Source of the DNA: a virus
Taxonomy: Duplodnaviria; Caudoviricetes
Reading direction: 5' to 3' (one strand)
IMG/VR virus record: IMGVR_UViG_3300024262_000034
Coordinates: 1-57,191 of that record
Length of the DNA stretch: 57,191 bases
A program made the position numbers and the translations under genes. Below are positions 1 to 57,191 of this stretch, one piece after another (positions within the stretch are counted from its first letter, which is position 1; each line of letters starts with the position of its first letter). The notes under the pieces are model-generated. The model had not been told where the DNA came from. It saw only the letters and a list, made by a program, of their open reading frames with translations, and did no database searches.

Positions 1-215
1 ACAATCAAGGCTCTGGACAATCAAGGCTCTGGACACTCAAGGCTCTGGACAATCAAGGCTCTGGACAATCAAGGCTCTGGACACTCAAGGCTCTGGACAC
101 TCAAGGCTCTGGACACTCAAGGCTCTGGACAATCAAGGCTCTGGACAATCAAGGCTCTGGACAATCAAGGCTCTGGACACTCAAGGCTCTGGACAATCAA
201 GGCTCTGGACAATCA
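1..215. repeat. Tandem array of 16-bp unit ACA(A/C)TCAAGGCTCTGG, 13 full copies plus a partial, truncated by the window edge
   Basis: Counted directly. Only position 4 varies (A A C A A C C C A A A C A) and there are no spacers. Confidence 0.98.
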
Positions 216-249
216 GACAAACATAGTCCGATAATCTTTAAATCAGGAC

Positions 250-296
250 AAAAAAATATGCTTTTAGTCAATATCTAAAATCAACTAAAAGCATAT
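250..296 (-). terminator. Intrinsic terminator ending the leftmost minus-strand transcript
   Basis: 13-bp inverted repeat ATATGCTTTTAGT (256-268) / ACTAAAAGCATAT (284-296), followed by a T-run on the minus strand. Confidence 0.65.
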
Positions 297-321
297 CGAC
301 AATGAAAAAACAATATTCTAC

Positions 322-417
322 TTAATAAGCACTTGCAAGAAATTGCATAGCAGTCATAAACCCGACAACCAAAACCGTAAAACCCAAACCGATATAAAAT
401 AAATCTTTTGTATCCAT
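322..417 (-). CDS. Small membrane peptide (31 aa, MDTKDLFYIGLGFTVLVVGFMTAMQFLASAY)
   Basis: Hand-translated. AAGGA RBS and a promoter upstream, one hydrophobic segment. Confidence 0.55.
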   Translation of the reverse strand: MDTKDLFYIGLGFTVLVVGFMTAMQFLASAY

Positions 418-439
418 AATCTTTTTTTCCTTATTAATT

Positions 440-489
440 AGTGTTTTTTATATCCACTAATATTATAAAATACCAGTGATAAAAAGCAA
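440..489 (-). promoter_or_regulatory. Sigma70-like promoter (TTGCTT-N16-TATAAT) plus conserved leader GTGGATATAAAAAACACT
   Basis: -35 at 484-489 and -10 at 462-467. The 18-bp leader is identical at 5163-5180 and 6649-6666. Confidence 0.7.
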
Positions 490-790
490 ATAAATTATTG
501 TAATTTTTTCAGGTTATAAAATCCGATATTATATGCTTTAAATAATATATCGGTTTTAATATACTGATTATCATAAAATCGGTTTTGACAATGGCGATGC
601 CCCTGTAGTATGGCCGATTGTATTAAACGCAGCATTTTATCGTTGTAAAATATCATTGTTTTATCCTATATATTTTAGTCGTAAACTGGCAAGTTTTAAA
701 GCGGTTGACAAGGTTTTTTCACTATTTACGAGTAAAATTCCCTTGTAATATACTTTAAATCCGGTAATGTCTTTTTTGATTTTTATCATG

Positions 791-1033
791 TTATGAACAT
801 AATTCAGGTAATTTTTTCCAATTCATCATATTATAGGCTGTTTTTCGGTCGATTTTTTCACCGTCCCAGTCTTCTTTTATTTCGTCCCAAAAAACACGTT
901 CAAAACGTATTGATTTTTTGATATGGTCAATAGTTATATTCATACAATCATTATTGTGTGGACATTCAAACGACCACAAGATTTTTCCATTTTCCAATTT
1001 ATTCCCTATTTGTTCTGGCGATATTGTTTTCAT
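791..1033 (-). CDS. Hypothetical early protein
   Basis: ORF with AAGGGA RBS and an upstream promoter. Confidence 0.65.
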   Translation of the reverse strand: MKTISPEQIGNKLENGKILWSFECPHNNDCMNITIDHIKKSIRFERVFWDEIKEDWDGEKIDRKTAYNMMNWKKLPELCS

Positions 1034-1072
1034 TGTTTTTTCCCTTTAAATAGTGTTTTTTATTCTATATTC

Positions 1073-1128
1073 AATGTATAATATAAAACAAAAAAAGCAA
1101 GGTAGAATTTATTTTTTTCTACCTTGCT
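1073..1128 (-). terminator. Terminator hairpin overlapping the -35 of the next promoter
   Basis: 12-bp inverted repeat AGCAAGGTAGAA (1096-1107) / TTCTACCTTGCT (1117-1128) with a T-run. TTGCTT-N16-TACATT at 1100-1073. Confidence 0.6.
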
Positions 1129-1150
1129 ACAGAAAAAAAACAATATCGGA

Positions 1151-1750
1151 CTAAAAAGGTATCTTACTGTTTTTTTCATTTAGCCATAAAACCGCTTGCA
1201 ATTGACAAGGTACGATATTACTTATTTTTTCACTTGCTACCTTAAAAGCATCGACAATATTATAATACTGCGTTTTGTTACCGCTTAACATATCCAATTT
1301 TAAAGCATTAAAGATATGTCGGTCAAGTGTTACAAAATCGGGATTGTTTGGGTTGACAATATTCTCATAAAATGCCATTGTTTTAAATGGCCTTTTACCA
1401 AAAATATCAGCAGTCAATAACAAGGGATTATCCAATAATTTCAATGCTTTTTTTATTTGTTGCTTATACGTCGTTAAGGTCAAGCCGTCGATTTTTTTGC
1501 TATGCTGATAGGCTTTCAATAAATGATAGGCTTGTAATTTATTGTTTGGCCATGATACCGCTGGAGATAATAAGGCAATAATGGCCGATGTTACTTCTAA
1601 ACTATAACCGGTTTTTTTCGCAATTCTTAAAGCCGTTTTGTTCGCTTTAAAATACCAGTTTTTTCCCTTGTCAATCGTCGTATTATCGCACTGATTATAC
1701 AATGCAATAATTTTATTGACTAAATGATAGTTTGTTTTTTGTTTTGTCAT
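1151..1750 (-). CDS. Conserved phage protein, HhH-GPD DNA glycosylase-like (DUF7178-type)
   Basis: Motifs GxxWY, IIALLSPxxSWxxN, KTxAFYxNI, VTLDRH and LQAVLW. Confidence 0.6.
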   Translation of the reverse strand: MTKQKTNYHLVNKIIALYNQCDNTTIDKGKNWYFKANKTALRIAKKTGYSLEVTSAIIALLSPAVSWPNNKLQAYHLLKAYQHSKKIDGLTLTTYKQQIKKALKLLDNPLLLTADIFGKRPFKTMAFYENIVNPNNPDFVTLDRHIFNALKLDMLSGNKTQYYNIVDAFKVASEKISNIVPCQLQAVLWLNEKNSKIPF

Positions 1751-1765
1751 TATCCTGTTTTTTCC

Positions 1766-2080
1766 TTAAATAAACTTTATATCAACAGCGTTTTTTGACA
1801 CTAAAATACAATCCTGATAAAATTGAGTTTTATAAGCATTACATATCGTTCCTATTTGTGATTGAATATGGAACGTATCATTTAAAATCAATTCTACAAT
1901 CGCAGTATTTTCTTGAGTATTTTCCCAAAAACCCAAAGCATAAATTATTGTAAAACTCTTAAAACATGGTGTGATATGTTTTTCGCAAAAATCAATAAAA
2001 TCGTCTTTTGAGATAATACCGATTTTTTTTGAGAATAACCCAAAATATAAACGAAAACAGGTTTTTTGTTGACTCGGCAT
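1766..2080 (-). CDS. Putative S-adenosylmethionine lyase (T3 SAMase/Svi3-3-like, DUF3574 PII-like fold)
   Basis: YFGL...FTIIYALGFWENTQENTAIVE...YQDCILV resembles the recalled T3 SAMase segments EEKTVRV and EQDCVLV. Confidence 0.6.
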   Translation of the reverse strand: MPSQQKTCFRLYFGLFSKKIGIISKDDFIDFCEKHITPCFKSFTIIYALGFWENTQENTAIVELILNDTFHIQSQIGTICNAYKTQFYQDCILVSKNAVDIKFI

Positions 2081-2379
2081 TATTTTTTTCCTTATGTTTT
2101 TGACCGGTATAGACTAAAAAACGATTTTACTCTATACCGGTCAATTATTAAAATTGGATATGGTTTTTTTCTAATCCGTATCGTCTTACATCTTTATCGG
2201 CCAATTGACGGTTTTCAGCATATCGACGGAAAAAATCACGTCGATTTTTTCTTTTTTCTGCTAACTGTTTTTCGGATAAATCGCTAAACTTGACACGTTT
2301 TAAATAGTTGCAATTCATTGTTTTTTCCTTTTAAAATAGGGTTGTTTTTTCTTTACATATTCACTGTAATATATAGGTA

Positions 2380-2682
2380 TTACATTGTCAATTGATTTTT
2401 CCAATATTTTACCGATAAACTATTTTTTTCAACCGATTCAATCGCATTAAATAAATACAATTTTTCGCCCGATTCAAAAGTATCGTTATAGTATATTTTT
2501 TGAAATATACTAGATTTTAGAGTATTACCAGAAAACTTTTTATTATGCAATTCCTGTAAAACAAGGAAAACATCGTATAAGTTTTTTCCATTTAATGACA
2601 ATAAAATATCGACCGTGCAAAACTCATTGTCGGTTATAATGTCGATCAATTCACAGCGTATCATTTTATTGTTTTTTAGCAT
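2380..2682 (-). CDS. Hypothetical protein
   Basis: ORF with AAGGAAAAAC-ATG initiation region. Confidence 0.6.
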   Translation of the reverse strand: MLKNNKMIRCELIDIITDNEFCTVDILLSLNGKNLYDVFLVLQELHNKKFSGNTLKSSIFQKIYYNDTFESGEKLYLFNAIESVEKNSLSVKYWKNQLTM

Positions 2683-2694
2683 TGTTTTTCCTTA

Positions 2695-2874
2695 TTATAT
2701 TTTTTGAATTTTTCCTTTTTTGATTATATCTATGGCCAATGTTAAACCGGTAGAAATACCAACATAGTGGTCATATACTCGTTTGTCTTTCGTATGCCGT
2801 GCATGGAAATAAATTTTTTCTTTTGCAATTTTTTTTTGTTCTTTTAGCAGTGCGATAATATTTTGTTTGTCCAT
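2695..2874 (-). CDS. Hypothetical basic protein (59 aa, MDKQNIIALL...)
   Basis: Hand-translated. AAGGA RBS and a promoter at 2919-2947. Confidence 0.5.
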   Translation of the reverse strand: MDKQNIIALLKEQKKIAKEKIYFHARHTKDKRVYDHYVGISTGLTLAIDIIKKGKIQKI

Positions 2875-2966
2875 TGTCTTTTTTCCTTATAATAAGACTG
2901 TTTTTTCTTTACAATATCACTGTAAAATACAAAAAACAAAAAAACAACAAATAAATATAAATTTTT

Positions 2967-2998
2967 TATAATGACACTGCTATACTATAATGACACTG
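2967..2998 (+). promoter_or_regulatory. Plus-strand extended -10 promoter (TGcTATACT) with duplicated TATAATGACACTG, directed into the repeat region
   Basis: 13-bp direct repeat at 2967-2979 and 2986-2998. TGCTATACT at 2978-2986. Confidence 0.45.
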
Positions 2999-3037
2999 GA
3001 AAACAATATCTTATATAGTCCGATAATATCGACGACG

Positions 3038-3307
3038 GAATATACCGTCTGGACCGGTTATGCAGGTTATGCAGGTTATGCAGGTTATGCAGGTTATGCA
3101 GGTTATGCAGGTTATGAAGGTTATGCAGGTTATACCGGCTGGACCGGTTATGCAGGTTGTGCAAATTATGCACGATGTGCCAACTATACCGATTATCGGG
3201 ATTATACCGATTATCGGGATTATAGTGGATATGGTGATTATAACGATAACGCAGAACGTGAGGATTATGCGGATTATGAGAGATGTGCCGATTATGCCGG
3301 TTGTAGG
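3038..3307. repeat. Degenerate 9-bp tandem array (GGTTATGCA grading to GATTATNNN), about 30 units
   Basis: Six exact GGTTATGCA copies at 3056-3109. The 9-bp phase is kept to about 3307. Confidence 0.92.
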
Positions 3308-3560
3308 GCCGCTTCCCTAAAAATCGAGTTATCGGACGAAAGGCCGCTTCCCTAAAAAGTTATCGGACGCTTCCCTAAAAATCCGGCTTCCCTAAAGTTA
3401 TCGGACGCTTCCCTAAAAATCCGGCTTCCCTAAAGTTATCGGACGGAGAGCCGCTTCCCTAAAAAATCCGGCTTCCCGAAAAAAGTCCCGCTTCCCTAAA
3501 ATTCCCCGCCCCCATTGGGATTCCCCGCTTCCCTAAAAAATAAGCCCGCTTCCCTAAAAG
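3308..3560. repeat. Mosaic array of GCTTCCCTAAA (10 exact plus 1 variant) interspersed with GTTATCGGACG (4 copies)
   Basis: Counted directly. Includes an exact 38-bp tandem duplication at 3359-3396 / 3397-3434. Confidence 0.95.
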
Positions 3561-3738
3561 GAAAAACGGGTTTATTCAAGATTCTTACTGGGGATAAGAA
3601 CCTACAATCAAAACAAAAAGTATCACTCACTCAAAAAAATAACCTACTAATCATGTTGCCGAGATTGCTGCCAATAGTGCCACCCAAAAAGCCCCACCAC
3701 AGCCCGTTATTCCATGTATCAGTGAATATTTTCATACC

Positions 3739-4023
3739 TTATTCCTTATTCTTGATTTTTCGTTTTCGTTCAATCACAATTCCGTCATAAAACAATCGGA
3801 CTTCCCCTTTGAACTTTATCCACCATTCCCCCTTTTCCTGATAAACTTCAAAGCCCAAGCCAAGATCAACCGCCGCTTCATTCATACGGCGTTTCGTGGT
3901 GGCAGTCTTCCAGCCGCCTGAGTCAAGCTCAATAATTTTTTCATTAAATCGAACTATATCCGTCCGGGATAGCCGTACCATTGTACCGCCGTTTTCAGTC
4001 TTAATCGTGGTTCCAGTTTTCAT
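3739..4023 (-). CDS. Conserved phage hypothetical protein
   Basis: LDSGGWKTATTKRRMN...VYQEKGEWW motif, recalled from small phage proteins. RBS present. Confidence 0.7.
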   Translation of the reverse strand: MKTGTTIKTENGGTMVRLSRTDIVRFNEKIIELDSGGWKTATTKRRMNEAAVDLGLGFEVYQEKGEWWIKFKGEVRLFYDGIVIERKRKIKNKE

Positions 4024-4027
4024 TTTT

Positions 4028-4348
4028 TTATTTCCTTACCAACCAAAATTTATTTTCAACATCCGTAAACAATGGTTTAATATCCTCATACGATAATTTG
4101 TAACAACCGATTTTATTATCAAGTCGTAAGGGGTTTGTCCACCGATTGCCGTCTTTCAAGCTAATCAAGTTAAACTCACTGTTCCCCGTTTGGGCCAAAA
4201 TGTAATATTCATCATTGTAATATTTATCATCCTGATATTGAAACAGATCACCGATTGAGAAGAGTATTTTCTTACAGCTAGAAAACATTCGGGTTTCTTT
4301 TACTTCAATAGTTAAGGTTTCTTTTACTTCAACAGTTATTTTCATCAT
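4028..4348 (-). CDS. Hypothetical protein
   Basis: ORF in operon context with a short VEVKET/IEVKET duplication. Confidence 0.6.
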   Translation of the reverse strand: MMKITVEVKETLTIEVKETRMFSSCKKILFSIGDLFQYQDDKYYNDEYYILAQTGNSEFNLISLKDGNRWTNPLRLDNKIGCYKLSYEDIKPLFTDVENKFWLVRK

Positions 4349-4496
4349 TCATTCCTTTGTGTAAATTAATTCAGCTATATTCAGAACGGATTCTGCCGAT
4401 TCAGCCGCCAAAGTCCAACCGGCGTTTTCCAGCTTCAACTTTTGGATTTCCGCCTGTTTAATACTTTTTTCATCATCCCAGTCAATCGTGATTTTT

Positions 4497-4805
4497 TTAG
4501 TTTTCATGTTCAAAAGGCTCTTGACTCAACTCGCAGTCACAATATTGACAAATAGGTATGCCGACTTCAGCCAGATCGTCATAGTTGACGATCTTTTCTT
4601 CACCGCACTCAGGGCAGGCCCATACCTTGCTACCGTTGGGTTCTAGGATGATCTGAACATTGTTGACCGATTCAAAGGCATCAATCATGTCATCCACCGT
4701 AGCTTTGACCTCTTCAACATAACCGGCCTTTGTGGGCATGACGATTACGCGGTCATCATCCATCAGGTAATCCACAAAATACTTTTTCATCTGTTTCTTA
4801 TTCAT
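4497..4805 (-). CDS. Hypothetical protein with C-terminal zinc ribbon
   Basis: CPEC...CQYC motif. AAGGA RBS and TTGACC-N17-TATAGT promoter (4877-4849). Confidence 0.7.
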   Translation of the reverse strand: MNKKQMKKYFVDYLMDDDRVIVMPTKAGYVEEVKATVDDMIDAFESVNNVQIILEPNGSKVWACPECGEEKIVNYDDLAEVGIPICQYCDCELSQEPFEHEN

Positions 4806-4873
4806 TCTTTTATTCCTTGTTAAAAGTCTTAATCATTCAACCGTATATACTATAAAATACAATTCAGATCAGG

Positions 4874-5149
4874 TCAAAAAAAATCTTTAAAATATCCGTC
4901 ACTATCCTGAATCGGATTCTGGCCGGTTATAAAACTGGTTCCCCGCAAAGCCAAACCGTCCTTTGTATATCCAGAGATAGCACCAAAGGGGCAAGAGTTT
5001 TTTCTCTGTTTTTCCAGAATGCAAAAGACCGGATAGTTTTTGCTATCCACTTCAGCAACGGCGGCAGATGCTTTCTTGAGACTTTTAAAATTGCCGATAT
5101 GCAATTTATACTCAGGCTTGTTTGATATGGCGTAGAGGGAATAAATCAT
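4874..5149 (-). CDS. Hypothetical protein
   Basis: GGAG RBS, preceded by the conserved promoter-leader at 5163-5212. Confidence 0.65.
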   Translation of the reverse strand: MIYSLYAISNKPEYKLHIGNFKSLKKASAAVAEVDSKNYPVFCILEKQRKNSCPFGAISGYTKDGLALRGTSFITGQNPIQDSDGYFKDFF

Positions 5150-5162
5150 TTTTTTCTCCGTT

Positions 5163-5212
5163 AGTGTTTTTTATATCCACCTATAGTATAAAATACAATC
5201 CAGAAAAAGCAA
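5163..5212 (-). promoter_or_regulatory. Promoter TTGCTT-N16-TATACT plus conserved 18-bp leader
   Basis: -35 at 5207-5212 and -10 at 5185-5190. Leader identical to 440-457. Confidence 0.7.
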
Positions 5213-5218
5213 ATAAAA

Positions 5219-5458
5219 TTAAGAATTTCTTCGAGATAATTCTGCCTCTAATACAACCTTTTCGGCTATACGCCTGTTTAAGAAATCATCCCAATACCCG
5301 TAAAATCCGTTGTTTTCCTTTTTAGCAGTATCTCGGAATTTTTTAGCGTCTTCTATATCATGGGCAGCAATTCGTATTCTCTGCCCAATCCGAGAATTAG
5401 ACGTGTGTTTTGAAAAAGCATGAAACCGCACTCTATCCATTGCTATCTCGAACTGCAT
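5219..5458 (-). CDS. Hypothetical protein
   Basis: ORF with start refined to MQFEIA after AAAGGA. Confidence 0.6.
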   Translation of the reverse strand: MQFEIAMDRVRFHAFSKHTSNSRIGQRIRIAAHDIEDAKKFRDTAKKENNGFYGYWDDFLNRRIAEKVVLEAELSRRNS

Positions 5459-5471
5459 AATATATCCTTTC

Positions 5472-5534
5472 AAAAAAAACCACCGGTGGAAAAGTCAAAA
5501 AAACCACCGGTGGTCAACAAGGAGGGAAAAATGA
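5472..5534 (-). terminator. Terminator-like hairpin (two CCACCGGTGG palindromes plus T8) preceded by an anti-SD tract
   Basis: Minus strand reads TCATTTTTCCCTCCTTG...CCACCGGTGG...CCACCGGTGGTTTTTTTT directly after a stop codon. Confidence 0.6.
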
Positions 5535-6131
5535 TTATCGGTCCATTACTTCCCGCAGGCTAAAAATACCGTCGGTGGCATTTATACCTTTGGGCGTAAT
5601 ACTTTTGTTATGTTTTCGCAGGTGGCCGGATTCAATCAGGCGTTCAACCGCCTCATCCCATTCATACTTTTGGATAGAGGTTTCATCCTGTGCCCGATCA
5701 AAACGGCTCTGGCCGTTATAGGTGGCTTTCATTGATCGGGTGGCAACCAGAACGATCTTTTCTGCAATATCAAGCTCTGCGGCAGGCTCAGTCAACATAA
5801 AAGTAAGGTCTGATTTATTGGCATAAAGTGTTACGCCAGACCACTTACCACAAAAACACCTAAGCTCACCCAATATCATTCGATCAGGCAGTTTGGCCAG
5901 ATAATTCGGGCGATCAGGCTCAAAAATCGGGTGATTGCTGTGGACTGATACCACCTTTTTTTCATCCAAGTGATAAAAGGCGTAAAAATTCCGACTCCCA
6001 CCATCCCAATAACTATGAATATCCGTTGGGATATTATCGGACACGCTGATTTTCTTGCCAGTGTAATCAGGAAAGCAGGCATTTACAATGGCTTTGGTTT
6101 GTTCGTCAATTTTTTCGAGTAAGATATTCAT
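5535..6131 (-). CDS. Conserved phage protein with possible C-terminal winged helix
   Basis: FPDYxGKK and SYWDGGSR motifs. C-terminal LIESGHL...ITPKG pattern. Confidence 0.65.
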   Translation of the reverse strand: MNILLEKIDEQTKAIVNACFPDYTGKKISVSDNIPTDIHSYWDGGSRNFYAFYHLDEKKVVSVHSNHPIFEPDRPNYLAKLPDRMILGELRCFCGKWSGVTLYANKSDLTFMLTEPAAELDIAEKIVLVATRSMKATYNGQSRFDRAQDETSIQKYEWDEAVERLIESGHLRKHNKSITPKGINATDGIFSLREVMDR

Positions 6132-6400
6132 TTTTCGTTCCTTGTTTTAAGCTCTTTTTTCAAAATAGCTATTTTGGCCTGATAATAATTAATCCCTTTG
6201 TCCATTCTCTCATAATTAAATGCACTCTTATAATTTGTAGATAAGCCACTTAAACGGCTATCTAATTTTTTAGCAGCATTCCGTGCCTGTTTTCTCTCAA
6301 TCATGCCGTCTTGATATAAATTTAAAAATTCAATTAAAATCATATCCGGTGCTTTTGCTGTTTTTCGCGTAAACTCAATAAGTTTTTCAGCATCCGTCAT
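6128..6400 (-). CDS. Hypothetical protein
   Basis: ORF with RBS and ATGA overlap with the downstream gene. Confidence 0.6.
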   Translation of the reverse strand: MTDAEKLIEFTRKTAKAPDMILIEFLNLYQDGMIERKQARNAAKKLDSRLSGLSTNYKSAFNYERMDKGINYYQAKIAILKKELKTRNEK

Positions 6401-6433
6401 AATAATATCCTTGTTAAAAGTGCATATAACTTA

Positions 6434-6628
6434 TTACCACCCGTTCTTTTCAGAGTCCATTTTGATAGCCGCCCGCAGCACTTCAATCTGTTCTGGCGTA
6501 TATTCTCTGGCTTCTAAATGTTCCATAATCAGACTATTACCTAAGCACTCTTCATCAACAAATTCACACAGCATGGTTTCAGAAAAGGTGAAATTCAGTT
6601 CCAGTAAAGTTTCAATCACTTGCATCAT
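6434..6628 (-). CDS. Small acidic hypothetical protein
   Basis: Glu-rich ORF behind the conserved promoter-leader. Confidence 0.6.
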   Translation of the reverse strand: MMQVIETLLELNFTFSETMLCEFVDEECLGNSLIMEHLEAREYTPEQIEVLRAAIKMDSEKNGW

Positions 6629-6648
6629 TTTTTTAATTCCTTGTTAAA

Positions 6649-6698
6649 AGTGTTTTTTATATCCACTTCTATTATAAAATATAAATTTTAGTTGTCAA
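6649..6698 (-). promoter_or_regulatory. Consensus promoter TTGACA-N16-TATAAT plus conserved 18-bp leader
   Basis: -35 at 6693-6698, -10 at 6671-6676, leader at 6649-6666. Confidence 0.8.
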
Positions 6699-6931
6699 GC
6701 CGTTTTGTCAAACATAGCTAAAATTTTATTTCCCTGAGAATCATAACAGAATCTGCCATGTTCACCGTAAAAAACAGGACCGCAAATAATGCCAAGCCCT
6801 TGTTTTTTGGACAAAGACAAAAGAGCGTCCGATAAGGTTATACTCTGGTTGGTCGAACATAAATATTTATATTCACCGTAGCCGGTGCGATTGTGAATAG
6901 TTGGTTGTGATACTAATATGTCAATCTTCAT
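6695..6931 (-). CDS. Hypothetical protein
   Basis: ORF with TAATG stop-start coupling. Confidence 0.55.
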   Translation of the reverse strand: MKIDILVSQPTIHNRTGYGEYKYLCSTNQSITLSDALLSLSKKQGLGIICGPVFYGEHGRFCYDSQGNKILAMFDKTA

Positions 6932-7146
6932 TATTCAACCTTTATAGAATTTATTCTGGCATTCGGCGGCAACTTATCAGCAGGCTCAAGCTGTAAAACA
7001 TTAATGTCAAACATCAAGTTATAGCCCCTGAATTGTACAATATATTCATCACAATAGGACACCGTGTATAATGCCCCGCTTACAAAGCCACCAAACCTTT
7101 TCAGGAAAGTCACTCTATATTGTTTTCCGATTTTAGGTTTTATCAT
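6931..7146 (-). CDS. Small beta-rich (SH3-like) protein, paralogue of 9544-9723
   Basis: Ungapped 16/54 identity to the 9544-9723 product by hand alignment. Confidence 0.6.
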   Translation of the reverse strand: MIKPKIGKQYRVTFLKRFGGFVSGALYTVSYCDEYIVQFRGYNLMFDINVLQLEPADKLPPNARINSIKVE

Positions 7147-7432
7147 TTTTTTTAATATCCCACTTTCCTTTTTCTTCAATAAATTTTATCCACCACCAGC
7201 TTGATCGGCTTTTTTGATGAGTGCCGGTTAAGGTGGCCATTGATGGCACTAAATAGGCTGGAAATTGATACCGATTAGCATCATACGCCACAGCCCGTTC
7301 TCGAACATAACAGACAAAGCAATCCCCACAATTGCAACGTGTTTGCAAGGCAACGTCAAGCTGTTGATTGCTTGCGTTTAATAGCGACTTGCGGTTAATA
7401 CCCTCTACGTCTATATAAGCAGATTTTCTCAT
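7133..7432 (-). CDS. Hypothetical protein with CxCxxCxxC cluster
   Basis: RCNCGDCFVC motif. Start refined to MRKSAY. Confidence 0.55.
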   Translation of the reverse strand: MRKSAYIDVEGINRKSLLNASNQQLDVALQTRCNCGDCFVCYVRERAVAYDANRYQFPAYLVPSMATLTGTHQKSRSSWWWIKFIEEKGKWDIKKNDKT

Positions 7433-7433
7433 T

Positions 7434-7592
7434 TTAAAACTTCCAGCCATCAGGCACAAATAAAATAAAATACCGCAAGGCATTGAAAAGTAAAAGTGGT
7501 AGTATAATATAAATAATAATACAGACCACCAGAGAAAGCGGCGAATCATATTTTAATAAAAATTTTTCAACAGGATGTCTTTTTTTAGCCAT
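7434..7592 (-). CDS. Small membrane protein (52 aa, MAKKRHPV...)
   Basis: Hand-translated. Starts inside the 33-bp repeat that carries RBS and ATG, and has a hydrophobic core. Confidence 0.55.
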   Translation of the reverse strand: MAKKRHPVEKFLLKYDSPLSLVVCIIIYIILPLLLFNALRYFILFVPDGWKF

Positions 7593-7828
7593 TCTCTGCT
7601 TTCCTTTTTAATTCAGACGTAGCTTGTAAGATAGCCTGATCTTGCCAGATGGTGGCGTTTATTGCCAGCGAACCGGATAAACGAGGGTAGCCCCACTCTA
7701 TAATAAGCTGTTTGTCTTTGTAAACATCAACATAAAGCTCTTGCCGGTCATGGAAATGCCAGACTGTTTTGAAACCGTCTTTTTCTAAAGTAACACTTTT
7801 TTTAGCCATTCTCTGCTTTCCTTTTTAA
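7579..7828. repeat. Perfect 33-bp direct repeats (7579-7611, 7796-7828) flanking one gene
   Basis: CTTTTTTTAGCCATTCTCTGCTTTCCTTTTTAA occurs twice. Confidence 0.95.
7585..7809 (-). CDS. Hypothetical protein within a direct-repeat-bounded cassette
   Basis: ORF with AAGGA RBS inside the repeat. Confidence 0.65.
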   Translation of the reverse strand: MAKKSVTLEKDGFKTVWHFHDRQELYVDVYKDKQLIIEWGYPRLSGSLAINATIWQDQAILQATSELKRKAENG

Positions 7829-7841
7829 ATAAAGCTCAATA

Positions 7842-8354
7842 TCACTTGTCAATAAATATCTTTCCAGTAAGCAAAAATTCGTTATCGTTGGCTTTAATAT
7901 TTTCAATAATATATTCGTCGCTGTTGATGTCGTCATACTCTTGAGCCAACATTTTAAGATAAGCACCGGCCAATGCTTTTAAAAAGTTGGTTTCAATCCG
8001 TTCATCCTCTGATTGCCACTGTTCATCATCCTCAATAGACTCACAGGCAGTATGAAATAAATCTTTGTACTCCAAAGCAATTTTATACGTTTGGCAGTCT
8101 TTGCCGTGATTTTCCAGTATTTTTTCAATGGTGAAATCAGCCGCCGCAATCGTGCAATCAACATATTCAATCTTAATAGTTTTTTGATACAGGTCAAACC
8201 CTGTTATTTCCAGACCGACATTTTTTGCATCATCATAAATATAATCCCACCAGTCATGCAGGCAGGAATCTTCACGATGTTGATTGACAACCTTTTCTTG
8301 TACATCTTCAGAAAGCTCTTCAAACGTGTAAACTTTTACTTTTGCAATTCTCAT
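7842..8354 (-). CDS. Conserved acidic phage protein
   Basis: VYTFEELSEDVQEK...EYDDINSDE...ANDNEF pattern, D/E-rich. Confidence 0.7.
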   Translation of the reverse strand: MRIAKVKVYTFEELSEDVQEKVVNQHREDSCLHDWWDYIYDDAKNVGLEITGFDLYQKTIKIEYVDCTIAAADFTIEKILENHGKDCQTYKIALEYKDLFHTACESIEDDEQWQSEDERIETNFLKALAGAYLKMLAQEYDDINSDEYIIENIKANDNEFLLTGKIFIDK

Positions 8355-8418
8355 TCTTTATTCCTTTTCTTGTTTTATTTCAATATCCGATATAGGATAA
8401 TATATGTTTTCAGGAAAG

Positions 8419-8661
8419 TCAACCCACAATCAAAAACTTTTTTCGGCCTGTGTCACGAATTTCATTTAATGCTTCCATATCCATCTCACCATTGAACATA
8501 AAGCATTGCCACCGAATTAAACGGGCAATCTGTTTTATGGTAACGGCCAGTGATTTAAAGTCAGGCAGGCCGAATCCAAAAAAGCAATCAATACCGGACG
8601 TACTTAAATCTTCACCAGATTGGGCAATCTTGACAGCCTCAGAAAGTTCTTTTTTATTCAT
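8419..8661 (-). CDS. Hypothetical protein
   Basis: AAGGA RBS and promoter TTGCCT-N16-TACATT (8715-8688). Confidence 0.65.
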   Translation of the reverse strand: MNKKELSEAVKIAQSGEDLSTSGIDCFFGFGLPDFKSLAVTIKQIARLIRWQCFMFNGEMDMEALNEIRDTGRKKFLIVG

Positions 8662-8721
8662 TTTTTATTCCTTATGTTGTTACTCATAATGTAGAATATA
8701 AAAAATAAAAGGCAAATAAAT

Positions 8722-8749
8722 TTGCAAAAAATTTTTCAGGCTGTATAGT
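8722..8749 (+). promoter_or_regulatory. Plus-strand promoter TTGCAA-N16-TATAGT directed into the non-coding repeat region
   Basis: Hexamers at 8722-8727 and 8744-8749, back-to-back with a minus-strand promoter. Confidence 0.5.
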
Positions 8750-8926
8750 TATGACATGAAGATCGACCGGCAAACGTAGTCCGATAATATTTCAACAGAA
8801 ATAATCGCTCTAGGTCCAGTAACCCTAGATAGTTATAGGACCAGTCCGGCCTGAAATGTCCAAAGGTCCGGTAACAATGAAGGTCCGATAATATAACTGG
8901 GAGTGACAATCAAGGTCCGATAATAT

Positions 8927-8994
8927 AGAGAACTGGATAAGTAGATCAAGAAGTCCAGAAAGAGAACTGGATAAGTGGATCAAGAAGTCCAGAA
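8927..8994. repeat. 34-bp tandem duplication with 1 mismatch
   Basis: AGAGAACTGGATAAGT(A/G)GATCAAGAAGTCCAGAA twice. Confidence 0.95.
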
Positions 8995-9145
8995 GCCGCT
9001 TCCCTAAAAGTGCCGCTTCCCTAAAAGTGCCGCTTCCCTAAAAGTGCCGCTTCCCTAAAAGTGCCGCTTCCCTAAAAGTGCCGCTTCCCTAAAAGTGCCG
9101 CTTCCCTAAAAGTGCCGCTTCCCTAAAAGTGCCGCTTCCCTAAAA
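8995..9145. repeat. Tandem array of 17-bp GCCGCTTCCCTAAAAGT, 8 full copies plus 1 partial
   Basis: Counted directly. Same core and orientation as the 3308-3560 array. Confidence 0.98.
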
Positions 9146-9310
9146 ACACTCATCCTCATCGAAAATAATATTTCGCCAAACGATTGGATAGTCATCATCC
9201 TCTAGTTCTCTCAATGTTCGCATAATAGGCACACCAGATAATTCATCGAACCCACACCCTATTGCGTGATGAACCTGTAACTGTAATTGTTTTTTACTTA
9301 TACGAGCCAT
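9140..9310 (-). CDS. Hypothetical protein
   Basis: AGGAGAGGA RBS before MARISKK. Its TAG stop lies in the last repeat unit. Confidence 0.55.
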   Translation of the reverse strand: MARISKKQLQLQVHHAIGCGFDELSGVPIMRTLRELEDDDYPIVWRNIIFDEDECF

Positions 9311-9323
9311 TGTTGTTCCTCTC

Positions 9324-9554
9324 CTAAATTCTACGGCGAATACTTGAATCCGGTTCATGTATTGCAAAAACAATTTCTTGATGACGTTCACCCTGCTTGA
9401 CAGCTTCTGCCTCTGTCTCTACCACCGTTCCCCGCACACCGTTGTATAGGCTGAGAAACCTGTACCGCACATAGGTTGGTTGACTACCCAAACGCTCGAT
9501 TGTATATATCGCTCCACCGGTTGGGGGCAATATTCGTTTTGATCTAGTTGTCAT
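9324..9554 (-). CDS. Hypothetical protein
   Basis: ORF in operon context. Confidence 0.55.
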   Translation of the reverse strand: MTTRSKRILPPTGGAIYTIERLGSQPTYVRYRFLSLYNGVRGTVVETEAEAVKQGERHQEIVFAIHEPDSSIRRRI

Positions 9555-9723
9555 TTATCTTTTCCATCCTCAATGTATGCAACAAAAAAACATACGCAGA
9601 ATCTTTAAACCGGACAAGATTCTTTTCGACAGCCGTAACCTCATAAACTTCACCACTTTTAAGACCGGATGAATGTTCCCGGAAAAAGACTTTATATTTT
9701 TCACCTACTTTTATCTCAACCAT
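9544..9723 (-). CDS. Small beta-rich protein (59 aa, MVEIKVGEKY...), paralogue of 6931-7146
   Basis: Hand-translated. GAGGA RBS and similarity to 6931-7146. Confidence 0.6.
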   Translation of the reverse strand: MVEIKVGEKYKVFFREHSSGLKSGEVYEVTAVEKNLVRFKDSAYVFLLHTLRMEKINDN

Positions 9724-9757
9724 GTATATTTTATCCTCTAACTGTAGAAGATTTTTT

Positions 9758-10333
9758 TCACCAACACTTCACCCTATACTTACCGGGAACATAAGACAAT
9801 ACCGCTTTCGATTGCCGTATGGTTGTGTTCAGTTCATCAAACGCTTCCTGAATTTCCGTTGGAACATCACCCTCTTCCGGTAAGTCACCGGAGTAATAAT
9901 CATATGGCTCAATCTCGGAGGCGTACACCGGGTCACAGATAATAAGTTTTGCTTGTGCATAATAATTCTTTGGATTTTCATCATCAAGCATTATCTCGTC
10001 ATACAGGTAGTCATTAAGATCACCCTCGCTGAAAAAATAACGATCAAAACATACTGAATAGACCGGTCGCTTTCTATCCCATTCTTTTTCATGCAAAGCA
10101 AAAAACTTTTCTTTTTGCTTTGCATAACTACACTTTTCGCAGTATGAGTTCTTGTCATAGACACACCCACACTCACACTTTTTATGTGTTGCCCCATCCC
10201 ATCTAGCTGATCTCTCATCTGCTCCATAATAATGACCTTGACGGCTCACCCAACCTTTGATGTCAGTCCGGTAAGTTGCCGCAGACTCATCCTCTGGAAA
10301 AATTTTGATGTCTTCATTCATCATGGAAACCAA
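9758..10333 (-). CDS. Conserved phage protein with Cys cluster
   Basis: GWVSRxGxYYGxDERxARWDGATHxxCxCG...CxxC motif. Confidence 0.7.
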   Translation of the reverse strand: MVSMMNEDIKIFPEDESAATYRTDIKGWVSRQGHYYGADERSARWDGATHKKCECGCVYDKNSYCEKCSYAKQKEKFFALHEKEWDRKRPVYSVCFDRYFFSEGDLNDYLYDEIMLDDENPKNYYAQAKLIICDPVYASEIEPYDYYSGDLPEEGDVPTEIQEAFDELNTTIRQSKAVLSYVPGKYRVKCW

Positions 10334-10380
10334 CCTCTTTATTTAAATTTTATGGTGACGGACTCTAAATTGTTTTAATA

Positions 10381-10428
10381 GGTCGCCAGCAGGTGTGTGA
10401 CTACCGGCGACCAAAGGAGGAAAAATGA
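10381..10428 (-). terminator. Hairpin preceded by an anti-SD tract
   Basis: Minus strand TCATTTTTCCTCCTTTG followed by the stem GGTCGCCGGTAG / CTGCTGGCGACC. Lacks a clear U-tract. Confidence 0.5.
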
Positions 10429-10599
10429 AAATCTATTTAAAAAATCCCCACAATGCCATAATAAATAGCATTTCAGAGATTAAAAAGAACACACTAAAAA
10501 ACCGGATGAGTGTTCCGTTTCCACAATGCTCTTTAAATATGTTGCTGCAATTCACCATCATGTGCAGACATAAATAAGCTGTAAGATAGATATTAAACA

Positions 10600-11178
10600 T
10601 TAGTGTGCAATCCTTATAATCCCCTGTTCTTTACAAAACGAACAACGGCATGGTGGGTCTGACCTGTCATCAGGTTTTCCATCAGGTGCAGCACCATGCC
10701 AACGCCAACGATCTTCGGCTCCCATCAGGCAGTGGTGATTCTTATCAAATTCCGGGAATTCATCATTATGCTCTTCCCAGTGCCGGACATGTTGTTCAAA
10801 ACTTTCCAGCACTTCCTGATCGGTCTGCCCTTCATCAAACGTCCAATGTTCAAACCATGACAGACACCACGTTGTGTCTTCCAGCTTCTTAACCTCATAG
10901 GTCATCGTTCCTTCAATCGCACCGTTATCTTTGTCAACCTGACGTTGAAAGGCTTCTTCACAAAATTTTTGCAATTCTTCAGGAGTTGGCTCTTCTCTGA
11001 AGATTGTATTCCAACCGGTTCCGTTACGGCTTTGACCATCAGGAAGACCACCACAACTGCGGCATGGTTTATCCTTGGTGTCATCGGGGTCAGACTTACA
11101 CCAGCAGTCTTTGCCAACTTCCCGTGTGAAAATCCATTTTAGTTCAAAGCGGTAATGGGGATATTTTTTTACCGACAT
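10600..11178 (-). CDS. Cys/Trp-rich hypothetical protein
   Basis: CWC...CRSCGG and PPCRCSFC motifs. Start refined to MSVKK. Confidence 0.65.
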   Translation of the reverse strand: MSVKKYPHYRFELKWIFTREVGKDCWCKSDPDDTKDKPCRSCGGLPDGQSRNGTGWNTIFREEPTPEELQKFCEEAFQRQVDKDNGAIEGTMTYEVKKLEDTTWCLSWFEHWTFDEGQTDQEVLESFEQHVRHWEEHNDEFPEFDKNHHCLMGAEDRWRWHGAAPDGKPDDRSDPPCRCSFCKEQGIIRIAH

Positions 11179-11317
11179 TTCCATACCATCCAAAAAAAGA
11201 AAACACCAACCGTAACACAACCAGCCGTGAAAAGCTGGCACAATAAATTATAATTTTCAGCATTCATAATAAAACCCTTTCTCCCTACATATTACCATCT
11301 AGGGATCAAAAGTCAAA

Positions 11318-11608
11318 CTATTTCAATAAATTTTCATTATAAATCTGGATGGCCTTTTCCACATTCTTGACATGTTGATCAACAAAGTTTTTCAGCCGCA
11401 TCAGATCACTGAAGTGGCGGTTCAGGCTAAGCGGAGCTTTGCTGTCTGTTCCGGGACTCTGGTGATCCCATAATAAGACTGTGCTGCTACCATCACACAG
11501 GGTAAATTCAGCCTCCATTGATCCGAGATACACATTTACATTTGAAGAAGCACTTCTCAGGGGGTTTCGACCCGCCGTACTCAGGAATGTTTGCTTGGCA
11601 ATTTCCAT
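11318..11608 (-). CDS. Hypothetical protein
   Basis: ORF with AAAGGTG RBS. Confidence 0.6.
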   Translation of the reverse strand: MEIAKQTFLSTAGRNPLRSASSNVNVYLGSMEAEFTLCDGSSTVLLWDHQSPGTDSKAPLSLNRHFSDLMRLKNFVDQHVKNVEKAIQIYNENLLK

Positions 11609-11619
11609 ACTACACCTTT

Positions 11620-12033
11620 CTATTTTACAGGGTTAGTTAGCTCTTCACGATAATTTTCTACCTGACCAGAACTATTGACCGTCCACCGAACAACTCGGCC
11701 TGACAATGGATTCAGCCCGCCACCCACGGTTAATTTTGGTTGTAATAGCCACTGAAGCGTCCTACGTCGAATAACTGGCTGTTTCGGGTCAGCCGGGTCC
11801 AACTCAGAGATTGTCAGTGTGACCCGATAGGGGAAGTCTCTTTTAGGGAGATTCAACCCCAAGTTATACCCGATGTCTTCGGTGATCTTGTCTTGATAAT
11901 TAAAATCGTTAAACTTCTCGACAACCGGGAACACGTTACCAAAGTTGGCTTCCCCATAGACCACCACAAATCCAGCTAAAAAGGCTGCGATTCCCACCAA
12001 CCACGAAGTTATTATTTTAGTTTTTTTATTCAT
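11620..12033 (-). CDS. Membrane-anchored hypothetical protein
   Basis: N-terminal basic residues followed by a hydrophobic helix. Confidence 0.6.
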   Translation of the reverse strand: MNKKTKIITSWLVGIAAFLAGFVVVYGEANFGNVFPVVEKFNDFNYQDKITEDIGYNLGLNLPKRDFPYRVTLTISELDPADPKQPVIRRRTLQWLLQPKLTVGGGLNPLSGRVVRWTVNSSGQVENYREELTNPVK

Positions 12034-12244
12034 TATACTCTCCCATCATTTCAAACCCCTCGGCTAATCTGTCATCCAAAGGGTGAAGATTATAGTCACT
12101 ATCATCATAACACTCCCCGCATACTCGATCATACTTCCCGCAATCTGTTTCACTCTGTACATCCCGTAAGTCTTTCTCTGCCGTTGGGTTTCCACACCAA
12201 TTACAATAGTAGGCTGATCCAGTATATTGTTTGTGCTCGTTCAT
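12026..12244 (-). CDS. Small zinc-finger protein
   Basis: CNWC...CGEC motif. Confidence 0.55.
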   Translation of the reverse strand: MNEHKQYTGSAYYCNWCGNPTAEKDLRDVQSETDCGKYDRVCGECYDDSDYNLHPLDDRLAEGFEMMGEYNE

Positions 12245-12549
12245 TCTTTCGGTTTCGGCCAACAATCATTCCCATCCAGATAGGTTTCCAGCCCGGCTAT
12301 GCAGGGGCAGACATGAAACCCCTTACTGCTTTTCCACTGTTTATCCTGCAACAACAGGTCAATATATTTCTGATACCTCGGCAGTTCGACCATATCATTA
12401 AATATACCGTCGTGATCCATTGACATCACACTGGCAAATTCAAACCCCTCCATCAACCAGCCGATTGTTTTATCAAACCAAACTTGAAAAATAAAGTCCA
12501 ACAGGTCTTCCTTGAGTTCGGACTCTAATATTTTTTTAACTGTAAGCAC
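12241..12549 (-). CDS. Hypothetical acidic protein
   Basis: ORF overlapping both neighbours. Confidence 0.55.
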   Translation of the reverse strand: MLTVKKILESELKEDLLDFIFQVWFDKTIGWLMEGFEFASVMSMDHDGIFNDMVELPRYQKYIDLLLQDKQWKSSKGFHVCPCIAGLETYLDGNDCWPKPKE

Positions 12550-12922
12550 GATAGCGTCCTATTGATATTTCTTGTTCAATCCGTTCCCGACGCAGAGGTG
12601 GAAAAAGTTCAATTGGTTTGTTTAACTCATGGGCCAACTCGAACTCTTCACCTAAGCCTGTTGATTCTTCCCACCCATTGGCATCCAGATATACCAGTTT
12701 ATCTGCCCACTTGATAAATTCTGTATTCATCTTTTGCCAGAAATTCCAATCATGTGGTAGATCAGTTATCACAGCAATGGGGCGGCAGTGAGTAATGGGT
12801 GAATAAACTATGTGACCTTCTTTCATTAGCTGTGCAGCAGCCGTGGTGACTACGAAATATCGAAACCGCATAATTTCTGCATCCGGGCTGCTATACGGCG
12901 TTGCTAAATATATTTTACTCAT
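12536..12922 (-). CDS. Nucleoside 2-deoxyribosyltransferase-like protein (DUF1937)
   Basis: IYLATPYS, VYSPITH and GWEESTGLGEEFELA motifs. Confidence 0.8.
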   Translation of the reverse strand: MSKIYLATPYSSPDAEIMRFRYFVVTTAAAQLMKEGHIVYSPITHCRPIAVITDLPHDWNFWQKMNTEFIKWADKLVYLDANGWEESTGLGEEFELAHELNKPIELFPPLRRERIEQEISIGRYRAYS

Positions 12923-13499
12923 CCTCATCAATCTCCATCTTAAAAGATAAGGGTCCAAAATCAATAATCATTGGCTTGCCTTTATAAACCCGCATGTTTG
13001 ACACCTGATTGTCATACCACTTGGCCTTTAAATGTTTGTAGCAAAGCTGCTCTAGTTGCTCAATATACCGCTTATACACCAGCTTCATTCGCACATATCG
13101 CTTTCCCACCTCATAGACTTCCTTTGGATTGTCTCCGGGTATCCTTTGAGTTTCATAAGCCCAAAGGCCTTTTTTGCCTTTCTGGATAAAGTCAACTATG
13201 TCCGTCGCCCCCATCCAGTCCGTATTGGTGCAAATGACTTCAAACAAGGCCGCCGTTGGAATAACTGGAAAACAAAGTGTCAATACTTCGGGTGCAAAAT
13301 TATGACTATGTGCTATGCTTTGTTTAAGAAAGGCATATTGACAGGACTTTTTAGTTGGGTAGATTTTGAGTGCCGACGTTCTCCCCGTAGGAAAAAATAT
13401 ACACTCACTCCCACCAACAATCGCCGCTTTGTTTGAACAGGGAATGTCTTGGATGATTCCGCTAGGTACGTTCTGTAACAATAATTTTTGTGTTGCCAT
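12915..13499 (-). CDS. Minimal protein-kinase-like (PKL/APH-fold) kinase
   Basis: ALKIY (beta3 Lys), APEV, DxxxxN (DNQVSN) catalytic loop and IIDFG. Confidence 0.6.
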   Translation of the reverse strand: MATQKLLLQNVPSGIIQDIPCSNKAAIVGGSECIFFPTGRTSALKIYPTKKSCQYAFLKQSIAHSHNFAPEVLTLCFPVIPTAALFEVICTNTDWMGATDIVDFIQKGKKGLWAYETQRIPGDNPKEVYEVGKRYVRMKLVYKRYIEQLEQLCYKHLKAKWYDNQVSNMRVYKGKPMIIDFGPLSFKMEIDEDE

Positions 13500-13519
13500 T
13501 TATTTATTATACCACATCT

Positions 13520-13768
13520 TTAAATATAATCAATTATTTTTTTAAGTTTTTCCAGTAATTCTTCCACATTTAGCGACTCACTATTCTTATAAAGTGCCTC
13601 AATCTGATCTATGTGGATTATGCCGGACATAACATCTGGAAGGATGTCTGACAATTTTGAAACGTAATACCCAGTATAGACATCAAACCGGACCACCGCA
13701 AAGGCATGAGGTCTTTGTAGGTAGCTTATCATTGCCCCTTTTATTTTGGCCTGCGTTTTTGTCAGCAT
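13520..13768 (-). CDS. Hypothetical protein
   Basis: ORF with start refined to MLTKTQ. Confidence 0.55.
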   Translation of the reverse strand: MLTKTQAKIKGAMISYLQRPHAFAVVRFDVYTGYYVSKLSDILPDVMSGIIHIDQIEALYKNSESLNVEELLEKLKKIIDYI

Positions 13769-13769
13769 G

Positions 13770-13949
13770 TTACCACCACCCCTCAAAAACAGCCTTATTC
13801 CCTTTGGCATCGGTACGATGAACTCGGTATTTCCCCCCAGTCTTTTTGACTTGTCGCTTGAGAAGTCGAAGGTCCGATATTAAATCATCGACATCCTGTT
13901 CAGACTCAAGCGGAATTACAACATCTTGTGCTTTTTCATTTGTTTTCAT
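13770..13949 (-). CDS. Hypothetical protein (59 aa, MKTNEKAQ...)
   Basis: Hand-translated. GAGGA RBS and promoter TTGACT-N16-TATCTT (14002-13975). Confidence 0.55.
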   Translation of the reverse strand: MKTNEKAQDVVIPLESEQDVDDLISDLRLLKRQVKKTGGKYRVHRTDAKGNKAVFEGWW

Positions 13950-13998
13950 AGTGTATCCTCTAATAGTTAATTAAAAGATACAATATAAAAATGAAAAG

Positions 13999-14316
13999 TC
14001 AATCCAAACCTATAATTTTTTCGTCTTCCACCTTACCATAGAGTTTTTTAATTTCCGTTCCCTTTTCTACCAGAACCTTATTCATGTAGTTGATGAAGCC
14101 CTCCGTCGCTTTGCTGTATTCATCCATTACGTCGAACACCAACTCCGCCGCTTCCGGGTGTTCTGTGTCCAATAAAAATCCCTGCTGCAACTCAATCAAT
14201 AATTTAAGCCGGTCTAAAACGGCACGAGATTTCGCCCCCCGTTGGGCCATGATTTTAATATACTCTTTTAATCTTGAATTCATATCACTCATAATAACGT
14301 TCCTGTTGCTGCCCAA
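13999..14316 (-). CDS. Hypothetical helical protein
   Basis: ORF in operon context. Confidence 0.55.
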   Translation of the reverse strand: MGSNRNVIMSDMNSRLKEYIKIMAQRGAKSRAVLDRLKLLIELQQGFLLDTEHPEAAELVFDVMDEYSKATEGFINYMNKVLVEKGTEIKKLYGKVEDEKIIGLD

Positions 14317-14334
14317 AACAGTGTCCAGACAGGT

Positions 14335-14619
14335 TTACCCAGTTGACTCTGGATGGTTAGGGTTTCGAGCTTTGACCACAGTAACATCCAACGGGAGCAA
14401 CTGTTCCCCGGCTGCTTTCCATGCGGCATCAATGAGGTTGTCGTGAAATTCTTCATCATCAATCAGTTCTTTGTACTCACTCTCAAACAGCCATCGGGTA
14501 TAAACAAATTCGTTGTCATTAATCTGTAAGTGAACACACAACGCCGCCACTTGTTCAGGATGCTGGCGGTGCTTCTGAACATATTGAGATTCATAATCAT
14601 ATAGTATAAGTTGGATCAT
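14335..14619 (-). CDS. Hypothetical protein
   Basis: ATGA overlap with the DUF3326 gene. Confidence 0.55.
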   Translation of the reverse strand: MIQLILYDYESQYVQKHRQHPEQVAALCVHLQINDNEFVYTRWLFESEYKELIDDEEFHDNLIDAAWKAAGEQLLPLDVTVVKARNPNHPESTG

Positions 14620-15623
14620 ATAATTCTTGTTTGCTCTAACGGTCTTCTCACAGAAGCCGGAACAACTCCAGCTTTCTTTGCGGCAACCACACCAGCCGCT
14701 TCAAGATAGTTATTCACATATATTATGTTGTGTTCGTGTGCATTAAAAAAAGCGTCATCACTGCGGCACACGCAGGTATTTTCCTCTACGACAATGATAG
14801 GGATGCCAAAAGCACAACATGCGTCATGCGGTGGACCCCATATACCAGCCGGGCTTATTAGGAAGTCCATATCCTGAACCCGTAAATCTCCACCAGTGTG
14901 AACTATCTTAGGGGCAACATGTGCTCCCTTGAAACAACAATGAATGTAACAGGTAGATACCGTTTCGGCTGCCTTGCGGGGATCAACAGCCTGATTGAAT
15001 TCAGACATGTCCATGTTTTCAACCGGGGCATGAATGACTGGCCGGTTCAGTTCACGGGACATAATTTTTGATAGTTGGGCTTCAACCCACCCCCATGGAT
15101 TAACACCACCGGGCTTTTCTAAATAGTCAAACACCACCTCCCGGTCAACCCTGATTGGCGTGTGTACTACCAGCACATCAAACGGAAGATACTGAACCTG
15201 TTTGATTGCTTCTTTGGCGTTCTTGATTGTTCCCGTTGCCAAGCCAGACTGCGGATCAAGGAACCCCTCCATTTTCAGACTACGATTAAGCTCAACAATC
15301 GTAATGTCTGCCCCCATGGTGGCTCTAGCTGCCGATGCAGCATTAACGACAGCCGGGGTGACTTCATTCACGGCCAATAGAATTTTATTGCCCTTGGCTT
15401 TTTTCAGTTCAATCTTACCATCTAAAAACCGAGTCAATATTGAACCCTCAACATAAAGCATGTTGTCAGTCATTTCATTGATGTCGGCTGCATTAACCAC
15501 GTTGGGGTGAACGATCAAATTGTCACACACCGCCGCTATCAGTTTGGCGGCTGGTGTGGCATCACCTGAATGACCACCAATCTCTGCTCCAAGTCCTGTG
15601 GGTATGATAAATACACAATTCAT
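14616..15623 (-). CDS. DUF3326 family protein
   Basis: IIPTGLGAEIGGHSGDA, HPNVVNAA, LYVEG, GxNPWGxVEA, HAP, DPRKAAE and NYLEAAG motifs. Confidence 0.88.
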   Translation of the reverse strand: MNCVFIIPTGLGAEIGGHSGDATPAAKLIAAVCDNLIVHPNVVNAADINEMTDNMLYVEGSILTRFLDGKIELKKAKGNKILLAVNEVTPAVVNAASAARATMGADITIVELNRSLKMEGFLDPQSGLATGTIKNAKEAIKQVQYLPFDVLVVHTPIRVDREVVFDYLEKPGGVNPWGWVEAQLSKIMSRELNRPVIHAPVENMDMSEFNQAVDPRKAAETVSTCYIHCCFKGAHVAPKIVHTGGDLRVQDMDFLISPAGIWGPPHDACCAFGIPIIVVEENTCVCRSDDAFFNAHEHNIIYVNNYLEAAGVVAAKKAGVVPASVRRPLEQTRII

Positions 15624-15625
15624 AA

Positions 15626-16012
15626 TTATAACCTCGGAATAATTTCATAACGACATTTTTGAGCACCAAACCACTGTTTACTAAAATCCATAGCAACAAA
15701 AGTATCAAACTCTTTACAGGAAAAAATGTTGAGAAATACTTTTTTCAATCTATCCAGACAATGGATAGTAATGTTACTTGTTTTAATAAACTGGATTGCT
15801 GAAGTTCCAATTAAGTGATCTTCTTCATACCCGGCAACATCAGGATGTGTAAGGTCATCCCACCAATGAACTTCGACTCGTTCCATATCAATCAGATCAC
15901 ACAGTTTGACAAAATACTCTCCAATACATTCTCGGTTAAATGTCTTGGGGTCACAACCCTGTAAATCCAGTATTAATTCTTTACCATACGTTTCCATAGT
16001 TTTATCCCTCAT
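15626..16012 (-). CDS. speD: S-adenosylmethionine decarboxylase proenzyme (class 1B, phage type)
   Basis: GKELILDL, GTSAIQFIKTSNITIH (pyruvoyl cleavage site T-S) and NIFSCKEFD. Confidence 0.88.
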   Translation of the reverse strand: MRDKTMETYGKELILDLQGCDPKTFNRECIGEYFVKLCDLIDMERVEVHWWDDLTHPDVAGYEEDHLIGTSAIQFIKTSNITIHCLDRLKKVFLNIFSCKEFDTFVAMDFSKQWFGAQKCRYEIIPRL

Positions 16013-16271
16013 GTGTCATTTTACAAACTATATTAAAACACAAATCATTTAAAAACTCTTCCTCAGCAACTTCAGGCTGAACAACTTTAGGGCAATTCGG
16101 GCATTGGACTTCATCACAAATTTGCTTCCGCCATTGGGGGTGGTACACAAAAAAATCGTATTTAACTGTAAATTCTTTTAAGCAGTCATGGCACAAGAAT
16201 TTCCCCGTAATTTTATTGTTACGCTCATAGGGATCAGAAATTTGTTGTATATTTATCAGTTCATAACTCAA
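16002..16271 (-). CDS. Small zinc-ribbon protein
   Basis: CHDC...CPNC motif. Confidence 0.55.
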   Translation of the reverse strand: MSYELINIQQISDPYERNNKITGKFLCHDCLKEFTVKYDFFVYHPQWRKQICDEVQCPNCPKVVQPEVAEEEFLNDLCFNIVCKMTHEG

Positions 16272-18664
16272 AACGGAATCTCCTCATTTACCTGTGTCGG
16301 AGCATCAACAATATCTTCAACAATGTCCCAGTTGTGGGGGCCACCAAAGTGAGTGTCCCAATGCTCCCGGCAGGTTTTCAGGTCTGGAATCAAATAGTAA
16401 CGGGGTCGTTCCTGAATCTTCGGGGGGCCACCATCTAAGGGCATGACTTCAACCGCACCACCACCCTGTTTGTTTTTGGGGAATTCACCCGGCAATGCTT
16501 TTTGTAAAAACTGGCCAAGCCTTGTGGCTGTGCTGCGGCGATTGCTGGATGAGAATGTTCGCATGTAACCGGTGTAGCTCAAGAGCATGTGGTTCTTGAG
16601 AACCATTGTTCGCCATTCAGCATCCCCATCAAGCAGGCGACCATCCTGTAATTTATTGTACCACCACTCTTCCTCAGTAGTCATGCTGTATAGCTTCTGT
16701 TCTTGTAAGGCTTTTGTCTTAGGGATGTCTCGCACATTATACTCAGACAGATCATAGTGCATCAAGTGATGTAACAATGCTTCATAACCACCGGATTCCA
16801 GTTCCGCAATAATATCTTTAAAATAGGCAGAATCTTGCATCTTCGTATCGGCAACATCCAATACAAAAAATCGACGATCATCCAGACCGGCAGGCACTAC
16901 CCAGTTGTTGTTAGAGGCCATGATGACATGCAGGCAGGAGCGACAAACGATTACATCTATTCCCTTAGCTTCGATAGCCAACTTATCTTCCGTCACCAAT
17001 GTCTTTAAAATGGATTCATTCTTAACATCCCCCGCATAGAATGCCTCATCCGCAAACAGGAAGACACAGCTTCGCAGATGAGAATTGAAATTACCGATCA
17101 GGTGTTTGGGGTTGGTCACTTGTAGGAAGTGCCGACCAAATAACTTTCCAATTGAACTTGCAAATACACCCTTACCCGCCCCGGCTCGACCCCGCATTAC
17201 CACCGCCGTATGCCCTTGTTGTTCTGGAATTTGTACGGCGGTAGCCAACCAGCCCATTAAATAATTAAAACATTTTTCATCATTGTTACAGATATTGTGT
17301 TGTACATGTTGTAAGAATTTTTCGCAGTCACCCTTTTTCGGCTCATACTTGAATCCATACCACATATTATATATGCCCTTTTCTTCTAGGTCTTTGTTAG
17401 GTATGAATTCGATGTTGTTATACTGCCGCCTCGCCGGTTGATCGAGCCACCATGAACCTTTTTTCTTTTTAATGGTTTCTATTTCGCCATCCTTATTCTT
17501 GATCTTAATGTCCACAGTCTCATTATCATGCTGTTTTTTAAAATCGGCAAAGGCTTGAAAAACCAACTCCGGCCTATCCAATGAATAGTCATACTGCTCA
17601 TAAACCACCATGCACTTGCCAGAGATTGTGACCACGGCATACTTCTCATTCATTCTGACAAGTTCTGGATGGACAACCGCTTCCCTTGCCCGGAGAATTT
17701 GTCGCTTAGCACAACGATCTGGATTTTTTTGTGCCAGCACATGTGCAGAAATTCCCCAATCTGGATCGGTAATGATGCTATATATGGTATCATCAGGAAC
17801 TTTAGCCACAACCAAACCGCATACAGCAGCAAATAACGCCTCAGACTTGGAAGCATACCGGTCAGGGTCTTCGTGGTCCTGACCTGTGGCAATAATCCGC
17901 TTTATTCTCTTAGAAAGACATTCCGGCAATTCAAGATCAATATCTTCTATCCTCTTGATATTACCAGAGATATGAACCTTACGGCTGTCTGTAAATCCTG
18001 TGGACCCATCATCCACCTCAGCCGCCATGTTGAACGTTTTTATATCATAAATGACATCATTAAAGTAGATAACTTTCGCTAAAGCCTCTTTGCGTCCACG
18101 TTTACGTTTGTTCTCATCCGGGCGGTTGATCGTGCCGGGCAGACGCATTATCCTATCCACATTATGACACTTATCACCCCCCAACTCCTGCTCCAGATAT
18201 TTGTTATAACGCTTGGCCTGCTCATACTTATCTGCCTGACCGTTAATCTCAACGGGGTCTTCAAGCCTCCAGAATGCCTGATAGCCGCCGCCAGAGAAGA
18301 TTATGCAGGTTGGGGCCGGAATGTCCCCCGGTGGCTGTCTGAGCAAGGATAGGGCACGTTCCTGCTCTTTTAGCAGGTCTTCCCCGCCCCTTGGGTCAAC
18401 ATCGACATGCAACCAAGCCATTTCCTTGATGTCTTCTCGTTGGGCCTTGGATTTTATGGCATTGATTACCGGATTGACATGAAAGTAGATATTACGCTCT
18501 GCCCCATACTCTTCCAGCCATGCTGCGGCGGCCTCTGTGGTGTCGGGAAAGAAGGTATCGGCCCGGAACACCTTCTTATCTGGATGAATGGCTGATAACG
18601 CCCATGGTCCATCTGGAGCGAACTTGCCAAGAAACTCAATTGATGCTATATAGTTTGGTTCCAT
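16268..18664 (-). CDS. Primase-helicase (RepB'-type AEP primase plus DUF5906/D5-like SF3 helicase)
   Basis: HVDVD, SGGGYQAFW and RIMRLPGT, plus Walker A GRAGAGKG, FADE and DDRRF. The ORF could start as far as 18739. Confidence 0.9.
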   Translation of the reverse strand: MEPNYIASIEFLGKFAPDGPWALSAIHPDKKVFRADTFFPDTTEAAAAWLEEYGAERNIYFHVNPVINAIKSKAQREDIKEMAWLHVDVDPRGGEDLLKEQERALSLLRQPPGDIPAPTCIIFSGGGYQAFWRLEDPVEINGQADKYEQAKRYNKYLEQELGGDKCHNVDRIMRLPGTINRPDENKRKRGRKEALAKVIYFNDVIYDIKTFNMAAEVDDGSTGFTDSRKVHISGNIKRIEDIDLELPECLSKRIKRIIATGQDHEDPDRYASKSEALFAAVCGLVVAKVPDDTIYSIITDPDWGISAHVLAQKNPDRCAKRQILRAREAVVHPELVRMNEKYAVVTISGKCMVVYEQYDYSLDRPELVFQAFADFKKQHDNETVDIKIKNKDGEIETIKKKKGSWWLDQPARRQYNNIEFIPNKDLEEKGIYNMWYGFKYEPKKGDCEKFLQHVQHNICNNDEKCFNYLMGWLATAVQIPEQQGHTAVVMRGRAGAGKGVFASSIGKLFGRHFLQVTNPKHLIGNFNSHLRSCVFLFADEAFYAGDVKNESILKTLVTEDKLAIEAKGIDVIVCRSCLHVIMASNNNWVVPAGLDDRRFFVLDVADTKMQDSAYFKDIIAELESGGYEALLHHLMHYDLSEYNVRDIPKTKALQEQKLYSMTTEEEWWYNKLQDGRLLDGDAEWRTMVLKNHMLLSYTGYMRTFSSSNRRSTATRLGQFLQKALPGEFPKNKQGGGAVEVMPLDGGPPKIQERPRYYLIPDLKTCREHWDTHFGGPHNWDIVEDIVDAPTQVNEEIPF

Positions 18665-19088
18665 ATCTTCCAGCTTTAAGTATATCATGTAGTTCCGTCT
18701 TGTCAAGCCCTTTTTCCCAGTATTTATGGCAGTTGTCAAGCAGTGCTTGACGGCTCACCCGACCAACCTTGAGTGCCTGTTCACCCGTAAACAGTAGCCA
18801 TTCATCCGTAGCCTCAACACGCAGCAGCAGCCAGCAGGAGCCACCACGGAGCCAACGGCGGTATAGGAACACCCTCTGGTGCGGCTTATAGTGCGGAATC
18901 CGCACCGGCGTTGCCGCCCGTTTGGGCCATTCAGGTAGTCGTTTCAGTTCGATCTCCCCACCAATATAGTTGGTGTCCGGGTATCCAATCTGCCCACCCC
19001 GATAGACATCGTTCTCGATGGCAACAGGGTCCAACTTTCGGATTGCCTTGTGTACGTCCTGCCGCATTTTTGATTCTGGTTTTGGCAT
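18636..19088 (-). CDS. PD-(D/E)xK nuclease, putative Holliday junction resolvase
   Basis: ESxM, GYPD, IELK and Q...RGG motifs. Located beside the primase as in YuA-like phages. Confidence 0.75.
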   Translation of the reverse strand: MPKPESKMRQDVHKAIRKLDPVAIENDVYRGGQIGYPDTNYIGGEIELKRLPEWPKRAATPVRIPHYKPHQRVFLYRRWLRGGSCWLLLRVEATDEWLLFTGEQALKVGRVSRQALLDNCHKYWEKGLDKTELHDILKAGRYGTKLYSIN

Positions 19089-19318
19089 CAGTAATCCTCA
19101 ACATGGATTCCTAATATGACATCCATTCTGAATGAGCCAACGGCCTCACCCCGATCCGCCCGATCAAAAAAGCCGTGGACCTTCAAAAATTTACTGGCAT
19201 TTCCAGTAACATCCCCTTGAAATTCTTCCCACTCAATAACTTTACTTAGGAAATAGTCTCTATCCTTTCCAATAAATGTAAATATTGAATCATTAACATT
19301 GACAACTAATTTATACAT
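19088..19318 (-). CDS. Hypothetical protein
   Basis: AAGGA RBS before MYKLVV. Confidence 0.55.
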   Translation of the reverse strand: MYKLVVNVNDSIFTFIGKDRDYFLSKVIEWEEFQGDVTGNASKFLKVHGFFDRADRGEAVGSFRMDVILGIHVEDY

Positions 19319-19326
19319 GTTGGTCC

Positions 19327-19977
19327 TTAAAATGGTGTGTTCCAAATGTCGTAAAGTGTTACCTGAACTCCGCACTCATCAAACAGCTTTTGTGATTGGT
19401 TCAAATCGCTCGCCCAACGCTCCTGATCGGACCCCGGCTGGATGATTGGTGCTACCACCCGCCCTATTCCAAAACCAATCATGTGGGTGGCACACCTAGA
19501 GCAGGGCATAAACGGCCAAGTATAGAGGGTAGAATTTCTTAAAACTGGCACTTCACGACAGTTTTGTGCTGCATTCATTTCAGCGTGGATGACTCGTTTA
19601 TACTTCTCTTCCCGGTTATTCCACCATTCCGGCTTGTCTTCCATTTTGGCTGGAAAGTCGTTGTGACCTTCACCAACTATTCGGTGGTCCTCTGCCACAA
19701 AAAGAGCACCAGTTTTTGTACTGGGGTCTTTTGACCAGCGAGCGATTTCTTCCGCAAGTCGAAGAAATCGGTGATCCCAAAGAGAAACTTGGCAGTTTTC
19801 TGTGTACTCTAAATCCAGTGCTTTAAATGCTGTTTCAACCGCACCACCGTAAAAATCATACAGATATGCCACTTTATCCGGTGTAACCATAGCTAACATA
19901 TCTTTTTCACCATAGCCCACATGTTTTTTGATGTAGGACCGCAAATCGTTCTCGAACTTAAGAGCACCCATCGCCAT
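19327..19977 (-). CDS. dCMP deaminase with N-terminal extension
   Basis: WDxRF, SKDPSTKxGA, and HAE / PCxxC zinc motifs. Confidence 0.9.
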   Translation of the reverse strand: MAMGALKFENDLRSYIKKHVGYGEKDMLAMVTPDKVAYLYDFYGGAVETAFKALDLEYTENCQVSLWDHRFLRLAEEIARWSKDPSTKTGALFVAEDHRIVGEGHNDFPAKMEDKPEWWNNREEKYKRVIHAEMNAAQNCREVPVLRNSTLYTWPFMPCSRCATHMIGFGIGRVVAPIIQPGSDQERWASDLNQSQKLFDECGVQVTLYDIWNTPF

Positions 19978-20103
19978 CTTTTTGTTTCCTCTTTAATTCT
20001 TCAAGTTCTTGTTGCAATGCTTGATCATAATCTCGCAATACATGTGCTCGCAGGATCATAACACCAGCCGTTAAAACGCTCAATATGGTTATTACACTAA
20101 ACA

Positions 20104-20697
20104 TTATAAATTACTCACGACTCGATACAACTCATTCGGATGGGGTGGTATATCATTGGGGTGTAAAAAATCCTTCAATATACCAAAATGCACATCAAAC
20201 CGTTCTGTGGTTTCACTGCAATAGTCGGCATTCTTACTTGGCCTAATAATATGCAGCCGTTGTGAAATAAATCCCAATACCCCCACCACATCGTACTTCC
20301 GGCCAGACTGAGTTTCACACCATTGAATAGCAGTGTGCTGTTTTTCCACAGACATGTGGAACTTAACTTCAGTCCACTTTTGAGGCTCAACATCAATCAG
20401 CTTGAGTCTTACACCTTTGTCCAACAAAGAGGATGACCAGCACAGCCGCAGGTGGCCTCCCATGATAGCAGCATACAAACTCCCGTAGTGCTCGAACTGT
20501 CCCTTAGATCGCAATAACAGTTTTTCGTACACATTAGATGGCTCAGGAGTAGCCAAGAGTCTTTGGACATATTGCCATGAAGCCATTTTGCTAAACATAA
20601 CTTCTGAATGAGAGTAGGGACCACCGGTAAACCAAGCAATAAACTTACTACCCCATGTTCCGTACTTCCAACCCTTATAAAAAATATTTGATACCAT
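20104..20697 (-). CDS. Permuted papain-like (NlpC/P60 YaeF/YiiX-type) protein
   Basis: GPYSHSE precedes GRKYD...YCSE, so His comes before Cys. Confidence 0.72.
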   Translation of the reverse strand: MVSNIFYKGWKYGTWGSKFIAWFTGGPYSHSEVMFSKMASWQYVQRLLATPEPSNVYEKLLLRSKGQFEHYGSLYAAIMGGHLRLCWSSSLLDKGVRLKLIDVEPQKWTEVKFHMSVEKQHTAIQWCETQSGRKYDVVGVLGFISQRLHIIRPSKNADYCSETTERFDVHFGILKDFLHPNDIPPHPNELYRVVSNL

Positions 20698-22691
20698 TAC
20701 ACAACCTTTCTTTCTAATTGTTTAATATCAGCCCAGTTCTTACCAACCTCTACATCAACCGCAGTAGGAACTAACATTTTAACAGCATCCACCATTAAAT
20801 CATGTAGATGCCAAATCTCTTCTTCACTGTCAGAACTAAAATCAATCTCGTCGTGCACTTGAAGCTGAATGGGTATTCCTGCTTCATCCGCAGTCACGAT
20901 AGCCATCTTTGCTTGATCGGCTGCTGATCCCTGTATCACCCGATTCAGTGCTTTGCTGGTCCAATCATAAATAAACTTCTCATGCTCATCACCATTAGGC
21001 ATGTGAATGAGTTGGCGTTCTTTAATTGGAAAGTGACAGTGCCTACCCAGTGCGGTCATTACATATCCCCGGTCTTCCGCAGTGGCTTGAGCAAACTTAG
21101 CAAGCTGTTTGGCAAAGGGAGCCATCTGATCAAACTTACGAAGTTGTGCGTCACCCTCTGGTCCCGCTACCTCAAGCATTTTACCATAACATTCTTTCAT
21201 CATGGTGGGCAAACCAACCCCATGGCAATACCTTGCACCCCCCATATTATACAACTTACCAAGGAATATTTGTTTTGCACAATCTCGTACCAAGCCTGTA
21301 ACATCAGCCATTTGCTGGTGGAAATCCAGCCGGGGATTAGCCTGATACGCATCCAATAGTTTGATTGCGGATGGACAGCTTCCCTTATTTGTGGCAACCA
21401 GATACCGGTGCATCCTCACCGCCCGATCTACCGCCCATCGGGGTTCCTGTCCAGAGTAATCAGCACACACCCACATCTTGCCCTCGTCCGGCAAGTAAAT
21501 CCTACGCCACGTCTTGGCCAGTGCCCCCCGCTTCGGCTGCTGCTGAATGTTGGGATTACTGCTTGACAGGCGACCATAGGCTGCACCCTTAGTGCCTTCA
21601 GGATCATTGGGGTCTTCACCCTTCATTTGATTAAAGGTGGAGTGAATCCTATCACCAATAGCGTGCTTGCGAATGGATTCAATAAACATGGTGCGGTAGT
21701 TATTGGCTTTTTTACAGGCTGTTACCAGTTGAACAATCGGGTTGTCTTTGTGTTTGTCAGTGAACTCAACATTCGTACATATCTTATTTGTTGCTGTCCG
21801 TTCAATCGGAAGTCCTATCTTTTCAAATAGTCTTCCTATTGATGCTGCTACAGAAATCTCTCCAAAGTCAAAACTGAATCCCGTTTGATCTTTTATTTCC
21901 TGATAGCATCTTTTTTCTTCTTTAATAAAACCAGCCTCGTGTGCATTCAACTGTTCAAAATCAATTCGCACCCCACGGATTGTCATTCTCAGGAGTGCAA
22001 TTAAGAGTTTGGATTCCATCCTGTATATATCCCACAGGCCACGGTTCTCAAGCATTCGTTCCTGCTTACGCAGCAACTTCAGAGGAAGCTGTGCATCATA
22101 CTCAGCATAGGGACCAACATACCGGGCCGGGAGCTTCCAGAGGTTGCCCTTCCAGCCGGTCTTCGGCTTCTTTTTGGTCATCAGGTCGTACATCTTGGCC
22201 GCTTCCAACAGCAGGATTTCATCCTTTGGCTCTAAACCATGACGCTTGGCAATTGCGTTTAAATTAAACGTCAGAGGAAGTTCATCTATAAGTGGTTCAG
22301 CAATCTGCACGTCACCATAATAGCTAACATTGTCAAAATTAATGCCATGTTTAACCCTCATATACCCCAAGTCGTACTTTAAGTTTGCACCAACGAGAAC
22401 ACCCTTGAAGTTTCTGGATTGGTCTGCCAGATATTGAAACACCTTGTCTTTGGGTAGATTATCACCACCAAGATGCCCAACGGGAAGATAGTACGGTCTG
22501 TCGTCCTCAATGCAGAACGATACCCCCACAACCTCGCCATCTGCAATGAATCCGGGGCCAAGGTCTTGCCCGATACGATCATCATGGGTTTCCGTATCGA
22601 AACCAACCCGCTTGGCGTTTGTCCAATCGGGTAGTTTGTTCAGATCAGGAAGTTGCCAGTCTGATTCGGGTTTAAATAGGGGTTCTTGCAC
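20697..22691 (-). CDS. polA: DNA polymerase family A with 3'-5' exonuclease domain
   Basis: DTET, NLKYD and YAEYD exonuclease motifs. GRLSSSNPNIQQ, DYSGQE, AKxIxLGxLY and VHDE polymerase motifs. Confidence 0.96.
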   Translation of the reverse strand: MQEPLFKPESDWQLPDLNKLPDWTNAKRVGFDTETHDDRIGQDLGPGFIADGEVVGVSFCIEDDRPYYLPVGHLGGDNLPKDKVFQYLADQSRNFKGVLVGANLKYDLGYMRVKHGINFDNVSYYGDVQIAEPLIDELPLTFNLNAIAKRHGLEPKDEILLLEAAKMYDLMTKKKPKTGWKGNLWKLPARYVGPYAEYDAQLPLKLLRKQERMLENRGLWDIYRMESKLLIALLRMTIRGVRIDFEQLNAHEAGFIKEEKRCYQEIKDQTGFSFDFGEISVAASIGRLFEKIGLPIERTATNKICTNVEFTDKHKDNPIVQLVTACKKANNYRTMFIESIRKHAIGDRIHSTFNQMKGEDPNDPEGTKGAAYGRLSSSNPNIQQQPKRGALAKTWRRIYLPDEGKMWVCADYSGQEPRWAVDRAVRMHRYLVATNKGSCPSAIKLLDAYQANPRLDFHQQMADVTGLVRDCAKQIFLGKLYNMGGARYCHGVGLPTMMKECYGKMLEVAGPEGDAQLRKFDQMAPFAKQLAKFAQATAEDRGYVMTALGRHCHFPIKERQLIHMPNGDEHEKFIYDWTSKALNRVIQGSAADQAKMAIVTADEAGIPIQLQVHDEIDFSSDSEEEIWHLHDLMVDAVKMLVPTAVDVEVGKNWADIKQLERKVV

Positions 22692-22993
22692 TATTTATTT
22701 TCCCAGTATTCAATGGGTATGACGGCAGAAGTTTCACCTGCGATATAAAAGTGTAAGTTCAATTTACTGCGACTAGGCCAAGTGCCTGACTGTTTTACCC
22801 GGTCGAACATAATTTCGCAACCACCGGGCATCCGTATTGTGCTGTGGTTGTGATACCAAACAATTTCATACCGTACATCATTAATTATAAACTCACGCTC
22901 ACGACAAAATACACCGGGGGCACATCCAGTCTGTGTCCGTTGTACCTTGATATTTGGATGATCTAAAGCTCTATCCAGTTCTTCGATAGTCAT
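22691..22993 (-). CDS. Hypothetical protein
   Basis: ORF with stop-start coupling on both sides. Confidence 0.6.
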   Translation of the reverse strand: MTIEELDRALDHPNIKVQRTQTGCAPGVFCREREFIINDVRYEIVWYHNHSTIRMPGGCEIMFDRVKQSGTWPSRSKLNLHFYIAGETSAVIPIEYWENK

Positions 22994-23574
22994 CAGTCGA
23001 TAGCTCCATCAACCACACCAAGCCCTAATCGTGAATAGTTAGCACTGAGCACTTCATGTAGAAAATCTACGATCTGGATTGGAAGATCATCATTACGCTC
23101 ACCGAACCAGACCATTAGATTTTCAATGATGTGATTAAGCCGTTTACTTCCAAGCTCTCTCTCATCCATGCAAAAAAGCAGTAGCTCTAACTTATCACAG
23201 CACTTTAAAAAGAAATATTTCTCTTCTGACAGGTTGATGTCAACATTAAGTTGGTTCAACACATCCTGACTCACCGAAGACTCAACATCCTTTATAATAG
23301 GCTGCATAGCTTTAAAGCTGCCCGGAATATCACCAGTCCATTTTTCTGCAACATCATGGTATAAAGCGGCTTGGATCATTGTCAACCGGTCTGAGTCATC
23401 AGAGTCTGAAGTCATGCCAAACTCATCCTTAATTACGGGGTACAACTGATCGACCAACATGGCAACACCATACGAATGCTGCCCATTGGTGTAATGTTCT
23501 TGCAGGAGAGGATGGGTGTGCAAGCGTTTAACTTCCGATGCCCGACGAATAGCAATGATCTTGGATATGTTCAT
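22993..23574 (-). CDS. HD-domain 5'-deoxynucleotidase-like protein (YfbR family)
   Basis: VKRxH, HSYGVA, LYHDVAExxTGDIP and DKLE motifs. Confidence 0.85.
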   Translation of the reverse strand: MNISKIIAIRRASEVKRLHTHPLLQEHYTNGQHSYGVAMLVDQLYPVIKDEFGMTSDSDDSDRLTMIQAALYHDVAEKWTGDIPGSFKAMQPIIKDVESSVSQDVLNQLNVDINLSEEKYFFLKCCDKLELLLFCMDERELGSKRLNHIIENLMVWFGERNDDLPIQIVDFLHEVLSANYSRLGLGVVDGAID

Positions 23575-24551
23575 TAAAATAACTCCGGCTTTAGTTCTTT
23601 AACCTTGCGATTGCATTCACGCTGTAACACTTTAAAATTGATCGTTGGGTTCTTATATTTTTTGGTAGCATCCCACAGGCACTCGATTATGAGGTCGTGG
23701 TAAACCGTAGAGAGTAATTGAGGAATATCTTTGGACGACCAAGCTGGTTGAGAGGGGTGTCCCTCAAAGTCCATTTGATTGGTGAATGCAATATTAGCAA
23801 CCGCCTTGTCAACAATATCTAACATCAAATACTTATCAACAATCTTCTGCTCCACACCATCAGCATACTCAGTCTTAGCGTGTCCCATTTCCCGGACATG
23901 CTTTTCTTTGAATTCTGATGTAACAATCTTTGCCCACGTCTGGCGGCCATACTTATTAACAAAATCGTAATTTTTGATAACAAGCCCCTCACCAACACCT
24001 TTTCCATCTTCGATCAGGAAAGTGTTCTTGTCAAGCCAGTCGTAAAGTTTATCCTGTTGAGCATTCTTGATGGACACAATGGGGGATATGTAATCAATTG
24101 CATGTTGTTTTAATTCAAACTCGTAATCATCAAACGGAATATACCGCAATCCATTTTCAGTCTCAATGCCAATGTCAAAAACATAAAACTTACGCCAAGC
24201 ATCCGGGCGATAAGTCTTCAACGTGTGGGGAACCAACCACTCACCAAACACATGAAGCTGATCTGAAGATTGAATAGTTCCTTTGCCAAGCTGCTGCATA
24301 CACAATGCAAGGATTGTTCCTTTGAGATTATTATTGGTATCAGCCCATGCGGAAAATCCGTGGTTGTCGTTATCACCGGGAACCAGTCGGCGGCGGCGGG
24401 AGCCATAAAAGAACTCTTCACCATTAAACCAAATTTGTGCATTGGTCCCATCAATCTTGGGGAAGACATGAACTGTGCCTTCCAAAATTCCTTCGACCTC
24501 ATCGGAATCCAAACGCTCAATGTGTTGATACTGAATGTACGGTTTAGTCAT
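23574..24551 (-). CDS. ATP-dependent RNA ligase (Rnl2-like)
   Basis: KIDGTN (motif I), FGEW, FYVFDI, GEGLVIK and AKIV. Confidence 0.82.
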   Translation of the reverse strand: MTKPYIQYQHIERLDSDEVEGILEGTVHVFPKIDGTNAQIWFNGEEFFYGSRRRRLVPGDNDNHGFSAWADTNNNLKGTILALCMQQLGKGTIQSSDQLHVFGEWLVPHTLKTYRPDAWRKFYVFDIGIETENGLRYIPFDDYEFELKQHAIDYISPIVSIKNAQQDKLYDWLDKNTFLIEDGKGVGEGLVIKNYDFVNKYGRQTWAKIVTSEFKEKHVREMGHAKTEYADGVEQKIVDKYLMLDIVDKAVANIAFTNQMDFEGHPSQPAWSSKDIPQLLSTVYHDLIIECLWDATKKYKNPTINFKVLQRECNRKVKELKPELF

Positions 24552-24553
24552 AA

Positions 24554-24721
24554 TTAATTCCTCTTCTTCCAAGTATGTACAACAGCATTTAACGAATCCA
24601 TAGTAACTATTTTAATTGTGTTGCACACATAAAGCCATAATGACAAAAGGTACAAAGGAACGATTAATAGGATAAGTGCTGCTCGACGCAACCAAGTGTT
24701 TTTTATCTCATCCACACTCAT
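24554..24721 (-). CDS. Small membrane protein
   Basis: Single hydrophobic helix and GGAG RBS. Confidence 0.5.
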   Translation of the reverse strand: MSVDEIKNTWLRRAALILLIVPLYLLSLWLYVCNTIKIVTMDSLNAVVHTWKKRN

Positions 24722-25331
24722 CGTATCTTGCTCCGTAAGCCACCGTAACATCTGCCATGTGAATTAAACGGGTGAAGCAGCTTCGCTCCCACCCGTAACA
24801 ATCATTAACAATTCCTTTGGAATCTGTGTGCTGTTTGGTCCATCGACCCATGTGGTAACGAATACCATCGGCAATTTCCAACTGCCGCCAATCCAGATCA
24901 CCCTTGAAAAGATCAAAGATAGCGGCAGCAAGTTGGTGTCCGTGCGTACCAGTAATATCCTCTTCGGCTGGTCGAGGATACATCTTTTTTTGAGTTCCAT
25001 CAATATTGGCAATTTCAGTAATTTCCCTATCATACTGCCTACCAAACTTAATTAGATCATGCAACATACAGGCTGCACTAATCTCATCCGCAGCATCTTC
25101 CAGACGAAACACCGGAGCCAACTTCAGACCAGCATTACAAACTAAAAGGGTGTGGTCGATAATAGACAACCCTTTGTGGTGCGTACCGGGTATAGAAGCA
25201 GGAGCATGGAAAAAATAATCCGGGCACAGGTTCTCGACGATCTTCAGGATGAACGTTTGATGCCGGTTAGCCTTTAAGCCTGCCTCATAATTGAAGAGAT
25301 CAATAAACTGTTTTACTTTGAGATTAGCCAT
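24708..25331 (-). CDS. HD-domain phosphohydrolase (YhaM/Cbf1-like HD domain)
   Basis: APAS...HH...HT, LHDLIK, HMG and HMAD motifs. Confidence 0.8.
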   Translation of the reverse strand: MANLKVKQFIDLFNYEAGLKANRHQTFILKIVENLCPDYFFHAPASIPGTHHKGLSIIDHTLLVCNAGLKLAPVFRLEDAADEISAACMLHDLIKFGRQYDREITEIANIDGTQKKMYPRPAEEDITGTHGHQLAAAIFDLFKGDLDWRQLEIADGIRYHMGRWTKQHTDSKGIVNDCYGWERSCFTRLIHMADVTVAYGARYDECG

Positions 25332-25671
25332 TTAGTTTGCAATCCTCTACCAACTTATCCAGACGTTCAGCCTTGTTCACCAGTTTGTCATAATCTTCGT
25401 CAGCCAGATCATCCAAGACCGGAACAAGGATTTTATGGATATGTCTTATGTTCAATCCGGTTCCCTTACAGGATTCACACTCCGGGAGTGGCTGTCCAGT
25501 AATTTCGTGTATTCCAAATATAAAATTCCTAACGTTTGAATCAATTCGCATACTACGACATGTACCGTTGCAAGTCTTACATAGATATTTCTTTAAATGA
25601 AACAATGGACGCAAGGTATCAAGCTCTTGCTTGATACATCTAAACTCATGCACGATTTCTTTATGTTTCAT
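25324..25671 (-). CDS. DnaJ-type zinc-finger protein
   Basis: CKTCNGT...CESCKGTG motif. Confidence 0.6.
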   Translation of the reverse strand: MKHKEIVHEFRCIKQELDTLRPLFHLKKYLCKTCNGTCRSMRIDSNVRNFIFGIHEITGQPLPECESCKGTGLNIRHIHKILVPVLDDLADEDYDKLVNKAERLDKLVEDCKLNG

Positions 25672-25783
25672 TGCCCACTCTCCTTCCAACCACAAGTTAC
25701 ACAACTTGTTTCACCTGTATCTGAGTCATACACAACCAGAGATTTGCACCTAGGACAATAACCTGAACATATCTCATTACTCA

Positions 25784-27496
25784 TTATTCGCATTCCTTCT
25801 TTCCACTCTCATCAATATAGCAGGCTGTCTTTTCTGAAGACTTCAGTATGCCTTCACGCTTACACCCTACACGATAGGTTGTGCAGCCTTTGCAGCCAAG
25901 CTCCCATGCTTTCATATAGACACCCTTAAAGTCTTCCCATGCAATATCGTGAGGAACGTTACAGGTTTTAGAAACCGCAGAGTCAACCCATTTCTGAGCA
26001 TTCGCCAGTACATTCAAGTGCTCTTCAACGGTTACATGTTCACAGGTTTTACTGATAGCACTTAAAAATTTTCTACCATAGTCCTGTACAGTATAAAGTT
26101 GTGGCTCATCATTATCGGCCCTTAGCACCAACCGGTCTATCGAATAAGCGTACACGGGTTCAATCCCGGATGACACATTATCAGCACATACAGATATAGT
26201 ACCACACGGGGCGATAGAAGTCAAGTGAGAATTTCGGATTCCAAACTTTTTAATTAACTTCCTGTGTTTGGGTGTCAACACTTCCTGCACAAATTTAGAA
26301 TCTAAATAGGCAGAATCGTATGCCGGAAATCGCCCCTTTTCTTCTGCTAGATTTATTGACGCATAGTATGCTTGATGGGTGATCTCTTTCAAGAACACAT
26401 CCTGATGAATTAAATACCCCGTTGAACCATAGAGTCCACTCTCTCCGAACAACGCTTCGATACAGTTGGCTACTCCCGTGACTCCAAGGCCCATACGCCT
26501 CTTGGCCGTGGCCTCTTTCTCTTGCTCGTATAGAGGATACTTGGCATGGTCAATCACATTGTCCATGGCTCGAACCACAGCCGGGATGTCTGCCTTGAGT
26601 TGTGGCCAATTGAATTCCCATGGGGCATTCTCATAGGTTTGATACAAATATTTTGTTAAATTAAAACTACCTAACAAACACGCACCGAAAGGTGGGAGTG
26701 GTTGTTCACCACATGGGTTTGAAGCCGCAATCGTTTCACAATACCAGAGATTATTATACTCATTGATCCGATCAATGAACAGGATACCCGGCTCCGCCCA
26801 ATCATAGGTGGACCGCATGATCATTTCCCAAAGGGCACGGGCTTCAACCTCACTATACACTTCACCCCCAAATCGCAGAGCAAAGGTTTGGTTGTCCTTA
26901 ACGGCCTGCATAAACTCATCCGTCACTGCAACACTAATATTAAACCCAGTTAGTCGGCTTTGGTTTTGTTTGGCGTTGACAAACTCTTGAATGTCCGGGT
27001 GGTCAACTCGAAGCACCCCCATTTGTGCTCCCCGGCGATGGCCGGATGATGATATACAACGACACAAAGCATCGTACACCCCCATAAAACTGATCGGCCC
27101 TGTGCTATTGCTTGCGAGCTTTTTAATGATTGCCCCACGAGGTCTGAGCGTGCTGAAGTCATACCCGATACCCCCACCCATTTGCATCGTGGCTCCGGCC
27201 TGAACCAGCCGATTTAAAATAGAACCTTCTCCGGCCACCAATGAATCTTCAATCGTTCCACTAACAAAACAGTTGTATGGAGTCACCCCCTTGGTTGAAC
27301 CTACCGCAGTCTGGATACGACCACCGGGGAGAAATCGTTGATGCAATAACGCATCACGAAATTGATCATAGTGTTGATCGTTATCCGTTAGTGCCGCAGA
27401 AATTCTGTTCATTGCTTCACGGAACGATTCACCCTTGCCACGATATTTTTCAGCGTGGAGTGATTCAGCAAATTCTGTTTGAGGTCCAATATTCAA
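25784..27496 (-). CDS. nrdJ: Class II adenosylcobalamin-dependent ribonucleotide reductase
   Basis: NCFV, RRGAQM, NPCGEQPL, CLLGS, SIAP, and KGCTTYR with C-terminal Cys pair. No nrdB seen. Confidence 0.93.
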   Translation of the reverse strand: MNIGPQTEFAESLHAEKYRGKGESFREAMNRISAALTDNDQHYDQFRDALLHQRFLPGGRIQTAVGSTKGVTPYNCFVSGTIEDSLVAGEGSILNRLVQAGATMQMGGGIGYDFSTLRPRGAIIKKLASNSTGPISFMGVYDALCRCISSSGHRRGAQMGVLRVDHPDIQEFVNAKQNQSRLTGFNISVAVTDEFMQAVKDNQTFALRFGGEVYSEVEARALWEMIMRSTYDWAEPGILFIDRINEYNNLWYCETIAASNPCGEQPLPPFGACLLGSFNLTKYLYQTYENAPWEFNWPQLKADIPAVVRAMDNVIDHAKYPLYEQEKEATAKRRMGLGVTGVANCIEALFGESGLYGSTGYLIHQDVFLKEITHQAYYASINLAEEKGRFPAYDSAYLDSKFVQEVLTPKHRKLIKKFGIRNSHLTSIAPCGTISVCADNVSSGIEPVYAYSIDRLVLRADNDEPQLYTVQDYGRKFLSAISKTCEHVTVEEHLNVLANAQKWVDSAVSKTCNVPHDIAWEDFKGVYMKAWELGCKGCTTYRVGCKREGILKSSEKTACYIDESGKKECE

Positions 27497-27521
27497 TTTA
27501 AATTCCTTTGTATTTTATGTG

Positions 27522-27555
27522 TGGGGTGCAGGATTCCGCACTCTCCTGCACCCCA
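27522..27555. terminator. Strong hairpin between the lipoprotein gene and nrdJ
   Basis: 12-bp inverted repeat TGGGGTGCAGGA / TCCTGCACCCCA. No clear U-tract. Confidence 0.5.
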
Positions 27556-27570
27556 TGACCGTAAATATAA

Positions 27571-27963
27571 TTAAACAGAGTCAACAGAGGCTGGTGGCTT
27601 AGCCGTAGCCTGAGCTAACTTTCGACGCTGCAAATAAGCAAGTACACCAAGTCCCACGGCTATGTATCCTCCGTAGGGTTCAGGCACTAACGGTATCAAA
27701 TAATTACCGATGTGATGTACTTGTTCATCCTCGGTAGCTTCTGCCGGGATTTTGCTAACTAAATCTTCAACCTGTGCTCGCACAGCCTCAACCTTTTCGA
27801 GATTTTCTTCCTTCAGAGCTAACTGAAGTAACGACTGAATCTCGACCAAATCCTGCTGCACAACAGGCTTATCCTGCTGCCAAGTGGAACACCCGGCAAT
27901 CAGACCGGCTCCCAAACACAATATCAATACCATAAGTATTGAAGTTACTACACTACTTTTCAT
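27571..27963 (-). CDS. Lipoprotein with C-terminal transmembrane segment (unimolecular-spanin-like architecture)
   Basis: Signal peptide with lipobox LIAG-C, helical core, then YIAVGLGVLAYL followed by RRK. Confidence 0.6.
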   Translation of the reverse strand: MKSSVVTSILMVLILCLGAGLIAGCSTWQQDKPVVQQDLVEIQSLLQLALKEENLEKVEAVRAQVEDLVSKIPAEATEDEQVHHIGNYLIPLVPEPYGGYIAVGLGVLAYLQRRKLAQATAKPPASVDSV

Positions 27964-28017
27964 TACAAAGTTTCCTTTCAAAATTAAAAATCAGTTACAA
28001 AACATGAACACCACAAA

Positions 28018-28194
28018 CTATTTGAGCATCGCATCATCCTTTCTTTTATTCCAACAGCAATTTTTATATTTCCTACCAGACTTACACGGGCATGGATCGT
28101 TGCGGCTTATTTTATGACCTCTTCGTACCAACTGCCCGGAAATTATATACTTTGTGTTCAGTTTGGGGCACACCCGATCTTTATTCTCGACCAT
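28018..28194 (-). CDS. SEC-C motif protein
   Basis: [19 protein letters not shown] motif. Confidence 0.75.
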
Positions 28195-28864
28195 GAATGA
28201 ATCTCCAAATAGCATACGCTGCCATACACACTTCAGACGCAATGCTCTTACCCATGTCTGACTCCGGCGTGCGTAGGCTGGAAATACCTACAATGTTGTC
28301 GTGGTAGAGTATAGGTCCACCAGAGTTGCCGGGGTTAATATCTAAGTCTGTACATAAATAATGCTGGCTATTTTGTCGAGCTTTATGTCCGTAGCTATGC
28401 CACAGCCGGACCTTATAGGGAAAACCAATGGCTTCGAGCTTATTACCAACAGGAACTTTCTTCGATGGATATAAATCCAACCAGTGGTGCTTCGGGGGAT
28501 GCTTTAATTGAATAATGGCAACGTCATACTTTTCCAGCAACAACGTCTTGTTTGGGTCAATCTTATACTGGTTTGCACCAACAGAGACGGTAATGACTGA
28601 AGGAATCTTGAACTTCGTGCCGAACAACTCCAACTCAAAATCATCAATGATGTGTGCTGCCGTAAGTATCACACCATCAGGACCAATGAATACGCCTGAA
28701 CCACTGGATGTCTCGGTGGATATTTCGACCACAGCCTCTTCATTCAAAGGTTGTGTGAAATGAAAACCTGTATAACTACACACTGTTAAAGCTATACATA
28801 TCACTAAAGCTATTCCAGTAATTGATAAAGCAATCGTACCAAAATTTACGTTATCATTTTTCAC
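28181..28864 (-). CDS. Membrane-anchored trypsin-like serine protease
   Basis: N-terminal TM segment. GSG, TAAH, DVA and PGNSGGP catalytic-triad motifs. Confidence 0.88.
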
Positions 28865-30099
28865 ACCACCACCGTCACCCTTTCTGCGGCTCTGGTAATA
28901 GCCGTGTACAACCATTTTTTAGCATTCTGCTTGAAGCAAGCACTCTCATCAAACACCACCACTGAATCCCACTGGCTGCCCTGAGCTTTATGACATGTCA
29001 GAGCATAACCAAAATCAAACTCTTCAGCGTCTTTGTGTTCCCATGGGCTGATCTCGGAGCCTTTGCCGAGGAAGTGGAGTGTATGAACCATACACTCCAC
29101 GGACTCATCATTATCATCAGCCCGGACTTGCAGGGCAAGCTGGTCCATCTTGCCGTTCATCAGTTGATCATACCTATCATCAGACTTTAAATCTTCCTCA
29201 TACTTAACGTCGGTGACTGTCCAGAGACTTCCGTTAAGCAGGCCAAGATCGTGGTTGTTGCGAAGACACACCACCTTGTCTGTCAACATTGGTAGTGGGT
29301 TCATAAACTGCCCGTGTTTACGAATCTTGGCATTGGCGGCGTACCGGGTGGTGTTCTTACCAACTATCACTTGATCAAACTTCGAGACAGCTTCAACCCC
29401 AAGTGTGCCCCTCTTGACAACATGCGATTCACCATATTGGCCAAGCACCAGACCCCCGTTGGCCCTTACGTCGGTGGCCAGCCGCAGAATAGGGTTGTCC
29501 CTCGCCTGACGATGTATCTCTTCCAACTGAAAGTCCGGCGTTCTTTGGGTAAAAAACCCACGTCCCCTGACAGGTGGTAGCTGGCCGGGATCACCCAACA
29601 CCAAGACTTTGCTCCCGAAGCTCAACAGGTCTGTGGCCATAAACTCATCAATCATAGAGCACTCATCCAGAATAACCAGAGAGGCTTCCCGGACGACGCT
29701 ATCCATGTTGAGGTTGAAGGCGGGCTTCTTGACGTTCTCACTCTCCAGCTTGATCTGGCGTTCAAGCTCGTGAATATCTTTCTCCGGGGAATTCATGGAA
29801 AACAGGTACTTCAGTTTATCCTGAAGCTCTTTCAGACGAGACTTGCATTTATTCTTAGGCAGATAGATCAGTTTGTGGAGGGTGTTTGCCGGACAGCCTT
29901 TTTTATTCAGGACGTGTGCTGCCTTACCAGTAAAGGCGGCAAAGAGAACTGTGCCCTTGACACCCTCGGCAAAATACTTTGCCAGTGTGGTTTTTCCCGT
30001 TCCAGCATAGCCTGCCAGATAAAAGAGTTGGTCCTCTGGTCGAGACATCCAATCTTTGACGGCGTTCAGGGCGTTGTCTTGCTCTGCGGTTATTTCCAT
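28861..30099 (-). CDS. RecD/Dda-like SF1B DNA helicase
   Basis: GYAGTGKT, DECSM, GDPGQLPPV, HRQ, TCHKAQGS and YTAITRA motifs. Confidence 0.92.
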   Translation of the reverse strand: MEITAEQDNALNAVKDWMSRPEDQLFYLAGYAGTGKTTLAKYFAEGVKGTVLFAAFTGKAAHVLNKKGCPANTLHKLIYLPKNKCKSRLKELQDKLKYLFSMNSPEKDIHELERQIKLESENVKKPAFNLNMDSVVREASLVILDECSMIDEFMATDLLSFGSKVLVLGDPGQLPPVRGRGFFTQRTPDFQLEEIHRQARDNPILRLATDVRANGGLVLGQYGESHVVKRGTLGVEAVSKFDQVIVGKNTTRYAANAKIRKHGQFMNPLPMLTDKVVCLRNNHDLGLLNGSLWTVTDVKYEEDLKSDDRYDQLMNGKMDQLALQVRADDNDESVECMVHTLHFLGKGSEISPWEHKDAEEFDFGYALTCHKAQGSQWDSVVVFDESACFKQNAKKWLYTAITRAAERVTVVV

Positions 30100-30299
30100 T
30101 ATCCAGATGCCTTTAAGTTTTTAGTGAGGTCTGAAATGTGGCACAAAACTTTAGGGTTAACACTACACCAGTGCCTACCTATATCATTCTCCGGTCCAGA
30201 TAGTTGAATACCAGTCCAAATATTATCACAACTACCTGCAATAAGCAATCCCAACACACCTTGTCCATTCGTTGCAACCATACCTTGTTTTGGTTCCAT
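30099..30299 (-). CDS. Hypothetical protein
   Basis: TAATG coupling on both sides. Confidence 0.55.
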   Translation of the reverse strand: MEPKQGMVATNGQGVLGLLIAGSCDNIWTGIQLSGPENDIGRHWCSVNPKVLCHISDLTKNLKASG

Positions 30300-30997
30300 T
30301 AAAATAGTATCCATTTATTGGGGTTTTCAAGTAGTTCGGCCAACTGATCTCCAAAAATATTGGGCAGTTGACGGCCAAGCTCTCGCAATGCTGTTTGCAT
30401 CAGACCACGAATTTGCCATTGTGCGTGAGCGTTCAGGGCACGCTCTTTGAACAAGTGTCGCCACACTCTAAGGTTGTACGTCGCCACTACTTCAGTCTTA
30501 CTGCATCCGGGCAAACAACATCGGGCGTCTTCTGGTTTAATCCCCCGATCAATATATTCCAGATATTCCTCTACATTACGTTGGCGTTTCTTATACCAGA
30601 TCAAATAGGCTTCCGGGTTTTCTTGAATAGACGGTGGACAGATAAATTGAAACCCACGCTTGCCATAGTTACAATATCGTTGGCTTTCCTGTGAATACGC
30701 AGCGATACGATGACGCACCAACTGGTGGCTGGCAGTTCTATCTAATATAAACCGAGCCGTAACAATCTCATGCTCGATCACGGACACATGTTCAGACTTA
30801 ATCAACATCTTAATAAACTTACTTGCTGATTCATCCGTGATTTTAGCTTCGGATTTATAACAAACCCTACCAGCCATTTCAATACGCTGTTCCATGCCGT
30901 GAAGAATATTCAATGGCGTGATTATCTCCACACTGGGAGTAATGACATCGACCATGGAATGTTTCTCATTCAACCTATCTATTTCTGAAATATCCAT
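30299..30997 (-). CDS. thyX: FAD-dependent thymidylate synthase
   Basis: HxSVxEH, ThyX motif RHRIAAYSQESQRY and AQWQIR. Confidence 0.95.
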   Translation of the reverse strand: MDISEIDRLNEKHSMVDVITPSVEIITPLNILHGMEQRIEMAGRVCYKSEAKITDESASKFIKMLIKSEHVSVIEHEIVTARFILDRTASHQLVRHRIAAYSQESQRYCNYGKRGFQFICPPSIQENPEAYLIWYKKRQRNVEEYLEYIDRGIKPEDARCCLPGCSKTEVVATYNLRVWRHLFKERALNAHAQWQIRGLMQTALRELGRQLPNIFGDQLAELLENPNKWILF

Positions 30998-31266
30998 TAT
31001 TTTTTGCTTTTAACCTTGGCTTGTACTGATACCTTTAGTTTATTCAAATCAATTAATTGCTTGACACCCACACAGGTAGGTCCATAAATGGTATAGGCGT
31101 TTGAGATAGAATGATCTAGTGTATCCCGGAGTGCTTCCGCTTCCTCTAGTTCTAGTGTAATCAAACCATCAACCGAGCCAGTAACTATTTCAATTGTATT
31201 ATGCACTCCGCCTCCAAAGAAAAAACGATGAACAGGACTTATTATTATATGCCTGTTCATCTGCAA
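30997..31266 (-). CDS. Hypothetical protein
   Basis: ORF coupled to thyX. Confidence 0.5.
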   Translation of the reverse strand: MQMNRHIIISPVHRFFFGGGVHNTIEIVTGSVDGLITLELEEAEALRDTLDHSISNAYTIYGPTCVGVKQLIDLNKLKVSVQAKVKSKK

Positions 31267-31298
31267 CGACCAACTTACATCAGAATTTATATTCTTGG

Positions 31299-32123
31299 CT
31301 AAAAGGGAGCGTCAGCATCCACCGAACCGGAACCGCTTGGAACCGCAGCCTGATCGTCATAATCAGCCACTTTCTCACCCGATTTAATGGAATCAACCAA
31401 TGCTTTACCAAACGCCAGAACTGCATCAGACTCCCCGGGCAAGTTTAAAGATGCCGCCAGCGTTCCGTTAGCCGGTTCAATCTTCAAGCGATAATAGCCC
31501 TTGTTGTCCGGGCAGTAATAGGTGCTGACACGGAACCGGTACGCAAAGAACGGCCAGCCTTTGCCACGGGACGGTTTGAACTTATCAATCGCATCCGTCA
31601 TATCCGTGATCGCCGTGATCTTTGATTTCTTGAACGGAATGATGACTGGATCGGAATCAGCCACATTCTCTTCATTCAGGATGAACCCGAACAGATACCG
31701 GGTGTCCGTCAGGGTATTACCATTATTGGGGTTGACGTAATCATTCTTGTCATTGCGACCACCCTTGACCGCTTCAATCACCACGGGATCATTGCACTCA
31801 AGACGAGCCACAAACCGGGCATCATCATCGGCAGTACGCTCAATGAAGAACCGTTCCTTGAGGCAGGGCACAAAAACCACGCCGCCGTCAGAAGAATACA
31901 ATTCCTTACTGGTACTGTTAAACAACATACCCGGCTCCGCACCCGGAATCTTCTGCTCCGGGTCTTTCACCATTGGGGTGTTATCTTGCAAGAGAATGAG
32001 ATATGGCACACGCCTCTCATCCGCTTGAATATCTGGAGCGTAACTTTCGTCCACTCCAAAATCCACTGTAGCCAACGCACCAGCTTCACGCTTGGCAAGT
32101 GCTTCCTGTTCCTTTTTAGACAT
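31299..32123 (-). CDS. Putative ssDNA-binding or annealing protein
   Basis: PYLxLLQxxxP...GAxPG pattern and acidic tail ending in DAPF, in a replication cluster. Confidence 0.6.
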   Translation of the reverse strand: MSKKEQEALAKREAGALATVDFGVDESYAPDIQADERRVPYLILLQDNTPMVKDPEQKIPGAEPGMLFNSTSKELYSSDGGVVFVPCLKERFFIERTADDDARFVARLECNDPVVIEAVKGGRNDKNDYVNPNNGNTLTDTRYLFGFILNEENVADSDPVIIPFKKSKITAITDMTDAIDKFKPSRGKGWPFFAYRFRVSTYYCPDNKGYYRLKIEPANGTLAASLNLPGESDAVLAFGKALVDSIKSGEKVADYDDQAAVPSGSGSVDADAPF

Positions 32124-32167
32124 AATATTTCTCCGTCTAAAGGGTTAAAAAAATAAAAAGTTTATTG

Positions 32168-32755
32168 TTACTTCACCTTTGCGATTTTTACACGATGGGT
32201 GCTGAACAAGCCAGTGGGTATCTTGGAACCTTCCCCCTCTTCAAACATAGTCTTGCCCCACGCCTTGAGTGTTCCGGCGTGGACATTGGCTTCCTGCTTA
32301 ATGTCGGAAGAAACCACCGTCTTACGGGCTTGAAGTTGTTTCATCAGCTTATTGGCCAATGCCTTTTCTTCCCTCGGATAGCTGACGACAATGTTTGATT
32401 TAATCATACCCCCATACCCATTGTCTTCCAACCACTGTAACGCTTGCGGCTTCATGGCAGCAATAATACTGGTTTGAATGCTGTCAGTAAGCTCCACTGT
32501 CTTACCGTTGTTCAAGACAAAGGAAGTCATACCAGCCTCATTCAAAAGCTCCGGCAGCACTTCCATGGATATGTTTTTAAGCTCCCGATTCTTGATGTCA
32601 ATCTTGGCCTGCAAGTCAACAATATCAGAATCAAGCACAGCCATTTTTTCCCCGTAGGCCATAATCTTTTCCAGCCGATCTTCAATCTCGGCGGGGTCAA
32701 CCACATCGGTAAAAGCGTCAAACGATACGTTATCTAAGTCTTTAATTTCAGGCAT
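32168..32755 (-). CDS. Conserved phage replication-cluster protein (coiled coil plus WLxxNG...VHxxTL)
   Basis: Motifs typical of the small gene found between SNF2 helicase and SSB in such phages. Confidence 0.65.
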   Translation of the reverse strand: MPEIKDLDNVSFDAFTDVVDPAEIEDRLEKIMAYGEKMAVLDSDIVDLQAKIDIKNRELKNISMEVLPELLNEAGMTSFVLNNGKTVELTDSIQTSIIAAMKPQALQWLEDNGYGGMIKSNIVVSYPREEKALANKLMKQLQARKTVVSSDIKQEANVHAGTLKAWGKTMFEEGEGSKIPTGLFSTHRVKIAKVK

Positions 32756-32784
32756 GTTAGTGTGTTCCTTGGGTATCAGTTATA

Positions 32785-32812
32785 AGTATATCACAAAAAA
32801 TCGAAAAGTCAA
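32785..32812 (-). promoter_or_regulatory. Promoter TTGACT-N16-TATACT
   Basis: Closely matches the capsid promoter at 56872-56899 (AGTATATCACAAAAA...GAAAAGTCAA). Confidence 0.7.
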
Positions 32813-32821
32813 ACTAATTAT

Positions 32822-34300
32822 TTATATTTTCTGTAACCATTCTCTCAACCTGTCTCCATTTAATTCAGCAGCAATATCGTACTTGTTCTTTAACGAGTCC
32901 ACAATGTGCTTGTCCTCTGTCCCTTGGGCCACCAGATCAATATAAAGAACCTTGTTGGTTTGCCCAATGCGGTGGGCACGGTCTTCGGACTGGAGCCGGT
33001 TTTTCAGGTTGAAATCATTGCTGTAATAAATGACCGTCCGGGCTTCAGTCAATGTATGCCCCTCGCCAAGCGTTGCCGGAGTCGCCACGATTGCCTGAAC
33101 AGAATCAGAAGTCTTAAATAGATGCTTGGCTTCACTTCTCTGCGTGACATCCATCGCCCCGTAGTATGTGACACATCGTTCTTGTAAAGCCTCTTTGATC
33201 TGTTCGATGTCTTGCCGAAACCTTGCCCACACAATAACCTTGTGTGAAGTTTCTTCCATGATCTCTTTCAGCAATTCAATCCTTGGGTTCTTGCCTGCAA
33301 AACGGTGTAAGGGAGCATCATCATCGACCGTATCCAGTGGGATGTACCCACAGGTAATTTGTTGTAGTCGCAACAGCATGACGATGGCCATGGTTGCCGT
33401 CACCAGACCATCCCCAATCTGGAGCATCATATCAGACTTCAAAGCGTCATACGCTCGTCTTTGATCGTTGGATAGCTCAAAGAAACGATAGGTGTACAGC
33501 TTAGGCGGTAAATCAATCTCATCAATATCTTCCTTCAGCACTCGTGAACGAAAGGGAGCCGTCATCCGTTCAATCGTCGCAATATCTTTGTAGTCCACAC
33601 AGTCCGGGTAATGCTGTTCTTTAATCGTATCATCCGGCATCTTAATGTGTCTTGTACCCCTACGCCAGACACCAAACCGGGTAGTGAAGGCTCCATAAGA
33701 TCGACACCCAACCTTCCACCAGAACTTTTGGTCAAGAAATCTATATTGCGAGTACAAATCAAACGGGCCTTGAGTAACCGGAGTTCCACCGGCAATTCTT
33801 CGATAGGGGGCAAGCTCACTGGAAGCTACAATCAGTTTGGTGCGTTCTGCGGATGGGGTCTTTATGTTGTGGCACTCATCCACAACATAATAGCACTTAC
33901 GACTCGTCAAGACTTCTTTAGCGAATGCCCTGCCGGTCTTGGTAATGAATGAATTAAATGACATAGCCACCACGATCAGGCCGGGCGTTCTGATTAGCTT
34001 AGAGAGCATTCTCTGATAACGCTTGCCTTTTGCCTTGGATGTCTGATAAAAGACAGCCTCATAATCTACCGGCATGTGTGTTGTAATTTCGTGCACCACC
34101 CAGTTCTCAGGAAGTCCGGGGGGGCAAACAACTAACAAGCAATCAATCTTGCCAGCAAGAAAAAGAAAAGCCGCTTGGTCAATCATTTCCTTTGACTTAC
34201 CAGTTCCCTGCTCCCACAGGATAGCACGAACCGAGTCCTGTCCGTGCTCTACAAATTCCTGCTCTTGATGCTTAAAAGGTTTGGTTTTAAACTCAAACAT
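32822..34300 (-). CDS. SNF2-family (SF2) helicase
   Basis: EQGTGKS, DECH, GTP, LLRLQQI, GHTL and QSEDRAHRIGQ motifs. Confidence 0.92.
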   Translation of the reverse strand: MFEFKTKPFKHQEQEFVEHGQDSVRAILWEQGTGKSKEMIDQAAFLFLAGKIDCLLVVCPPGLPENWVVHEITTHMPVDYEAVFYQTSKAKGKRYQRMLSKLIRTPGLIVVAMSFNSFITKTGRAFAKEVLTSRKCYYVVDECHNIKTPSAERTKLIVASSELAPYRRIAGGTPVTQGPFDLYSQYRFLDQKFWWKVGCRSYGAFTTRFGVWRRGTRHIKMPDDTIKEQHYPDCVDYKDIATIERMTAPFRSRVLKEDIDEIDLPPKLYTYRFFELSNDQRRAYDALKSDMMLQIGDGLVTATMAIVMLLRLQQITCGYIPLDTVDDDAPLHRFAGKNPRIELLKEIMEETSHKVIVWARFRQDIEQIKEALQERCVTYYGAMDVTQRSEAKHLFKTSDSVQAIVATPATLGEGHTLTEARTVIYYSNDFNLKNRLQSEDRAHRIGQTNKVLYIDLVAQGTEDKHIVDSLKNKYDIAAELNGDRLREWLQKI

Positions 34301-34901
34301 TTTCTACCAGATCATACATTTTAATTATAGATTCTAACTGCTCTTCAAGTAAGTCCAATTCTCCGGTGTTGGCGGTGATGGTGTGATCAAAACAAAGTTC
34401 ATGTCCATCGAGTGCACAGTCTGCCACATCTTTCGTTGGAGTCAAGTCCGGTCGTTCTACATGAATAGCAATACCACCAAGACTTTGAATAAGCCTTAAC
34501 TCATTCAAGAATCGAACATCAGAGATCAGGCTGGTAAAACCAAGCTCCCGATTAACGGCAATCTTCTCTCGCATGATTTCCAGCCAAGTATCTTCAAACA
34601 CATTCTCCCGAATTGCCTTAGTGCCTAGTTTGATTAAAAGCTCCCGGTAGGTCATGCCAATCTTAGGTAAGACTGTTTCACGATCTTCAGGAAGATCACC
34701 ACGATCTTTGTACCAGTCAGCAGAGTAAACTCCAGCCCACGAATACAGCGTATGGGCAATATGCTTTAACGGATCAGCAAAAGATAATATTCTGGCTGAT
34801 GAAGAACTACCATTCTCCCAAAGCCTGCGAGCCAAGTAGCTGCAAGCGTAGTCCTTGCCAGTACGCTTTTTAAATCCAAAACCAATTAAATCTACTACCA
34901 T
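34293..34901 (-). CDS. Deoxynucleoside monophosphate kinase
   Basis: GxKxTGKD, SFADPLK, RELLIKLGT and ISDVRFxNE motifs. Confidence 0.88.
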   Translation of the reverse strand: MVVDLIGFGFKKRTGKDYACSYLARRLWENGSSSSARILSFADPLKHIAHTLYSWAGVYSADWYKDRGDLPEDRETVLPKIGMTYRELLIKLGTKAIRENVFEDTWLEIMREKIAVNRELGFTSLISDVRFLNELRLIQSLGGIAIHVERPDLTPTKDVADCALDGHELCFDHTITANTGELDLLEEQLESIIKMYDLVENV

Positions 34902-35164
34902 TACTTCTGTTCCTTTAACATTTTTCTAAAATAAGCATTCTCTCTTCGGAGAGCTTCGTTATCAAACATAATATATTTAATCACAATGCGAATGTATTGA
35001 AGAGATTCAAACACCTTTTCAAAAAACGGCTTTTCTCTCTTTGGCAAAACAGTCTGCTTACCGACAAAGGTATCCAGCTTGTGTCGTTCAGTCGGAGATA
35101 AAGAATCAAACGTCTGGAGTATTTTCATAATTTCTTCATGCAACAGTGTACTGTTTTTATCCAC
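34901..35164 (-). CDS. Small coiled-coil protein resembling a Planctomycetota-conserved hypothetical protein
   Basis: ESLQYIRIVIKYIMFDNEALRRENAYFRKML compared with the recalled planctomycete consensus ESLDYLRLSIKYLVFDLEATRRENxYLRKML. Confidence 0.65.
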   Translation of the reverse strand: MDKNSTLLHEEIMKILQTFDSLSPTERHKLDTFVGKQTVLPKREKPFFEKVFESLQYIRIVIKYIMFDNEALRRENAYFRKMLKEQK

Positions 35165-36753
35165 TACTCCCCCCTCCACTTACCGTTCCAACAAGTCAAT
35201 AAAGTTCTTTGGCCATTTGGATAAATAATAATATGAGTGTGTGACCAACTGGATGGTCCATTATTATACCCCTGATCCATCGCACAGCTTGTTCCAGCCT
35301 GATACAGCCCTTCAATAATACAGGCTGAGTGACTATGCCCGATACAGAGCTTTCTGCCGATCTTATGTAGTGAAGCAGCCGAACCTCTGGAACCATTTGG
35401 CCCAAGGTGGCCGTGCCAGCCACACTCAATGCTGTCTTTGCAGATTGTGTAGGAGTCATCCACATCTAAGAACTTTATGTCTTCAGGACATTGCAGATGT
35501 TCCATGGCCCAACGGACAGGGTTGAATGAGTCACCCCGGTCCAGAGCTTCATAATAGGCCAGTTGAATCCGCAGGAACAGGAGTGCGTTCTTCGGATCGT
35601 CCCGGTAGTCACACCACTTCAACCACCGATTCAAAAAGTCATCATGGTTGCCGTAGCTGCAAATAATTTTGCCCCCGGATTCTTGAATGAATATTAGCAA
35701 AGTAATAAAATCTTTGAGTTCATCCTGAACCGAGTCCTGACAGTTTGCATAATTCTTGAATAATTCATGGGGGTCTTTCTGTTTATGTGGATTTATTGCA
35801 GCATTGTCAAGACCGTCATTAATAAACTGGTACTTTGGTTTAAGCGTTTTAGCAATACCATCGTCACCCCAATTAAGTTTTTCCATGTTGTCATCAATAT
35901 TTGCCGCATGGAGATCACCCCAAAAGATGGCTTCCACATCTTGATCTGTTCTTACCAGCTTGCCCCCTTGGAACAGGCAATTCAAATCCTGAATCTCCCC
36001 CCTCGGTCCAGAAGATATTTGTCGAACAAACCAATCGCCGCTTGCGTCAACCTCTACAAGCGTGGCGGCGTATTGGTGGTGGAATTCAGCCTTCAAACCT
36101 TCTTTTTTCTTAATGTAATTCCGTTGTGTTACCGTGCCCGTGGTGTAATTAAACTTGGTGTTCTGAAAACGACCGGATGCAACAGACTGCATAGACACCT
36201 TAACATGCGGAAAAATACCGGAGCGTCTTCGAGTGTATGTCTCCAAACCGGATAGTGGTCTGACAGCAGTAGGTAAAATATTCATTTCCCCACACCAGAC
36301 AAGGCCGGGGGCAATCTCCAGACTCTCATCAGAAACATAAATATTTAATTCTGGAGCGTACCATAAAGTATCTTGATGTTCCTCACTCCCCGGCTTAACG
36401 GATAGTTTACCAAACGCATTCTTGTTATAGGTGAATCGAGACACATGAACTTCAGCCTCATAATATACTGCCAAAGCCAATAAATTATTCCAAAATGGTT
36501 TATTTATTCGAGTATTGTTCTGAGCACAGGTTAGGATGTACCGTTTGACTCCAGATTCTGGAAGTGCCAACTGCTCAGAAGTCATGCTCTTTACGGAGCC
36601 ACCTGCAATTGGACCTTCAATCCCTTTCTTGCGAAGGTGGTGCTGCACAGTCTTCCGGTGTACCCCAAACCGCCGAGCCGTTTCCCGCACACAGGCTGTT
36701 TCTTGATAGACCCCAACCACTTCATCCGTATTAAGATTTTTATTTGCAGCCAA
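35164..36753 (-). CDS. N-terminal HTH plus calcineurin-like metallophosphoesterase, T5 A1-like putative DNase
   Basis: GDLH, GNHD, HGH and GHSH motifs. The AQNNT, ILPTAxRPLSG and YTTGTVTxxNY...AEFHH blocks are recalled from A1-like proteins. Confidence 0.7.
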   Translation of the reverse strand: MAANKNLNTDEVVGVYQETACVRETARRFGVHRKTVQHHLRKKGIEGPIAGGSVKSMTSEQLALPESGVKRYILTCAQNNTRINKPFWNNLLALAVYYEAEVHVSRFTYNKNAFGKLSVKPGSEEHQDTLWYAPELNIYVSDESLEIAPGLVWCGEMNILPTAVRPLSGLETYTRRRSGIFPHVKVSMQSVASGRFQNTKFNYTTGTVTQRNYIKKKEGLKAEFHHQYAATLVEVDASGDWFVRQISSGPRGEIQDLNCLFQGGKLVRTDQDVEAIFWGDLHAANIDDNMEKLNWGDDGIAKTLKPKYQFINDGLDNAAINPHKQKDPHELFKNYANCQDSVQDELKDFITLLIFIQESGGKIICSYGNHDDFLNRWLKWCDYRDDPKNALLFLRIQLAYYEALDRGDSFNPVRWAMEHLQCPEDIKFLDVDDSYTICKDSIECGWHGHLGPNGSRGSAASLHKIGRKLCIGHSHSACIIEGLYQAGTSCAMDQGYNNGPSSWSHTHIIIYPNGQRTLLTCWNGKWRGE

Positions 36754-36759
36754 AACAAA

Positions 36760-36996
36760 CTATCCTAAGAAGTATTTTTTGAGTCCAAGAGCAATCATAG
36801 CAAGTGCCCCTAAAGAAAGAGCACCAATAATGGTAAGAACACTCTTGCTTTTAATGCTTTCCGACATCAAGCGAAGATCACGGAGGTAGCTAAAATCTTT
36901 TTGCATATCCAAGGGATCATGAGGCTCAATGCCAAGAGATAACAAAGTCTCTTTTACTGTATCCATTACGACCTTTCGCAATTCTTTTTCATCCAT
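36760..36996 (-). CDS. Small membrane protein, holin-like
   Basis: C-terminal TM segment with a basic tail, located after the tail module. Confidence 0.5.
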   Translation of the reverse strand: MDEKELRKVVMDTVKETLLSLGIEPHDPLDMQKDFSYLRDLRLMSESIKSKSVLTIIGALSLGALAMIALGLKKYFLG

Positions 36997-37013
36997 GGTG
37001 TATCCTTCTTAGA

Positions 37014-37042
37014 ACTATACTCTATTCTCAGGTGGTTGTCAA
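37014..37042 (-). promoter_or_regulatory. Promoter TTGACA-N17-TATAGT
   Basis: Intergenic hexamers at 37037-37042 and 37014-37019. Confidence 0.6.
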
Positions 37043-37044
37043 GT

Positions 37045-39957
37045 CTAATTATATAAAATTGCGTAAGCATCTGCGGTTGACGGGTTTGTACACCGCAGAA
37101 ACGTCATAATCGTTCCAGTCGCTGTATCTTTATGGCGTATTTCTAAAATATCCGTATCTATAAGACCAACCACCGATCCAGATGTACCACCAGCCGTAAT
37201 AAGAGTCAGCCAACCACCAGTGTTTAATTGGTACTCAACATCACCCGCTATGGCTGCCGGTAGAGTAAATGTATGAGTTCCCGCCGTGCTTGCAGTAATG
37301 GTTCTGGCACTACTGGTTACATCATGGTCCAACACACCGTAAAGAAAATCATTATCCAACTCAGACGCAGAAATATCAAAATCGTGTGTCCACTTCTGTA
37401 AACTGATTTGAGTTCCACCTAATTGGTGTCGGACAGAAATTTCGGCCCGCAACCTTGAAGGAACAACTCCGGCGTTATTTCGTAAAATCTCCGTCCGAGT
37501 TGCATCAATATAGCCAACCGAAGCAGCATCCCACGCCGTGGTGAACAAGGACACGTCCCCAACACCGGGGTCTTCAATGATCTCAAGCTGGTACTCAGTC
37601 ATGTTGGCCGTTGGAAAGTCTGAGTTTATATCAGCCGCATCATTCTCAATATTGACAATCTCATCAAGAATTCTAAAGTCTCGTCGATTAAACGTAAATC
37701 GAATTCCATCTTCGTCATCCGTACCATAGTTAGTATCAATACTGGTAGTGGACGGAAAATCAGCAGAATTTATTTGCACGGCTGCCGGGGGGTATGGTTT
37801 AACTTCTCGCTCGGTTGATGTCACAGACATCACAAGAGCAGATGCCTCAAGCAACTCATCAGACGTGCTCTTTGGAATTAACTTAATGTCAACATTATTC
37901 CCTTGTGAAAACGAGGTCACTGCCAAACCTCCCACCATAAAGTACACTGGATCGTTGGTTGAATACGTTTGAGGTACTGTATCCAGCAAACCCCTGTGGG
38001 TGTTGTTCAATCGAATTCTATCTGGAGAAGTCAATACATCAAAAGATTCAAACGCCATAAACTCACCTACAATTGGGTCGGGATCGTCTGAAGCGTCTGT
38101 TGTGACGTAGATAAGGTTTGCCAACCGGCTACCAATATCTCCAGATGTGATAGCTCCAATGGCATCGTAATATTCTTCAATCTCATCCAATGTGCTCTGA
38201 TCTGCAAGAATATAAACAGTGCTGGTTCCATTCTCCGCAGATATGTTGGCTTGCAACTTGCCCTTTAAGAGTGAGTTGTTAAGTTCACCAGAATCATAAT
38301 ATGCCCCTGTCGGGGTTCCAGATGAATTTCTCTGACGAATAATAATCTGTGCTTCATTACCTTGAGTAATACCCCCAGTCCAAACCCGATTGGCTCCTGC
38401 CCCATCTGGATCACGAACTGTGATAGCTCGTGGAGCTTCCATGGCCACTTGATCAGATGCAGGTATAACAACAAGTGCATCCTCTGGATCAGACCATCCA
38501 GTTCCACCGGGATCACCAAAGGACGGAACAGCAAACTCAAAGAAATCTTCCAGCAGGTATAGAGTAATAGTATCATCAATGGGATCACCACCATCTATCT
38601 TAATGACCCGATAGGCTGCCTTATTCAAACCAAGTGTATCACTCTGAAGTGCGACTGGATCACCGGGAGCAACACCCCAAAAGGCACGATCAACCTTTAC
38701 GGTAGCCTTGGACATAGTGACCCCCTCAGATCGAAGATCACGCCAAGCAAGGCTGTTTGCTAGGGTCGCATCCTTAACCCCAATGTACTTTCGAGTAGAG
38801 GGAATGTTGACATTCTGTTGACGAAACATTGCCTGATCCTGAGCAAGAGCAAAGTCCTCCCCGTAATCAATCTCCCGATTACTAAATGAAATCCTTACAG
38901 CATTGGTACTCTGCTCCCACGTTGACCGTGAAAAGTCTTCAATAGCATTCACGGTAGCATCATTCAATTGTGGGATGGTGTCAATATCATACCCACCACG
39001 GATGGGATTGACTTTCCACTTTTGGTCCAAAGGATCAAAATAGAATACACAATCACACTGCTCTTGAATCTCAATCAACAAGTCTCCAGCCTCTATGGGC
39101 CGATCAATCATAAGACTTATACCATTACCCTTAGTTGATCCGTTTACTTCATCATACAGTGTATTACCAAAAGTAATAAAGCCCGCAGTATCTATGTCTG
39201 CCGGATCAATGCCCATACCCCAATCGGTATCAGTCATTATTTCGTAGGCCATGCACATGGGATTGGCATCATAAGTATTGACGATGTGTTTACCCGCAGA
39301 CATGCCCAGTTGATTAGGCAGCCGTTGAAGCTCAAAAGCCCACGGCTTGATCTGTGTACTGTTGCCAAGCCACCCCTGCTTCCAAACACAATAGCAGGTT
39401 CCCCGGTATGCAGGTGTATCCCCAGTAACTGCCGGTTCTTTTTGAAAGTCAGATAGATATGTGTTAGCTACTTGAGAATTGTCTCCAACAAGAAAATCTA
39501 AATTGCCAGTGATCCCACCATTGCCGAGTTCGCTGCCACCAAATAGATTGGGCTTATTAATAGTAATGGTTCCTGCCCCTGTTTGTCCCGTGTCCCAAAC
39601 AAGATCATCACCCACCCAAACACGCAGGAGCTTATCCACTGTACCCCGGCACAAAGCAAACTGAACGCCGAGAAAATATCTATACCCCACCACATACTCT
39701 TTTGTTGACCCAAACAAACCGGGATCAACATGACGAGTAAACGCCTTCTGTTTCAAGTCTCCATACCAAACCACGTTTGGCCCTTTGACCTTCATAGTCC
39801 CCCATAGCAATGGAACCACCCGGCCCTGTGTTGCAGTTGGAAACTGGAAGTCACCCAGTGATGCTCGCTTGGCCTCTTGAATATCTGGTTTGGGACGAAG
39901 TGCTTCTGCCGCCACATAAGAAATCGCCCACATTGCTACTAAAGCCCAAAAGCCCAT
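37045..39957 (-). CDS. Tail tip / central fibre protein (GTA gp15 / YuA-like)
   Basis: FQFPTATQGRVVPxxWGT, GPNVVWYGD, PAYRG and ANP motifs. Last gene of the tail module. Confidence 0.85.
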   Translation of the reverse strand: MGFWALVAMWAISYVAAEALRPKPDIQEAKRASLGDFQFPTATQGRVVPLLWGTMKVKGPNVVWYGDLKQKAFTRHVDPGLFGSTKEYVVGYRYFLGVQFALCRGTVDKLLRVWVGDDLVWDTGQTGAGTITINKPNLFGGSELGNGGITGNLDFLVGDNSQVANTYLSDFQKEPAVTGDTPAYRGTCYCVWKQGWLGNSTQIKPWAFELQRLPNQLGMSAGKHIVNTYDANPMCMAYEIMTDTDWGMGIDPADIDTAGFITFGNTLYDEVNGSTKGNGISLMIDRPIEAGDLLIEIQEQCDCVFYFDPLDQKWKVNPIRGGYDIDTIPQLNDATVNAIEDFSRSTWEQSTNAVRISFSNREIDYGEDFALAQDQAMFRQQNVNIPSTRKYIGVKDATLANSLAWRDLRSEGVTMSKATVKVDRAFWGVAPGDPVALQSDTLGLNKAAYRVIKIDGGDPIDDTITLYLLEDFFEFAVPSFGDPGGTGWSDPEDALVVIPASDQVAMEAPRAITVRDPDGAGANRVWTGGITQGNEAQIIIRQRNSSGTPTGAYYDSGELNNSLLKGKLQANISAENGTSTVYILADQSTLDEIEEYYDAIGAITSGDIGSRLANLIYVTTDASDDPDPIVGEFMAFESFDVLTSPDRIRLNNTHRGLLDTVPQTYSTNDPVYFMVGGLAVTSFSQGNNVDIKLIPKSTSDELLEASALVMSVTSTEREVKPYPPAAVQINSADFPSTTSIDTNYGTDDEDGIRFTFNRRDFRILDEIVNIENDAADINSDFPTANMTEYQLEIIEDPGVGDVSLFTTAWDAASVGYIDATRTEILRNNAGVVPSRLRAEISVRHQLGGTQISLQKWTHDFDISASELDNDFLYGVLDHDVTSSARTITASTAGTHTFTLPAAIAGDVEYQLNTGGWLTLITAGGTSGSVVGLIDTDILEIRHKDTATGTIMTFLRCTNPSTADAYAILYN

Positions 39958-40775
39958 TAATCAATTCCTACTTCAAAGGGGTTTTTAAGTGGTACAAATG
40001 GAAAACCACCATAGTTCAAAACATTATTAAACTTGGATTTACATATAGCCACTGTGTGAGCACAACCGGCAAACACGTTGCACACTTCGTCCAGCACATC
40101 AACCCGGAACGGTAATCGAAGTGTAAGTACATCACCAGTTTGATCAATGATTAGTCTCTGGTCACTCACCCCCGGAACCTCAATATGCCCACCAGTCGCC
40201 CATCCAGAACCCTTAGACGCTGAAAGACCATTAACAGTGATCGAAATACCAGACACTGTATCACAAGCTCCAGTAAACTTGAAGCTGGCATCTGACACCT
40301 GACACCGGGCATCATAGAGAATATGATTACACACACCCTGATACATAAACCGAGGAATCTCTCGGCCAACACTTGCAGTAGCGGGAAGTCCACTTAATCT
40401 GGCAATGCTTCCGTTATTAAAAAAGCCGACACTCTGAACAAACCCATCGAATATCTGAATGACTTCTGGAGTTGGTGTGTCTGTCCGATGGGACTTAAAT
40501 ATTTTCAGTGTGGGCCTGTCGGACGGTATGAGATTTACATACATCTGCACAAACGCATGAGTAGCTGGTAGCTCAACCTGTACACCGTCTGAATGATCTT
40601 CCATGGTGTTTTGAATCTCCCCCCGGTTGATCTGTTCTGGAGAGTATGTCTTCAGGCCAACAACAATCTCATCCTCATGGCTGGTCAGTAAATAGTTCGT
40701 TGAACCAACACTAATCTCAAATAGCTCTACCGGCTGGCCAGATGCTTGACTTATTTCTTTTGCATCAAAACTCAT
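39957..40775 (-). CDS. Baseplate hub protein (DUF2163/BR0599)
   Basis: CNHILYDxxC and GCxHxxxxCxxKFNNxxNYGGFPFVP motifs. Confidence 0.88.
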   Translation of the reverse strand: MSFDAKEISQASGQPVELFEISVGSTNYLLTSHEDEIVVGLKTYSPEQINRGEIQNTMEDHSDGVQVELPATHAFVQMYVNLIPSDRPTLKIFKSHRTDTPTPEVIQIFDGFVQSVGFFNNGSIARLSGLPATASVGREIPRFMYQGVCNHILYDARCQVSDASFKFTGACDTVSGISITVNGLSASKGSGWATGGHIEVPGVSDQRLIIDQTGDVLTLRLPFRVDVLDEVCNVFAGCAHTVAICKSKFNNVLNYGGFPFVPLKNPFEVGID

Positions 40776-42505
40776 GCTTCAAAAACTGCCTTTACTGGAA
40801 ATATTGTTTGTGCTTCACCAAGTGCATTGTTGTGAAAAATATCAACCACGTCTGAGTCCAAGCGTACTCGATCTAACCACTCAATCCTATCTATACCCTC
40901 TGGCTCTATATTGCTTGGCCAAGTTGTATCTAAAGTCAACTGTTCAGTTGTGCTGCTGATGACAGATGATCCCTGTATAACTCTATCTAGGGTTGTTCCG
41001 TCAGTTAGGTGGACCCGAATATTCTTCTTAGGATCATTCTCATTAACAAAAACAGAATAGCCAACATTAACAATGCTCATCGAGCTATTCCCACTAACCA
41101 GTGTAGCGTTGGGGGTCAACTCTTTAAAGAAAGAAGGTACATAAAAGGATACCGTCTTCCCTTTAAGATAATGCAAAAGCTGCCTCAACTCCCACAGGGA
41201 TTGGCGGCTGTTGGTTTTGAAACCCTTGGTGCTCAATAGTTTTCCAAAGGTATGACGACTTACAGTTTGAATCCTGCCTGTTTCATTATCTATGACTGTA
41301 ACTTGTCGCTCCCATGATTCACCAAGAGAGTCCCCTGACATTAAGTTGGGGCCGTCCAAAATAACCGCACCATTAAACGTATTAAACGCAGAAGCATCCG
41401 CAAGGTTTGCGTCATTATTATCAACCACAAAATTAACATCAAAATCCTGAACATTCAGTCGTCTTTTTGGTTTTCTAACTGCTCCAGATACAATTGCCGT
41501 TCTCACCGGGAATACTTCTGATCCAACACCATACGCATTAGTAACAGCCGTATTAAACGTGATTGTGTTAGCAGTAATACCACTTATTTCAAGTGCATCA
41601 AAGGTAAAACGATCTGTAAACACCACAGCCAATCCACCAACTCGGAAGTCCCCGTAGCTGGTATCATCAACATTAATTACAGTATCTCCAATAGAGATGA
41701 CCGAAGTAACAACCGATGGCTCCCACCAGATGGGCACACCAAAGATACTTGCCGACCAGTTAAACAACATTATGTCCAGTGCCTGTCTGTCCTCAGCATC
41801 CAATGTAACTCGATAGTTTAATAATTGGCGGGGGTTTTTTCGCTTTGTAATTCTCTGTTCTGTCCCATCAAGTCGCTCGTGTACGGTTGTTAAAAACTCC
41901 AATGTTTCTTTAACTGGAACTTCAGGGCGGAATGAAAACAAGACCAACCGTTGTCCAGTAACCGGTAAGTACGCTGTGTACAAACCAGTAAATTCAAAAT
42001 CCAGCGTACCGTCAATATTCGGTGCTCCATCAGAAGCAACATTGAAATCAAGCACAATACTTCGCAGTGGTAGAATATCTTCCGGGGGAGTTACCGCAGG
42101 ATCAGTTATGTCCGTTATTCCAACATCCGCATTGTTCGCAAAGCTGGCATACTCTTGGGTTGTTTCTTTAAATGCGTTGAATAACTCGACCTGAAAAACT
42201 TCTTCCGTAATGATGTTACCAAGAGTGATAGCTCTAGGAATCACATGGACCTTCTCAAACCACTCGGCTCCGGCTCCAAGGGCAAGTTCTGTGTGTCCCA
42301 CATAATTTACACTGGGGTTTGAAGTACCGAACCCTGTAGTTAAGTAGCCAGCAGTTGCCTGCGGTGTGGGCTGTAAATCTGCAATTGTATAATTAGCCCG
42401 GTCCACGCCAGCAATAGATTGCCAACCGGAGTAGTTATTACTAACACCCCCAAGTTGATCTGACAGCCCGTGATCATCCTGAGATATTCCAACGAAGTTG
42501 GCCAT
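40772..42505 (-). CDS. Distal tail / tail assembly protein
   Basis: ETLEFLT...GTEQR...PRQ, LxGK...FYVPSF and RLDSD motifs, plus position. Confidence 0.72.
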   Translation of the reverse strand: MANFVGISQDDHGLSDQLGGVSNNYSGWQSIAGVDRANYTIADLQPTPQATAGYLTTGFGTSNPSVNYVGHTELALGAGAEWFEKVHVIPRAITLGNIITEEVFQVELFNAFKETTQEYASFANNADVGITDITDPAVTPPEDILPLRSIVLDFNVASDGAPNIDGTLDFEFTGLYTAYLPVTGQRLVLFSFRPEVPVKETLEFLTTVHERLDGTEQRITKRKNPRQLLNYRVTLDAEDRQALDIMLFNWSASIFGVPIWWEPSVVTSVISIGDTVINVDDTSYGDFRVGGLAVVFTDRFTFDALEISGITANTITFNTAVTNAYGVGSEVFPVRTAIVSGAVRKPKRRLNVQDFDVNFVVDNNDANLADASAFNTFNGAVILDGPNLMSGDSLGESWERQVTVIDNETGRIQTVSRHTFGKLLSTKGFKTNSRQSLWELRQLLHYLKGKTVSFYVPSFFKELTPNATLVSGNSSMSIVNVGYSVFVNENDPKKNIRVHLTDGTTLDRVIQGSSVISSTTEQLTLDTTWPSNIEPEGIDRIEWLDRVRLDSDVVDIFHNNALGEAQTIFPVKAVFEA

Positions 42506-43497
42506 TACGGAACCTTCTTATATGCTAAGCCACCATTCCAAGACTGTTGAGTATCATCTAAATCATACTTCTTTCTTACGATAGGAAATATAATCCAAGT
42601 ACCCCCACCAACAGTGATTTCCTGTGCTTCAGTAAACCCACCAATATTAAGGTGCTTCACATTAGACAAGAAGCCCAACAGATAATACTCGTCATTGCCA
42701 ACAGGTGTTTCATCTACATACCAAAGTGGTATGGGTATCAAAGGAACAAAAGCATTGACCAAGTTAGATGGAAGCCACCCAAACTGGGTGAGATAGGTAC
42801 TCGCTCTACAACCCCCCTGAATAATAACTCTAGCTACAGCCCCCCTGTCTGTACCCTCAGTTATATTAGCACCACCAATAACACCCCACTTGCCAGAACC
42901 ACCTTGATTAGGAAGTCCTTCACAGTGAAGAGTGGCCGACACCTTAACGGCTGAATTTTGAATAGTTATACCATCTGCTAATACAGAATGCCAGCTATAC
43001 GCGGGATCGTCTGACGTACCACCTGTTGTCCAGTAGTGTCCTGCAACAAACTCACCACCAGTCCAGTCTCCAATCTTAGCAATATTACCAAACGCAAAGT
43101 GTCGGTATATGCCGGGGCTAAACTCCAGAACAACATACACAACATCTGGTGATGTGCTCAAGAAAAAATCAGTTCGAGTGAATGAACCATTACCAATACC
43201 ACTGATGCGGCGTTCCGTTGTAAATGGTCCTGACGTACTGGCAACCCCATTACCAGAATCATCCGTGTGTGCCCAGGGATTGGCCCCTGCACCTGCATAA
43301 CCTAAAGACTGGTACATAGCAATGCTATCACTATTGTCCCACTGAAACGACACATAGCAGCTTCCCTTGTGAAAAGTAGCTTTTTCGTTAGTGGTGTCCA
43401 ATAAATCTTCTGTCCAACCATTGGCTGTTATAAATGTAGATAGTGTTTGAATCAACGACTGTTGGTTGCTTATACTTAATGACTTTTGATAGGCCAT
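42505..43497 (-). CDS. Minor tail structural protein
   Basis: Position after the tape measure gene and YRHFxFG motif of YuA-like virion proteins. Confidence 0.68.
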   Translation of the reverse strand: MAYQKSLSISNQQSLIQTLSTFITANGWTEDLLDTTNEKATFHKGSCYVSFQWDNSDSIAMYQSLGYAGAGANPWAHTDDSGNGVASTSGPFTTERRISGIGNGSFTRTDFFLSTSPDVVYVVLEFSPGIYRHFAFGNIAKIGDWTGGEFVAGHYWTTGGTSDDPAYSWHSVLADGITIQNSAVKVSATLHCEGLPNQGGSGKWGVIGGANITEGTDRGAVARVIIQGGCRASTYLTQFGWLPSNLVNAFVPLIPIPLWYVDETPVGNDEYYLLGFLSNVKHLNIGGFTEAQEITVGGGTWIIFPIVRKKYDLDDTQQSWNGGLAYKKVP

Positions 43498-43498
43498 T

Positions 43499-45052
43499 TT
43501 ATTCTTCCTTTATAGCAAGAAAATTAAACTGATCTGTTTTATTGCAATTTGGAAATACCCGATAAACATCAGAACCCACTGTAATGGTGTCCAAAGCCAC
43601 AGGTGTAGGATTGGCAAGAAAATCTGCTACGTTGCTGTACCAGAACACACCATCCATCTCACCAAGCAACTGCCTATCTTCAACCGGAACTTTTACTGCA
43701 AGTGTGGCCGGAATCATTACATACTGATGACCACCAGAGTCTGGTGTTGGCATCAATTTCTTAGTTGTCGCCCCCGGATTACCTGTATTGGGAATAAAAT
43801 CATCCCATTCGGCAATAGTAACCGAGTTTGTGTCAAAGTACAGGTCTGCCCCTGATGGTACTAAACCAATATCCTGCGAAGGCATGACAATGCGGTTAGT
43901 GACAGCATCATCATCTGCCTCTCTATTAGCCACATTACGCCAAGAACCCCCCGGAAACCGCACCTCACCGGGACCATCATGTGTTTCCGTTAATATTTTT
44001 GCTATAGGGTTGGTTAAACCACCAAAACCGAATCCTGACGTACCAATCAAAAATTCTTCATCACTGGTACATCCAGCGATATACAGTGGATACGGATATT
44101 CAGAGGTGGTGGAGAATGGGTTCAAAAACCCCATGTACATGTTTGGATATTGAGAGCCAATCTTGGCTACCATGATAATTCGATTGCTGTCCACAGCAAA
44201 CCAATAATCCATTGTAACATCATCAAGAGGAATCCAACAGCCACCGTTGGTTGGTGATTCATGCCGACCGGGGCTAATACCCGCTTGTGAGGCCCATGCC
44301 AAGTTAGCGTCGAACCCGGTAAAGCCCGCAAGCTCCCACTGTTTGTAGCCATTGGCTGGTGAAAGAAATGTTCGTACACCAACATAAATCTCATCCGAAC
44401 CGGCTCCAGTTCCTTGAAGAATTACTTCTCTCTCAGAAGGGGCGTTGCTGCGTTGAATGTTCCAGCCCCCATTGGCCATGGTTAGGGTGAGTGTACATCC
44501 AGAACCACCAGCCGGAGAAACAGTTGTTGCAATAGGGTTTGACGGATCAGCCGAATAAATTCCACAGCTTGCAACACGAACCGTCAAGACTGCTCCACCA
44601 CCATCGACAGTTAAAACTTCAAACTCAGCAGTGTGTCGGGTTTTAAATATAAGATCAAGCGTACAACCTGTGCCGGATGCTGAGGCTGTCGTAGATACTG
44701 AATTACTTGGATTAGATGAATATGCTCCTGCTTCAAGGACAACAACTTCGGTGACAGCCCCGGAAGAAACCTTCGTAACCGTTGCTGTAGCTGTGACTGA
44801 AGCTGTGCCCCCGCTTATTGTAAGTACCTCACCCACAACATAGGATGCTCCCCCGGATGCTACTTCACACTGAACTACAAAATCATGCGTACCCGAAGCA
44901 TCCGTCAGTGTATCTCCAACAGAATAAGTAGTCCCACCAGCAGCTACAACTGCCGAGGCCACATGCCGTTCAGTACATAAAGCCACCATAATATCAAGCA
45001 AGTCTTTACGATCTGTTGCTTGTTCACCAGATTTACTTTTAAGCCATGCCAT
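43499..45052 (-). CDS. Minor tail structural protein with nested Gly/Thr-rich beta repeats
   Basis: DEIYVG, YxGFxxP...EYPYPL and GEMDGV motifs. Internal repeat at aa 31-192. Confidence 0.7.
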   Translation of the reverse strand: MAWLKSKSGEQATDRKDLLDIMVALCTERHVASAVVAAGGTTYSVGDTLTDASGTHDFVVQCEVASGGASYVVGEVLTISGGTASVTATATVTKVSSGAVTEVVVLEAGAYSSNPSNSVSTTASASGTGCTLDLIFKTRHTAEFEVLTVDGGGAVLTVRVASCGIYSADPSNPIATTVSPAGGSGCTLTLTMANGGWNIQRSNAPSEREVILQGTGAGSDEIYVGVRTFLSPANGYKQWELAGFTGFDANLAWASQAGISPGRHESPTNGGCWIPLDDVTMDYWFAVDSNRIIMVAKIGSQYPNMYMGFLNPFSTTSEYPYPLYIAGCTSDEEFLIGTSGFGFGGLTNPIAKILTETHDGPGEVRFPGGSWRNVANREADDDAVTNRIVMPSQDIGLVPSGADLYFDTNSVTIAEWDDFIPNTGNPGATTKKLMPTPDSGGHQYVMIPATLAVKVPVEDRQLLGEMDGVFWYSNVADFLANPTPVALDTITVGSDVYRVFPNCNKTDQFNFLAIKEE

Positions 45053-45055
45053 TAT

Positions 45056-47086
45056 TTATAACCCTCTCAAAGATCGTCTATTTTTACGCAAAACATTTAA
45101 CACGGCTTTTTCACCACCGGGGGTATTCAGTGCTGAAGCCACCTCATTCGGGTCAGTCACATTAACAACATTCAAGTTTACCTGTGGGGGAGCCATAATA
45201 CTTTCAGTGTTAGTATTGTTAATTATCGTTCCATTCTGTTGTGGAACAAACAGTTCTCGTCTGCCACCCTCACCAACCATGAGTGGGCGACCAGCTTGAT
45301 TAAAACCCCCAATGGCTTGGCCTTTAGGTGCAGGTGTGCCCCCGGCTAAGCCTGCAAAAGGATTACCACCAAACACTGCTTCAACAGATTTAATGATTAA
45401 AATCTTCGCCAACACTTTCGTCAGATCGGCCAAGATACTGTCTGCTAATTTACTAAAGCTCAACTCTCCGGTGGTAACAAAATCAGCAAAAGCATCCCCC
45501 ATACCATCCAACACATTTTCTATCGTTTGTGCCCCTATAAGAGCAAATGCCTGTACGTCTTCCTTGACTTTATTCCACCCGTTTGACATGCCCTTGAAAA
45601 ACTTATTGCCCTTTTCGGTTGAGTCCGTTATTTTTTCATCTGCATCCGCAAACACTTTAGCAAGATCATCAATGGCCCGTGCCCGTTCCTTTTCCAGTTG
45701 AATTAGATTCTCTTGTGCCAGATCAATAATACCGAAACTGGAACCCTGCTCAAAAGCAGTGGTAAATGCAGCCGCAGCATCTGCCCCTGCTTCAGCCAAT
45801 GTCTTGGGGGCTTGTTCCGTAATTGTACCAAAAAGGTCTTGTGCGTCAAGACTAGCCAAATTATCTTCAAAAGTTTTGCCAAACGAGCCGAAAGATCGTT
45901 CAAAAGATTTTCTCATTTGAAAAGCCGCTTCGCTTGCAATCTGCTCAGCAACTTCAAAATTACCGGTCATAGAATTTTGAACAGCCGCCCCCAACTGCTG
46001 AAATGCCGCAGCGTTGATTTTTACAAAATTAATTGTTACATCCCCAATAGTTTGGAAGAATGCAAGTGTACTATCTAACATGCCCTCAAGAGCACTAAGT
46101 GTTGCGTTTATACCCCTAACTACGGAAGCAAGAAGAATAGCCCCAAGATCACCCCATGCAGACTCGATAGCCGCAACAGAACCATTAAATGCACCAATTA
46201 CCCTAGATAAAAACAAACCAATATCAAAAAGAAGATTATTAATTAAAATATCAAACTCTATACCAAACAACTGCATAGACTGAGTAATAAACTTGACTGA
46301 TTCTGCTGCACTCAAAATAAGTGTTGTTAGGGTGCTGAACGTCCCCGTAGATTTATTGATCTCTCCTACAAATAAAGACAAATTGTTCTTCAATACCACA
46401 AAAGATTCTGCAACCGTAGGTATTACACGACCAAATTTATCCTCAATTTCATCCTTAGCATTTTCAAATGCAGCAATAAGAATTTTAGAAGTAACTGCCC
46501 CCTCGTTAGCCAGCTTCCGCAACTCCCCAGTAGCAATCCCCATTTCTTTAGCAATCAACTGAGTCACAAACGGCAACTGCTCCAACACAGAGTTTAATTC
46601 CTGCCCGGACAATCTATTACCACTAAATGCCTGCGACAACTGCCGCAAAGCACCCGTAGCTTCCTGTGCGGTTGCACCGGAAATTCGTACAGATTTAGTA
46701 ATTGATTCGGTTATATCCAATAATCGTCTTTGTGAAAGTCCAAGCTGACCTGCTGAAATACGAAATCGTTGATACACCTCAGAAGATGCCGCAATACTCA
46801 CCCGTGTTTTATTGCTTATTTCAGCAAGCTCTTTAATAACAAAATTAGCCCCTTTCTGGCTCTCCGTAAAAATACGAACCCGGTTCGTCAATGATGTAAA
46901 CTCATCAGACAAATTAATGATACCACGAATAACAAAAATAGCACCAAAACCCAACAGAGCTTTCTTTAAGAAGCTCACGCTGGTTGCCGTTTTCTGTGCA
47001 GAAGAACCAAGTTTATTAAACTTATCCCGAACAACCTCCACCCCATCGGCTGTAACTCGTATAATAATTCCTTCAACAAGAGGCAT
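45056..47086 (-). CDS. Tape measure protein
   Basis: Tape-measure N-terminal QLSQA...ELNSVLEQ, Ala-rich helical body and C-terminal VGExGxELFVP. Confidence 0.92.
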   Translation of the reverse strand: MPLVEGIIIRVTADGVEVVRDKFNKLGSSAQKTATSVSFLKKALLGFGAIFVIRGIINLSDEFTSLTNRVRIFTESQKGANFVIKELAEISNKTRVSIAASSEVYQRFRISAGQLGLSQRRLLDITESITKSVRISGATAQEATGALRQLSQAFSGNRLSGQELNSVLEQLPFVTQLIAKEMGIATGELRKLANEGAVTSKILIAAFENAKDEIEDKFGRVIPTVAESFVVLKNNLSLFVGEINKSTGTFSTLTTLILSAAESVKFITQSMQLFGIEFDILINNLLFDIGLFLSRVIGAFNGSVAAIESAWGDLGAILLASVVRGINATLSALEGMLDSTLAFFQTIGDVTINFVKINAAAFQQLGAAVQNSMTGNFEVAEQIASEAAFQMRKSFERSFGSFGKTFEDNLASLDAQDLFGTITEQAPKTLAEAGADAAAAFTTAFEQGSSFGIIDLAQENLIQLEKERARAIDDLAKVFADADEKITDSTEKGNKFFKGMSNGWNKVKEDVQAFALIGAQTIENVLDGMGDAFADFVTTGELSFSKLADSILADLTKVLAKILIIKSVEAVFGGNPFAGLAGGTPAPKGQAIGGFNQAGRPLMVGEGGRRELFVPQQNGTIINNTNTESIMAPPQVNLNVVNVTDPNEVASALNTPGGEKAVLNVLRKNRRSLRGL

Positions 47087-47541
47087 TATAAAATACTCCC
47101 TGAATTAAAAGCAGCCTGTGCCGCAGCCAATGCCGGTTTAACCATGCCTGTTCTAGCTTGGGCTGAAGAACCTTCGTTCAATTTATTAATATAGGGAACA
47201 CCGTTTGAAATAACAATGTCCTGCCCAATAGTAATCGTCCAAGCGGATATAGCCTGTAATCCCTGAGCCAAAGAACGGGAATTGGCTGCTGAGATTGCAG
47301 CCGATCTATTACCTTCTCTGCCATCCACATCTGGGGGAGTATTTGTTAAAATGGGAACACCAATAGAAGCAATCCAATTACTTCGTGCACGGGATGTGTC
47401 CACGGGAGTACCGGTAACTAAAACCTGATCCAAAACCAGTGCAACCTTTCGGACACGAGTTTCTGCCCCCTTCTCAATCCGTTTACTCAGTATTCGGAGA
47501 GTCTTATCAAAATTTTTAATGTCATTTTTGTTGCTTGGCAT
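47086..47541 (-). CDS. HK97 gp10-like tail completion protein
   Basis: TPVDTxRARSNW and NxVPYIxxLNxGSSxQA motifs. Confidence 0.82.
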   Translation of the reverse strand: MPSNKNDIKNFDKTLRILSKRIEKGAETRVRKVALVLDQVLVTGTPVDTSRARSNWIASIGVPILTNTPPDVDGREGNRSAAISAANSRSLAQGLQAISAWTITIGQDIVISNGVPYINKLNEGSSAQARTGMVKPALAAAQAAFNSGSIL

Positions 47542-47857
47542 TGAAATACTCTATATACACGTTGTCCATCTGATAAGCGTAGTACACTAATTCATCTGCC
47601 TGTTCTTTTGTAAACTCATGGTACTCTATATACTGCACTATTGCTGTCCACGGTATCGGACCAACACCCATACCAATCTGCCTACAGGTGCTCAATGCTG
47701 AGTATGCAGTATAGAAAAGCTCCAGCCCCGGTAAAAGAACCGGAGCATTTTCTACACTGTCTGGTAAAGGTAGTTTCTTCCGTTTACAGACACTGGCAAT
47801 ATTTTTTTCACTCCGCCCTAGCCGCAGATGATAGCTTAGGACGGCTGTAAGTTTTTT
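47522..47857 (-). CDS. Tail assembly chaperone -1 frameshift extension (gpGT-like)
   Basis: Slippery A AAA AAC at 47857-47851. The -1 frame reads LTAVLSYHL...LSTCRQIGMGVGPIPWTAI...MDNVY to a TGA at 47522. Confidence 0.8.
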   Translation of the reverse strand, partial: KKLTAVLSYHLRLGRSEKNIASVCKRKKLPLPDSVENAPVLLPGLELFYTAYSALSTCRQIGMGVGPIPWTAIVQYIEYHEFTKEQADELVYYAYQMDNVYIEYFNAKQQK

Positions 47858-48267
47858 GCGTTGACTTCCTGTTGAGCCGCCATGAACAGGGCCAAGCTCT
47901 GTGACTGTTCACGAATATCCGCAAACAAGTGTGGGTACTTCTTAAAGACCCGGACACAATTTTCAACAGAGAATGGAATCTCTGGAGCATCCTCATCCTC
48001 AATATCTGGCTCAGTAATTCCCTGCCAATCCAGAACAATCGTCTTGGCATAAACCTGATGAAGGAGTTCATTGCCCTCTTCATCATCCAGAGTTTCCAGT
48101 TGAATCGCCCGACGATATTTCTTTTGAAGCCGATTCATTTCCTTCTGAAATTCGGTGTTGTGGGGACTAACCATACTGATTTTGATTTTCTCATCATCAC
48201 CATAATTAATCCAAACACCCTCTTTAACAGTTTCCTTTGTCACACCAAATGTGGCTTTAATTCCCAT
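47836..48267 (-). CDS. Tail assembly chaperone (gpG-like)
   Basis: GVWIxYG, WxG...FSxEN motifs. Lies between the tube and tape measure genes, with a GGAG RBS. Confidence 0.82.
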   Translation of the reverse strand: MGIKATFGVTKETVKEGVWINYGDDEKIKISMVSPHNTEFQKEMNRLQKKYRRAIQLETLDDEEGNELLHQVYAKTIVLDWQGITEPDIEDEDAPEIPFSVENCVRVFKKYPHLFADIREQSQSLALFMAAQQEVNAKNLQPS

Positions 48268-48350
48268 TCTAAATCTCCAAAACAAATTTCTACCTAAACC
48301 AGTCAAATACTATTATGTACCATTATTTACAAAAATAGTATATACAATAC

Positions 48351-49943
48351 TTATTCAGCCGCATCAGGCAAATAGTCCCAATGGACCATCAGCAGGGTGT
48401 GATCCATGTTGGCATCCACCGCAGCACCAGAAGCCGCCTCGTGGTTCAAAGGAACCTTGATAGGCTGATCCGACTCAATACTTAACAGGCCACCACCAAG
48501 AGCAATCAACGGAATGTCCAGCGTAATACCAGCGTTATCCTTCACCACTTGAACGTCCATGGTAACATCTGAATTACCTTCCACAGCCGCCTTAGACGCG
48601 ACATCCGCAAAATACCCGGTGGCCGAACCATTGACGGTAAAGTTCCCAGTGGACACATCAAACGCACCAATCGTGCCAATGGCTTTGTTGGGCGTAACGC
48701 CGTTAGAAATTGCAATGGTGAACTCTTCAAAAAACCCAAGCAAGGGGGTCGGAGCCGCATCAGTAGAACTGATAACGTGCATATTCACCCGAACCACATT
48801 GGATGAAGTATTGAAAGCATCAGACTCCGTAACAGTAACCACCGTTCCGGCTGCACTTCGCAAAGCAACATCACCAGCAACGGTAGCGGAATCTCCGGCC
48901 ACAAACGTCAGATCAGCAGTAAGTTTATCCGCCGTGCTGAAATTAAAAGTAATCTCATTAGGAACGGCCCCTTCAAGATACTCTGCCTGAATTTCAGCAG
49001 GTTCCTCATCGTCAGGAGCACCAAGTTCACGCTCAAGATGGTAGGTTCGACGAGTAATCAAAGAACCTGTTTCATTCTTCAACACCCGACCGCAGAAAAT
49101 GCGAATCAACTGTCCGGCTCCACCAGCACCATCAATCGTACCGTCATCAGCCACCATGGTGGACTCTGTTTTGTCCAGAGTAATTACGGTAGCCGTAACA
49201 GACTTCACACGGGCAAAGCCATTGTTGACAGCATTGAAGAATTTCTTAGTAGCTCCGTCACCACCCACATAAATGAACTCGCCGGGGATCAAGCCAAGCT
49301 CAGTCAAGTCTTTGCCTCCAGCCGACACAATCGTTGGCAAGTCACCAGAAACAACCACGGAGAGATCACCAGCCGTGAACTCATGCCCCACCATGGTGAG
49401 CCGTGCGGCTGCCGGGGGAGTCTCATCCACCAAGTTCTCGTCCACGGTAATTGCCGTAGCACCCACAGTTGCGACAACGTGGAGTCCATTGTTGGCAGAT
49501 TCCGTAAAACCAGTGCCTAAAACTATATCATTGGCCAAGAACCCACCACCACCAGCAGTGTAATCCCCGCCAGAAGCCGTGTAGGTATCCGCAAGCGTAG
49601 TCACATCATCAATGACAATCTTTGCACTACCAAAGGATGTGGTGTCAGGCTTCTCCCGCACATCAGCAAAAAAGAATCCTTGCAGCAAACGCTCAAAATT
49701 CGTTTGCGTCACATCCTGTTGGAGTGCACCAGAAGCGTCCTTATCGGTAATCACCCCCTTCTTATTTTGACGACCCGCATTAATCGGGTTGCGAGCCAAA
49801 AGGGTGCTGTTGCCGCCGAAGTCGCCGTAACTATTCGGCTCCAAATCGTACCAGTTCACAGCACCGGGGTTAGCCTTGAAGGTTGCTTCCTCAGCAAACC
49901 TTAGAGCAGTTACGTTACTATCAATCTTGTTTACAGCAGCCAT
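48351..49943 (-). CDS. Major tail tube protein
   Basis: KIDSNxTxLRxAEE and LEPNSYxDFGG...ARNPI...RQxKKG motifs, plus position. Confidence 0.88.
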   Translation of the reverse strand: MAAVNKIDSNVTALRFAEEATFKANPGAVNWYDLEPNSYGDFGGNSTLLARNPINAGRQNKKGVITDKDASGALQQDVTQTNFERLLQGFFFADVREKPDTTSFGSAKIVIDDVTTLADTYTASGGDYTAGGGGFLANDIVLGTGFTESANNGLHVVATVGATAITVDENLVDETPPAAARLTMVGHEFTAGDLSVVVSGDLPTIVSAGGKDLTELGLIPGEFIYVGGDGATKKFFNAVNNGFARVKSVTATVITLDKTESTMVADDGTIDGAGGAGQLIRIFCGRVLKNETGSLITRRTYHLERELGAPDDEEPAEIQAEYLEGAVPNEITFNFSTADKLTADLTFVAGDSATVAGDVALRSAAGTVVTVTESDAFNTSSNVVRVNMHVISSTDAAPTPLLGFFEEFTIAISNGVTPNKAIGTIGAFDVSTGNFTVNGSATGYFADVASKAAVEGNSDVTMDVQVVKDNAGITLDIPLIALGGGLLSIESDQPIKVPLNHEAASGAAVDANMDHTLLMVHWDYLPDAAE

Positions 49944-49956
49944 TTCAGCACCTTTC

Positions 49957-50376
49957 TTATTTTATGAGATCATACTCAAAACTTACAAACACATCTGTTC
50001 TAAACCTATTACCTGTTTTACCAAACTCATTGGAAAACGCACTACGAAACCAAACTCCACTGGGAGATTCCTTACCTTCAAACCCATCCTCAAAAGCCTG
50101 TGCAAAGGTATCACTATTTGCAAGCCCACCACCGGCTGCGGTATATATCTGTATCGTCAATAACCCGGATTTTTCATACCGCCTCTGGCCCCCACTATTG
50201 GCCAAGGTTGCTTGATTACCTGCTTGATGAACAAGCAGCGTTTTAATATAGTCCACACTATCTGGAATGTCATCCGGCACATCATCATAAATATCTTCAA
50301 TACCTTGAGCATCCGCAATGGCCTTCACCATAGCTAATATCTCATCCCGTGCGGCTGTTCTACTTGCTGGCGGCAT
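49957..50376 (-). CDS. Tail terminator protein
   Basis: Size, position before the tube gene and GxLxIQIY...GVWFR motif. Confidence 0.75.
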   Translation of the reverse strand: MPPASRTAARDEILAMVKAIADAQGIEDIYDDVPDDIPDSVDYIKTLLVHQAGNQATLANSGGQRRYEKSGLLTIQIYTAAGGGLANSDTFAQAFEDGFEGKESPSGVWFRSAFSNEFGKTGNRFRTDVFVSFEYDLIK

Positions 50377-50741
50377 TACTCGTGCCTCAACTGCAATTTA
50401 TACAGGTATAAAGTTATTCCCGGCTTAACGGGTTTAACACCCACAATAGCCCACTCAACTCCGTCTGAATCGACAAAAACATTATACCCTTCAAGATCAA
50501 CATCAGTAATTGGAGCAACTAATGCCTTCATATCTCCGGCCTTAATAATCTCACCATCAATCTCACCACGAGCATAATCAATCAACACTGCCGGAGCCGT
50601 AGTTGTTACAACGGGATCAGCAATTGTACCCGTAGCTCGCCACGGCTTGTCTGAATCCACGGGAGTTCGGCTAAGTTTCTTCATGGTCACAGTACGACCC
50701 TTGGCCAATATCAATCTTGTTGCTGTTTCTACTAAACCCAC
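50376..50741 (-). CDS. Head closure / head-tail joining protein
   Basis: AxRLIxxxGR...PW...IxxGD...KPG...LYxLQLR pattern. Confidence 0.72.
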   Translation of the reverse strand: MGLVETATRLILAKGRTVTMKKLSRTPVDSDKPWRATGTIADPVVTTTAPAVLIDYARGEIDGEIIKAGDMKALVAPITDVDLEGYNVFVDSDGVEWAIVGVKPVKPGITLYLYKLQLRHE

Positions 50742-51256
50742 TAACCGCCTCTAACTAAACCACGTTTTGAAACAATCAACCCTCGAACCTTTAACTTTAA
50801 ATCCGCAACCGGGTACTCTGGTAGTTGCAAAGAACCACCAAGAAAAGTGACATCTACTTCAATAACATCCACCTTCTCTTTTATCCGCTTAATGTTACGG
50901 CCATGAGCATCTATCTCCGGCGTTGGATTCAAAGTGGTTGTTAATGCAATAAACGCATACTCTGCGGTGGCCTCTTCAACTGGAACAGGAATACCACTTA
51001 ACAAGTAGCCTTCACTATCATAAGCATCCACTCTCGGCCAACTCACCCGTTGATCCGTAGTACGCCGCCCACCAACAAACGAAAACCGTTGATCCAAATA
51101 GTCTGTAGCCTTCACGATAGCTTTCTGAATAGCAGAATTTCCATAGGTAGAAATAACACCACCACGATCATTATGATAATCCTTAAATTGCTGTACAGTA
51201 ATATAAGCATTCGCAGTCGCCGTGATATTATCAGAATCAATTACTTCAAAAGCCAT
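50741..51256 (-). CDS. Head-tail adaptor (DnaT-like phage family)
   Basis: ANAYI, ATDYLD, QxxxWPR and IPxxVxxAxAE motifs. Confidence 0.8.
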   Translation of the reverse strand: MAFEVIDSDNITATANAYITVQQFKDYHNDRGGVISTYGNSAIQKAIVKATDYLDQRFSFVGGRRTTDQRVSWPRVDAYDSEGYLLSGIPVPVEEATAEYAFIALTTTLNPTPEIDAHGRNIKRIKEKVDVIEVDVTFLGGSLQLPEYPVADLKLKVRGLIVSKRGLVRGG

Positions 51257-51265
51257 CTCAACCTC

Positions 51266-51637
51266 TTATGGTAAGTTTGGATCAGTTATGTCAGAACCCA
51301 CAACCCAACGCCCGGCTGCTACGGTGCAGACCACACCAGCATCCGTAACAATCTGTATGTCATAATAGTATTCATCAGGAACCTGTTTGGCATTGGCTGC
51401 GGAAAGAGGAAAATCAATTATTCCACTAGCGGGGGTTGTCAATACACCTGTTATCTCAAACAACTGGTTCGTTTCATCCGTAGGCTCATCCTGAGTATTG
51501 ACAGATAACTTTGCGGAATAACCAGTCACGTCAATTGCAGAACCCGCAGAGTCCTTAACAGTAATTCGTTGAGTTTTCGTATCCCCACGAACCACATAAA
51601 TATCTTGATTTAATCGACCATATAAATCATCAGCCAT
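51266..51637 (-). CDS. BppU-N-like virion accessory protein
   Basis: RGDT...IDxTG...YYYDIQ...G pattern. Confidence 0.6.
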   Translation of the reverse strand: MADDLYGRLNQDIYVVRGDTKTQRITVKDSAGSAIDVTGYSAKLSVNTQDEPTDETNQLFEITGVLTTPASGIIDFPLSAANAKQVPDEYYYDIQIVTDAGVVCTVAAGRWVVGSDITDPNLP

Positions 51638-51639
51638 TT

Positions 51640-51777
51640 TTATGCACCTATATCTTCAACAGTAGTTAAGACCACATCGTAATCTTCAATCTCTTCTAAA
51701 GTTACTTCCAGCCCATCAACAACCGCCTGTGTGGTTTGAAGCTGCGTAAACACAGGAAACATTCCTTGCAATGCCAT
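51640..51777 (-). CDS. Small acidic protein (45 aa)
   Basis: Hand-translated MALQGMFPVF..., with TAATG coupling. Confidence 0.45.
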   Translation of the reverse strand: MALQGMFPVFTQLQTTQAVVDGLEVTLEEIEDYDVVLTTVEDIGA

Positions 51778-52724
51778 TACACAACCGTCCTTGTATTTCC
51801 ATCCGCACTTACATTTAAAGTAAACGCCGGAGTAGAATCATCGTCCTCATACACCACAACAACACTGGGGCTTCCGGGAGTCACCACCACCCGGTTACTC
51901 AACGTCTTTCGGTTCTTTTCGACGGATGTCAATATAGTATCAACGATTCCATCAATCGTATCAACCTTACCATCCACAGTTGACAATGCCGAAGCAGTTG
52001 CGAGCGTTGCCAGTGTAGCGGGTAGGGTTGTTCCGGTATCCAGAAGTACGGCATCCACATTTGTACTAATCGTATCAACCTTACCATCCACAGTTGACAG
52101 TGCCGAAGCAGTTGCGAGCGTTGCCAGTGTAGCGGGTAGGGTTGTTCCGGTATCCTCAACAATCAACACTGTTTCTGCCTTCACTGCCGCAACGTCTGCT
52201 GAAACAGAAGCACCAGCAGGAGCACCTAACCGAGCGAAGTTGTCCCCAGTTTGTTTGGTGTTGCCCGTATAGGTAGTAACAGTTCCTATGGTTGAGGCTG
52301 ATTTATTGTAGCCGGTTCCATCATAATCATCCTCAAGATTATTTAAAGCAGTTGTCAACCCTTTAAGTTTAGAAACATCCACCCGACCAGAAGAATCTGC
52401 AATACCTACAGTTTCCACAATAAGATTCTGCATGATTGCATTCAAGGCCAGTTCCCGCTTGGTCAATAAGAATGGCTTATACCGATCCGAATCTACCAAG
52501 GTTGCACCACCATCAATCAAACCAACCAAATCTTCTCCAACAACATCCCAAGGGGCAGTGCCGAGTGTGACGGTGAACCTATACCAGCCGTTACCTAACT
52601 CAGTGAACGATGGCTTACTTGCCATCTTGTCTGTCTGGTTAGTGGCAGTCTCCAACGCAATGAAGACTGGTGTGAGGCCAGTCGCCGCCACGCCCGCATC
52701 AGAAAAATATTTAAAATAAAGCAT
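51777..52724 (-). CDS. Putative virion fibre or accessory protein with internal duplication
   Basis: TELGNGWY N-terminal domain and a Thr/Ala-rich repeat, within the structural operon. Confidence 0.6.
   Translation of the reverse strand: MLYFKYFSDAGVAATGLTPVFIALETATNQTDKMASKPSFTELGNGWYRFTVTLGTAPWDVVGEDLVGLIDGGATLVDSDRYKPFLLTKRELALNAIMQNLIVETVGIADSSGRVDVSKLKGLTTALNNLEDDYDGTGYNKSASTIGTVTTYTGNTKQTGDNFARLGAPAGASVSADVAAVKAETVLIVEDTGTTLPATLATLATASALSTVDGKVDTISTNVDAVLLDTGTTLPATLATLATASALSTVDGKVDTIDGIVDTILTSVEKNRKTLSNRVVVTPGSPSVVVVYEDDDSTPAFTLNVSADGNTRTVV
51954..52155. repeat. 88-bp intragenic direct repeat (114-bp period, 1 synonymous mismatch)
   Basis: 51954-52041 versus 52068-52155, encoding DTGTTLPATLATLATASALSTVDGKVDTI. 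Confidence 0.93.
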
Positions 52725-52733
52725 TATAATGTC

Positions 52734-54233
52734 CTATGTCGTAAACTGGTTGACCAGTGAGTTTTCACCAGATCGGGACGGAATCTCAATAGTTGGTGGT
52801 CCTAGCTGTGTCGCATTTCCGTGAATATCTGTTATCCCGGAACGCTTGATTTTAGTGTTGCGAATTCGTAAGTCTCCACCTGCCACGTTAGCCAGCCTTG
52901 GGTCATCCGTAACATTGTCCGTTGGGTGCGGAAAGACATTACTTATGGCTCCGGTGTCTATCGTCCCGTTTATCACTGAGTTTATGCTTCGCAAGGCTCC
53001 ACCACTCCCCTGTTCAACCTCACTCTGCGTATTATCAGAAATAATGCTGTTGATGAGATAGCCTTGATTGATCGTTCCACGCTTTTTCCAGCCGTCGAGA
53101 TTACCGGCAATAATGCCATTAACCCACATTCCACTTTGGTTGGTTGTGTCCACACCGTAGAGTCCATTGTTATAGGAAGCACAGCCAAAGGCAGAAGCCC
53201 CTCGCATAGAAAATCCAACGTGGGTGTTTCCGTATGCCCGACAGTTGACAAAACCAATATGCCCGTACTGTTGATTCGCTACGCTTGTTACGGTCATACC
53301 AGAAGAATCACCGTCATAAAAATCGCAATCAATGAATAAGGCTTGAATTTCGCTACCACTTGCCTGATAGTACCGCATAGCGTTAATGCACTTACCACCA
53401 CCGGCCCCATCGCCGCCATCATAAAAATCACACTTATAAAACAACAGTCCTCGGATGGCATAAGTGTTTGAGTATATTTGCAGATTATAGGTATAACTGG
53501 CTCCATCCCCCACCCCTCGAACATGGAAGTTCTCAAACTGGGTGTTATACATATTTGCAACAGCCCCAGTCCCTATGTATAGCCCATGACCAGCACCCAC
53601 GGGATTGTTGCCATTGTAGTTATAAAGAACAGGTCCATCATCCTCCGGCGTTGTCTGAAATCCCTTTATTCGCAAGTACGCATCGGTAGCTTCCGAGCCA
53701 CCACGGGTCCATGCTATCGTTGCTGATCGGTTGCTGTCTCCCTTGTTGTCGTATAGTGTTACGTCCTGATAACCAGCATCAACCTCATCATGTGCCGTCT
53801 GAATATCATTAAACGCCCCACCAATCGTAACATTGACGGTGGGGACCGAAGTGGTGTAGCCTATAAGGATGTCAATATAATTGCCACTGGCATCGACTGC
53901 GGTAACTTCGTAATAATCATCTGGATAGGTGGCAGAAAAATCAAAATACCCCACCATACCAACTTCAGTGTTTGTGAATGCTCCACTCTTGGTAATACGG
54001 AGTTTCCCACTGCCGTTATTGGAGATCGCTGCTGTCGTAGCACTGTCGATTGCACCCCCATTCGTGCCAATCAATGCAGCCATCGCTGCCGCTTCCCCGA
54101 CCGAAATTACTTTAGCATCCCACCATTCTTTAGTGCAACCTCCGGGGTTGGCTAGACCGGCCTTAGTGCCTGTGCCACCAACAAAGAACACACTGGATTT
54201 ACCATCAACAACATCAAAAATATCATACGACAT
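52734..54233 (-). CDS. Right-handed beta-helix (pectin-lyase-like) spike protein
   Basis: Repeated FxxCxxYxxxxxG / NxIIxxN turns and C-terminal DPxLxNxxxGDLR. Confidence 0.7.
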   Translation of the reverse strand: MSYDIFDVVDGKSSVFFVGGTGTKAGLANPGGCTKEWWDAKVISVGEAAAMAALIGTNGGAIDSATTAAISNNGSGKLRITKSGAFTNTEVGMVGYFDFSATYPDDYYEVTAVDASGNYIDILIGYTTSVPTVNVTIGGAFNDIQTAHDEVDAGYQDVTLYDNKGDSNRSATIAWTRGGSEATDAYLRIKGFQTTPEDDGPVLYNYNGNNPVGAGHGLYIGTGAVANMYNTQFENFHVRGVGDGASYTYNLQIYSNTYAIRGLLFYKCDFYDGGDGAGGGKCINAMRYYQASGSEIQALFIDCDFYDGDSSGMTVTSVANQQYGHIGFVNCRAYGNTHVGFSMRGASAFGCASYNNGLYGVDTTNQSGMWVNGIIAGNLDGWKKRGTINQGYLINSIISDNTQSEVEQGSGGALRSINSVINGTIDTGAISNVFPHPTDNVTDDPRLANVAGGDLRIRNTKIKRSGITDIHGNATQLGPPTIEIPSRSGENSLVNQFTT

Positions 54234-54242
54234 AGTTCATCC

Positions 54243-54596
54243 CTAAGCAGGAAGCACGTCTGGCGACGGTGGAAGTCCTTGAAGCCAAATCTTTACAAAT
54301 TGATATTCATTACCGTCTTCTCCAACAACCTGTCCACGTTCAGTAGTCCAATTGGGAAAGTTTGCATCAAGATACGTTTTAACAGCATTCTTAATTTCTT
54401 GCAGTCTGTTATTATCACGGGCTTCATCAAAAGCTCCGATGATGATCTGCTTAACCTTACGAATAAATGATGCGGAAACAGAGTGTCCAAGAAGATTCTT
54501 AAACTGCTGTTGAGTTGCATTAACAACCTGCTGTCGTGTTAGGTTGTTATCTCGGACATACTTCTGGATAACGATAAAGTCAGGATTTTCCCGCAT
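54243..54596 (-). CDS. Hypothetical protein
   Basis: ORF with start refined to MRENPD. Confidence 0.55.
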   Translation of the reverse strand: MRENPDFIVIQKYVRDNNLTRQQVVNATQQQFKNLLGHSVSASFIRKVKQIIIGAFDEARDNNRLQEIKNAVKTYLDANFPNWTTERGQVVGEDGNEYQFVKIWLQGLPPSPDVLPA

Positions 54597-54597
54597 A

Positions 54598-55083
54598 TCA
54601 TTCCCTGCTAAATTCAGGATTAATAAAATCAATATCCACACGAGTGACTTCATGCACACCAGAAAGTTTCGACACCACATCAACGGAAGGTTTACCATCT
54701 TCGGTCCAGTGTTCCTCATTCTTAGGGTCTAGTTCCAACAAAGCATGTGCAATCTTTCTGCGATTAATGTCCCCAATATCTTCATCAGACTCTTCTATAA
54801 TTTCATCCTCATCGAAATTATCCTGATCTTCTTCTACTGGATCAGGATCATCACTCTCCACCTCTGGAAATGTATATAGACCCTGTTCGGCGGCCCGGAT
54901 TAATTCGTCCGAATTTTCCGGGTAGGCTCGGATGGTTCGACCTAAGTATGAAATAGGACCGGCAAGTTTTTCCAGATCGCCCCTGAGTGGACATTTGCCG
55001 TTTACAAACTGAAATCCATTGCGTTGAAATGTTTTACCCTGACGACCCCCGGTTGCAATCAGCGTGATACTGCCTTGAGACAT
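54598..55083 (-). CDS. Conserved head-region protein with acidic linker and HWTxDGKP domain
   Basis: FVNG N-terminus, D/E run and LDPxNxxHWTxxGKP...VTR motif. Confidence 0.65.
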   Translation of the reverse strand: MSQGSITLIATGGRQGKTFQRNGFQFVNGKCPLRGDLEKLAGPISYLGRTIRAYPENSDELIRAAEQGLYTFPEVESDDPDPVEEDQDNFDEDEIIEESDEDIGDINRRKIAHALLELDPKNEEHWTEDGKPSVDVVSKLSGVHEVTRVDIDFINPEFSRE

Positions 55084-55109
55084 TTTATTCTACCTTTATA
55101 GATGAAATA

Positions 55110-55153
55110 AACGCACAGTGTTTATCCTACCAGAAAAGAAAACACTGTGCGTT
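55110..55153. terminator. Hairpin after the head decoration gene
   Basis: 14-bp inverted repeat AACGCACAGTGTTT / AAACACTGTGCGTT. Confidence 0.55.
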
Positions 55154-55168
55154 GAAATAACAAAATGC

Positions 55169-55753
55169 TTAGCTAGATTTACCAGCAGCATAGAACACTG
55201 GAATGGCATTCGCCGGAACCAGAGCCACAGTCAGTGCGGCTGTAGAAACACCCTCATCCACAATCGCTCCGACCATACCCGCAATGCTAATTGTCGGATC
55301 ACGCCAATCATCACTATCCACCGGGGGTAAGAACTCGACCGTGACAATGTGATCACCAAGATCATCACCACCGGAACCCGTTGCAATCGTTAAGTTCGGG
55401 GTTAAGTATGATGCGTTGTCAATTGCCGAAGCATTCAACAGAATAACCATGGCAGCAGCAGCATCATCTACACCATCCGTCACAAGCATGGTATGGGCTG
55501 CATCCACAACCACAGCACCAGTCGTTGGATGAACAACCTTAACATGCAAACGCCAACCAGTCCACGCCGTACCAACCACGGCAGCCGTAGCAGTCGCCCC
55601 ATCCCACAACTCATCGCCACCACCGGCAATTGCCTGAGCAGCGAGCTTGGCATCCGCAGCATCCTCAGCCCATACAACAACAGAATCCACGTTATCTTTC
55701 AGGGTTCGTCCTGAAGTTACCGCAGGTTCAACAACAAAAATCGAAGCAGCCAT
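55169..55753 (-). CDS. Virion structural protein, probable head decoration
   Basis: Directly after the capsid gene, Ala/Val/Asp-rich, with VVxAxDAADA and DDLGD motifs. Confidence 0.65.
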   Translation of the reverse strand: MAASIFVVEPAVTSGRTLKDNVDSVVVWAEDAADAKLAAQAIAGGGDELWDGATATAAVVGTAWTGWRLHVKVVHPTTGAVVVDAAHTMLVTDGVDDAAAAMVILLNASAIDNASYLTPNLTIATGSGGDDLGDHIVTVEFLPPVDSDDWRDPTISIAGMVGAIVDEGVSTAALTVALVPANAIPVFYAAGKSS

Positions 55754-55797
55754 AATAGCCCTTTCTTTTTAGAATAAATGTTATAACTAAATAAAGT

Positions 55798-55828
55798 TTT
55801 ATAGTGCGGAATTTAACCGCACTATAAA
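55798..55828. terminator. Hairpin after the major capsid gene
   Basis: 12-bp inverted repeat TTTATAGTGCGG / CCGCACTATAAA. Confidence 0.65.
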
Positions 55829-55838
55829 TTATTTTTAC

Positions 55839-56762
55839 TTAGTTAGTAATACCATCGGCGTAAGCAATAGCTTTTTCGCTGAACAGAGCCAGACCGCAAT
55901 ACCACTTGACACGCCAGATATGCTCATCCTTGGTTTCACTGACTCCGGCATCTTCGACCTGAATACCAGCAGCATTGGCCGCAGTTAAACCGGCGAGGCC
56001 AACCTTCTGGCTACCATCGTCGAAACAGCCAGCAAAAATATAGCCACAAACACCGGTTGAAGTTCCTTTGTCGTCATCAATCGGAATCCAATCATTGCGA
56101 AATACCGGCACACCGCTATACGCAATAACTTTTCCACCATCAGGAAGTTCAAACGTCTCATCAATCGAAGCCCCGCCAAGAGCACGAAGGGCCGACCGGT
56201 AAGAACGACGAGTACGGGCATTCATGCAGAAATAATCAACCTGTCCATCCTTGGCCGTAACCAAGTCCATCAGTTCGTCCATGATGGGGAAGGTAAAGAC
56301 CGAACCGTTTGCACCCGTATCAACCTGTTGGCCAGCCGCCGTAAGGTTCAAAAGGCCATCAAACTGATCCGACGCACCAGTACCATTGATTAACATGTCC
56401 TGATATTTACGACCAGCAGATTTTGCTTTGGATGCAACCTGAATAGCCGTCTGGTCATTACCAGAGTTTGACATCGTGGCTTGAATCAGCCCATTAACTT
56501 CAGCATCACCGATGATCGTAGTCAAGCTGGAAGTGACCTGAGTAAAGGTCGCAGCCGCTTTACCAGCAATCGTCCCACCAACTGGCTCAACATCTACATC
56601 ACCGAGAGCGTTCTCCCGGCTATAGCTGATTGCATTGCCGGAAATTGCCTGAAAAGGCAAGACTTGAAACATTTGGTTGACGGTAATAACATTCTCAATC
56701 ACACCGGCAACAAGGGGATTTTGCGACAATTTAGCCGCTTCAACAAGAGTTACAGAAGCCAT
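55839..56762 (-). CDS. Major capsid protein (HK97 fold)
   Basis: MASVTLxEAAKL...LxAGVIE, LPF...GN...YxRE and RVKWYCGLA motifs, as in YuA-like capsid proteins. Confidence 0.93.
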   Translation of the reverse strand: MASVTLVEAAKLSQNPLVAGVIENVITVNQMFQVLPFQAISGNAISYSRENALGDVDVEPVGGTIAGKAAATFTQVTSSLTTIIGDAEVNGLIQATMSNSGNDQTAIQVASKAKSAGRKYQDMLINGTGASDQFDGLLNLTAAGQQVDTGANGSVFTFPIMDELMDLVTAKDGQVDYFCMNARTRRSYRSALRALGGASIDETFELPDGGKVIAYSGVPVFRNDWIPIDDDKGTSTGVCGYIFAGCFDDGSQKVGLAGLTAANAAGIQVEDAGVSETKDEHIWRVKWYCGLALFSEKAIAYADGITN

Positions 56763-56803
56763 AAGTAATCCTTTCTAATTTTTAAGGTTCAACAACTACA
56801 TAG

Positions 56804-56863
56804 CAATGATTTCGGATCACCCTAATAACATTGTTGGACCGTGGATCACCCATAGTCCGATAA
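56804..56863 (-). promoter_or_regulatory. Capsid 5' leader with twin GGGUGAUCC-capped hairpins and a GTCCGATAA box
   Basis: GGATCACCC at 56814-56822 and 56843-56851 within stems. CATAGTCCGATAA at 56851-56863. Confidence 0.5.
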
Positions 56864-56871
56864 CTATCAAC

Positions 56872-56929
56872 AGTATATCACAAAAATGAGAAAAGTCAAG
56901 TAAAAAATTTAAATTTCTTGACTTTTCTC
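56872..56929 (-). promoter_or_regulatory. Capsid promoter TTGACT-N16-TATACT whose -35 lies in a 13-bp inverted repeat
   Basis: GAGAAAAGTCAAG (56888-56900) / CTTGACTTTTCTC (56917-56929). Confidence 0.65.
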
Positions 56930-56937
56930 CTAAGTGT

Positions 56938-57191
56938 TTATTTACCAGCCATTTGTGCAAGACCTTGAGAAATCTTATCCACCGAAGAAGCCTCACCCGT
57001 GTTCAAGGTTCTCCGGCCATCCACCGGATTTGCTCCACCACCGGGGCGTTTGTCTGATTTAAACAAATAATCATGCTTGCCAGAACTTTTCAAATCTTCC
57101 GCAAATTCAGCAACCGTCTTGTGCTCTCCAGCCCCATTAAACGCTACTTCACCATTGGCATCCAAAACTCGTGGTACAATACGACCATCAG
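56938..57191 (-). CDS. Capsid scaffolding protein, C-terminal part (5' end outside the window)
   Basis: LFKS...GGG...KIxxGL C-terminus immediately before the capsid gene. Confidence 0.72.
   Translation of the reverse strand, partial: DGRIVPRVLDANGEVAFNGAGEHKTVAEFAEDLKSSGKHDYLFKSDKRPGGGANPVDGRRTLNTGEASSVDKISQGLAQMAGK

Follow-up and report, generated by a model that had tools for sequence, protein, structure and literature searches.

A whole viral contig of 57,191 nucleotides (89% complete), from a YuA/M6-like siphovirus and referred to here as the window, carries three non-coding modules that share a nine-nucleotide word, GTCCGATAA, present far in excess of chance, conserved in related phages, and identical to one arm of dif, the bacterial site at which chromosomes are untangled. 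These observations suggest recruitment of a Xer-type recombinase to the control regions of this phage and of many others. The arrays may be Xer-recombinase half-sites that double as operators in a platform resembling either res or the Xer-exploiting mobile elements (IMEXs), a sequence-based reading to which we give an even chance, and from which we infer Xer binding, promoter control and recombination.

Repeat modules and their shared word

All genes of the window lie on the minus strand. The modules and repeat elements proposed in a first-pass annotation were all recovered in place by sequence inspection and a repeat scan. They are laid out as follows, with promoters throughout being consensus matches only.

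Module A
1-215, plus strand: 16-mer tandem array ACAATCAAGGCTCTGG / ACACTCAAGGCTCTGG (TRF, 13.4 copies, 96% matches)
222-235, plus strand: Xer-arm-like site CATAGTCCGATAAT (sequence)
255-297, minus strand: intrinsic terminator (18-pair hairpin and T run) that closes the last gene on that strand before module A

Module B
2890-2991, both strands: back-to-back promoter region (repeat family D16, scan, sequence; consensus only)
2967-2972 and 2986-2991, plus strand: -10 hexamers (consensus)
3015-3028, plus strand: TAGTCCGATAATAT site, 24 nt past the plus-strand -10 (sequence)
3040-3300, plus strand: 9-nt periodic array [G/A]TTAT[G/C/A]NN, with GGTTATGCA 13 times, then GATTATCGG, GATTATACC and others
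3311-3558, plus strand: 11 GCTTCCCTAAA units at variable spacing, with four inverted sites interspersed
3329-3337, 3360-3368, 3398-3406 and 3436-3444, minus strand: the inverted sites, GTCCGATAAC, among the GCTTCCCTAAA units
3545-3570, minus strand: terminator-like hairpin, pairing with the last GCTTCCCTAAA unit (terminator scan)

Module C
8688-8716, minus strand: promoter, -35 at about 8711-8716 and -10 at about 8688-8693 (scan, repeat family D9, sequence)
8722-8749, plus strand: promoter, TTGCAA at 8722-8727 and TATAGT at 8744-8749 (scan, sequence)
8777-8790, plus strand: TAGTCCGATAATAT site, 28 nt past the plus-strand -10 (sequence)
8814-8923, plus strand: full and degenerate sites GGTCCAGTAAC, GGTCCGGTAAC and GGTCCGATAATATA (8882, 8914) (sequence, motif count)
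8833-8841, minus strand: GTCCTATAA site inside that run (motif count)
8927-8994, plus strand: 34-mer, 2.0 copies, each unit with two degenerate site-like words, CTGGATAAG and AAGTCCAGAA (TRF, sequence)
8995-9145, plus strand: 17-mer array GCCGCTTCCCTAAAAGT, 8.9 copies, 100% matches (TRF)

Capsid-gene promoter
56899-56872, minus strand: late sigma-70-type promoter of the major capsid gene, TTGACT-16-TATACT (sequence)
56855-56863, plus strand: GTCCGATAA site just downstream of the -10 (sequence)

Of the 13 exact copies of GTCCGATAA in the window, the three modules account for ten and the capsid promoter for one. The looser pattern GTCCNATAA has 15 matches where 2.07 were expected, 13 of them being GTCCGATAA. 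Allowing one mismatch, GCTTCCCTAAA matches 20 times, on the plus strand only (11 at 3311-3558 and 9 at 8998-9144), against an expectation of 1.15 and a maximum of 3 in 100 shuffles, and GTCCGATAAT matches 18 times against 3.03 expected. The 16-mer of module A has 13 matches, all inside 1-215; the contig start falls within this array and cuts the module. The module A core GACAATCAAGG, said to recur in module C, was indeed found again at 8905-8915 (repeat family D14). The minus-strand promoter of module B is homologous to that at 2316-2373 (repeat family D16). Its GGTTATGCA run occupies 3056-3172 and decays toward about 3300 with the 9-nt period retained; GATTATCGG and CCGATAATC, the latter being the inner part of the site, are reverse complements. 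In module C the 17-mer array runs right up to the stop codon of gene 9140-9391, which is on the minus strand.

In the only public DNA run that contains the stretch, an independent contig set breaks in every array (pieces 186-2922, 3087-3385, 3416-7608, 7799-9024 and 9116 onwards). Since it breaks at each one, the arrays exist, and the copy numbers given for them are those of the assembly. The plus-strand promoter proposed for module C was returned by the scan as a consensus match (TTGCAA-16-TATAGT, 8722-8749). In module B the scan returned only ATGACA-18-TATAGT at 2990-3019, and the duplicated TATAAT-GACACTG proposed there has a weak -35.

Three features went unremarked in that annotation: the four inverted GTCCGATAAC copies, the capsid-promoter copy, and a plus-strand open reading frame of 121 codons (2990-3355) that crosses the 9-mer array. 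We think it highly improbable that this frame, which encodes G/D-Y-x repeats, is a genuine gene and that the array is coding. It stays open across 261 nt of degenerate 9-mers, and its product weakly matches a Collagen-repeat model (22.7 bits, below the cut-off of 27.2). However, no Shine-Dalgarno sequence precedes the start, the ATG lies inside a -10 hexamer, all 23 tyrosine codons are TAT (phage genes use 301 TAT and 145 TAC), module C has no plus-strand frame of at least 40 amino acids despite its similar layout, and all other genes lie on the opposite strand.

Conservation in related phages and other viruses

The proposal of a reiterated cis-acting system is supported by related phages, in which the motifs and the layout are present at syntenic places. 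Divergent promoters followed by GTCCGATAA repeats and then a lineage-specific, C-rich tandem array recur in five related contigs. A promoter opposing the gene strand leads through sites into such an array at 21.4-21.8 kb in G003, 57.4-57.9 kb in G042, 2.96-3.34 kb in G014 and 22.59-23.0 kb in G002. Seventeen nucleotides of module B, GTCCGATAATATCGACG, are identical in the relative L127 (1005-1021), and relatives have, at the place syntenic with module A, arrays with a GCTCTGG core some 8-10 kb ahead of the capsid gene. The capsid-gene promoter has a site within or just after it in the window, G002, G003 and G042, the homologous site of the latter three lying inside the promoter spacer; G014 has a degenerate copy only.

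Two or more exact sites were found only in L127 (G002) and L172 (G003) among 80 capsid-gene relatives; the whole records hold 12 and 10 sites, respectively, and the reversed word occurs 0-1 times. G014, G016 and G042 have in common a primase-helicase gene and site clusters. More widely, at least 120 viral contigs, with GC contents of 0.24-0.68, contain site pairs. Among the loci listed, 66 of 120 have at least four sites, compared with 6 of 64 for the reversed control, and 46 whole motif-rich records contain 512 sites against 22 of a control word. The feature is absent from five cultured phages picked by primase similarity (GTCCNATAA 0-2 times each). Ten capsid-gene relatives from bacterial genome assemblies, four on contigs of at least 71 kb, lack site clusters, and thus no integrated motif-bearing phage was seen. 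In YuA and Epa5, whose hosts are Pseudomonas, the gamma-type arm CGCATAA does not form arrays, so phages do not generally copy the arm of their host.

One proposal places the function in RNA: plus-strand promoters at about 2991 and 8749 would yield repeat-containing non-coding RNAs, serving as C-rich Rho-loading sites or protein sponges, or acting antisense to upstream genes. Promoter-like sites on the gene-free strand in modules B and C, and in G003 and G042, fit this proposal, as do arrays that are C-rich and G-poor when read from them (C/G 1.9-2.1 in the window, 3.0-9.6 in relatives). YuA (Mesyanzhinovviridae), the closest cultured kin by capsid protein (67-69% identity), produces, according to PMC10914365, a leader RNA ahead of the capsid gene and four antisense RNAs whose starts are defined. 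However, no Rfam family was matched, it is the DNA word and not the array sequence that is conserved between relatives, site orientation relative to the promoter flips among phages (forward in the window and G003, reverse in G042 and G014), and in G003 the promoter in question seems to lead into a rightward operon. We consider an RNA product unlikely. YuA itself differs from the window in having no GTCCNATAA in its first 50 kb, a motif of its own (CTTTACTTCTTCGGA...CACTATAC) and only very short repeats before the terminase genes.

Equally slim is the chance that the modules are replication origins, with the repeats serving the primase-helicase or another initiator as iterons, primed or activated from the plus-strand promoters, an arrangement analogous to the ori and crr of P4. 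One array core does occur at two places 5.5 kb apart (3311-3558 and 8998-9144; likewise at 57.7 and 8.8 kb in G042), promoters point transcription into the repeats, and a large primase-helicase gene lies at 16271-18739. The transcription-primed iteron origin of the first-pass annotation nevertheless fared poorly: cumulative GC skew has no turn in the window, the primase-helicase co-occurs only in a YuA-like subset (strong in only 6 of 45 records, the motif being found in many phage types), no AT-rich unwinding element or initiator gene adjoins the arrays, and the sites of L241 lie inside small genes, in different frames, over 2 kb, which is not origin-like.

Signals for staged injection or genome ends, or terminase (pac) binding arrays, are a very doubtful explanation. 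In favour, module A and its counterparts precede the early and packaging genes at a distance of about 8-10 kb from the capsid gene, a place where several contigs are broken, and the injection-stop (iss) region of T5, the analogy first drawn, is likewise a non-coding stretch near early genes with several short direct-repeat families. The T5 repeats are, however, other words, set in the long terminal repeat of a fixed-end phage and with no late-promoter copy; GTCCGATAA is absent from T5 1-12000, and from its first-step-transfer and iss DNA. In addition, modules B and C lie within the early region, a copy sits on the capsid promoter, tandem repeats account for the contig breaks, and a passage of PMC11946847 describes the family as circularly permuted with headful packaging.

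Identity with the XerC-side arm of dif

Across many bacterial phyla, chromosomal dif has this word as its XerC-side arm. The dif sequences published for Anaeromyxobacter, Myxococcus, Geobacter, Desulfovibrio and Syntrophus start A(C/G/T)GTCC(G/C/T)ATAA (PMC2731167). A scan for GTCCGATAA-N6-TTATGTNAA returned at least 120 genome stretches, one per record, from many phyla; in the matches listed, the unspecified columns are conserved as in dif (T/G-A-T-A-T-A centre, AA(C/A)T end). The logo of 545 phage sites shares with dif an A at -2 and C/T at +9, whereas it is weaker at -3 and different at -1. The variant words GTCCCATAA and GTCCTATAA are seen in phage sites as in dif.

A single full dif-like core (arm, 6 nt, TTATG) is present in each of the five relatives, and 8 of the 66 motif-rich loci listed have one apiece (0.74 expected). 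The XerC side of the relatives' cores is kept and the XerD side has diverged. The window holds no full core; in it the syntenic module, A, is truncated where the contig ends. Six tyrosine recombinases were found in the 46 motif-rich records, all Xer-type and matching the XerD and XerC models over their full length at 208-236 bits; among 48 control viral records, five match the XerD model at 58-129 bits.

The remaining 40 motif-rich records have no tyrosine recombinase, as would be expected if the sites were operators of a phage-encoded, non-Xer regulator that switches early, antisense and late promoters, their likeness to dif being convergence. The placing of the sites is operator-like (in or after the capsid promoter in four of five phages, at about +25 of the plus-strand promoters, and upstream of relatives' early promoters). 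In YuA, moreover, nine promoters are phage-specific and share a conserved motif, for which a phage factor is assumed to be required (PMC10914365; record annotation). However, no early protein of the window is conserved in G002 or G003 (tblastn), and no protein family occurs in more than 11 of 121 sequences (the 120 loci listed and the window's first 16 kb). Convergence also leaves unexplained the single arm-6-TTATG cores, the dif-like variant words and the Xer type of every recombinase found. We regard such a regulator as a less probable explanation, though one of some weight.

A putative Xer platform and its parallels

Under the Xer half-site reading, the modules would be conserved intergenic control regions of this siphovirus, and their common building block, (A)(C/G)GTCCGATAA(Y), would serve a tyrosine recombinase of the Xer type as a half-site, given that in many phyla the XerC-side arm of dif has the identical sequence. 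No recombinase gene is present in the 57 kb, nor in the complete G042, so host XerC, possibly with XerD, is the likely binder. Since the sites flank or follow sigma-70-type promoters, one of them on the capsid promoter, the bound protein should act as an operator protein too. The module closest to the packaging genes in relatives also carries a single complete dif-like core, similar to those on which Xer-exploiting mobile elements rely. The platform would thus combine a single crossover core, many accessory half-sites and divergent promoters under their control, and the C-rich, lineage-specific arrays beside the sites probably belong to the same unit. Of the candidates first put forward, sites that engage or titrate a host protein fit best, given the match to dif. 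Against the Xer reading, the lack of a recombinase gene in the window and G042 means that a host protein must be assumed, a non-Xer protein could have the same 9-mer specificity, and Xer binding does not explain the C-rich, 16-mer or 9-mer arrays. Also counting against it are the absence of a full core from the window, the 40 motif-rich records with no tyrosine recombinase, the varying orientation of sites to promoters, the departures of the phage logo from dif at -3 and -1, and the lack of the feature in cultured relatives and in the ten relatives from bacterial assemblies.

Among the IMEXs (TLC, VGJ and CTX phages, the gonococcal island GGI, EludIMEX-1), the likeness lies in the repeated word, which equals the XerC-side arm of dif, and in the lack of an integrase gene in the window and G042. 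The relatives' single core, its XerD side divergent, matches what PMC5357621 describes for TLC, GGI and EludIMEX-1. Known IMEXs, however, have one or two complete sites and not 10-40 XerC-arm half-sites across promoters, and are filamentous or double-jelly-roll phages, satellites and islands, whereas the phages here are tailed, of about 60 kb, and have gene sets of the lytic type. Neither an integrated copy nor a hybrid junction was seen, and the window is without a full core.

The plasmid sites cer and psi also place a Xer core beside extra XerC-side DNA that shapes the synapse, and there XerC exchanges first (PMC5357621). Their accessory DNA, however, binds ArgR, ArcA and PepA and not further Xer half-sites, and they have neither promoter pairs nor tandem arrays.

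In the res site of Tn3 and gamma-delta, one recombinase, an element-encoded serine enzyme, binds a crossover and accessory subsites, three in all, between divergent promoters that it represses. The modules would resemble res in setting a crossover subsite and accessory subsites between divergent promoters, with repression presumed by analogy. Their sites differ from those of res in being of the tyrosine-recombinase type, far more numerous, and distributed over several modules.

The phage and its repeat modules

The window, one entire IMG/VR virus record of 57,191 bases, is linear, has a CheckV completeness of 89% and carries all of its tiling open reading frames on the minus strand. Gene names were taken from PHROGs and Pfam and include, in addition to those listed below, helicases, ribonucleotide reductase and a group of genes for modifying nucleotides. 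The capsid protein shares 67-69% identity with those of YuA/M6-like Pseudomonas phages (Mesyanzhinovviridae). No terminase or portal gene is present in the window, and the missing ~11% of the genome therefore lies between positions 1 and 57191.

Features of the window (genes on the minus strand)
1-235, non-coding repeat module A
About 2890-3570, non-coding repeat module B
About 8688-9145, non-coding repeat module C
12536-12964, nucleoside 2-deoxyribosyltransferase-like DUF1937 protein
14616-15623, DUF3326
15626-16012, SAM-decarboxylase-like
16271-18739, primase-helicase
19327-19977, dCMP deaminase-like
20700-22691, DNA polymerase A
30299-30997, thymidylate-synthase-like
34293-34901, dNMP kinase-like
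37-52 kb, siphovirus connector and tail genes
55842-56762, major head protein

The gene set within 12536-36753 is characteristic of phages in which thymidine is hypermodified or nucleotides are rebuilt in other ways; it also contains a 529-aa "A1-like DNA transfer protein" (phrog_1745), for which there was no Pfam match. Positions 1-9145 are occupied by small genes without known function, at a GC content of 0.29-0.40 (2-kb windows), which are equipped with sigma-70-type promoters of their own and with a recurring leader (repeat families D7 and D10). This early promoter and its conserved leader are found on the minus strand in at least four copies upstream of small early genes (438-517, 2897-2932, 5161-5240 and 6649-6684), for example TTGACA-16-TATAAT at 6698-6671 followed by GTGGATATAAAAAACACT. 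Two neighbouring small genes share a 49-nt stretch with 88% identity (7563-7611 and 7780-7828, family D17) that spans the ribosome-binding region, the start codon and the first codons (MAKKS...), and the small proteins at 6931-7179 and 9544-9723 look like paralogues (K.G..Y.V.F......SG..Y.V).

Every element that the first-pass annotation had listed in the three modules was recovered by motif scans and by tandem-repeat and repeat-family analysis, far above chance. Specifically, GCTTCCCTAAA has 20 matches in the window (1.15 expected), GTCCGATAAT with at most one mismatch has 18 (3.03 expected), and the word GTCCGATAA, each copy of which we call a site, is present in 13 exact copies. Sites in modules B and C lie about 25 nt past the plus-strand -10. 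Three features had been overlooked: four inverted sites interspersed in module B with the GCTTCCCTAAA units, one further site on the promoter of the capsid gene (56855-56863), and an open plus-strand frame that runs through the 9-mer array. The latter was rejected as a gene, as it lacks a ribosome-binding site, its TAT/TAC usage is 23/0 compared with 301/145 in phage genes, and sister module C has no plus-strand open reading frame. An independent contig set, from the only public DNA run that contains the stretch, breaks within each array and shows no joints or ends; the arrays are real, and their copy numbers are provisional. Among public runs, none of RNA was found to match positions 1-9600.

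Related phages and the wider spread of the word

A capsid-gene search returned 80 related viral loci, two of which contain clusters of exact GTCCGATAA. Several of these contigs start in or near arrays of short tandem repeats, which lie upstream of the capsid gene at a distance of about 8-10 kb and have a GCTCTGG core like that of the module A 16-mer. Module A is therefore the syntenic counterpart of a region with such arrays, located before the early and packaging genes. Among whole records of related contigs, GTCCGATAA occurs 12 times in G002 and 10 times in G003, and the reversed word, used as a control, 0-1 times. Contigs G014, G016 and the complete G042 combine a primase-helicase (45-47% identity) with site clusters, as in the window. 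The layout found in relatives consists of a sigma-70-like promoter opposite the gene strand, back to back with an early promoter, then tandem GTCCGATAA sites with a period of 26-29 nt, and then a short tandem array that is C-rich when read from the anti-gene promoter.

Window-type layout in related contigs: position; C-rich array word; word on the G-rich array strand
Window: modules; GCTTCCCTAAA; TTTAGGGAAGC
G002: 22.59-23.0 kb; CAACCCACCCTC; GAGGGTGGGTTG
G003: 21.4-21.8 kb; GACCCGCGACCCATCCCAC; GTGGGATGGGTC
G014: 2.96-3.34 kb; CAACCCACCCTC; GAGGGTGGGTTG
G042: 57.4-57.9 kb; CAACCCACCCTC; GAGGGTGGGTTG

The array core of G042 is repeated in a second module (8.8 kb), as it is in the window. In G002, G003 and G042, a site is located within the spacer of the capsid-gene promoter; in the window, a site directly follows the -10 of this promoter. 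Since both the layout and the capsid-promoter sites recur, the repeated system proposed in the first-pass annotation withstands comparison with relatives, in which the motifs are present at syntenic positions.

Single-protein searches with two early proteins found no relatives, neither the primase relatives (L006-L010) nor the first 50 kb of Epa5 contain arrays, and the 16-mer array, used as a query to recover the flank that module A lacks, matched no other viral contig. The GCTTCCCTAAA pair pattern was tried as a family marker and matched 1 viral, 58 metagenome and 33 genome stretches; because all of these belong to other repeat families (including coding repeats, archaeal 27-mers and a Bacteroidota element end), it yields no kin. 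In many genomes of Flavobacteriaceae and other Bacteroidota (L070-L098, e.g., L072 60-88 and L077 570-598), the 18-mer TGTAGGCTTCCCTAAAAA stands in 2-3 tandem copies followed by a conserved ...AGGACAGTT..AATTCGAATTTACTAA.TTTAAATT, often at contig ends. This unit resembles one end of a widespread mobile element, and the 11-mer that it has in common with the window arrays is probably shared by chance. In G002, the non-coding array word GAGGGTGGGTTG is also found at 12122-12221 (L183) as a 21-nt repeat in an apparent open frame for EGGLTS-like heptads, upstream of a trypsin-like protease region. The G014 record (L378-L380), labelled linear and 92% complete, has ends that repeat each other (2960-3338 and 58168-58546, offset 55,208 nt) and probably represents a complete genome, circular or permuted, of ~55.2 kb.

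We scanned viral contigs for two copies of GTCCGATAAY within 4-34 nt and obtained at least 120 stretches. Among the 120 matches listed, 66 have at least four sites, up to more than 20; the reversed word gave 64 stretches, 6 of them with at least four copies. Source contigs are 4-205 kb long (among 80 matches listed), and the GC content of the loci ranges from 0.24 to 0.68. The 46 whole motif-rich records contain 512 sites, tightly localised, compared with 22 copies of the control word. A logo built from 545 sites is compact and asymmetric, (A)(C/G)GTCCGATAA(C/T), within unconserved surroundings. At L241, a viral locus with 31 copies of GTCYNATAA in 2.7 kb (1.48 expected), the sites are mostly in one orientation and cross small genes in different reading frames, which argues that the word is a signal at the DNA level.

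Neighbouring genes at the motif loci indicate several phage types, and no protein family occurs in more than 11 of 121 sequences (120 loci and the first 16 kb of the window). The large terminase gene adjoins 10 motif loci. In eleven loci from N4-like phages, the giant virion RNA polymerase gene is accompanied by four sites, three direct and one inverted, and dense arrays are also present in 110-165-kb phages with their own Xer-type gene. The N4-like arrangement is fixed, with start-to-start spacings of 14-30 nt (L198, L210, L236, L238, L255, L257, L258 and L263). An N4-like site cluster gave no blastn match among cultured phages, and five cultured phages picked by primase similarity, two of them with Sphingomonadales hosts, have no clusters. 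The finding is real and conserved and reaches far beyond the window, and the earlier proposal of a repeated cis-acting system that may involve a host protein is upheld.

Relationship of the word to the XerC-side arm of dif

The dif site consists of two 11-bp arms around a 6-bp centre, with XerC on the left arm (PMC5357621; dif seeds, PMC3025954). Carnoy and Roten 2009 (PMC2731167) tabulate dif sites that include several from delta-proteobacteria, which start with ACGTCCGATAAT in Anaeromyxobacter, AGGTCCGATAAC in Myxococcus, ACGTCCCATAAG in Geobacter, ATGTCCCATAAT in Desulfovibrio and TTGTCCTATAAG in Syntrophus. These five published starts reproduce the phage word together with its flanks and its variant position, and the 13 exact copies of the window match their left arms, i.e., the 11-bp XerC-side arm. 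A genome scan for GTCCGATAA-N6-TTATGTNAA returned at least 120 stretches, one per record, with those listed coming from Acidobacteriota, Sphingomonadales, Thermodesulfobacteriota, Myxococcales, Planctomycetota, Firmicutes, Bacteroidota, Actinobacteria and others. In all 120 stretches listed, GTCCGATAA forms the left arm and the free columns are dif-like, with a T/G-A-T-A-T-A centre, an AA(C/A)T end and A at -3 and -2. Approximately 70 matches would be expected by chance, but without such column conservation; the matches are therefore real dif sites. Accordingly, GTCCGATAA is a common XerC-side arm. As far as a literature search without full texts shows, this identity is new, and the same search found no earlier description of half-site arrays in many tailed phages. 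YuA and Epa5 do not contain arrays of the gamma-proteobacterial arm.

We also looked for a 6-8-bp central region followed by a XerD-side arm (TTATG...). In the window, GTCCNATAA-N6-TTAT does not occur, and the XerD-side feature was not found there. In each of the five relatives, by comparison, exactly one site is followed after 6 nt by TTATG, forming a core, and this site belongs to the cluster nearest the packaging genes. Since the cores of the relatives sit in the module syntenic with the truncated module A, the window may simply miss the core stretch. Motif-rich loci with one core number 8 of 66, compared with 0.74 expected.

Cores in the related contigs (site, 6-nt centre, XerD side)
G002: GACGTCCGATAA gaccag TTATGTGTCGC
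G003: TACGTCCGATAA cgccag TTATGTTTTGT
G014: CCGGTCCGATAA tatagg TTATGCTTCAC
G016: GTAGTCCTATAA tcgggg TTATGTATCAT
G042: AACGTCCGATAA gacagg TTATGTTGTGC

For TLC, the 57-kb gonococcal island and EludIMEX-1, sites that retain the XerC side and diverge on the XerD side have been described (PMC5357621), and the cores of the relatives resemble these sites. Tyrosine recombinase genes (PF00589) are absent from the window (89% complete) and from the complete G042, and are found in 6 of 46 motif-rich records. Alignments of all six products to the XerD and XerC models are full-length and score 208-236 bits, which is under the equivalog cut-offs; 48 control viral records gave five XerD-model matches, of only 58-129 bits. 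At the sequence level, the cores, their kept and divergent sides, and the Xer-type recombinases tie the phage sites to Xer. Five observations count against the Xer reading of the modules: most motif-rich records have no recombinase gene, the orientation of the sites flips between phages, the five cultured phages lack clusters, YuA and Epa5 lack arrays of the gamma-proteobacterial arm, and integrated motif-bearing phages were not found (below). The 9-mer units contain the inner TTAT(C/G) of Xer arms; the 16-mer and 9-mer arrays, and the lineage-specific C-rich arrays, are left unexplained by this reading.

At least four sites are present in 15 of the 120 bacterial matches listed. Site clusters are absent from the ten capsid relatives located in bacterial assemblies, and no integrated motif-bearing phage was found among capsid relatives in bacterial assemblies or bacterial motif stretches.

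Alternative readings and proposed function

The first-pass annotation had also offered an iteron-type origin, a non-coding RNA and a T5-like injection stop, none of which gained support. Repeats such as an origin would use are present, but there is no GC-skew turn in the window and the motif does not track the primase-helicase. Across the whole window, neither Rfam 15 matches at gathering score nor tRNA or tmRNA genes were found; arrays transcribed from the anti-gene promoter would make good Rho-loading RNA. A CsrA sponge (AGGGA on the gene strand) was dropped because the arrays of G002, G014 and G042 lack GGA, and Chi sites because, in 5 of 11 module B units, the conserved core does not include the AGCGG part. 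In T5, which has fixed genome ends, the injection stop is a repeat block within the long terminal repeat, an arrangement not found in the window, which is classed in IMG/VR as linear without end repeats; T5 first-step-transfer DNA does not contain the word. In contrast to the fixed ends of T5, the phage family of the window is reported as permuted (PMC11946847).

KOPS, which guide FtsK, are G-rich 8-mers that point towards dif, GGGNAGGG in E. coli and Vibrio (PMC5357621). The arrays have the same polarity, their G-rich (gene) strand pointing to the adjoining sites in 6 of 6 modules seen, which are homologous and thus not six independent cases. No exact GGGNAGGG is present in the arrays, this 8-mer being the E. 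coli/Vibrio motif, which may not be that of the host. In other phage types, the arrays next to site clusters are not rich in G, and the polarity is left unexplained.

We infer that the three modules are half-site arrays for a Xer-type recombinase, placed in divergent-promoter control regions. As the window and the complete G042 have no recombinase gene, host XerC, perhaps with XerD, is the candidate binder. The bound protein may also control transcription, since sites lie on the capsid promoter, past the plus-strand -10 of modules B and C, and upstream of the early promoters of relatives. The single core in relatives argues that the module lost at the contig end could have a recombination role, either resolution of replicated circles or integration at dif. 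On this reading, Xer binding, repression and recombination are predicted. In the res site of Tn3, one recombinase binds crossover and accessory subsites between divergent promoters that it represses, and this would be the closest working analogy.

An extended scheme, which we consider unlikely, would make host XerC (with XerD) a phage repressor and the dif-arm decoys a replication-counting timer, a trick common to many unrelated tailed phages. XerC would already be in the host when infection begins and, with one genome copy, Xer would occupy the half-site of the near-consensus capsid promoter and the sites just past the antisense promoters. Each genome copy made by replication would add at least a dozen high-affinity half-sites, until the few Xer molecules were titrated away and late and antisense transcription turned on. 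As a side effect, the host's own dimer resolution would be starved.

Xer/dif is a near-universal housekeeping system, the hijack of which is so far known, to our knowledge, from a handful of small integrating elements that use one complete site. Dense XerC-side half-site arrays are found here in YuA-like siphoviruses, N4-like phages and 110-165-kb phages, at promoters that include one late promoter. If the proposed reading holds, this would be a second phage use of Xer proteins, as architectural or regulatory DNA binders or as accessory recombination factors, and arm arrays, with or without one core, would provide a sequence signature by which such phages could be recognised and their hosts perhaps predicted.

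Non-coding GTCCGATAA arrays are also present in bacterial genome assemblies (L584 1560-1960, L605 3650-3950 and L621 120-420), where they have a period of 20-21 nt and lie between terminator hairpins, as in a 357-kb Bacillus sp. scaffold. In L605 one complete core is present, GTCCGATAA ggacag TTATGTG, which resembles the cores of the YuA-like phages.

Follow-up and report, generated by a model that had tools for sequence, protein, structure and literature searches.

The window, a viral stretch of 57,191 nucleotides, carries a gene for a SpeD-fold protein directly ahead of a gene for a DUF3326 protein, and we consider it probable that the two encode a coupled amine-forming pair. A more specific version of this reading, which we put forward tentatively, is that DUF3326 would form a C-N bond first and the SpeD homolog would decarboxylate second, giving a polyamine-type amine independently of SAM. 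Although the pathways of polyamine biosynthesis are considered to be well charted, a route from a decarboxylase and DUF3326 to a polyamine-like compound has probably not been described before. The features concerned are:

15626..16012, minus strand: proenzyme of a pyruvoyl-dependent decarboxylase with the SpeD fold, 128 aa from the listed start (PF02675, phrog_3125)
14616..15623, minus strand: DUF3326 protein, short form, 335 aa (PF11805)
15624..15635, minus strand: junction of the two genes, TAA-TT-ATG, with the speD stop TAA at 15628-15626 and a 2-nt spacer at 15625-15624

The ORF list and the sequence confirmed the initial annotation in that speD stops 2 nt ahead of a full-length DUF3326 gene. 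A GAGG Shine-Dalgarno-like motif lies at 15635-15632, inside the 3' end of speD and 8 nt before the DUF3326 ATG, and this layout of the junction suggests that the two genes may be translationally coupled. Neither a promoter-like nor a terminator-like site was found on the minus strand between them. For speD, the second ATG, located at 15997 and giving 123 aa, is a more probable start than the one at 16012, since a GAGGG motif lies 8 nt upstream of it, it avoids an overlap with the ORF ahead, homologs begin there, and residues 1-3 of the structural model have a pLDDT <50. Spermidine synthase was likewise missing from the window as first reported: no match to SpeE (PF01564) was obtained in a six-frame search of the 57-kb record or among the 75 other ORFs. 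The window spans the entire linear record, which CheckV estimates to be 89% complete, and roughly 10% of the genome may therefore lie outside it. A structure prediction for the complex of SpeD and DUF3326 scored 0.00, which is under the mark and counts neither for nor against the pairing.

The adjacency is not unique to this genome: SpeD neighbours DUF3326 in 55 of the 66 viral loci and in 33 of the 80 cellular ones, and in these pairs the two genes are always on the same strand. In the viral loci, SpeD was found within 4 kb, upstream of DUF3326 in 54 loci and with an aligned gap of <50 nt in 43, and besides SpeD no gene family was common to more than six of the 66 (antisense artefacts left out). 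When searched from the SpeD side, DUF3326 was downstream in 36 of 55 viral loci, while the SpeD-clade genes of the other 19, for example in T4-like contexts, had no DUF3326 partner. Elsewhere the neighbour is a different decarboxylase: an AR-fold PLP enzyme directly upstream of DUF3326 in 15 cellular loci, a phosphatidylserine-decarboxylase-like (PSD-like) pyruvoyl enzyme in seven viral loci, and an Orn/Lys/Arg decarboxylase (OKR_DC_1) in one locus, with a decarboxylase adjoining DUF3326 in 111 of 146 loci in total. All four AR-fold partners tested matched the carboxynorspermidine decarboxylase model nspC (TIGR01047) best (E 1.7e-71 to 1.6e-87, 241-294 bits; lysA 74-99 bits). On the DUF3326 tree (FastTree only), SpeD-type and NspC-type partners interleave and at least 10 changes are needed; we therefore argue that the partner decarboxylases do the same job. 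Fused proteins occur as well, both of NspC-like decarboxylase with DUF3326 (P0123 and P0124) and of SpeD with DUF3326 (P0207, P0233, and P0181), and further fusions join DUF3326 to an NNMT/PNMT-type methyltransferase and SpeD to GNAT. The pairing is thus conserved while the partner decarboxylase is swapped, and the recurrent same-strand adjacency together with the fused proteins bears out the view of speD and DUF3326 as a functional unit. An association of DUF3326 with decarboxylases of four unrelated folds is the pattern expected of a missing pathway step.

The SpeD ORF matched AdoMet_dc (PF02675; E 2.4e-13, 50.8 bits against a cut-off of 25, residues 13-127 on profile positions 2-106 of 107) and phrog_3125 (E 8.4e-14). 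The best PDB match of its AF2 model (pLDDT 92.3) in Foldseek was the T. maritima AdoMetDC 1vr7_A (TM 0.77/0.82, rmsd 2.1 A, E 4.9e-9), and the predicted fold is that of AdoMetDC class 1b, the PF02675 alpha-beta sandwich. The catalytic residues are kept: S79, H84, and C99 align to S63, H68, and C83 of the T. maritima enzyme and are invariant across 48 clade sequences, and the predicted self-cleavage site is Thr78-Ser79. The clade has Thr-Ser-Asn where AdoMetDC has Glu-Ser, and in its 'HTLD' or 'HCLD' motif the AdoMetDC Pro is missing; according to Li et al. 2023 (PMC10407285), AdoMetDC is told from ADC by the Pro of 'HT(W/Y)PE'. Moreover, the homolog scored 25.1 bits against the AdoMetDC equivalog TIGR03330, which has a cut-off of 75.65. 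By these features the clade is probably not a bona fide AdoMetDC, contrary to what had been assumed for this gene. Four central-region residues, Gln, Thr, Phe, and Tyr, are given as diagnostic of pyruvoyl ornithine decarboxylases (SpeDC; PMC10407285, Fig. 8), and residues of these types are present in 'AVQFIxTSNITIHTLD...VYINIFSC', the consensus of the clade, matched by type and not by position. The window SpeD itself has Q74, F75, and T78, and a Phe where the clade consensus has Tyr. A tblastn search of GenBank phages at E<=1e-5 gave no match to either the window SpeD or the window DUF3326; the nearest GenBank phage matches of the former are Sinorhizobium phage SpeDs, which are placed with the ODC clade in PMC9992855. 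The partner SpeD family comprises 849 representative clusters at E<=1e-10, with a profile that also reaches other SpeD homologs, and its tree (FastTree only, 122 columns) is poorly resolved. The family may represent a further neofunctionalisation of AdoMetDC.

The DUF3326 ORF matched PF11805 (E 5.4e-67, 226.6 bits against a cut-off of 25, residues 3-325 on profile positions 2-336 of 337) and had no other Pfam match and no PHROG family. It is without the extra N-terminal domain of about 85-95 aa that is found in most cellular forms, and its AF2 model (pLDDT 91.3, pTM 0.89) contains two Rossmann-like alpha/beta domains. A sequence search against PDB yielded nothing (best E 0.52), Foldseek found no convincing match to the model in PDB (TM <=0.30) or BFVD (TM <=0.21), and the ESM Atlas held no named look-alike other than DUF3326 itself. 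Only generic Rossmann-like matches were returned by VIA (best Z 10.2 over 127 residues), among them GT-B C-domains and UDP-GlcNAc 2-epimerase (Z 9-10), LOG/MCP-like proteins (9.0), and, within the generic Rossmann range, saccharopine dehydrogenase/reductase (Z 8.6 for 5l76 and 8.2 for 1e5l); residues 76-243 gave lumazine-synthase-like or Asp/Glu-racemase-like matches. The Gly-rich loop at the N-terminus differs from the classical dinucleotide motif. The family had been described as mainly cyanobacterial and plastid, which is not so, since at least 548 relatives were found in genomes of many phyla in addition to the 66 viral loci; among 8000 scored candidates, 3781 were relatives at E<=1e-3. 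A single-protein scan of viral contigs recovered four DUF3326 loci, and alignment-based scans were needed.

We infer the chemistry, step order, cofactor, and product of the pair as follows. As a cassette of two enzymes, the genes would suffice to turn host metabolites into a polyamine-type amine with no dcSAM. The SpeD homolog would be an active pyruvoyl-dependent amino-acid decarboxylase that has lost its activity on SAM, and DUF3326 would be its C-N bond-forming partner, probably with NAD(P)(H) or another nucleotide as cofactor. DUF3326 would first link an amine with a unit derived from an amino acid. From the resulting N-(amino-carboxyalkyl)amine ('carboxy-polyamine'), the SpeD homolog would then take off the alpha-carboxyl to leave a triamine; this order is preferred because it follows the logic of carboxyspermidine dehydrogenase/decarboxylase. 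The only experimental anchor for DUF3326 is a 2026 preprint on PavA and PavB of the pavettamine cluster, of which PavB is a DUF3326 protein; there, N-(5-aminopentyl)cadaverine was obtained only with both pavA and pavB, and cadaverine was present in all strains (10.64898/2026.06.12.731819). Of the polyamine-related role suggested in the initial annotation, the amine part is supported, with the NspC-like partners, the GNAT, NNMT-like amine methyltransferase and SpeE-like fusions, and the PavB genetics in its favour, whereas the involvement of dcSAM is not.

Several observations weigh against the preferred explanation, namely that DUF3326 resembles solved structures only as a generic Rossmann-like protein (Z 8-10) and has a Gly-rich loop unlike the classical dinucleotide motif, that 19 of the 55 viral SpeD-clade genes stand alone, that DUF3326 has a stand-alone clade too, and that other triamine routes co-occur (SpeE, DHS-like genes, and Sacchrp_dh_C matches). 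In favour of it, the sole strong nspC-like gene in all five NspC-type genomes examined was the neighbour of DUF3326, and Sacchrp_dh_C (CASDH/HSS) was found in none of these five, with a control search recovering three known holders; against it, SpeE was present in 4-5 of them. The stand-alone clade, mostly Planctomycetota, contains the closest cellular relatives of the window DUF3326. A SpeD-family gene was found in none of five stand-alone genomes and a strong nspC-like gene in none of the five either, and therefore DUF3326 could work without a dedicated decarboxylase. DHS-like genes were present in four of these genomes and Sacchrp_dh_C matches in the fifth. We rejected the pair as the sole triamine route, as SpeE or DHS-like genes occur in most of the genomes examined.

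A reversed order is possible though rather unlikely. Here the SpeD homolog would be a SpeDC/SpeDA-type pyruvoyl ornithine (or arginine) decarboxylase and DUF3326 would convert the resulting diamine, for example by coupling two diamines in the manner of a homospermidine synthase. The SpeDC-type residues of the clade consensus (Gln, Thr, Phe, and Tyr) fit this order and count against the preferred one, and it is also favoured by the missing AdoMetDC Pro, by the grouping of the Sinorhizobium phage SpeDs with the ODC clade, by the SpeD-clade genes alone in viral loci and DUF3326 alone in genomes without SpeD, and by the one locus that pairs DUF3326 with an Orn/Lys/Arg decarboxylase. However, it requires nspC-like and PSD-like enzymes to act as diamine-forming decarboxylases, for which we know of no precedent. 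In addition, a redundant homospermidine synthase analog is not required in the stand-alone DUF3326 genomes (Planctomycetota and others), where DHS-like homospermidine synthase candidates occur in four of five and such a role for DUF3326 was unsupported. Furthermore, the Pav triamine needs PavA although cadaverine is present without PavA (10.64898/2026.06.12.731819).

A role in phage-host conflict, judged from gene neighbourhoods, appears improbable, and it would be compatible with the preferred amine-pair explanation rather than exclusive of it. The pair would make or remove a small amine that acts in defence against phages, alongside Septu in the case of cells, and the phage copy would serve for counter-defence or takeover and not to supply polyamine in bulk. 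PtuA, PtuB, a SpeD or NspC-like decarboxylase, and DUF3326 form one same-strand string in nine cellular loci of different phyla, with one further locus in reverse order, and a protein of about 400 aa takes the same position in the Septu string in six further cellular loci; the phage DUF3326 forms, moreover, are without the N-terminal domain that the long forms from cells possess. However, of the 48 cellular loci with a SpeD or NspC partner, such a neighbourhood was seen in only 16, the decarboxylase-DUF3326 pair fits no model in PADLOC, and shared mobile islands could explain the co-location. No AAA_15/AAA_21 plus HNH pair (PtuA/PtuB) was found among the 80 ORFs of the window scanned with Pfam. 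We give the same low credence to the proposal that the dedicated amine of the pair would be an integral part of a Septu-type immune operon in bacteria of many phyla, and that phages would have captured a trimmed copy of the pair, without the N-terminal domain, to produce or imitate the amine and thereby disarm or pre-empt the defence. If true, DUF3326 would be a new family of C-N bond-forming polyamine enzymes as well as a player in the conflict between phage and host.

The initial annotation had proposed that SpeD produces dcSAM, which DUF3326 may use to modify polyamines, nucleotides, or DNA, and we regard this reading, with DUF3326 as a new aminopropyl-type transferase, as very improbable. 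In its favour, SpeD shares its fold and its catalytic residues with AdoMetDC, the first domain of DUF3326 is similar to Rossmann-like domains that bind nucleotides, and some close relatives of the window SpeD carry a fused SpeE/methyltransferase-like domain (PF01564, E 5e-5, narrowly above the cut-off); a single-protein scan of viral contigs with one SpeD-methyltransferase fusion, P0131, gave no loci. Against this stand the replacement of Glu-Ser by Thr-Ser, the loss of the Pro of 'HTxPE', and the low TIGR03330 score. A canonical SpeD separate from the pair was present in three of the five cellular genomes examined, with SpeE adjoining the canonical copy in two, which also speaks against an unshared role for the window-type SpeD. 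Within the same DUF3326 lineage, SpeD is swapped for NspC-like, PSD-like, or OKR decarboxylases, arguing against dcSAM as a shared metabolite; to our knowledge, none of these enzymes acts on SAM. Furthermore, the Pav product is built of C5 units and not of aminopropyl (10.64898/2026.06.12.731819). It is scarcely credible that SpeD would only destroy SAM beside a SAM lyase and so cripple SAM-dependent defences, with DUF3326 unrelated or disposing of dcSAM. The supposed lyase (ORF 1766-2080) matched DUF3574 (E 3.1e-13) and, in favour of a sink, weakly S-AdoMet_lyase (E 4.5e-4; 20.6 bits, where the cut-off is 28). Against a sink, this lyase match is sub-threshold, the PHROG family of the ORF is without function, the evidence against AdoMetDC identity applies here too, and a sink does not need a conserved, sometimes fused partner.

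The identity of the product would give DUF3326 a function and would explain why the pair, unmatched in GenBank phage isolates at E<=1e-5, is carried by many uncultured phages. It would also account for the step that yields the toxin precursor of pavettamine, and would show whether Septu defence has an amine metabolite built into it.

Among known systems, the Microcystis phage MaAM05 with its speH2-speH1-speE-speB genes is similar in that polyamine auxiliary genes, including SpeD homologs, are carried by a phage, but it encodes a classical SpeE aminopropyltransferase and an agmatinase and has no DUF3326, and its SpeD protein shares no more than 30% identity with that of the window. The SpeDC/SpeDA-type homologs share the fold and the Ser, His, and Cys kept in the window SpeD, and they too are found in phages that lack SpeE or as an additional copy next to a canonical SpeD; the window clade consensus shows the residue types given as diagnostic for SpeDC, compared by type and not by position. 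In contrast to the window gene, the characterised ones cluster with SpeE, HSS, SpeY, or CASDH/CASDC, and a full-text search of the two papers describing them (PMC9992855 and PMC10407285) found no mention of DUF3326. PavA-PavB differs in that PavA is a 1119-aa protein with Rieske and AR-fold decarboxylase domains, a JmjC-like hydroxylase follows, and the host is a plant-associated Burkholderiaceae bacterium; it is alike in that PavB and a decarboxylase-domain protein are both needed for a triamine intermediate, PavB being likened to the window DUF3326 by family name and not by sequence (10.64898/2026.06.12.731819). Finally, the pair departs from the alternative polyamine pathway of carboxy(nor)spermidine dehydrogenase and decarboxylase (CASDH/CANSDH with CASDC/NspC) in that DUF3326 gave no Pfam match to Sacchrp_dh and has a generic structural similarity to it (Z 8.2-8.6), and in that the phage decarboxylase has the pyruvoyl SpeD fold and not the PLP fold. 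Both are nevertheless two-gene modules of a C-N bond-forming enzyme, putative in the case of DUF3326, and a final decarboxylase, and an NspC-like protein is itself the partner of DUF3326 in 15 loci and in fusions.

The SpeD homolog and the DUF3326 gene are separated by 2 nt on the minus strand of the phage record, with a junction that reads TAA-TT-ATG in the sequence and a GAGG 8 nt ahead of the DUF3326 ATG, and no promoter-like or terminator-like site was seen on that strand between them. A primase (16268-18739) and a small Zn-ribbon-like ORF precede the pair in a head-to-tail gene string. The second ATG of the SpeD ORF, at 15997, is the more likely start, since it has an upstream GAGGG, avoids overlap and is where the homologs begin. 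The record is of siphovirus type (tape measure, tail tube and major capsid proteins) and also encodes a family A DNA polymerase, ribonucleotide reductase, ThyX, dCMP deaminase and Pam3 gp33/gp34-like proteins. The pair and other ORFs of the record are:

14616-15623, minus: DUF3326 ORF, 335 aa (PF11805 over the full profile length, E 5.4e-67; no PHROG family matched)
15626-16012, minus: SpeD homolog ORF, 128 aa (PF02675 AdoMet_dc, E 2.4e-13; phrog_3125)
1766-2080, minus: DUF3574 ORF, 104 aa (E 3.1e-13)
2990-3355, plus: collagen-repeat ORF, among very few plus-strand ORFs
12536-12964, minus: DUF1937/DUF4406 protein (PHROG family 'nucleoside 2-deoxyribosyltransferase')
20104-20697, minus: enoyl-CoA hydratase-like auxiliary gene (phrog_1128)
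28181-28915, minus: trypsin-like peptidase

DUF4406 genes were also observed just upstream of stand-alone SpeD in the T4-like viral loci L177, L182 and L184.

The pairing is not peculiar to this genome, as the initial annotation had allowed it might be. An alignment-based scan of viral contigs recovered 66 DUF3326 loci, and a homolog of the window SpeD was present in 55 of them, on the same strand in all 55, upstream of DUF3326 in 54 and with an aligned gap below 50 nt in 43. Larger gaps were explained by GIY-YIG/NUMOD3 homing-endonuclease genes (viral loci L010:810-1592 and L014:3384-3995), by a GNAT gene (L049/L051 type) or by the N-terminal extension of long-form DUF3326. Antisense artefacts aside, every other gene family occurred in at most 6 of these loci. 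At least 548 DUF3326 relatives occur in genomes, and among the best 80 cellular loci a SpeD homolog lay directly upstream in 33. Together with SpeD-DUF3326 fusion proteins (P0207, P0233 and P0181), these counts uphold the functional coupling first proposed from adjacency; the gene pair is real, conserved and unpublished. The SpeD profile matched 849 representative clusters at E<=1e-10, and a SpeD-centred viral scan gave 55 loci, with DUF3326 downstream in 36 and SpeD standing alone in 19, several of the stand-alone genes adjoining clamp loader and RegA in T4-like replication modules. In viral contigs of 100-140 kb (L055/L056:261-3980, L053:2119-3981), a very long open frame has the SpeD domain at its C-terminus and is directly followed by DUF3326; two proteins of 1233-1240 aa (P0142, P0143) are of the same type, and the first ~1100 residues of these frames had no family match.

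Ten cellular loci of various phyla (L080, L087, L091, L095, L108, L116, L117, L120, L125 and L131; e.g., L091:2112-6095) have the pair and the Septu genes PtuA and PtuB (PADLOC E 1e-43 to 1e-55) together in a single gene string on one strand. In L116 an NspC-like decarboxylase takes the place of SpeD, and in L131 the order of Septu genes and pair is reversed. The position held elsewhere by PtuA/PtuB, directly upstream of the pair, is occupied in six loci (L100, L121, L128, L130, L141 and L142; e.g., L121:3093-4319) by a ~400-aa protein matching no Pfam, NCBIfam or PADLOC family, and four Dehalococcoidia loci (L135, L140, L145 and L146) have a different ~475-aa protein ahead of the NspC-type pair.

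The SpeD model adopts the class 1b AdoMetDC fold (pLDDT 92.3; 1vr7_A, TM 0.77/0.82, rmsd 2.1 A). In the profile alignment, S79, H84 and C99 correspond to the processing and catalytic residues S63, H68 and C83 of the T. maritima enzyme and are invariant across 48 SpeD-clade sequences; the homolog is probably an active pyruvoyl enzyme. It is atypical as an AdoMetDC, because Glu-Ser-His is replaced by Thr-Ser-Asn, the Pro of 'HTWPE' is missing and the TIGR03330 score of 25 bits falls short of the 75.65-bit cut-off. According to Li et al. (PMC10407285), this Pro separates AdoMetDC from arginine decarboxylase, and the ornithine decarboxylase group SpeDC is recognised by Gln, Thr, Phe and Tyr as diagnostic residues; the SpeD clade consensus includes Gln/Thr/Phe/Tyr, a comparison of residue type and not of position. 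No GenBank phage protein matched the window SpeD at E<=1e-5; the best full-length phage matches at E<=10 were Sinorhizobium phage SpeDs (24% identity), which PMC9992855 groups with the ODC clade. A separate canonical SpeD accompanies the DUF3326-linked one in three of five cellular genomes examined, adjoined by SpeE in two of these three, and PF02675 scores are 89-137 bits for canonical against 40-59 for DUF3326-linked proteins. Metagenome proteins of 281-299 aa (P0125-P0139, P0141) are close relatives of the window SpeD (50-59% identity) and carry at the C-terminus a domain of the class I methyltransferase fold, which matches spermidine synthase at a borderline level (PF01564, E 5e-5); no such fusion was seen among the viral contigs fetched. 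Microcystis phage MaAM05 (locus L203, MW495066.1 246764-250108) has an annotated speH_2-speH_1-speE-speB cluster, in which two SpeD homologs stand beside genes for an aminopropyltransferase and an agmatinase.

The decarboxylases that accompany DUF3326 belong to four unrelated folds, and one of them adjoins it in 111 of 146 loci, some of the other 35 ending at a contig edge. Besides SpeD, an AR-fold PLP decarboxylase lies directly upstream in 15 cellular loci, with nspC as best match in all four tested (241-294 bits, under the equivalog cut-off of 409; lysA only 74-99), and is fused to DUF3326 in P0123 (831 aa, 12 members) and P0124. A phosphatidylserine-decarboxylase-like pyruvoyl enzyme stands beside DUF3326 in seven viral loci without SpeD, and an AAT-fold Orn/Lys/Arg decarboxylase is the partner in one locus. 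Such non-SpeD partners, with the absent Glu-Ser and Pro and the low TIGR03330 score, count against the dcSAM link suggested initially, and SpeD probably does not act on SAM. The idea of a SAM sink beside a lyase is likewise unsupported, SpeD being atypical and the 'lyase' at 1766-2080 unproven, since this ORF matches DUF3574, falls below threshold for S-AdoMet_lyase (E 4.5e-4) and belongs to a PHROG family without function. The further caveat that speE might lie beyond the window does not apply, because the window is the entire record (57,191 bases, estimated completeness 89%), in which no spermidine synthase was found.

A FastTree phylogeny of 136 DUF3326 domains showed two clades with full support for the split. 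In the mostly cellular long-form clade, SpeD-type and NspC-type partners interleave with at least 10 partner changes, which argues that the differing decarboxylases do the same job. The mostly viral short-form clade includes the window (nearest row L005, a locus at 64% identity), and nested within it is a clade of stand-alone DUF3326, mostly Planctomycetota. Stand-alone short-form genes of Planctomycetota/Verrucomicrobiota (L072, L074, L075, L081, L092 and neighbours) often follow glycoside hydrolases on the same strand (GH127, rhamnosidase, fucosidase, apiosidase-like; 4-nt overlap in L081), which could be coincidental where CAZyme genes abound, or could point to a different role.

The DUF3326 model (pLDDT 91.3) comprises two Rossmann-like alpha/beta domains, the first formed by residues 1-75 and 245-325 and the second inserted at 76-243, and solved structures offered nothing beyond generic likeness. 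Its conserved features are a Gly-rich N-terminal loop (PTGxGxxxGG), a polar set (T9, N41, N44, D47, E50, Y57, Y167, E181, H198, E220 and E308) and the nearly invariant C229 and K232. A full-text search met the name DUF3326 in just three papers, and its only experimental anchor is the pavettamine cluster, as described in a 2026 preprint (10.64898/2026.06.12.731819): PavB is a DUF3326 protein, PavA has a decarboxylase domain whose annotation reads carboxynorspermidine decarboxylase, N-(5-aminopentyl)cadaverine needs both, and cadaverine was found in every strain, deletion included. These genetics point to amine-amine coupling and decarboxylation beyond simple diamine supply. DUF3326 is also fused to an NNMT/PNMT-type methyltransferase with SET, and SpeD to GNAT and to a SpeE/methyltransferase-like domain; these fusions tie both families to amine-modifying domains and, with the NspC-like partners and the Pav triamine, sustain the polyamine flavour of the initial annotation.

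Hence, the pair is quite probably a coupled, amine-forming two-step module. Our preferred order, held tentatively, is that DUF3326 would first yield an N-(amino-carboxyalkyl)amine, from which the partner decarboxylase would then remove the carboxyl. This order is favored because the alternative partner is NspC-like in identity, because carboxyspermidine dehydrogenase (Sacchrp_dh_C) was found in none of five NspC-type genomes though all five have an nspC-like gene, because of the Pav genetics, and because the 3-amino-3-carboxypropyl group on ammonium in carboxyspermidine would resemble the same group on sulfonium in AdoMet. Weighing against it are the SpeDC-like residue types of the SpeD clade, the stand-alone SpeD genes, and stand-alone DUF3326 in five genomes with neither a SpeD-family gene nor a strong nspC-like gene. 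The reverse order, in which the decarboxylase acts first and DUF3326 then converts a diamine, appears rather unlikely. The pair is not the sole triamine route in the genomes examined, suggesting that its product may be a special-purpose amine. The pair takes its place among the phage-encoded and alternative pathways already known for polyamines, with DUF3326 as the central enzyme.

What the first reader, a model, noticed from the sequence alone, without database searches (positions are those of the whole stretch)
34901..35164. Phage copy of a Planctomycetota-conserved small protein: host clue and possible mimic
Seen: ...SLSPTERHKL...ESLQYIRIVIKYIMFDNEALRRENAYFRKML. From recall, this matches a ~90-aa coiled-coil protein conserved in planctomycetes (...LPxxERxKL...ESLDYLRLSIKYLVFDLEATRRENxYLRKML) whose function is unknown. 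Inference: the host is a planctomycete, a phylum with very few described phages. The phage may use a diverged copy to hijack or poison a phylum-specific process such as FtsZ-independent division or regulation.
Basis: partly seen in the sequence, partly recalled or inferred. Interest (0 to 1): 0.78.

Follow-up and report, generated by a model that had tools for sequence, protein, structure and literature searches.

The report
Phage copy of planctomycete small protein
A tailed phage carries an unusually altered copy of a tiny, unstudied helical protein otherwise found in Planctomycetota bacteria and some of their likely phages, which points to the phage's host and to an unknown conserved cell function.

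Summary
Window 34901-35164 (minus strand) is an intact 87-aa gene. Its start overlaps the stop of a T5-A1-like gene by one base, and its stop overlaps the start of a dNMP kinase gene by one base.

It belongs to an undescribed small-protein family: a short helix, then a long heptad-patterned helix with the core motif K-Y-x-x-F-D-L-E-x-T-R-x-E. A profile built only from cellular members scores it 68.5 bits; the best of 2000 shuffles scores 10.7.

All 80 best genome loci lie in Planctomycetota. The family occurs in 103 of 121 genomes of one class and 65 of 101 of a second. It has no Pfam or NCBIfam model, no solved relative, and no paper containing the motif.

It also occurs on 22 IMG/VR loci. 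Of 12 examined, 8 have phage-type neighbours, mostly replication or recombination genes.

This copy keeps the exposed invariant residues but changes three buried ones (L69N, T72L, L79F). T72 is invariant in the other 108 sequences.

A planctomycete host is likely (about 0.7) but rests on this gene alone. A decoy or competitor role is inference; a role in cell division has no support.

The parts
34901..35164 (-). 87-aa gene (GTG start, TAA stop): a diverged member of the planctomycete small helical protein family
   Evidence: 68.5 bits against a cellular-only profile. AlphaFold2 model: helices at 3-20, 24-35 and 45-86, mean pLDDT 82.8.
34937..34978 (-). Codons K63-N76, the family's core motif. 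In this phage it reads K-Y-I-M-F-D-N-E-A-L-R-R-E-N, so L69 is N and T72 is L.
   Evidence: Read. Column tallies.
34907..35032 (-). Long C-terminal helix (residues 45-86) with a heptad pattern
   Evidence: pLDDT 85-98; mean hydropathy +2.07 at a/d positions and -1.76 elsewhere.
35164..36753 (-). T5-A1-like 'DNA transfer protein' with an N-terminal HTH, immediately upstream. Its TAG stop overlaps the small gene's GTG by one base.
   Evidence: phrog_1745, E 9.7e-165. Weak HTH hits. Matches in 1134 phage records, all below 60% identity.
34293..34901 (-). dNMP kinase. Its ATG overlaps the small gene's TAA by one base.
   Evidence: phrog_139, E 1.3e-35. PF21448, E 3.5e-8.
32822..34300 (-). SNF2-type helicase, the next gene downstream
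   Evidence: phrog_62, E 1.4e-103. PF00176 and PF00271.
37014..37042 (-). Promoter-like site (TTGACA, 17 nt, TATAGT; 11 of 12) in the gap between the tail gene and the A1-like gene. It may be the start of the transcription unit.
   Evidence: This is a consensus match only; 16 sites were found in the region against 13.4 expected from shuffles.

Best explanation
SHOWN. The ORF is a real phage gene encoding an 87-aa all-helical protein. It is a diverged homologue (about 35-40% identity) of an undescribed small-protein family. The family is common in two classes of Planctomycetota and sits among housekeeping genes there. It has been picked up several times by phages, where it usually lies among replication, recombination or repair genes. 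In this siphovirus-type phage it lies, with a dNMP kinase gene, in a variable slot between an A1-like gene and an SNF2 helicase gene, with one-base overlaps at both ends.

INFERRED, host. The host is most likely a member of Planctomycetota, of the class that holds subfamily A. Most record titles name that class as Phycisphaerae.

INFERRED, mechanism. The long C-terminal helix is an oligomerising coiled coil. Its exposed, invariant face (K63, Y64, F67, D68, E70, R73, R74, E75) is the binding surface for a conserved cellular partner. The phage copy keeps that face but has changed three buried a/d residues (L69N, T72L, L79F), and its long helix is broken by a proline loop. It would therefore assemble on its own terms while still engaging the partner. 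That makes it a decoy or competitor for the host protein's partner, or a phage-controlled substitute for the host protein, made together with the phage's DNA-metabolism genes.
For: Gene and homology.

No known family. No paper contains the motif.

Taxonomy:
Of the best 80, 79 are titled as planctomycete lineages.
- The odd one out (G003) shares the phylum and class samples of G001.
- Prevalence is 103/121, 86/101 (same class reached from another centre) and 65/101 in a second class.
- In the atlas search the nearest bacterial clusters have Planctomycetota as commonest phylum, and the nearest cluster is 61% viral.

The cellular gene is chromosomal. Its neighbours are Memo-like, PurM, ClpP, thioredoxin and flavoprotein genes, and the tree follows the lineages named in the titles.

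Repeated capture by phages:
- 22 viral loci. The viral label needs at least 9 changes on the tree.
- 8 of 12 loci examined have phage-type neighbours: a UvsX-like recombinase and a Holliday-junction resolvase, DnaB, SNF2 helicases, exonucleases, an SbcC-like protein, a tail fibre and a terminase.

Accessory slot: 0 of 43 A1-like relative loci have a family member within 4 kb. The gap between A1 and SNF2 is 56 nt, 327 nt, 1.9 kb or 2.4 kb in relatives.

Rewired core:
- The heptad register is clear, and 3 of the 4 departures from >=90%-conserved residues are at a/d positions.
- T72 is T in 108 of 108 other sequences and L69 is L in 107 of 108. The pattern-free set A1 agrees: T72 in 39 of 39 and L69 in 97%.

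Oligomerisation: the cellular homologue is modelled as one 66-residue helix at pLDDT 92-99. In the phage copy that helix is broken at residues 36-44.
Against: The host call has no independent support. No tRNA was found. No A1-like relative was found in 301 genomes of the class. No DNA match was found in five low-GC genomes that carry the family. The closest isolated phages by the A1-like protein infect cyanobacteria and alphaproteobacteria.

Restriction to the phylum was tested only through the best 80 of at least 499 loci, found with a pattern (FDLEATRRE) taken from the family itself. No outgroup phylum could be searched.

The 80 genome rows and the viral rows were retrieved with patterns covering columns 63-79, so their invariance there is partly by construction.

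Counting L58I as unchanged, the core-versus-surface contrast is 3 of 5 against 1 of 11. By my own hand calculation this gives a one-sided hypergeometric p of about 0.06, which is suggestive only.

The partner, the oligomeric state and the function of the family are all unknown. There is no expression data. The long branch (1.59 against a median of 0.13) could also reflect relaxed constraint.
Confidence: 0.55

Rival explanations
1. Plain extra copy. The phage simply supplies a working equivalent of the host protein, as with an auxiliary gene, with no antagonism or altered specificity.
For: Most other viral copies keep the motif intact: L69 in 19 of 20 viral rows and T72 in 20 of 20. Some (L128, L130, L131) are nested on short branches among cellular copies. 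The exposed invariant residues are kept here too.
Against: This copy alone replaces T72, which is invariant in the other 108 sequences. It also replaces L69 and L79, carries a proline loop in the long helix, and sits on a branch about 12 times the median length.
Confidence: 0.2
2. Poison subunit. The phage protein forms mixed oligomers with the host homologue and inactivates it.
For: Complex prediction of the phage copy with a cellular homologue from L108 gave weak support. The score was 0.36 against a best of 3 controls of 0.01. The runs agreed in at least 92% of contacts and the partner pLDDT was at least 63. The tool's calibration: the mark was reached by 58 of 80 solved complexes and 2 of 110 mismatched pairs, but at 0.60 or under by only 7 of those 80 and by both mismatches that passed. 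My own alignments were used, so these counts hold only roughly.
Against: The two chains are homologues, so a pass may only reflect their likeness (a caveat stated). The changes are in the buried a/d positions: a polar Asn where the host has Leu, and a Leu where the host has Thr. By general coiled-coil principles (established knowledge, not tested here) such changes tend to disfavour mixed pairing.
Confidence: 0.12
3. The gene was passed between phages and now sits in a phage whose host is not a planctomycete, so it is not a host marker here.
For: The copy is very diverged and unresolved within subfamily A. No independent host evidence was found. The relatives found through the A1-like protein lack the gene, and isolated relatives infect other phyla.
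Against: All cellular homologues found lie in Planctomycetota. A protein that keeps the family's exposed invariant face would have no evident target in a cell that lacks the family (inference). The window's GC of 43% lies within the range of genome loci that carry the family, 41-71%.
Confidence: 0.25
4. A decaying passenger gene with no function.
For: The branch is long and otherwise invariant residues are lost.
Against: The frame is intact, with a ribosome-binding site and one-base overlaps to both neighbours. Nine highly conserved exposed residues are retained. The model is confident. The same protein is on record from a second contig of 64,450 bases, which may be the same sample.
Confidence: 0.08
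5. A dedicated partner of the A1-like protein, analogous to T5 A2, which acts together with A1.
For: It lies immediately downstream of the A1-like gene with overlapping stop and start. In T5, A1 and A2 are both needed for second-step transfer (abstract of 10.1101/866236, seen in the listing).
Against: 0 of 43 A1-like loci have a family member within 4 kb, and in L034 the A1-like gene is followed directly by SNF2. The family is a chromosomal gene of bacteria in which no A1-like gene was found (0 of 301).
Confidence: 0.05

Closest known systems
The unnamed planctomycete small-protein family itself. Sources label members 'hypothetical protein', 'chromosome segregation ATPase' or 'uncharacterized membrane protein'.
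   Same: Length, the helix-plus-long-helix plan, and the core residues K63, Y64, F67, D68, E70, R73, R74, E75 and N76. It scores 68.5 bits against a cellular-only profile.
   Different: L69N, T72L, L79F and D56Q. A proline loop interrupts the long helix. The gene is carried by a phage, and its branch is about 12 times the median length.
YabA (PF06156 / NF009644), a replication-initiation control protein with an N-terminal leucine-zipper tetramerisation helix
   Same: A small coiled-coil protein. There are weak matches to the coiled-coil part of the profile (positions 18-55). In phages the family sits near replication genes.
   Different: The scores are far below the cut-off: 14.6 bits against 30 for the phage protein, and only 4 of 40 members match at E<=0.01. 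The matches do not cover the C-terminal part of the YabA profile. This is most likely generic coiled-coil likeness.
Eukaryote-type leucine zippers (PF10473 CENP-F_leu_zip, PF01166 TSC22)
   Same: Heptad-patterned helix with an Asn at an 'a' position. Weak matches in 13 and 9 of 40 members.
   Different: All matches are below the curated cut-offs and none is to the phage protein itself. There is no evidence of DNA binding.
Phage-borne copies of small host proteins, such as ribosomal protein bS21 in phages (PMC9723584, abstract seen in the listing) and WhiB-like genes in actinophages (recalled, not checked here)
   Same: A small host-type protein is carried by phages. It can serve as a host marker and is presumed to redirect a host process.
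   Different: Here the host family is entirely uncharacterised, and this copy has changed residues that are otherwise invariant.
T5 A2 (partner of A1)
   Same: A small gene directly after an A1-type gene (abstract of 10.1101/866236 in the listing).
   Different: It does not co-occur with A1-like genes elsewhere (0 of 43). No sequence comparison with A2 was made.

Membership tests
Planctomycete small helical protein family (undescribed; defined here by alignments A1, A2 and A3) | Significant match to a profile built from cellular members only | tested here: met
   68.5 bits, E 3.6e-20. It is the only hit among 1000 six-frame segments of the window, and the best of 2000 shuffles scored 10.7 bits.
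Planctomycete small helical protein family | Size of about 85-100 aa, with a short N-terminal helix followed by one long C-terminal helix | tested here: inconclusive
   87 aa and all-helical. However, the long helix, continuous over residues 22-87 in the cellular model, is broken at residues 36-44 in the phage model.
Planctomycete small helical protein family | Core motif K-Y-x-x-F-D-L-E-x-T-R-(R/K)-E on the long helix | tested here: inconclusive
   K, Y, F, D, E, R, R and E are present, but L69 is N and T72 is L. T72 is otherwise invariant (108 of 108).
Planctomycete small helical protein family | Encoded in Planctomycetota chromosomes among housekeeping genes | tested here: not met
   This copy is on a virus record. 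Another 22 viral loci also carry members.
YabA (PF06156) | Score above the Pfam gathering threshold (30 bits) | tested here: not met
   14.6 bits, E 0.051, covering only profile positions 18-55 of 103.
YabA (PF06156) | C-terminal zinc-binding domain (a feature recalled from the literature) | not tested
   The protein ends with the coiled-coil helix, and no match covers the C-terminal part of the profile. Cysteine and histidine ligands were not examined as such.
T5 A2-type partner of A1 | Co-occurrence with A1-type genes | tested here: not met
   0 of 43 A1-like viral loci have a family member within 4 kb.
T5 A2-type partner of A1 | Sequence similarity to A2 | not tested
   No A2 sequence was fetched. 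tblastn of the small protein against 50,697 phage records, a collection of GenBank phage genomes, found nothing at E<=1.

The most novel reading that the evidence does not exclude
The family is a core, Planctomycetota-specific regulator of DNA replication, segregation or the cell cycle that acts through the invariant exposed face of a coiled coil. Phages of this phylum repeatedly capture it. This phage has evolved an 'orthogonal' version, with the same target-binding face but a re-keyed core, that takes the host protein's partner without mixing with the host protein. The gene would then be both a general marker for finding planctomycete phages and an entry point to an unknown piece of planctomycete cell biology.
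Probability: 0.2. Interest if true: 0.75.

Novelty: new member of a known kind. Interest (0 to 1): 0.5.

Why it matters
Few phages are described for Planctomycetota. A 2025 review of the phylum mentions phages once, and only as phage genes on plasmids (passage in PMC12673574). Other reports are metagenomic predictions (passages of 10.1101/2021.09.01.458585) or one chronic phage of a Phycisphaerae isolate (passages of PMC10945688).

A small gene tied to the phylum and carried by many viral contigs (22 loci; a 122-member, mostly viral cluster) would be a cheap marker for finding such phages.

The family is near-core in one class and has an unusually invariant surface, yet it has no curated model, no solved structure and no paper. 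The phage copies, and this rewired one in particular, offer natural variants for working out what it binds. If the phylum restriction or the host call fails, what remains is an ordinary diverged accessory gene.

Tried and rejected
Searches that found nothing useful:
- The word-indexed protein search found only the window's own protein, 1 of 4 candidates.
- tblastn against 50,697 phage records found nothing at E<=1.
- PDB by sequence: the single protein gave nothing below E 0.077. The family profile matched only designed helical proteins, best E 8.8e-4.
- Foldseek found 0 matches at E<=0.001 in both PDB and BFVD.
- Pfam, PHROGs and NCBIfam gave only sub-threshold coiled-coil matches.
- A full-text search for three motif strings found 0 papers.

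Genomic context of cellular copies:
- No neighbour is shared across the 80 subfamily-A loci. The commonest is a Memo-like gene, in 16 loci.
- My first greedy ORF caller was misled by antisense ORFs in GC-rich DNA, so I replaced it.
- Subfamily B has a conserved divergent neighbour of unknown function, not shared with subfamily A.

Independent host evidence, all blank and uninformative either way:
- No tRNA genes.
- The A1-like protein was not found in 301 genomes of the class.
- The window's DNA, in three pieces, found nothing in five low-GC genomes that carry the family.

Other points:
- Sequencing runs: one DNA holder, which may be the source sample. No RNA holder is listed.
- The phylum sample gave 39 of 301 with either profile. 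I do not read this as species-weighted prevalence, because the two class samples give 85% and 64%, and the way the 'evenly drawn' phylum sample is stratified is not stated.
A run with a higher cap left the same genomes negative.
- No outgroup phylum could be searched, because no handle outside the phylum was available.
- Supplementary tables of the papers cited (host predictions of metagenomic phages) were not seen and may list related phages.

Full report
WHAT IS THERE

The window is an IMG/VR virus record of 57,191 bases, classed linear and estimated 89% complete. Its long ORFs are almost all on the minus strand. They encode a siphovirus-type tail set: tape measure, tail assembly proteins, a large tail protein and a neck protein. 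They also encode a replication and nucleotide-metabolism set: primase, DNA polymerase, Dda-like and SNF2 helicases, ribonucleotide reductase, thymidylate synthase, RNA ligase and dNMP kinase.

The finding's peptide is the minus-strand translation of 34904-35164. Three details can be read directly:
- The GTG at 35164 shares a base with the TAG stop of the upstream 529-aa gene.
- A GGAGG-type ribosome-binding site precedes it.
- The TAA stop overlaps the ATG of the downstream dNMP kinase gene by one base.

The family alignment needs residues upstream of the first internal ATG, so the 87-aa form (or the 92-aa form) is the gene. A near-consensus promoter-like site lies in the gap upstream of the 529-aa gene. 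That is a consensus match only.

IS THE FAMILY REAL?

The word-indexed search found only the protein itself, and tblastn against 50,697 phage records found nothing. An exhaustive phmmer run over 1.84 billion representatives found 151 proteins at E<=1e-3. Most are 85-150 aa and align over nearly the whole length at 30-40% identity.

In an alignment of the phage protein with 39 of these, K63, Y64, F67, D68, E70, R74 and E75 are invariant. A profile built only from 80 cellular sequences scores the phage ORF at 68.5 bits, against 10.7 for the best of 2000 shuffles. Homology is therefore secure.

No curated family covers it. Pfam and NCBIfam give only sub-threshold coiled-coil likenesses: CENP-F zipper in 13 of 40 members, TSC22 in 9 and YabA in 4. 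No solved structure or BFVD model is related. No paper in the library contains the motif.

WHERE DOES THE FAMILY OCCUR?

Of the 80 best, 79 are titled as planctomycete lineages. By NCBI lineage they are 56 Phycisphaerae, 17 Planctomycetia, 6 unclassified Planctomycetota and 1 'Actinomycetes'.

The 'Actinomycetes' MAG (G003), a 'Planctomycetaceae' MAG (G002) and a 'Pirellulales' MAG (G005) all draw the same class sample as the Phycisphaerales MAG G001. So the strong matches belong to one GTDB class.

Prevalence by sample:
- In that class, 103 of 121 genomes have the family, some in two or three copies. From another centre the count is 86 of 101.
- Weaker matches in larger genomes turned out to be a second subfamily with the same core and a run of five arginines. 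It occurs in 65 of 101 genomes of a different class sample.
- An evenly drawn phylum sample gave 39 of 301 with either profile. The family is therefore common in two classes but not found in many other lineages sampled.

The atlas search agrees independently. The nearest clusters are one mostly viral cluster (122 members) and two bacterial clusters in which Planctomycetota is the commonest phylum.

Limits: the genome scan used a pattern taken from the family, only the best 80 loci were shown, and I could not search an outgroup phylum.

CELLULAR CONTEXT

The 80 subfamily-A loci share no universal neighbour. The recurrent neighbours are housekeeping genes: a Memo-like gene upstream in 16 loci, PurM in 9, DUF3553 in 9 and ClpP downstream in 9, plus thioredoxin and a flavoprotein. 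The tree groups the sequences by the lineages in the record titles. This is a vertically inherited chromosomal gene, not a prophage gene.

All 10 subfamily-B loci examined have a divergently transcribed protein of about 1000 aa with an N-terminal hydrophobic segment and no Pfam or PDB match.

PHAGE COPIES

IMG/VR holds 22 loci with family members, at GC 28-51%. Of 12 loci whose neighbours I scanned:
- 8 have phage-type genes nearby: UvsX-like recombinase and Holliday-junction resolvase flanking the gene in L130; an SNF2 helicase in L133; DnaB and an SNF2 helicase in L136; a methyltransferase and an exonuclease in L142; an SbcD-like exonuclease in L139; an SbcC-like protein in L134; a tail fibre in L140; a weak terminase match in L146.
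- L131 lies next to an 836-aa ATP-dependent protease and looks cellular.
- L127, L137 and L147 stayed unresolved.

So in six loci, and in the window, the gene sits within a replication, recombination or repair module.

On the tree (quick method, 88 columns, many forks unresolved), the viral label needs at least 9 changes. A few viral copies nest on short branches in a low-GC cellular clade, while most, including the window's, sit on long branches.

THIS PHAGE'S COPY IS AN INSERTION

None of the 43 IMG/VR loci found through the A1-like protein has a family member within 4 kb. The module 'tail protein, A1-like, SNF2 helicase, two conserved ORFs' recurs in several of these loci. The A1-to-SNF2 gap is 56 nt in L034, 327 nt in L010, 1.9 kb in L008 and 2.4 kb in L005. 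So the small gene and the kinase occupy a variable accessory slot. This also argues against an obligate A1 partner of the T5 A2 kind.

STRUCTURE AND THE UNUSUAL SUBSTITUTIONS

The cellular homologue from L108 is modelled as a short helix (3-19) and one 66-residue helix (22-87) at pLDDT 92-99. A helix of that length is unlikely to stand alone (inference). The phage protein has helices at 3-20, 24-35 and 45-86, with a proline-containing loop between the last two.

The last helix has a clean heptad pattern: mean hydropathy is +2.07 at a/d positions and -1.76 elsewhere. The family's invariant residues are mostly on the exposed positions (K63 b, Y64 c, F67 f, D68 g, E70 b, R73 e, R74 f, E75 g), and the phage keeps all of them. 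Its four departures from residues that are >=90% conserved are D56Q (b), L69N (a), T72L (d) and L79F (d).

Across the other 108 sequences, T72 is always T, L69 is L in 107 and L79 is L in 104. The 80 genome rows and the viral rows were found with patterns covering this motif, so they are biased for these columns. The pattern-free phmmer set (39 of 39 T; 97% L) and subfamily B (8 of 8 for both) say the same. The only other copy with N at position 69 is a second, very diverged copy on L147 and L148.

MECHANISM

Shown: homology, phage carriage, the accessory position with overlapping stops and starts, and a retained exposed face with altered buried positions.

Inferred: the exposed invariant face binds a conserved cellular partner, and the buried face sets self-association. 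The phage version would still reach the partner but assemble on its own terms, acting as a decoy or a phage-controlled substitute.

A heterodimer prediction with a cellular homologue gave weak support only. The score was 0.36 against a best control of 0.01; the runs agreed in at least 92% of contacts; the partner pLDDT was at least 63. In the tool's calibration, scores at 0.60 or under were reached by 7 of 80 solved complexes and by both mismatched pairs that passed. The chains are homologues and my own alignments were used. I do not lean on this result.

The phage contexts point, loosely, to DNA transactions.

HOST

The gene is the only host clue. The phylum restriction, the repeated capture by phages and the retained binding face make a planctomycete host likely, of the subfamily-A class (support 100 for the A/B split). 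I put this at about 0.7.

No independent evidence was obtained. The A1-like protein's closest isolated relatives infect cyanobacteria and alphaproteobacteria at under 50% identity. The window's GC of 43% falls within the range of loci that carry the family, 41-71%.

COMPARISON AND VERDICT

This is a phage-borne, diverged copy of a host-lineage small protein. That is a known kind of thing, but the family is undescribed and this copy changes otherwise invariant residues. I rate it a new member of a known kind, of moderate interest: a candidate marker for planctomycete phages and a lead into an unstudied, near-core small protein.

Noticed in passing
L157-L166 (G-handle regions), e.g. L162:532-3543 minus strand: All 10 subfamily-B loci have a conserved, divergently transcribed protein of about 1000 aa just upstream of the small gene. 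It has an N-terminal hydrophobic segment and no Pfam or PDB match. It may be a functional partner, or merely conserved synteny.
   Followed up: partly
L147 and L148, 4899-5153 and 9444-9656: These two viral contigs carry two family copies about 4.3 kb apart. The second copy is very diverged and is the only other sequence with Asn at the position of the window's N69.
   Followed up: partly
L057 (G003), L085 (G002), L071 (G005): MAGs titled 'Actinomycetes', 'Planctomycetaceae' and 'Pirellulales' draw the same GTDB class sample as a Phycisphaerales MAG, so their record titles are unreliable at class level.
   Followed up: yes
window 36754-37044 and relatives L005, L008, L010, L034: The module 'tail protein, A1-like, SNF2 helicase, two conserved ORFs' (phrog_2378 and phrog_2402 types) recurs in several IMG/VR contigs. 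The gap between A1 and SNF2 ranges from 56 nt to 2.4 kb, so it behaves as an accessory-gene slot.
   Followed up: partly
window 51777-52724 and 52734-54233 (minus strand): Two large ORFs (315 and 499 aa) in the structural region have no PHROG match at E<=1e-5. By position they may be head proteins of a poorly sampled lineage.
   Followed up: no
P0003: A 3484-aa protein scored E 4e-14 against the 87-aa query but with no matched stretch listed. This is probably a repetitive coiled-coil protein scoring by composition.
   Followed up: no
window 32800-36800: The only public run holding this stretch (all sampled words; possibly the source sample) is labelled a subsurface metagenome.
   Followed up: no
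L131, 5735-8245: This IMG/VR 'viral' contig has an 836-aa ATP-dependent protease (889 bits to phrog_4871) next to a family copy that is nearly identical in tree position to cellular ones. It may be a cellular fragment misfiled as viral.
   Followed up: partly
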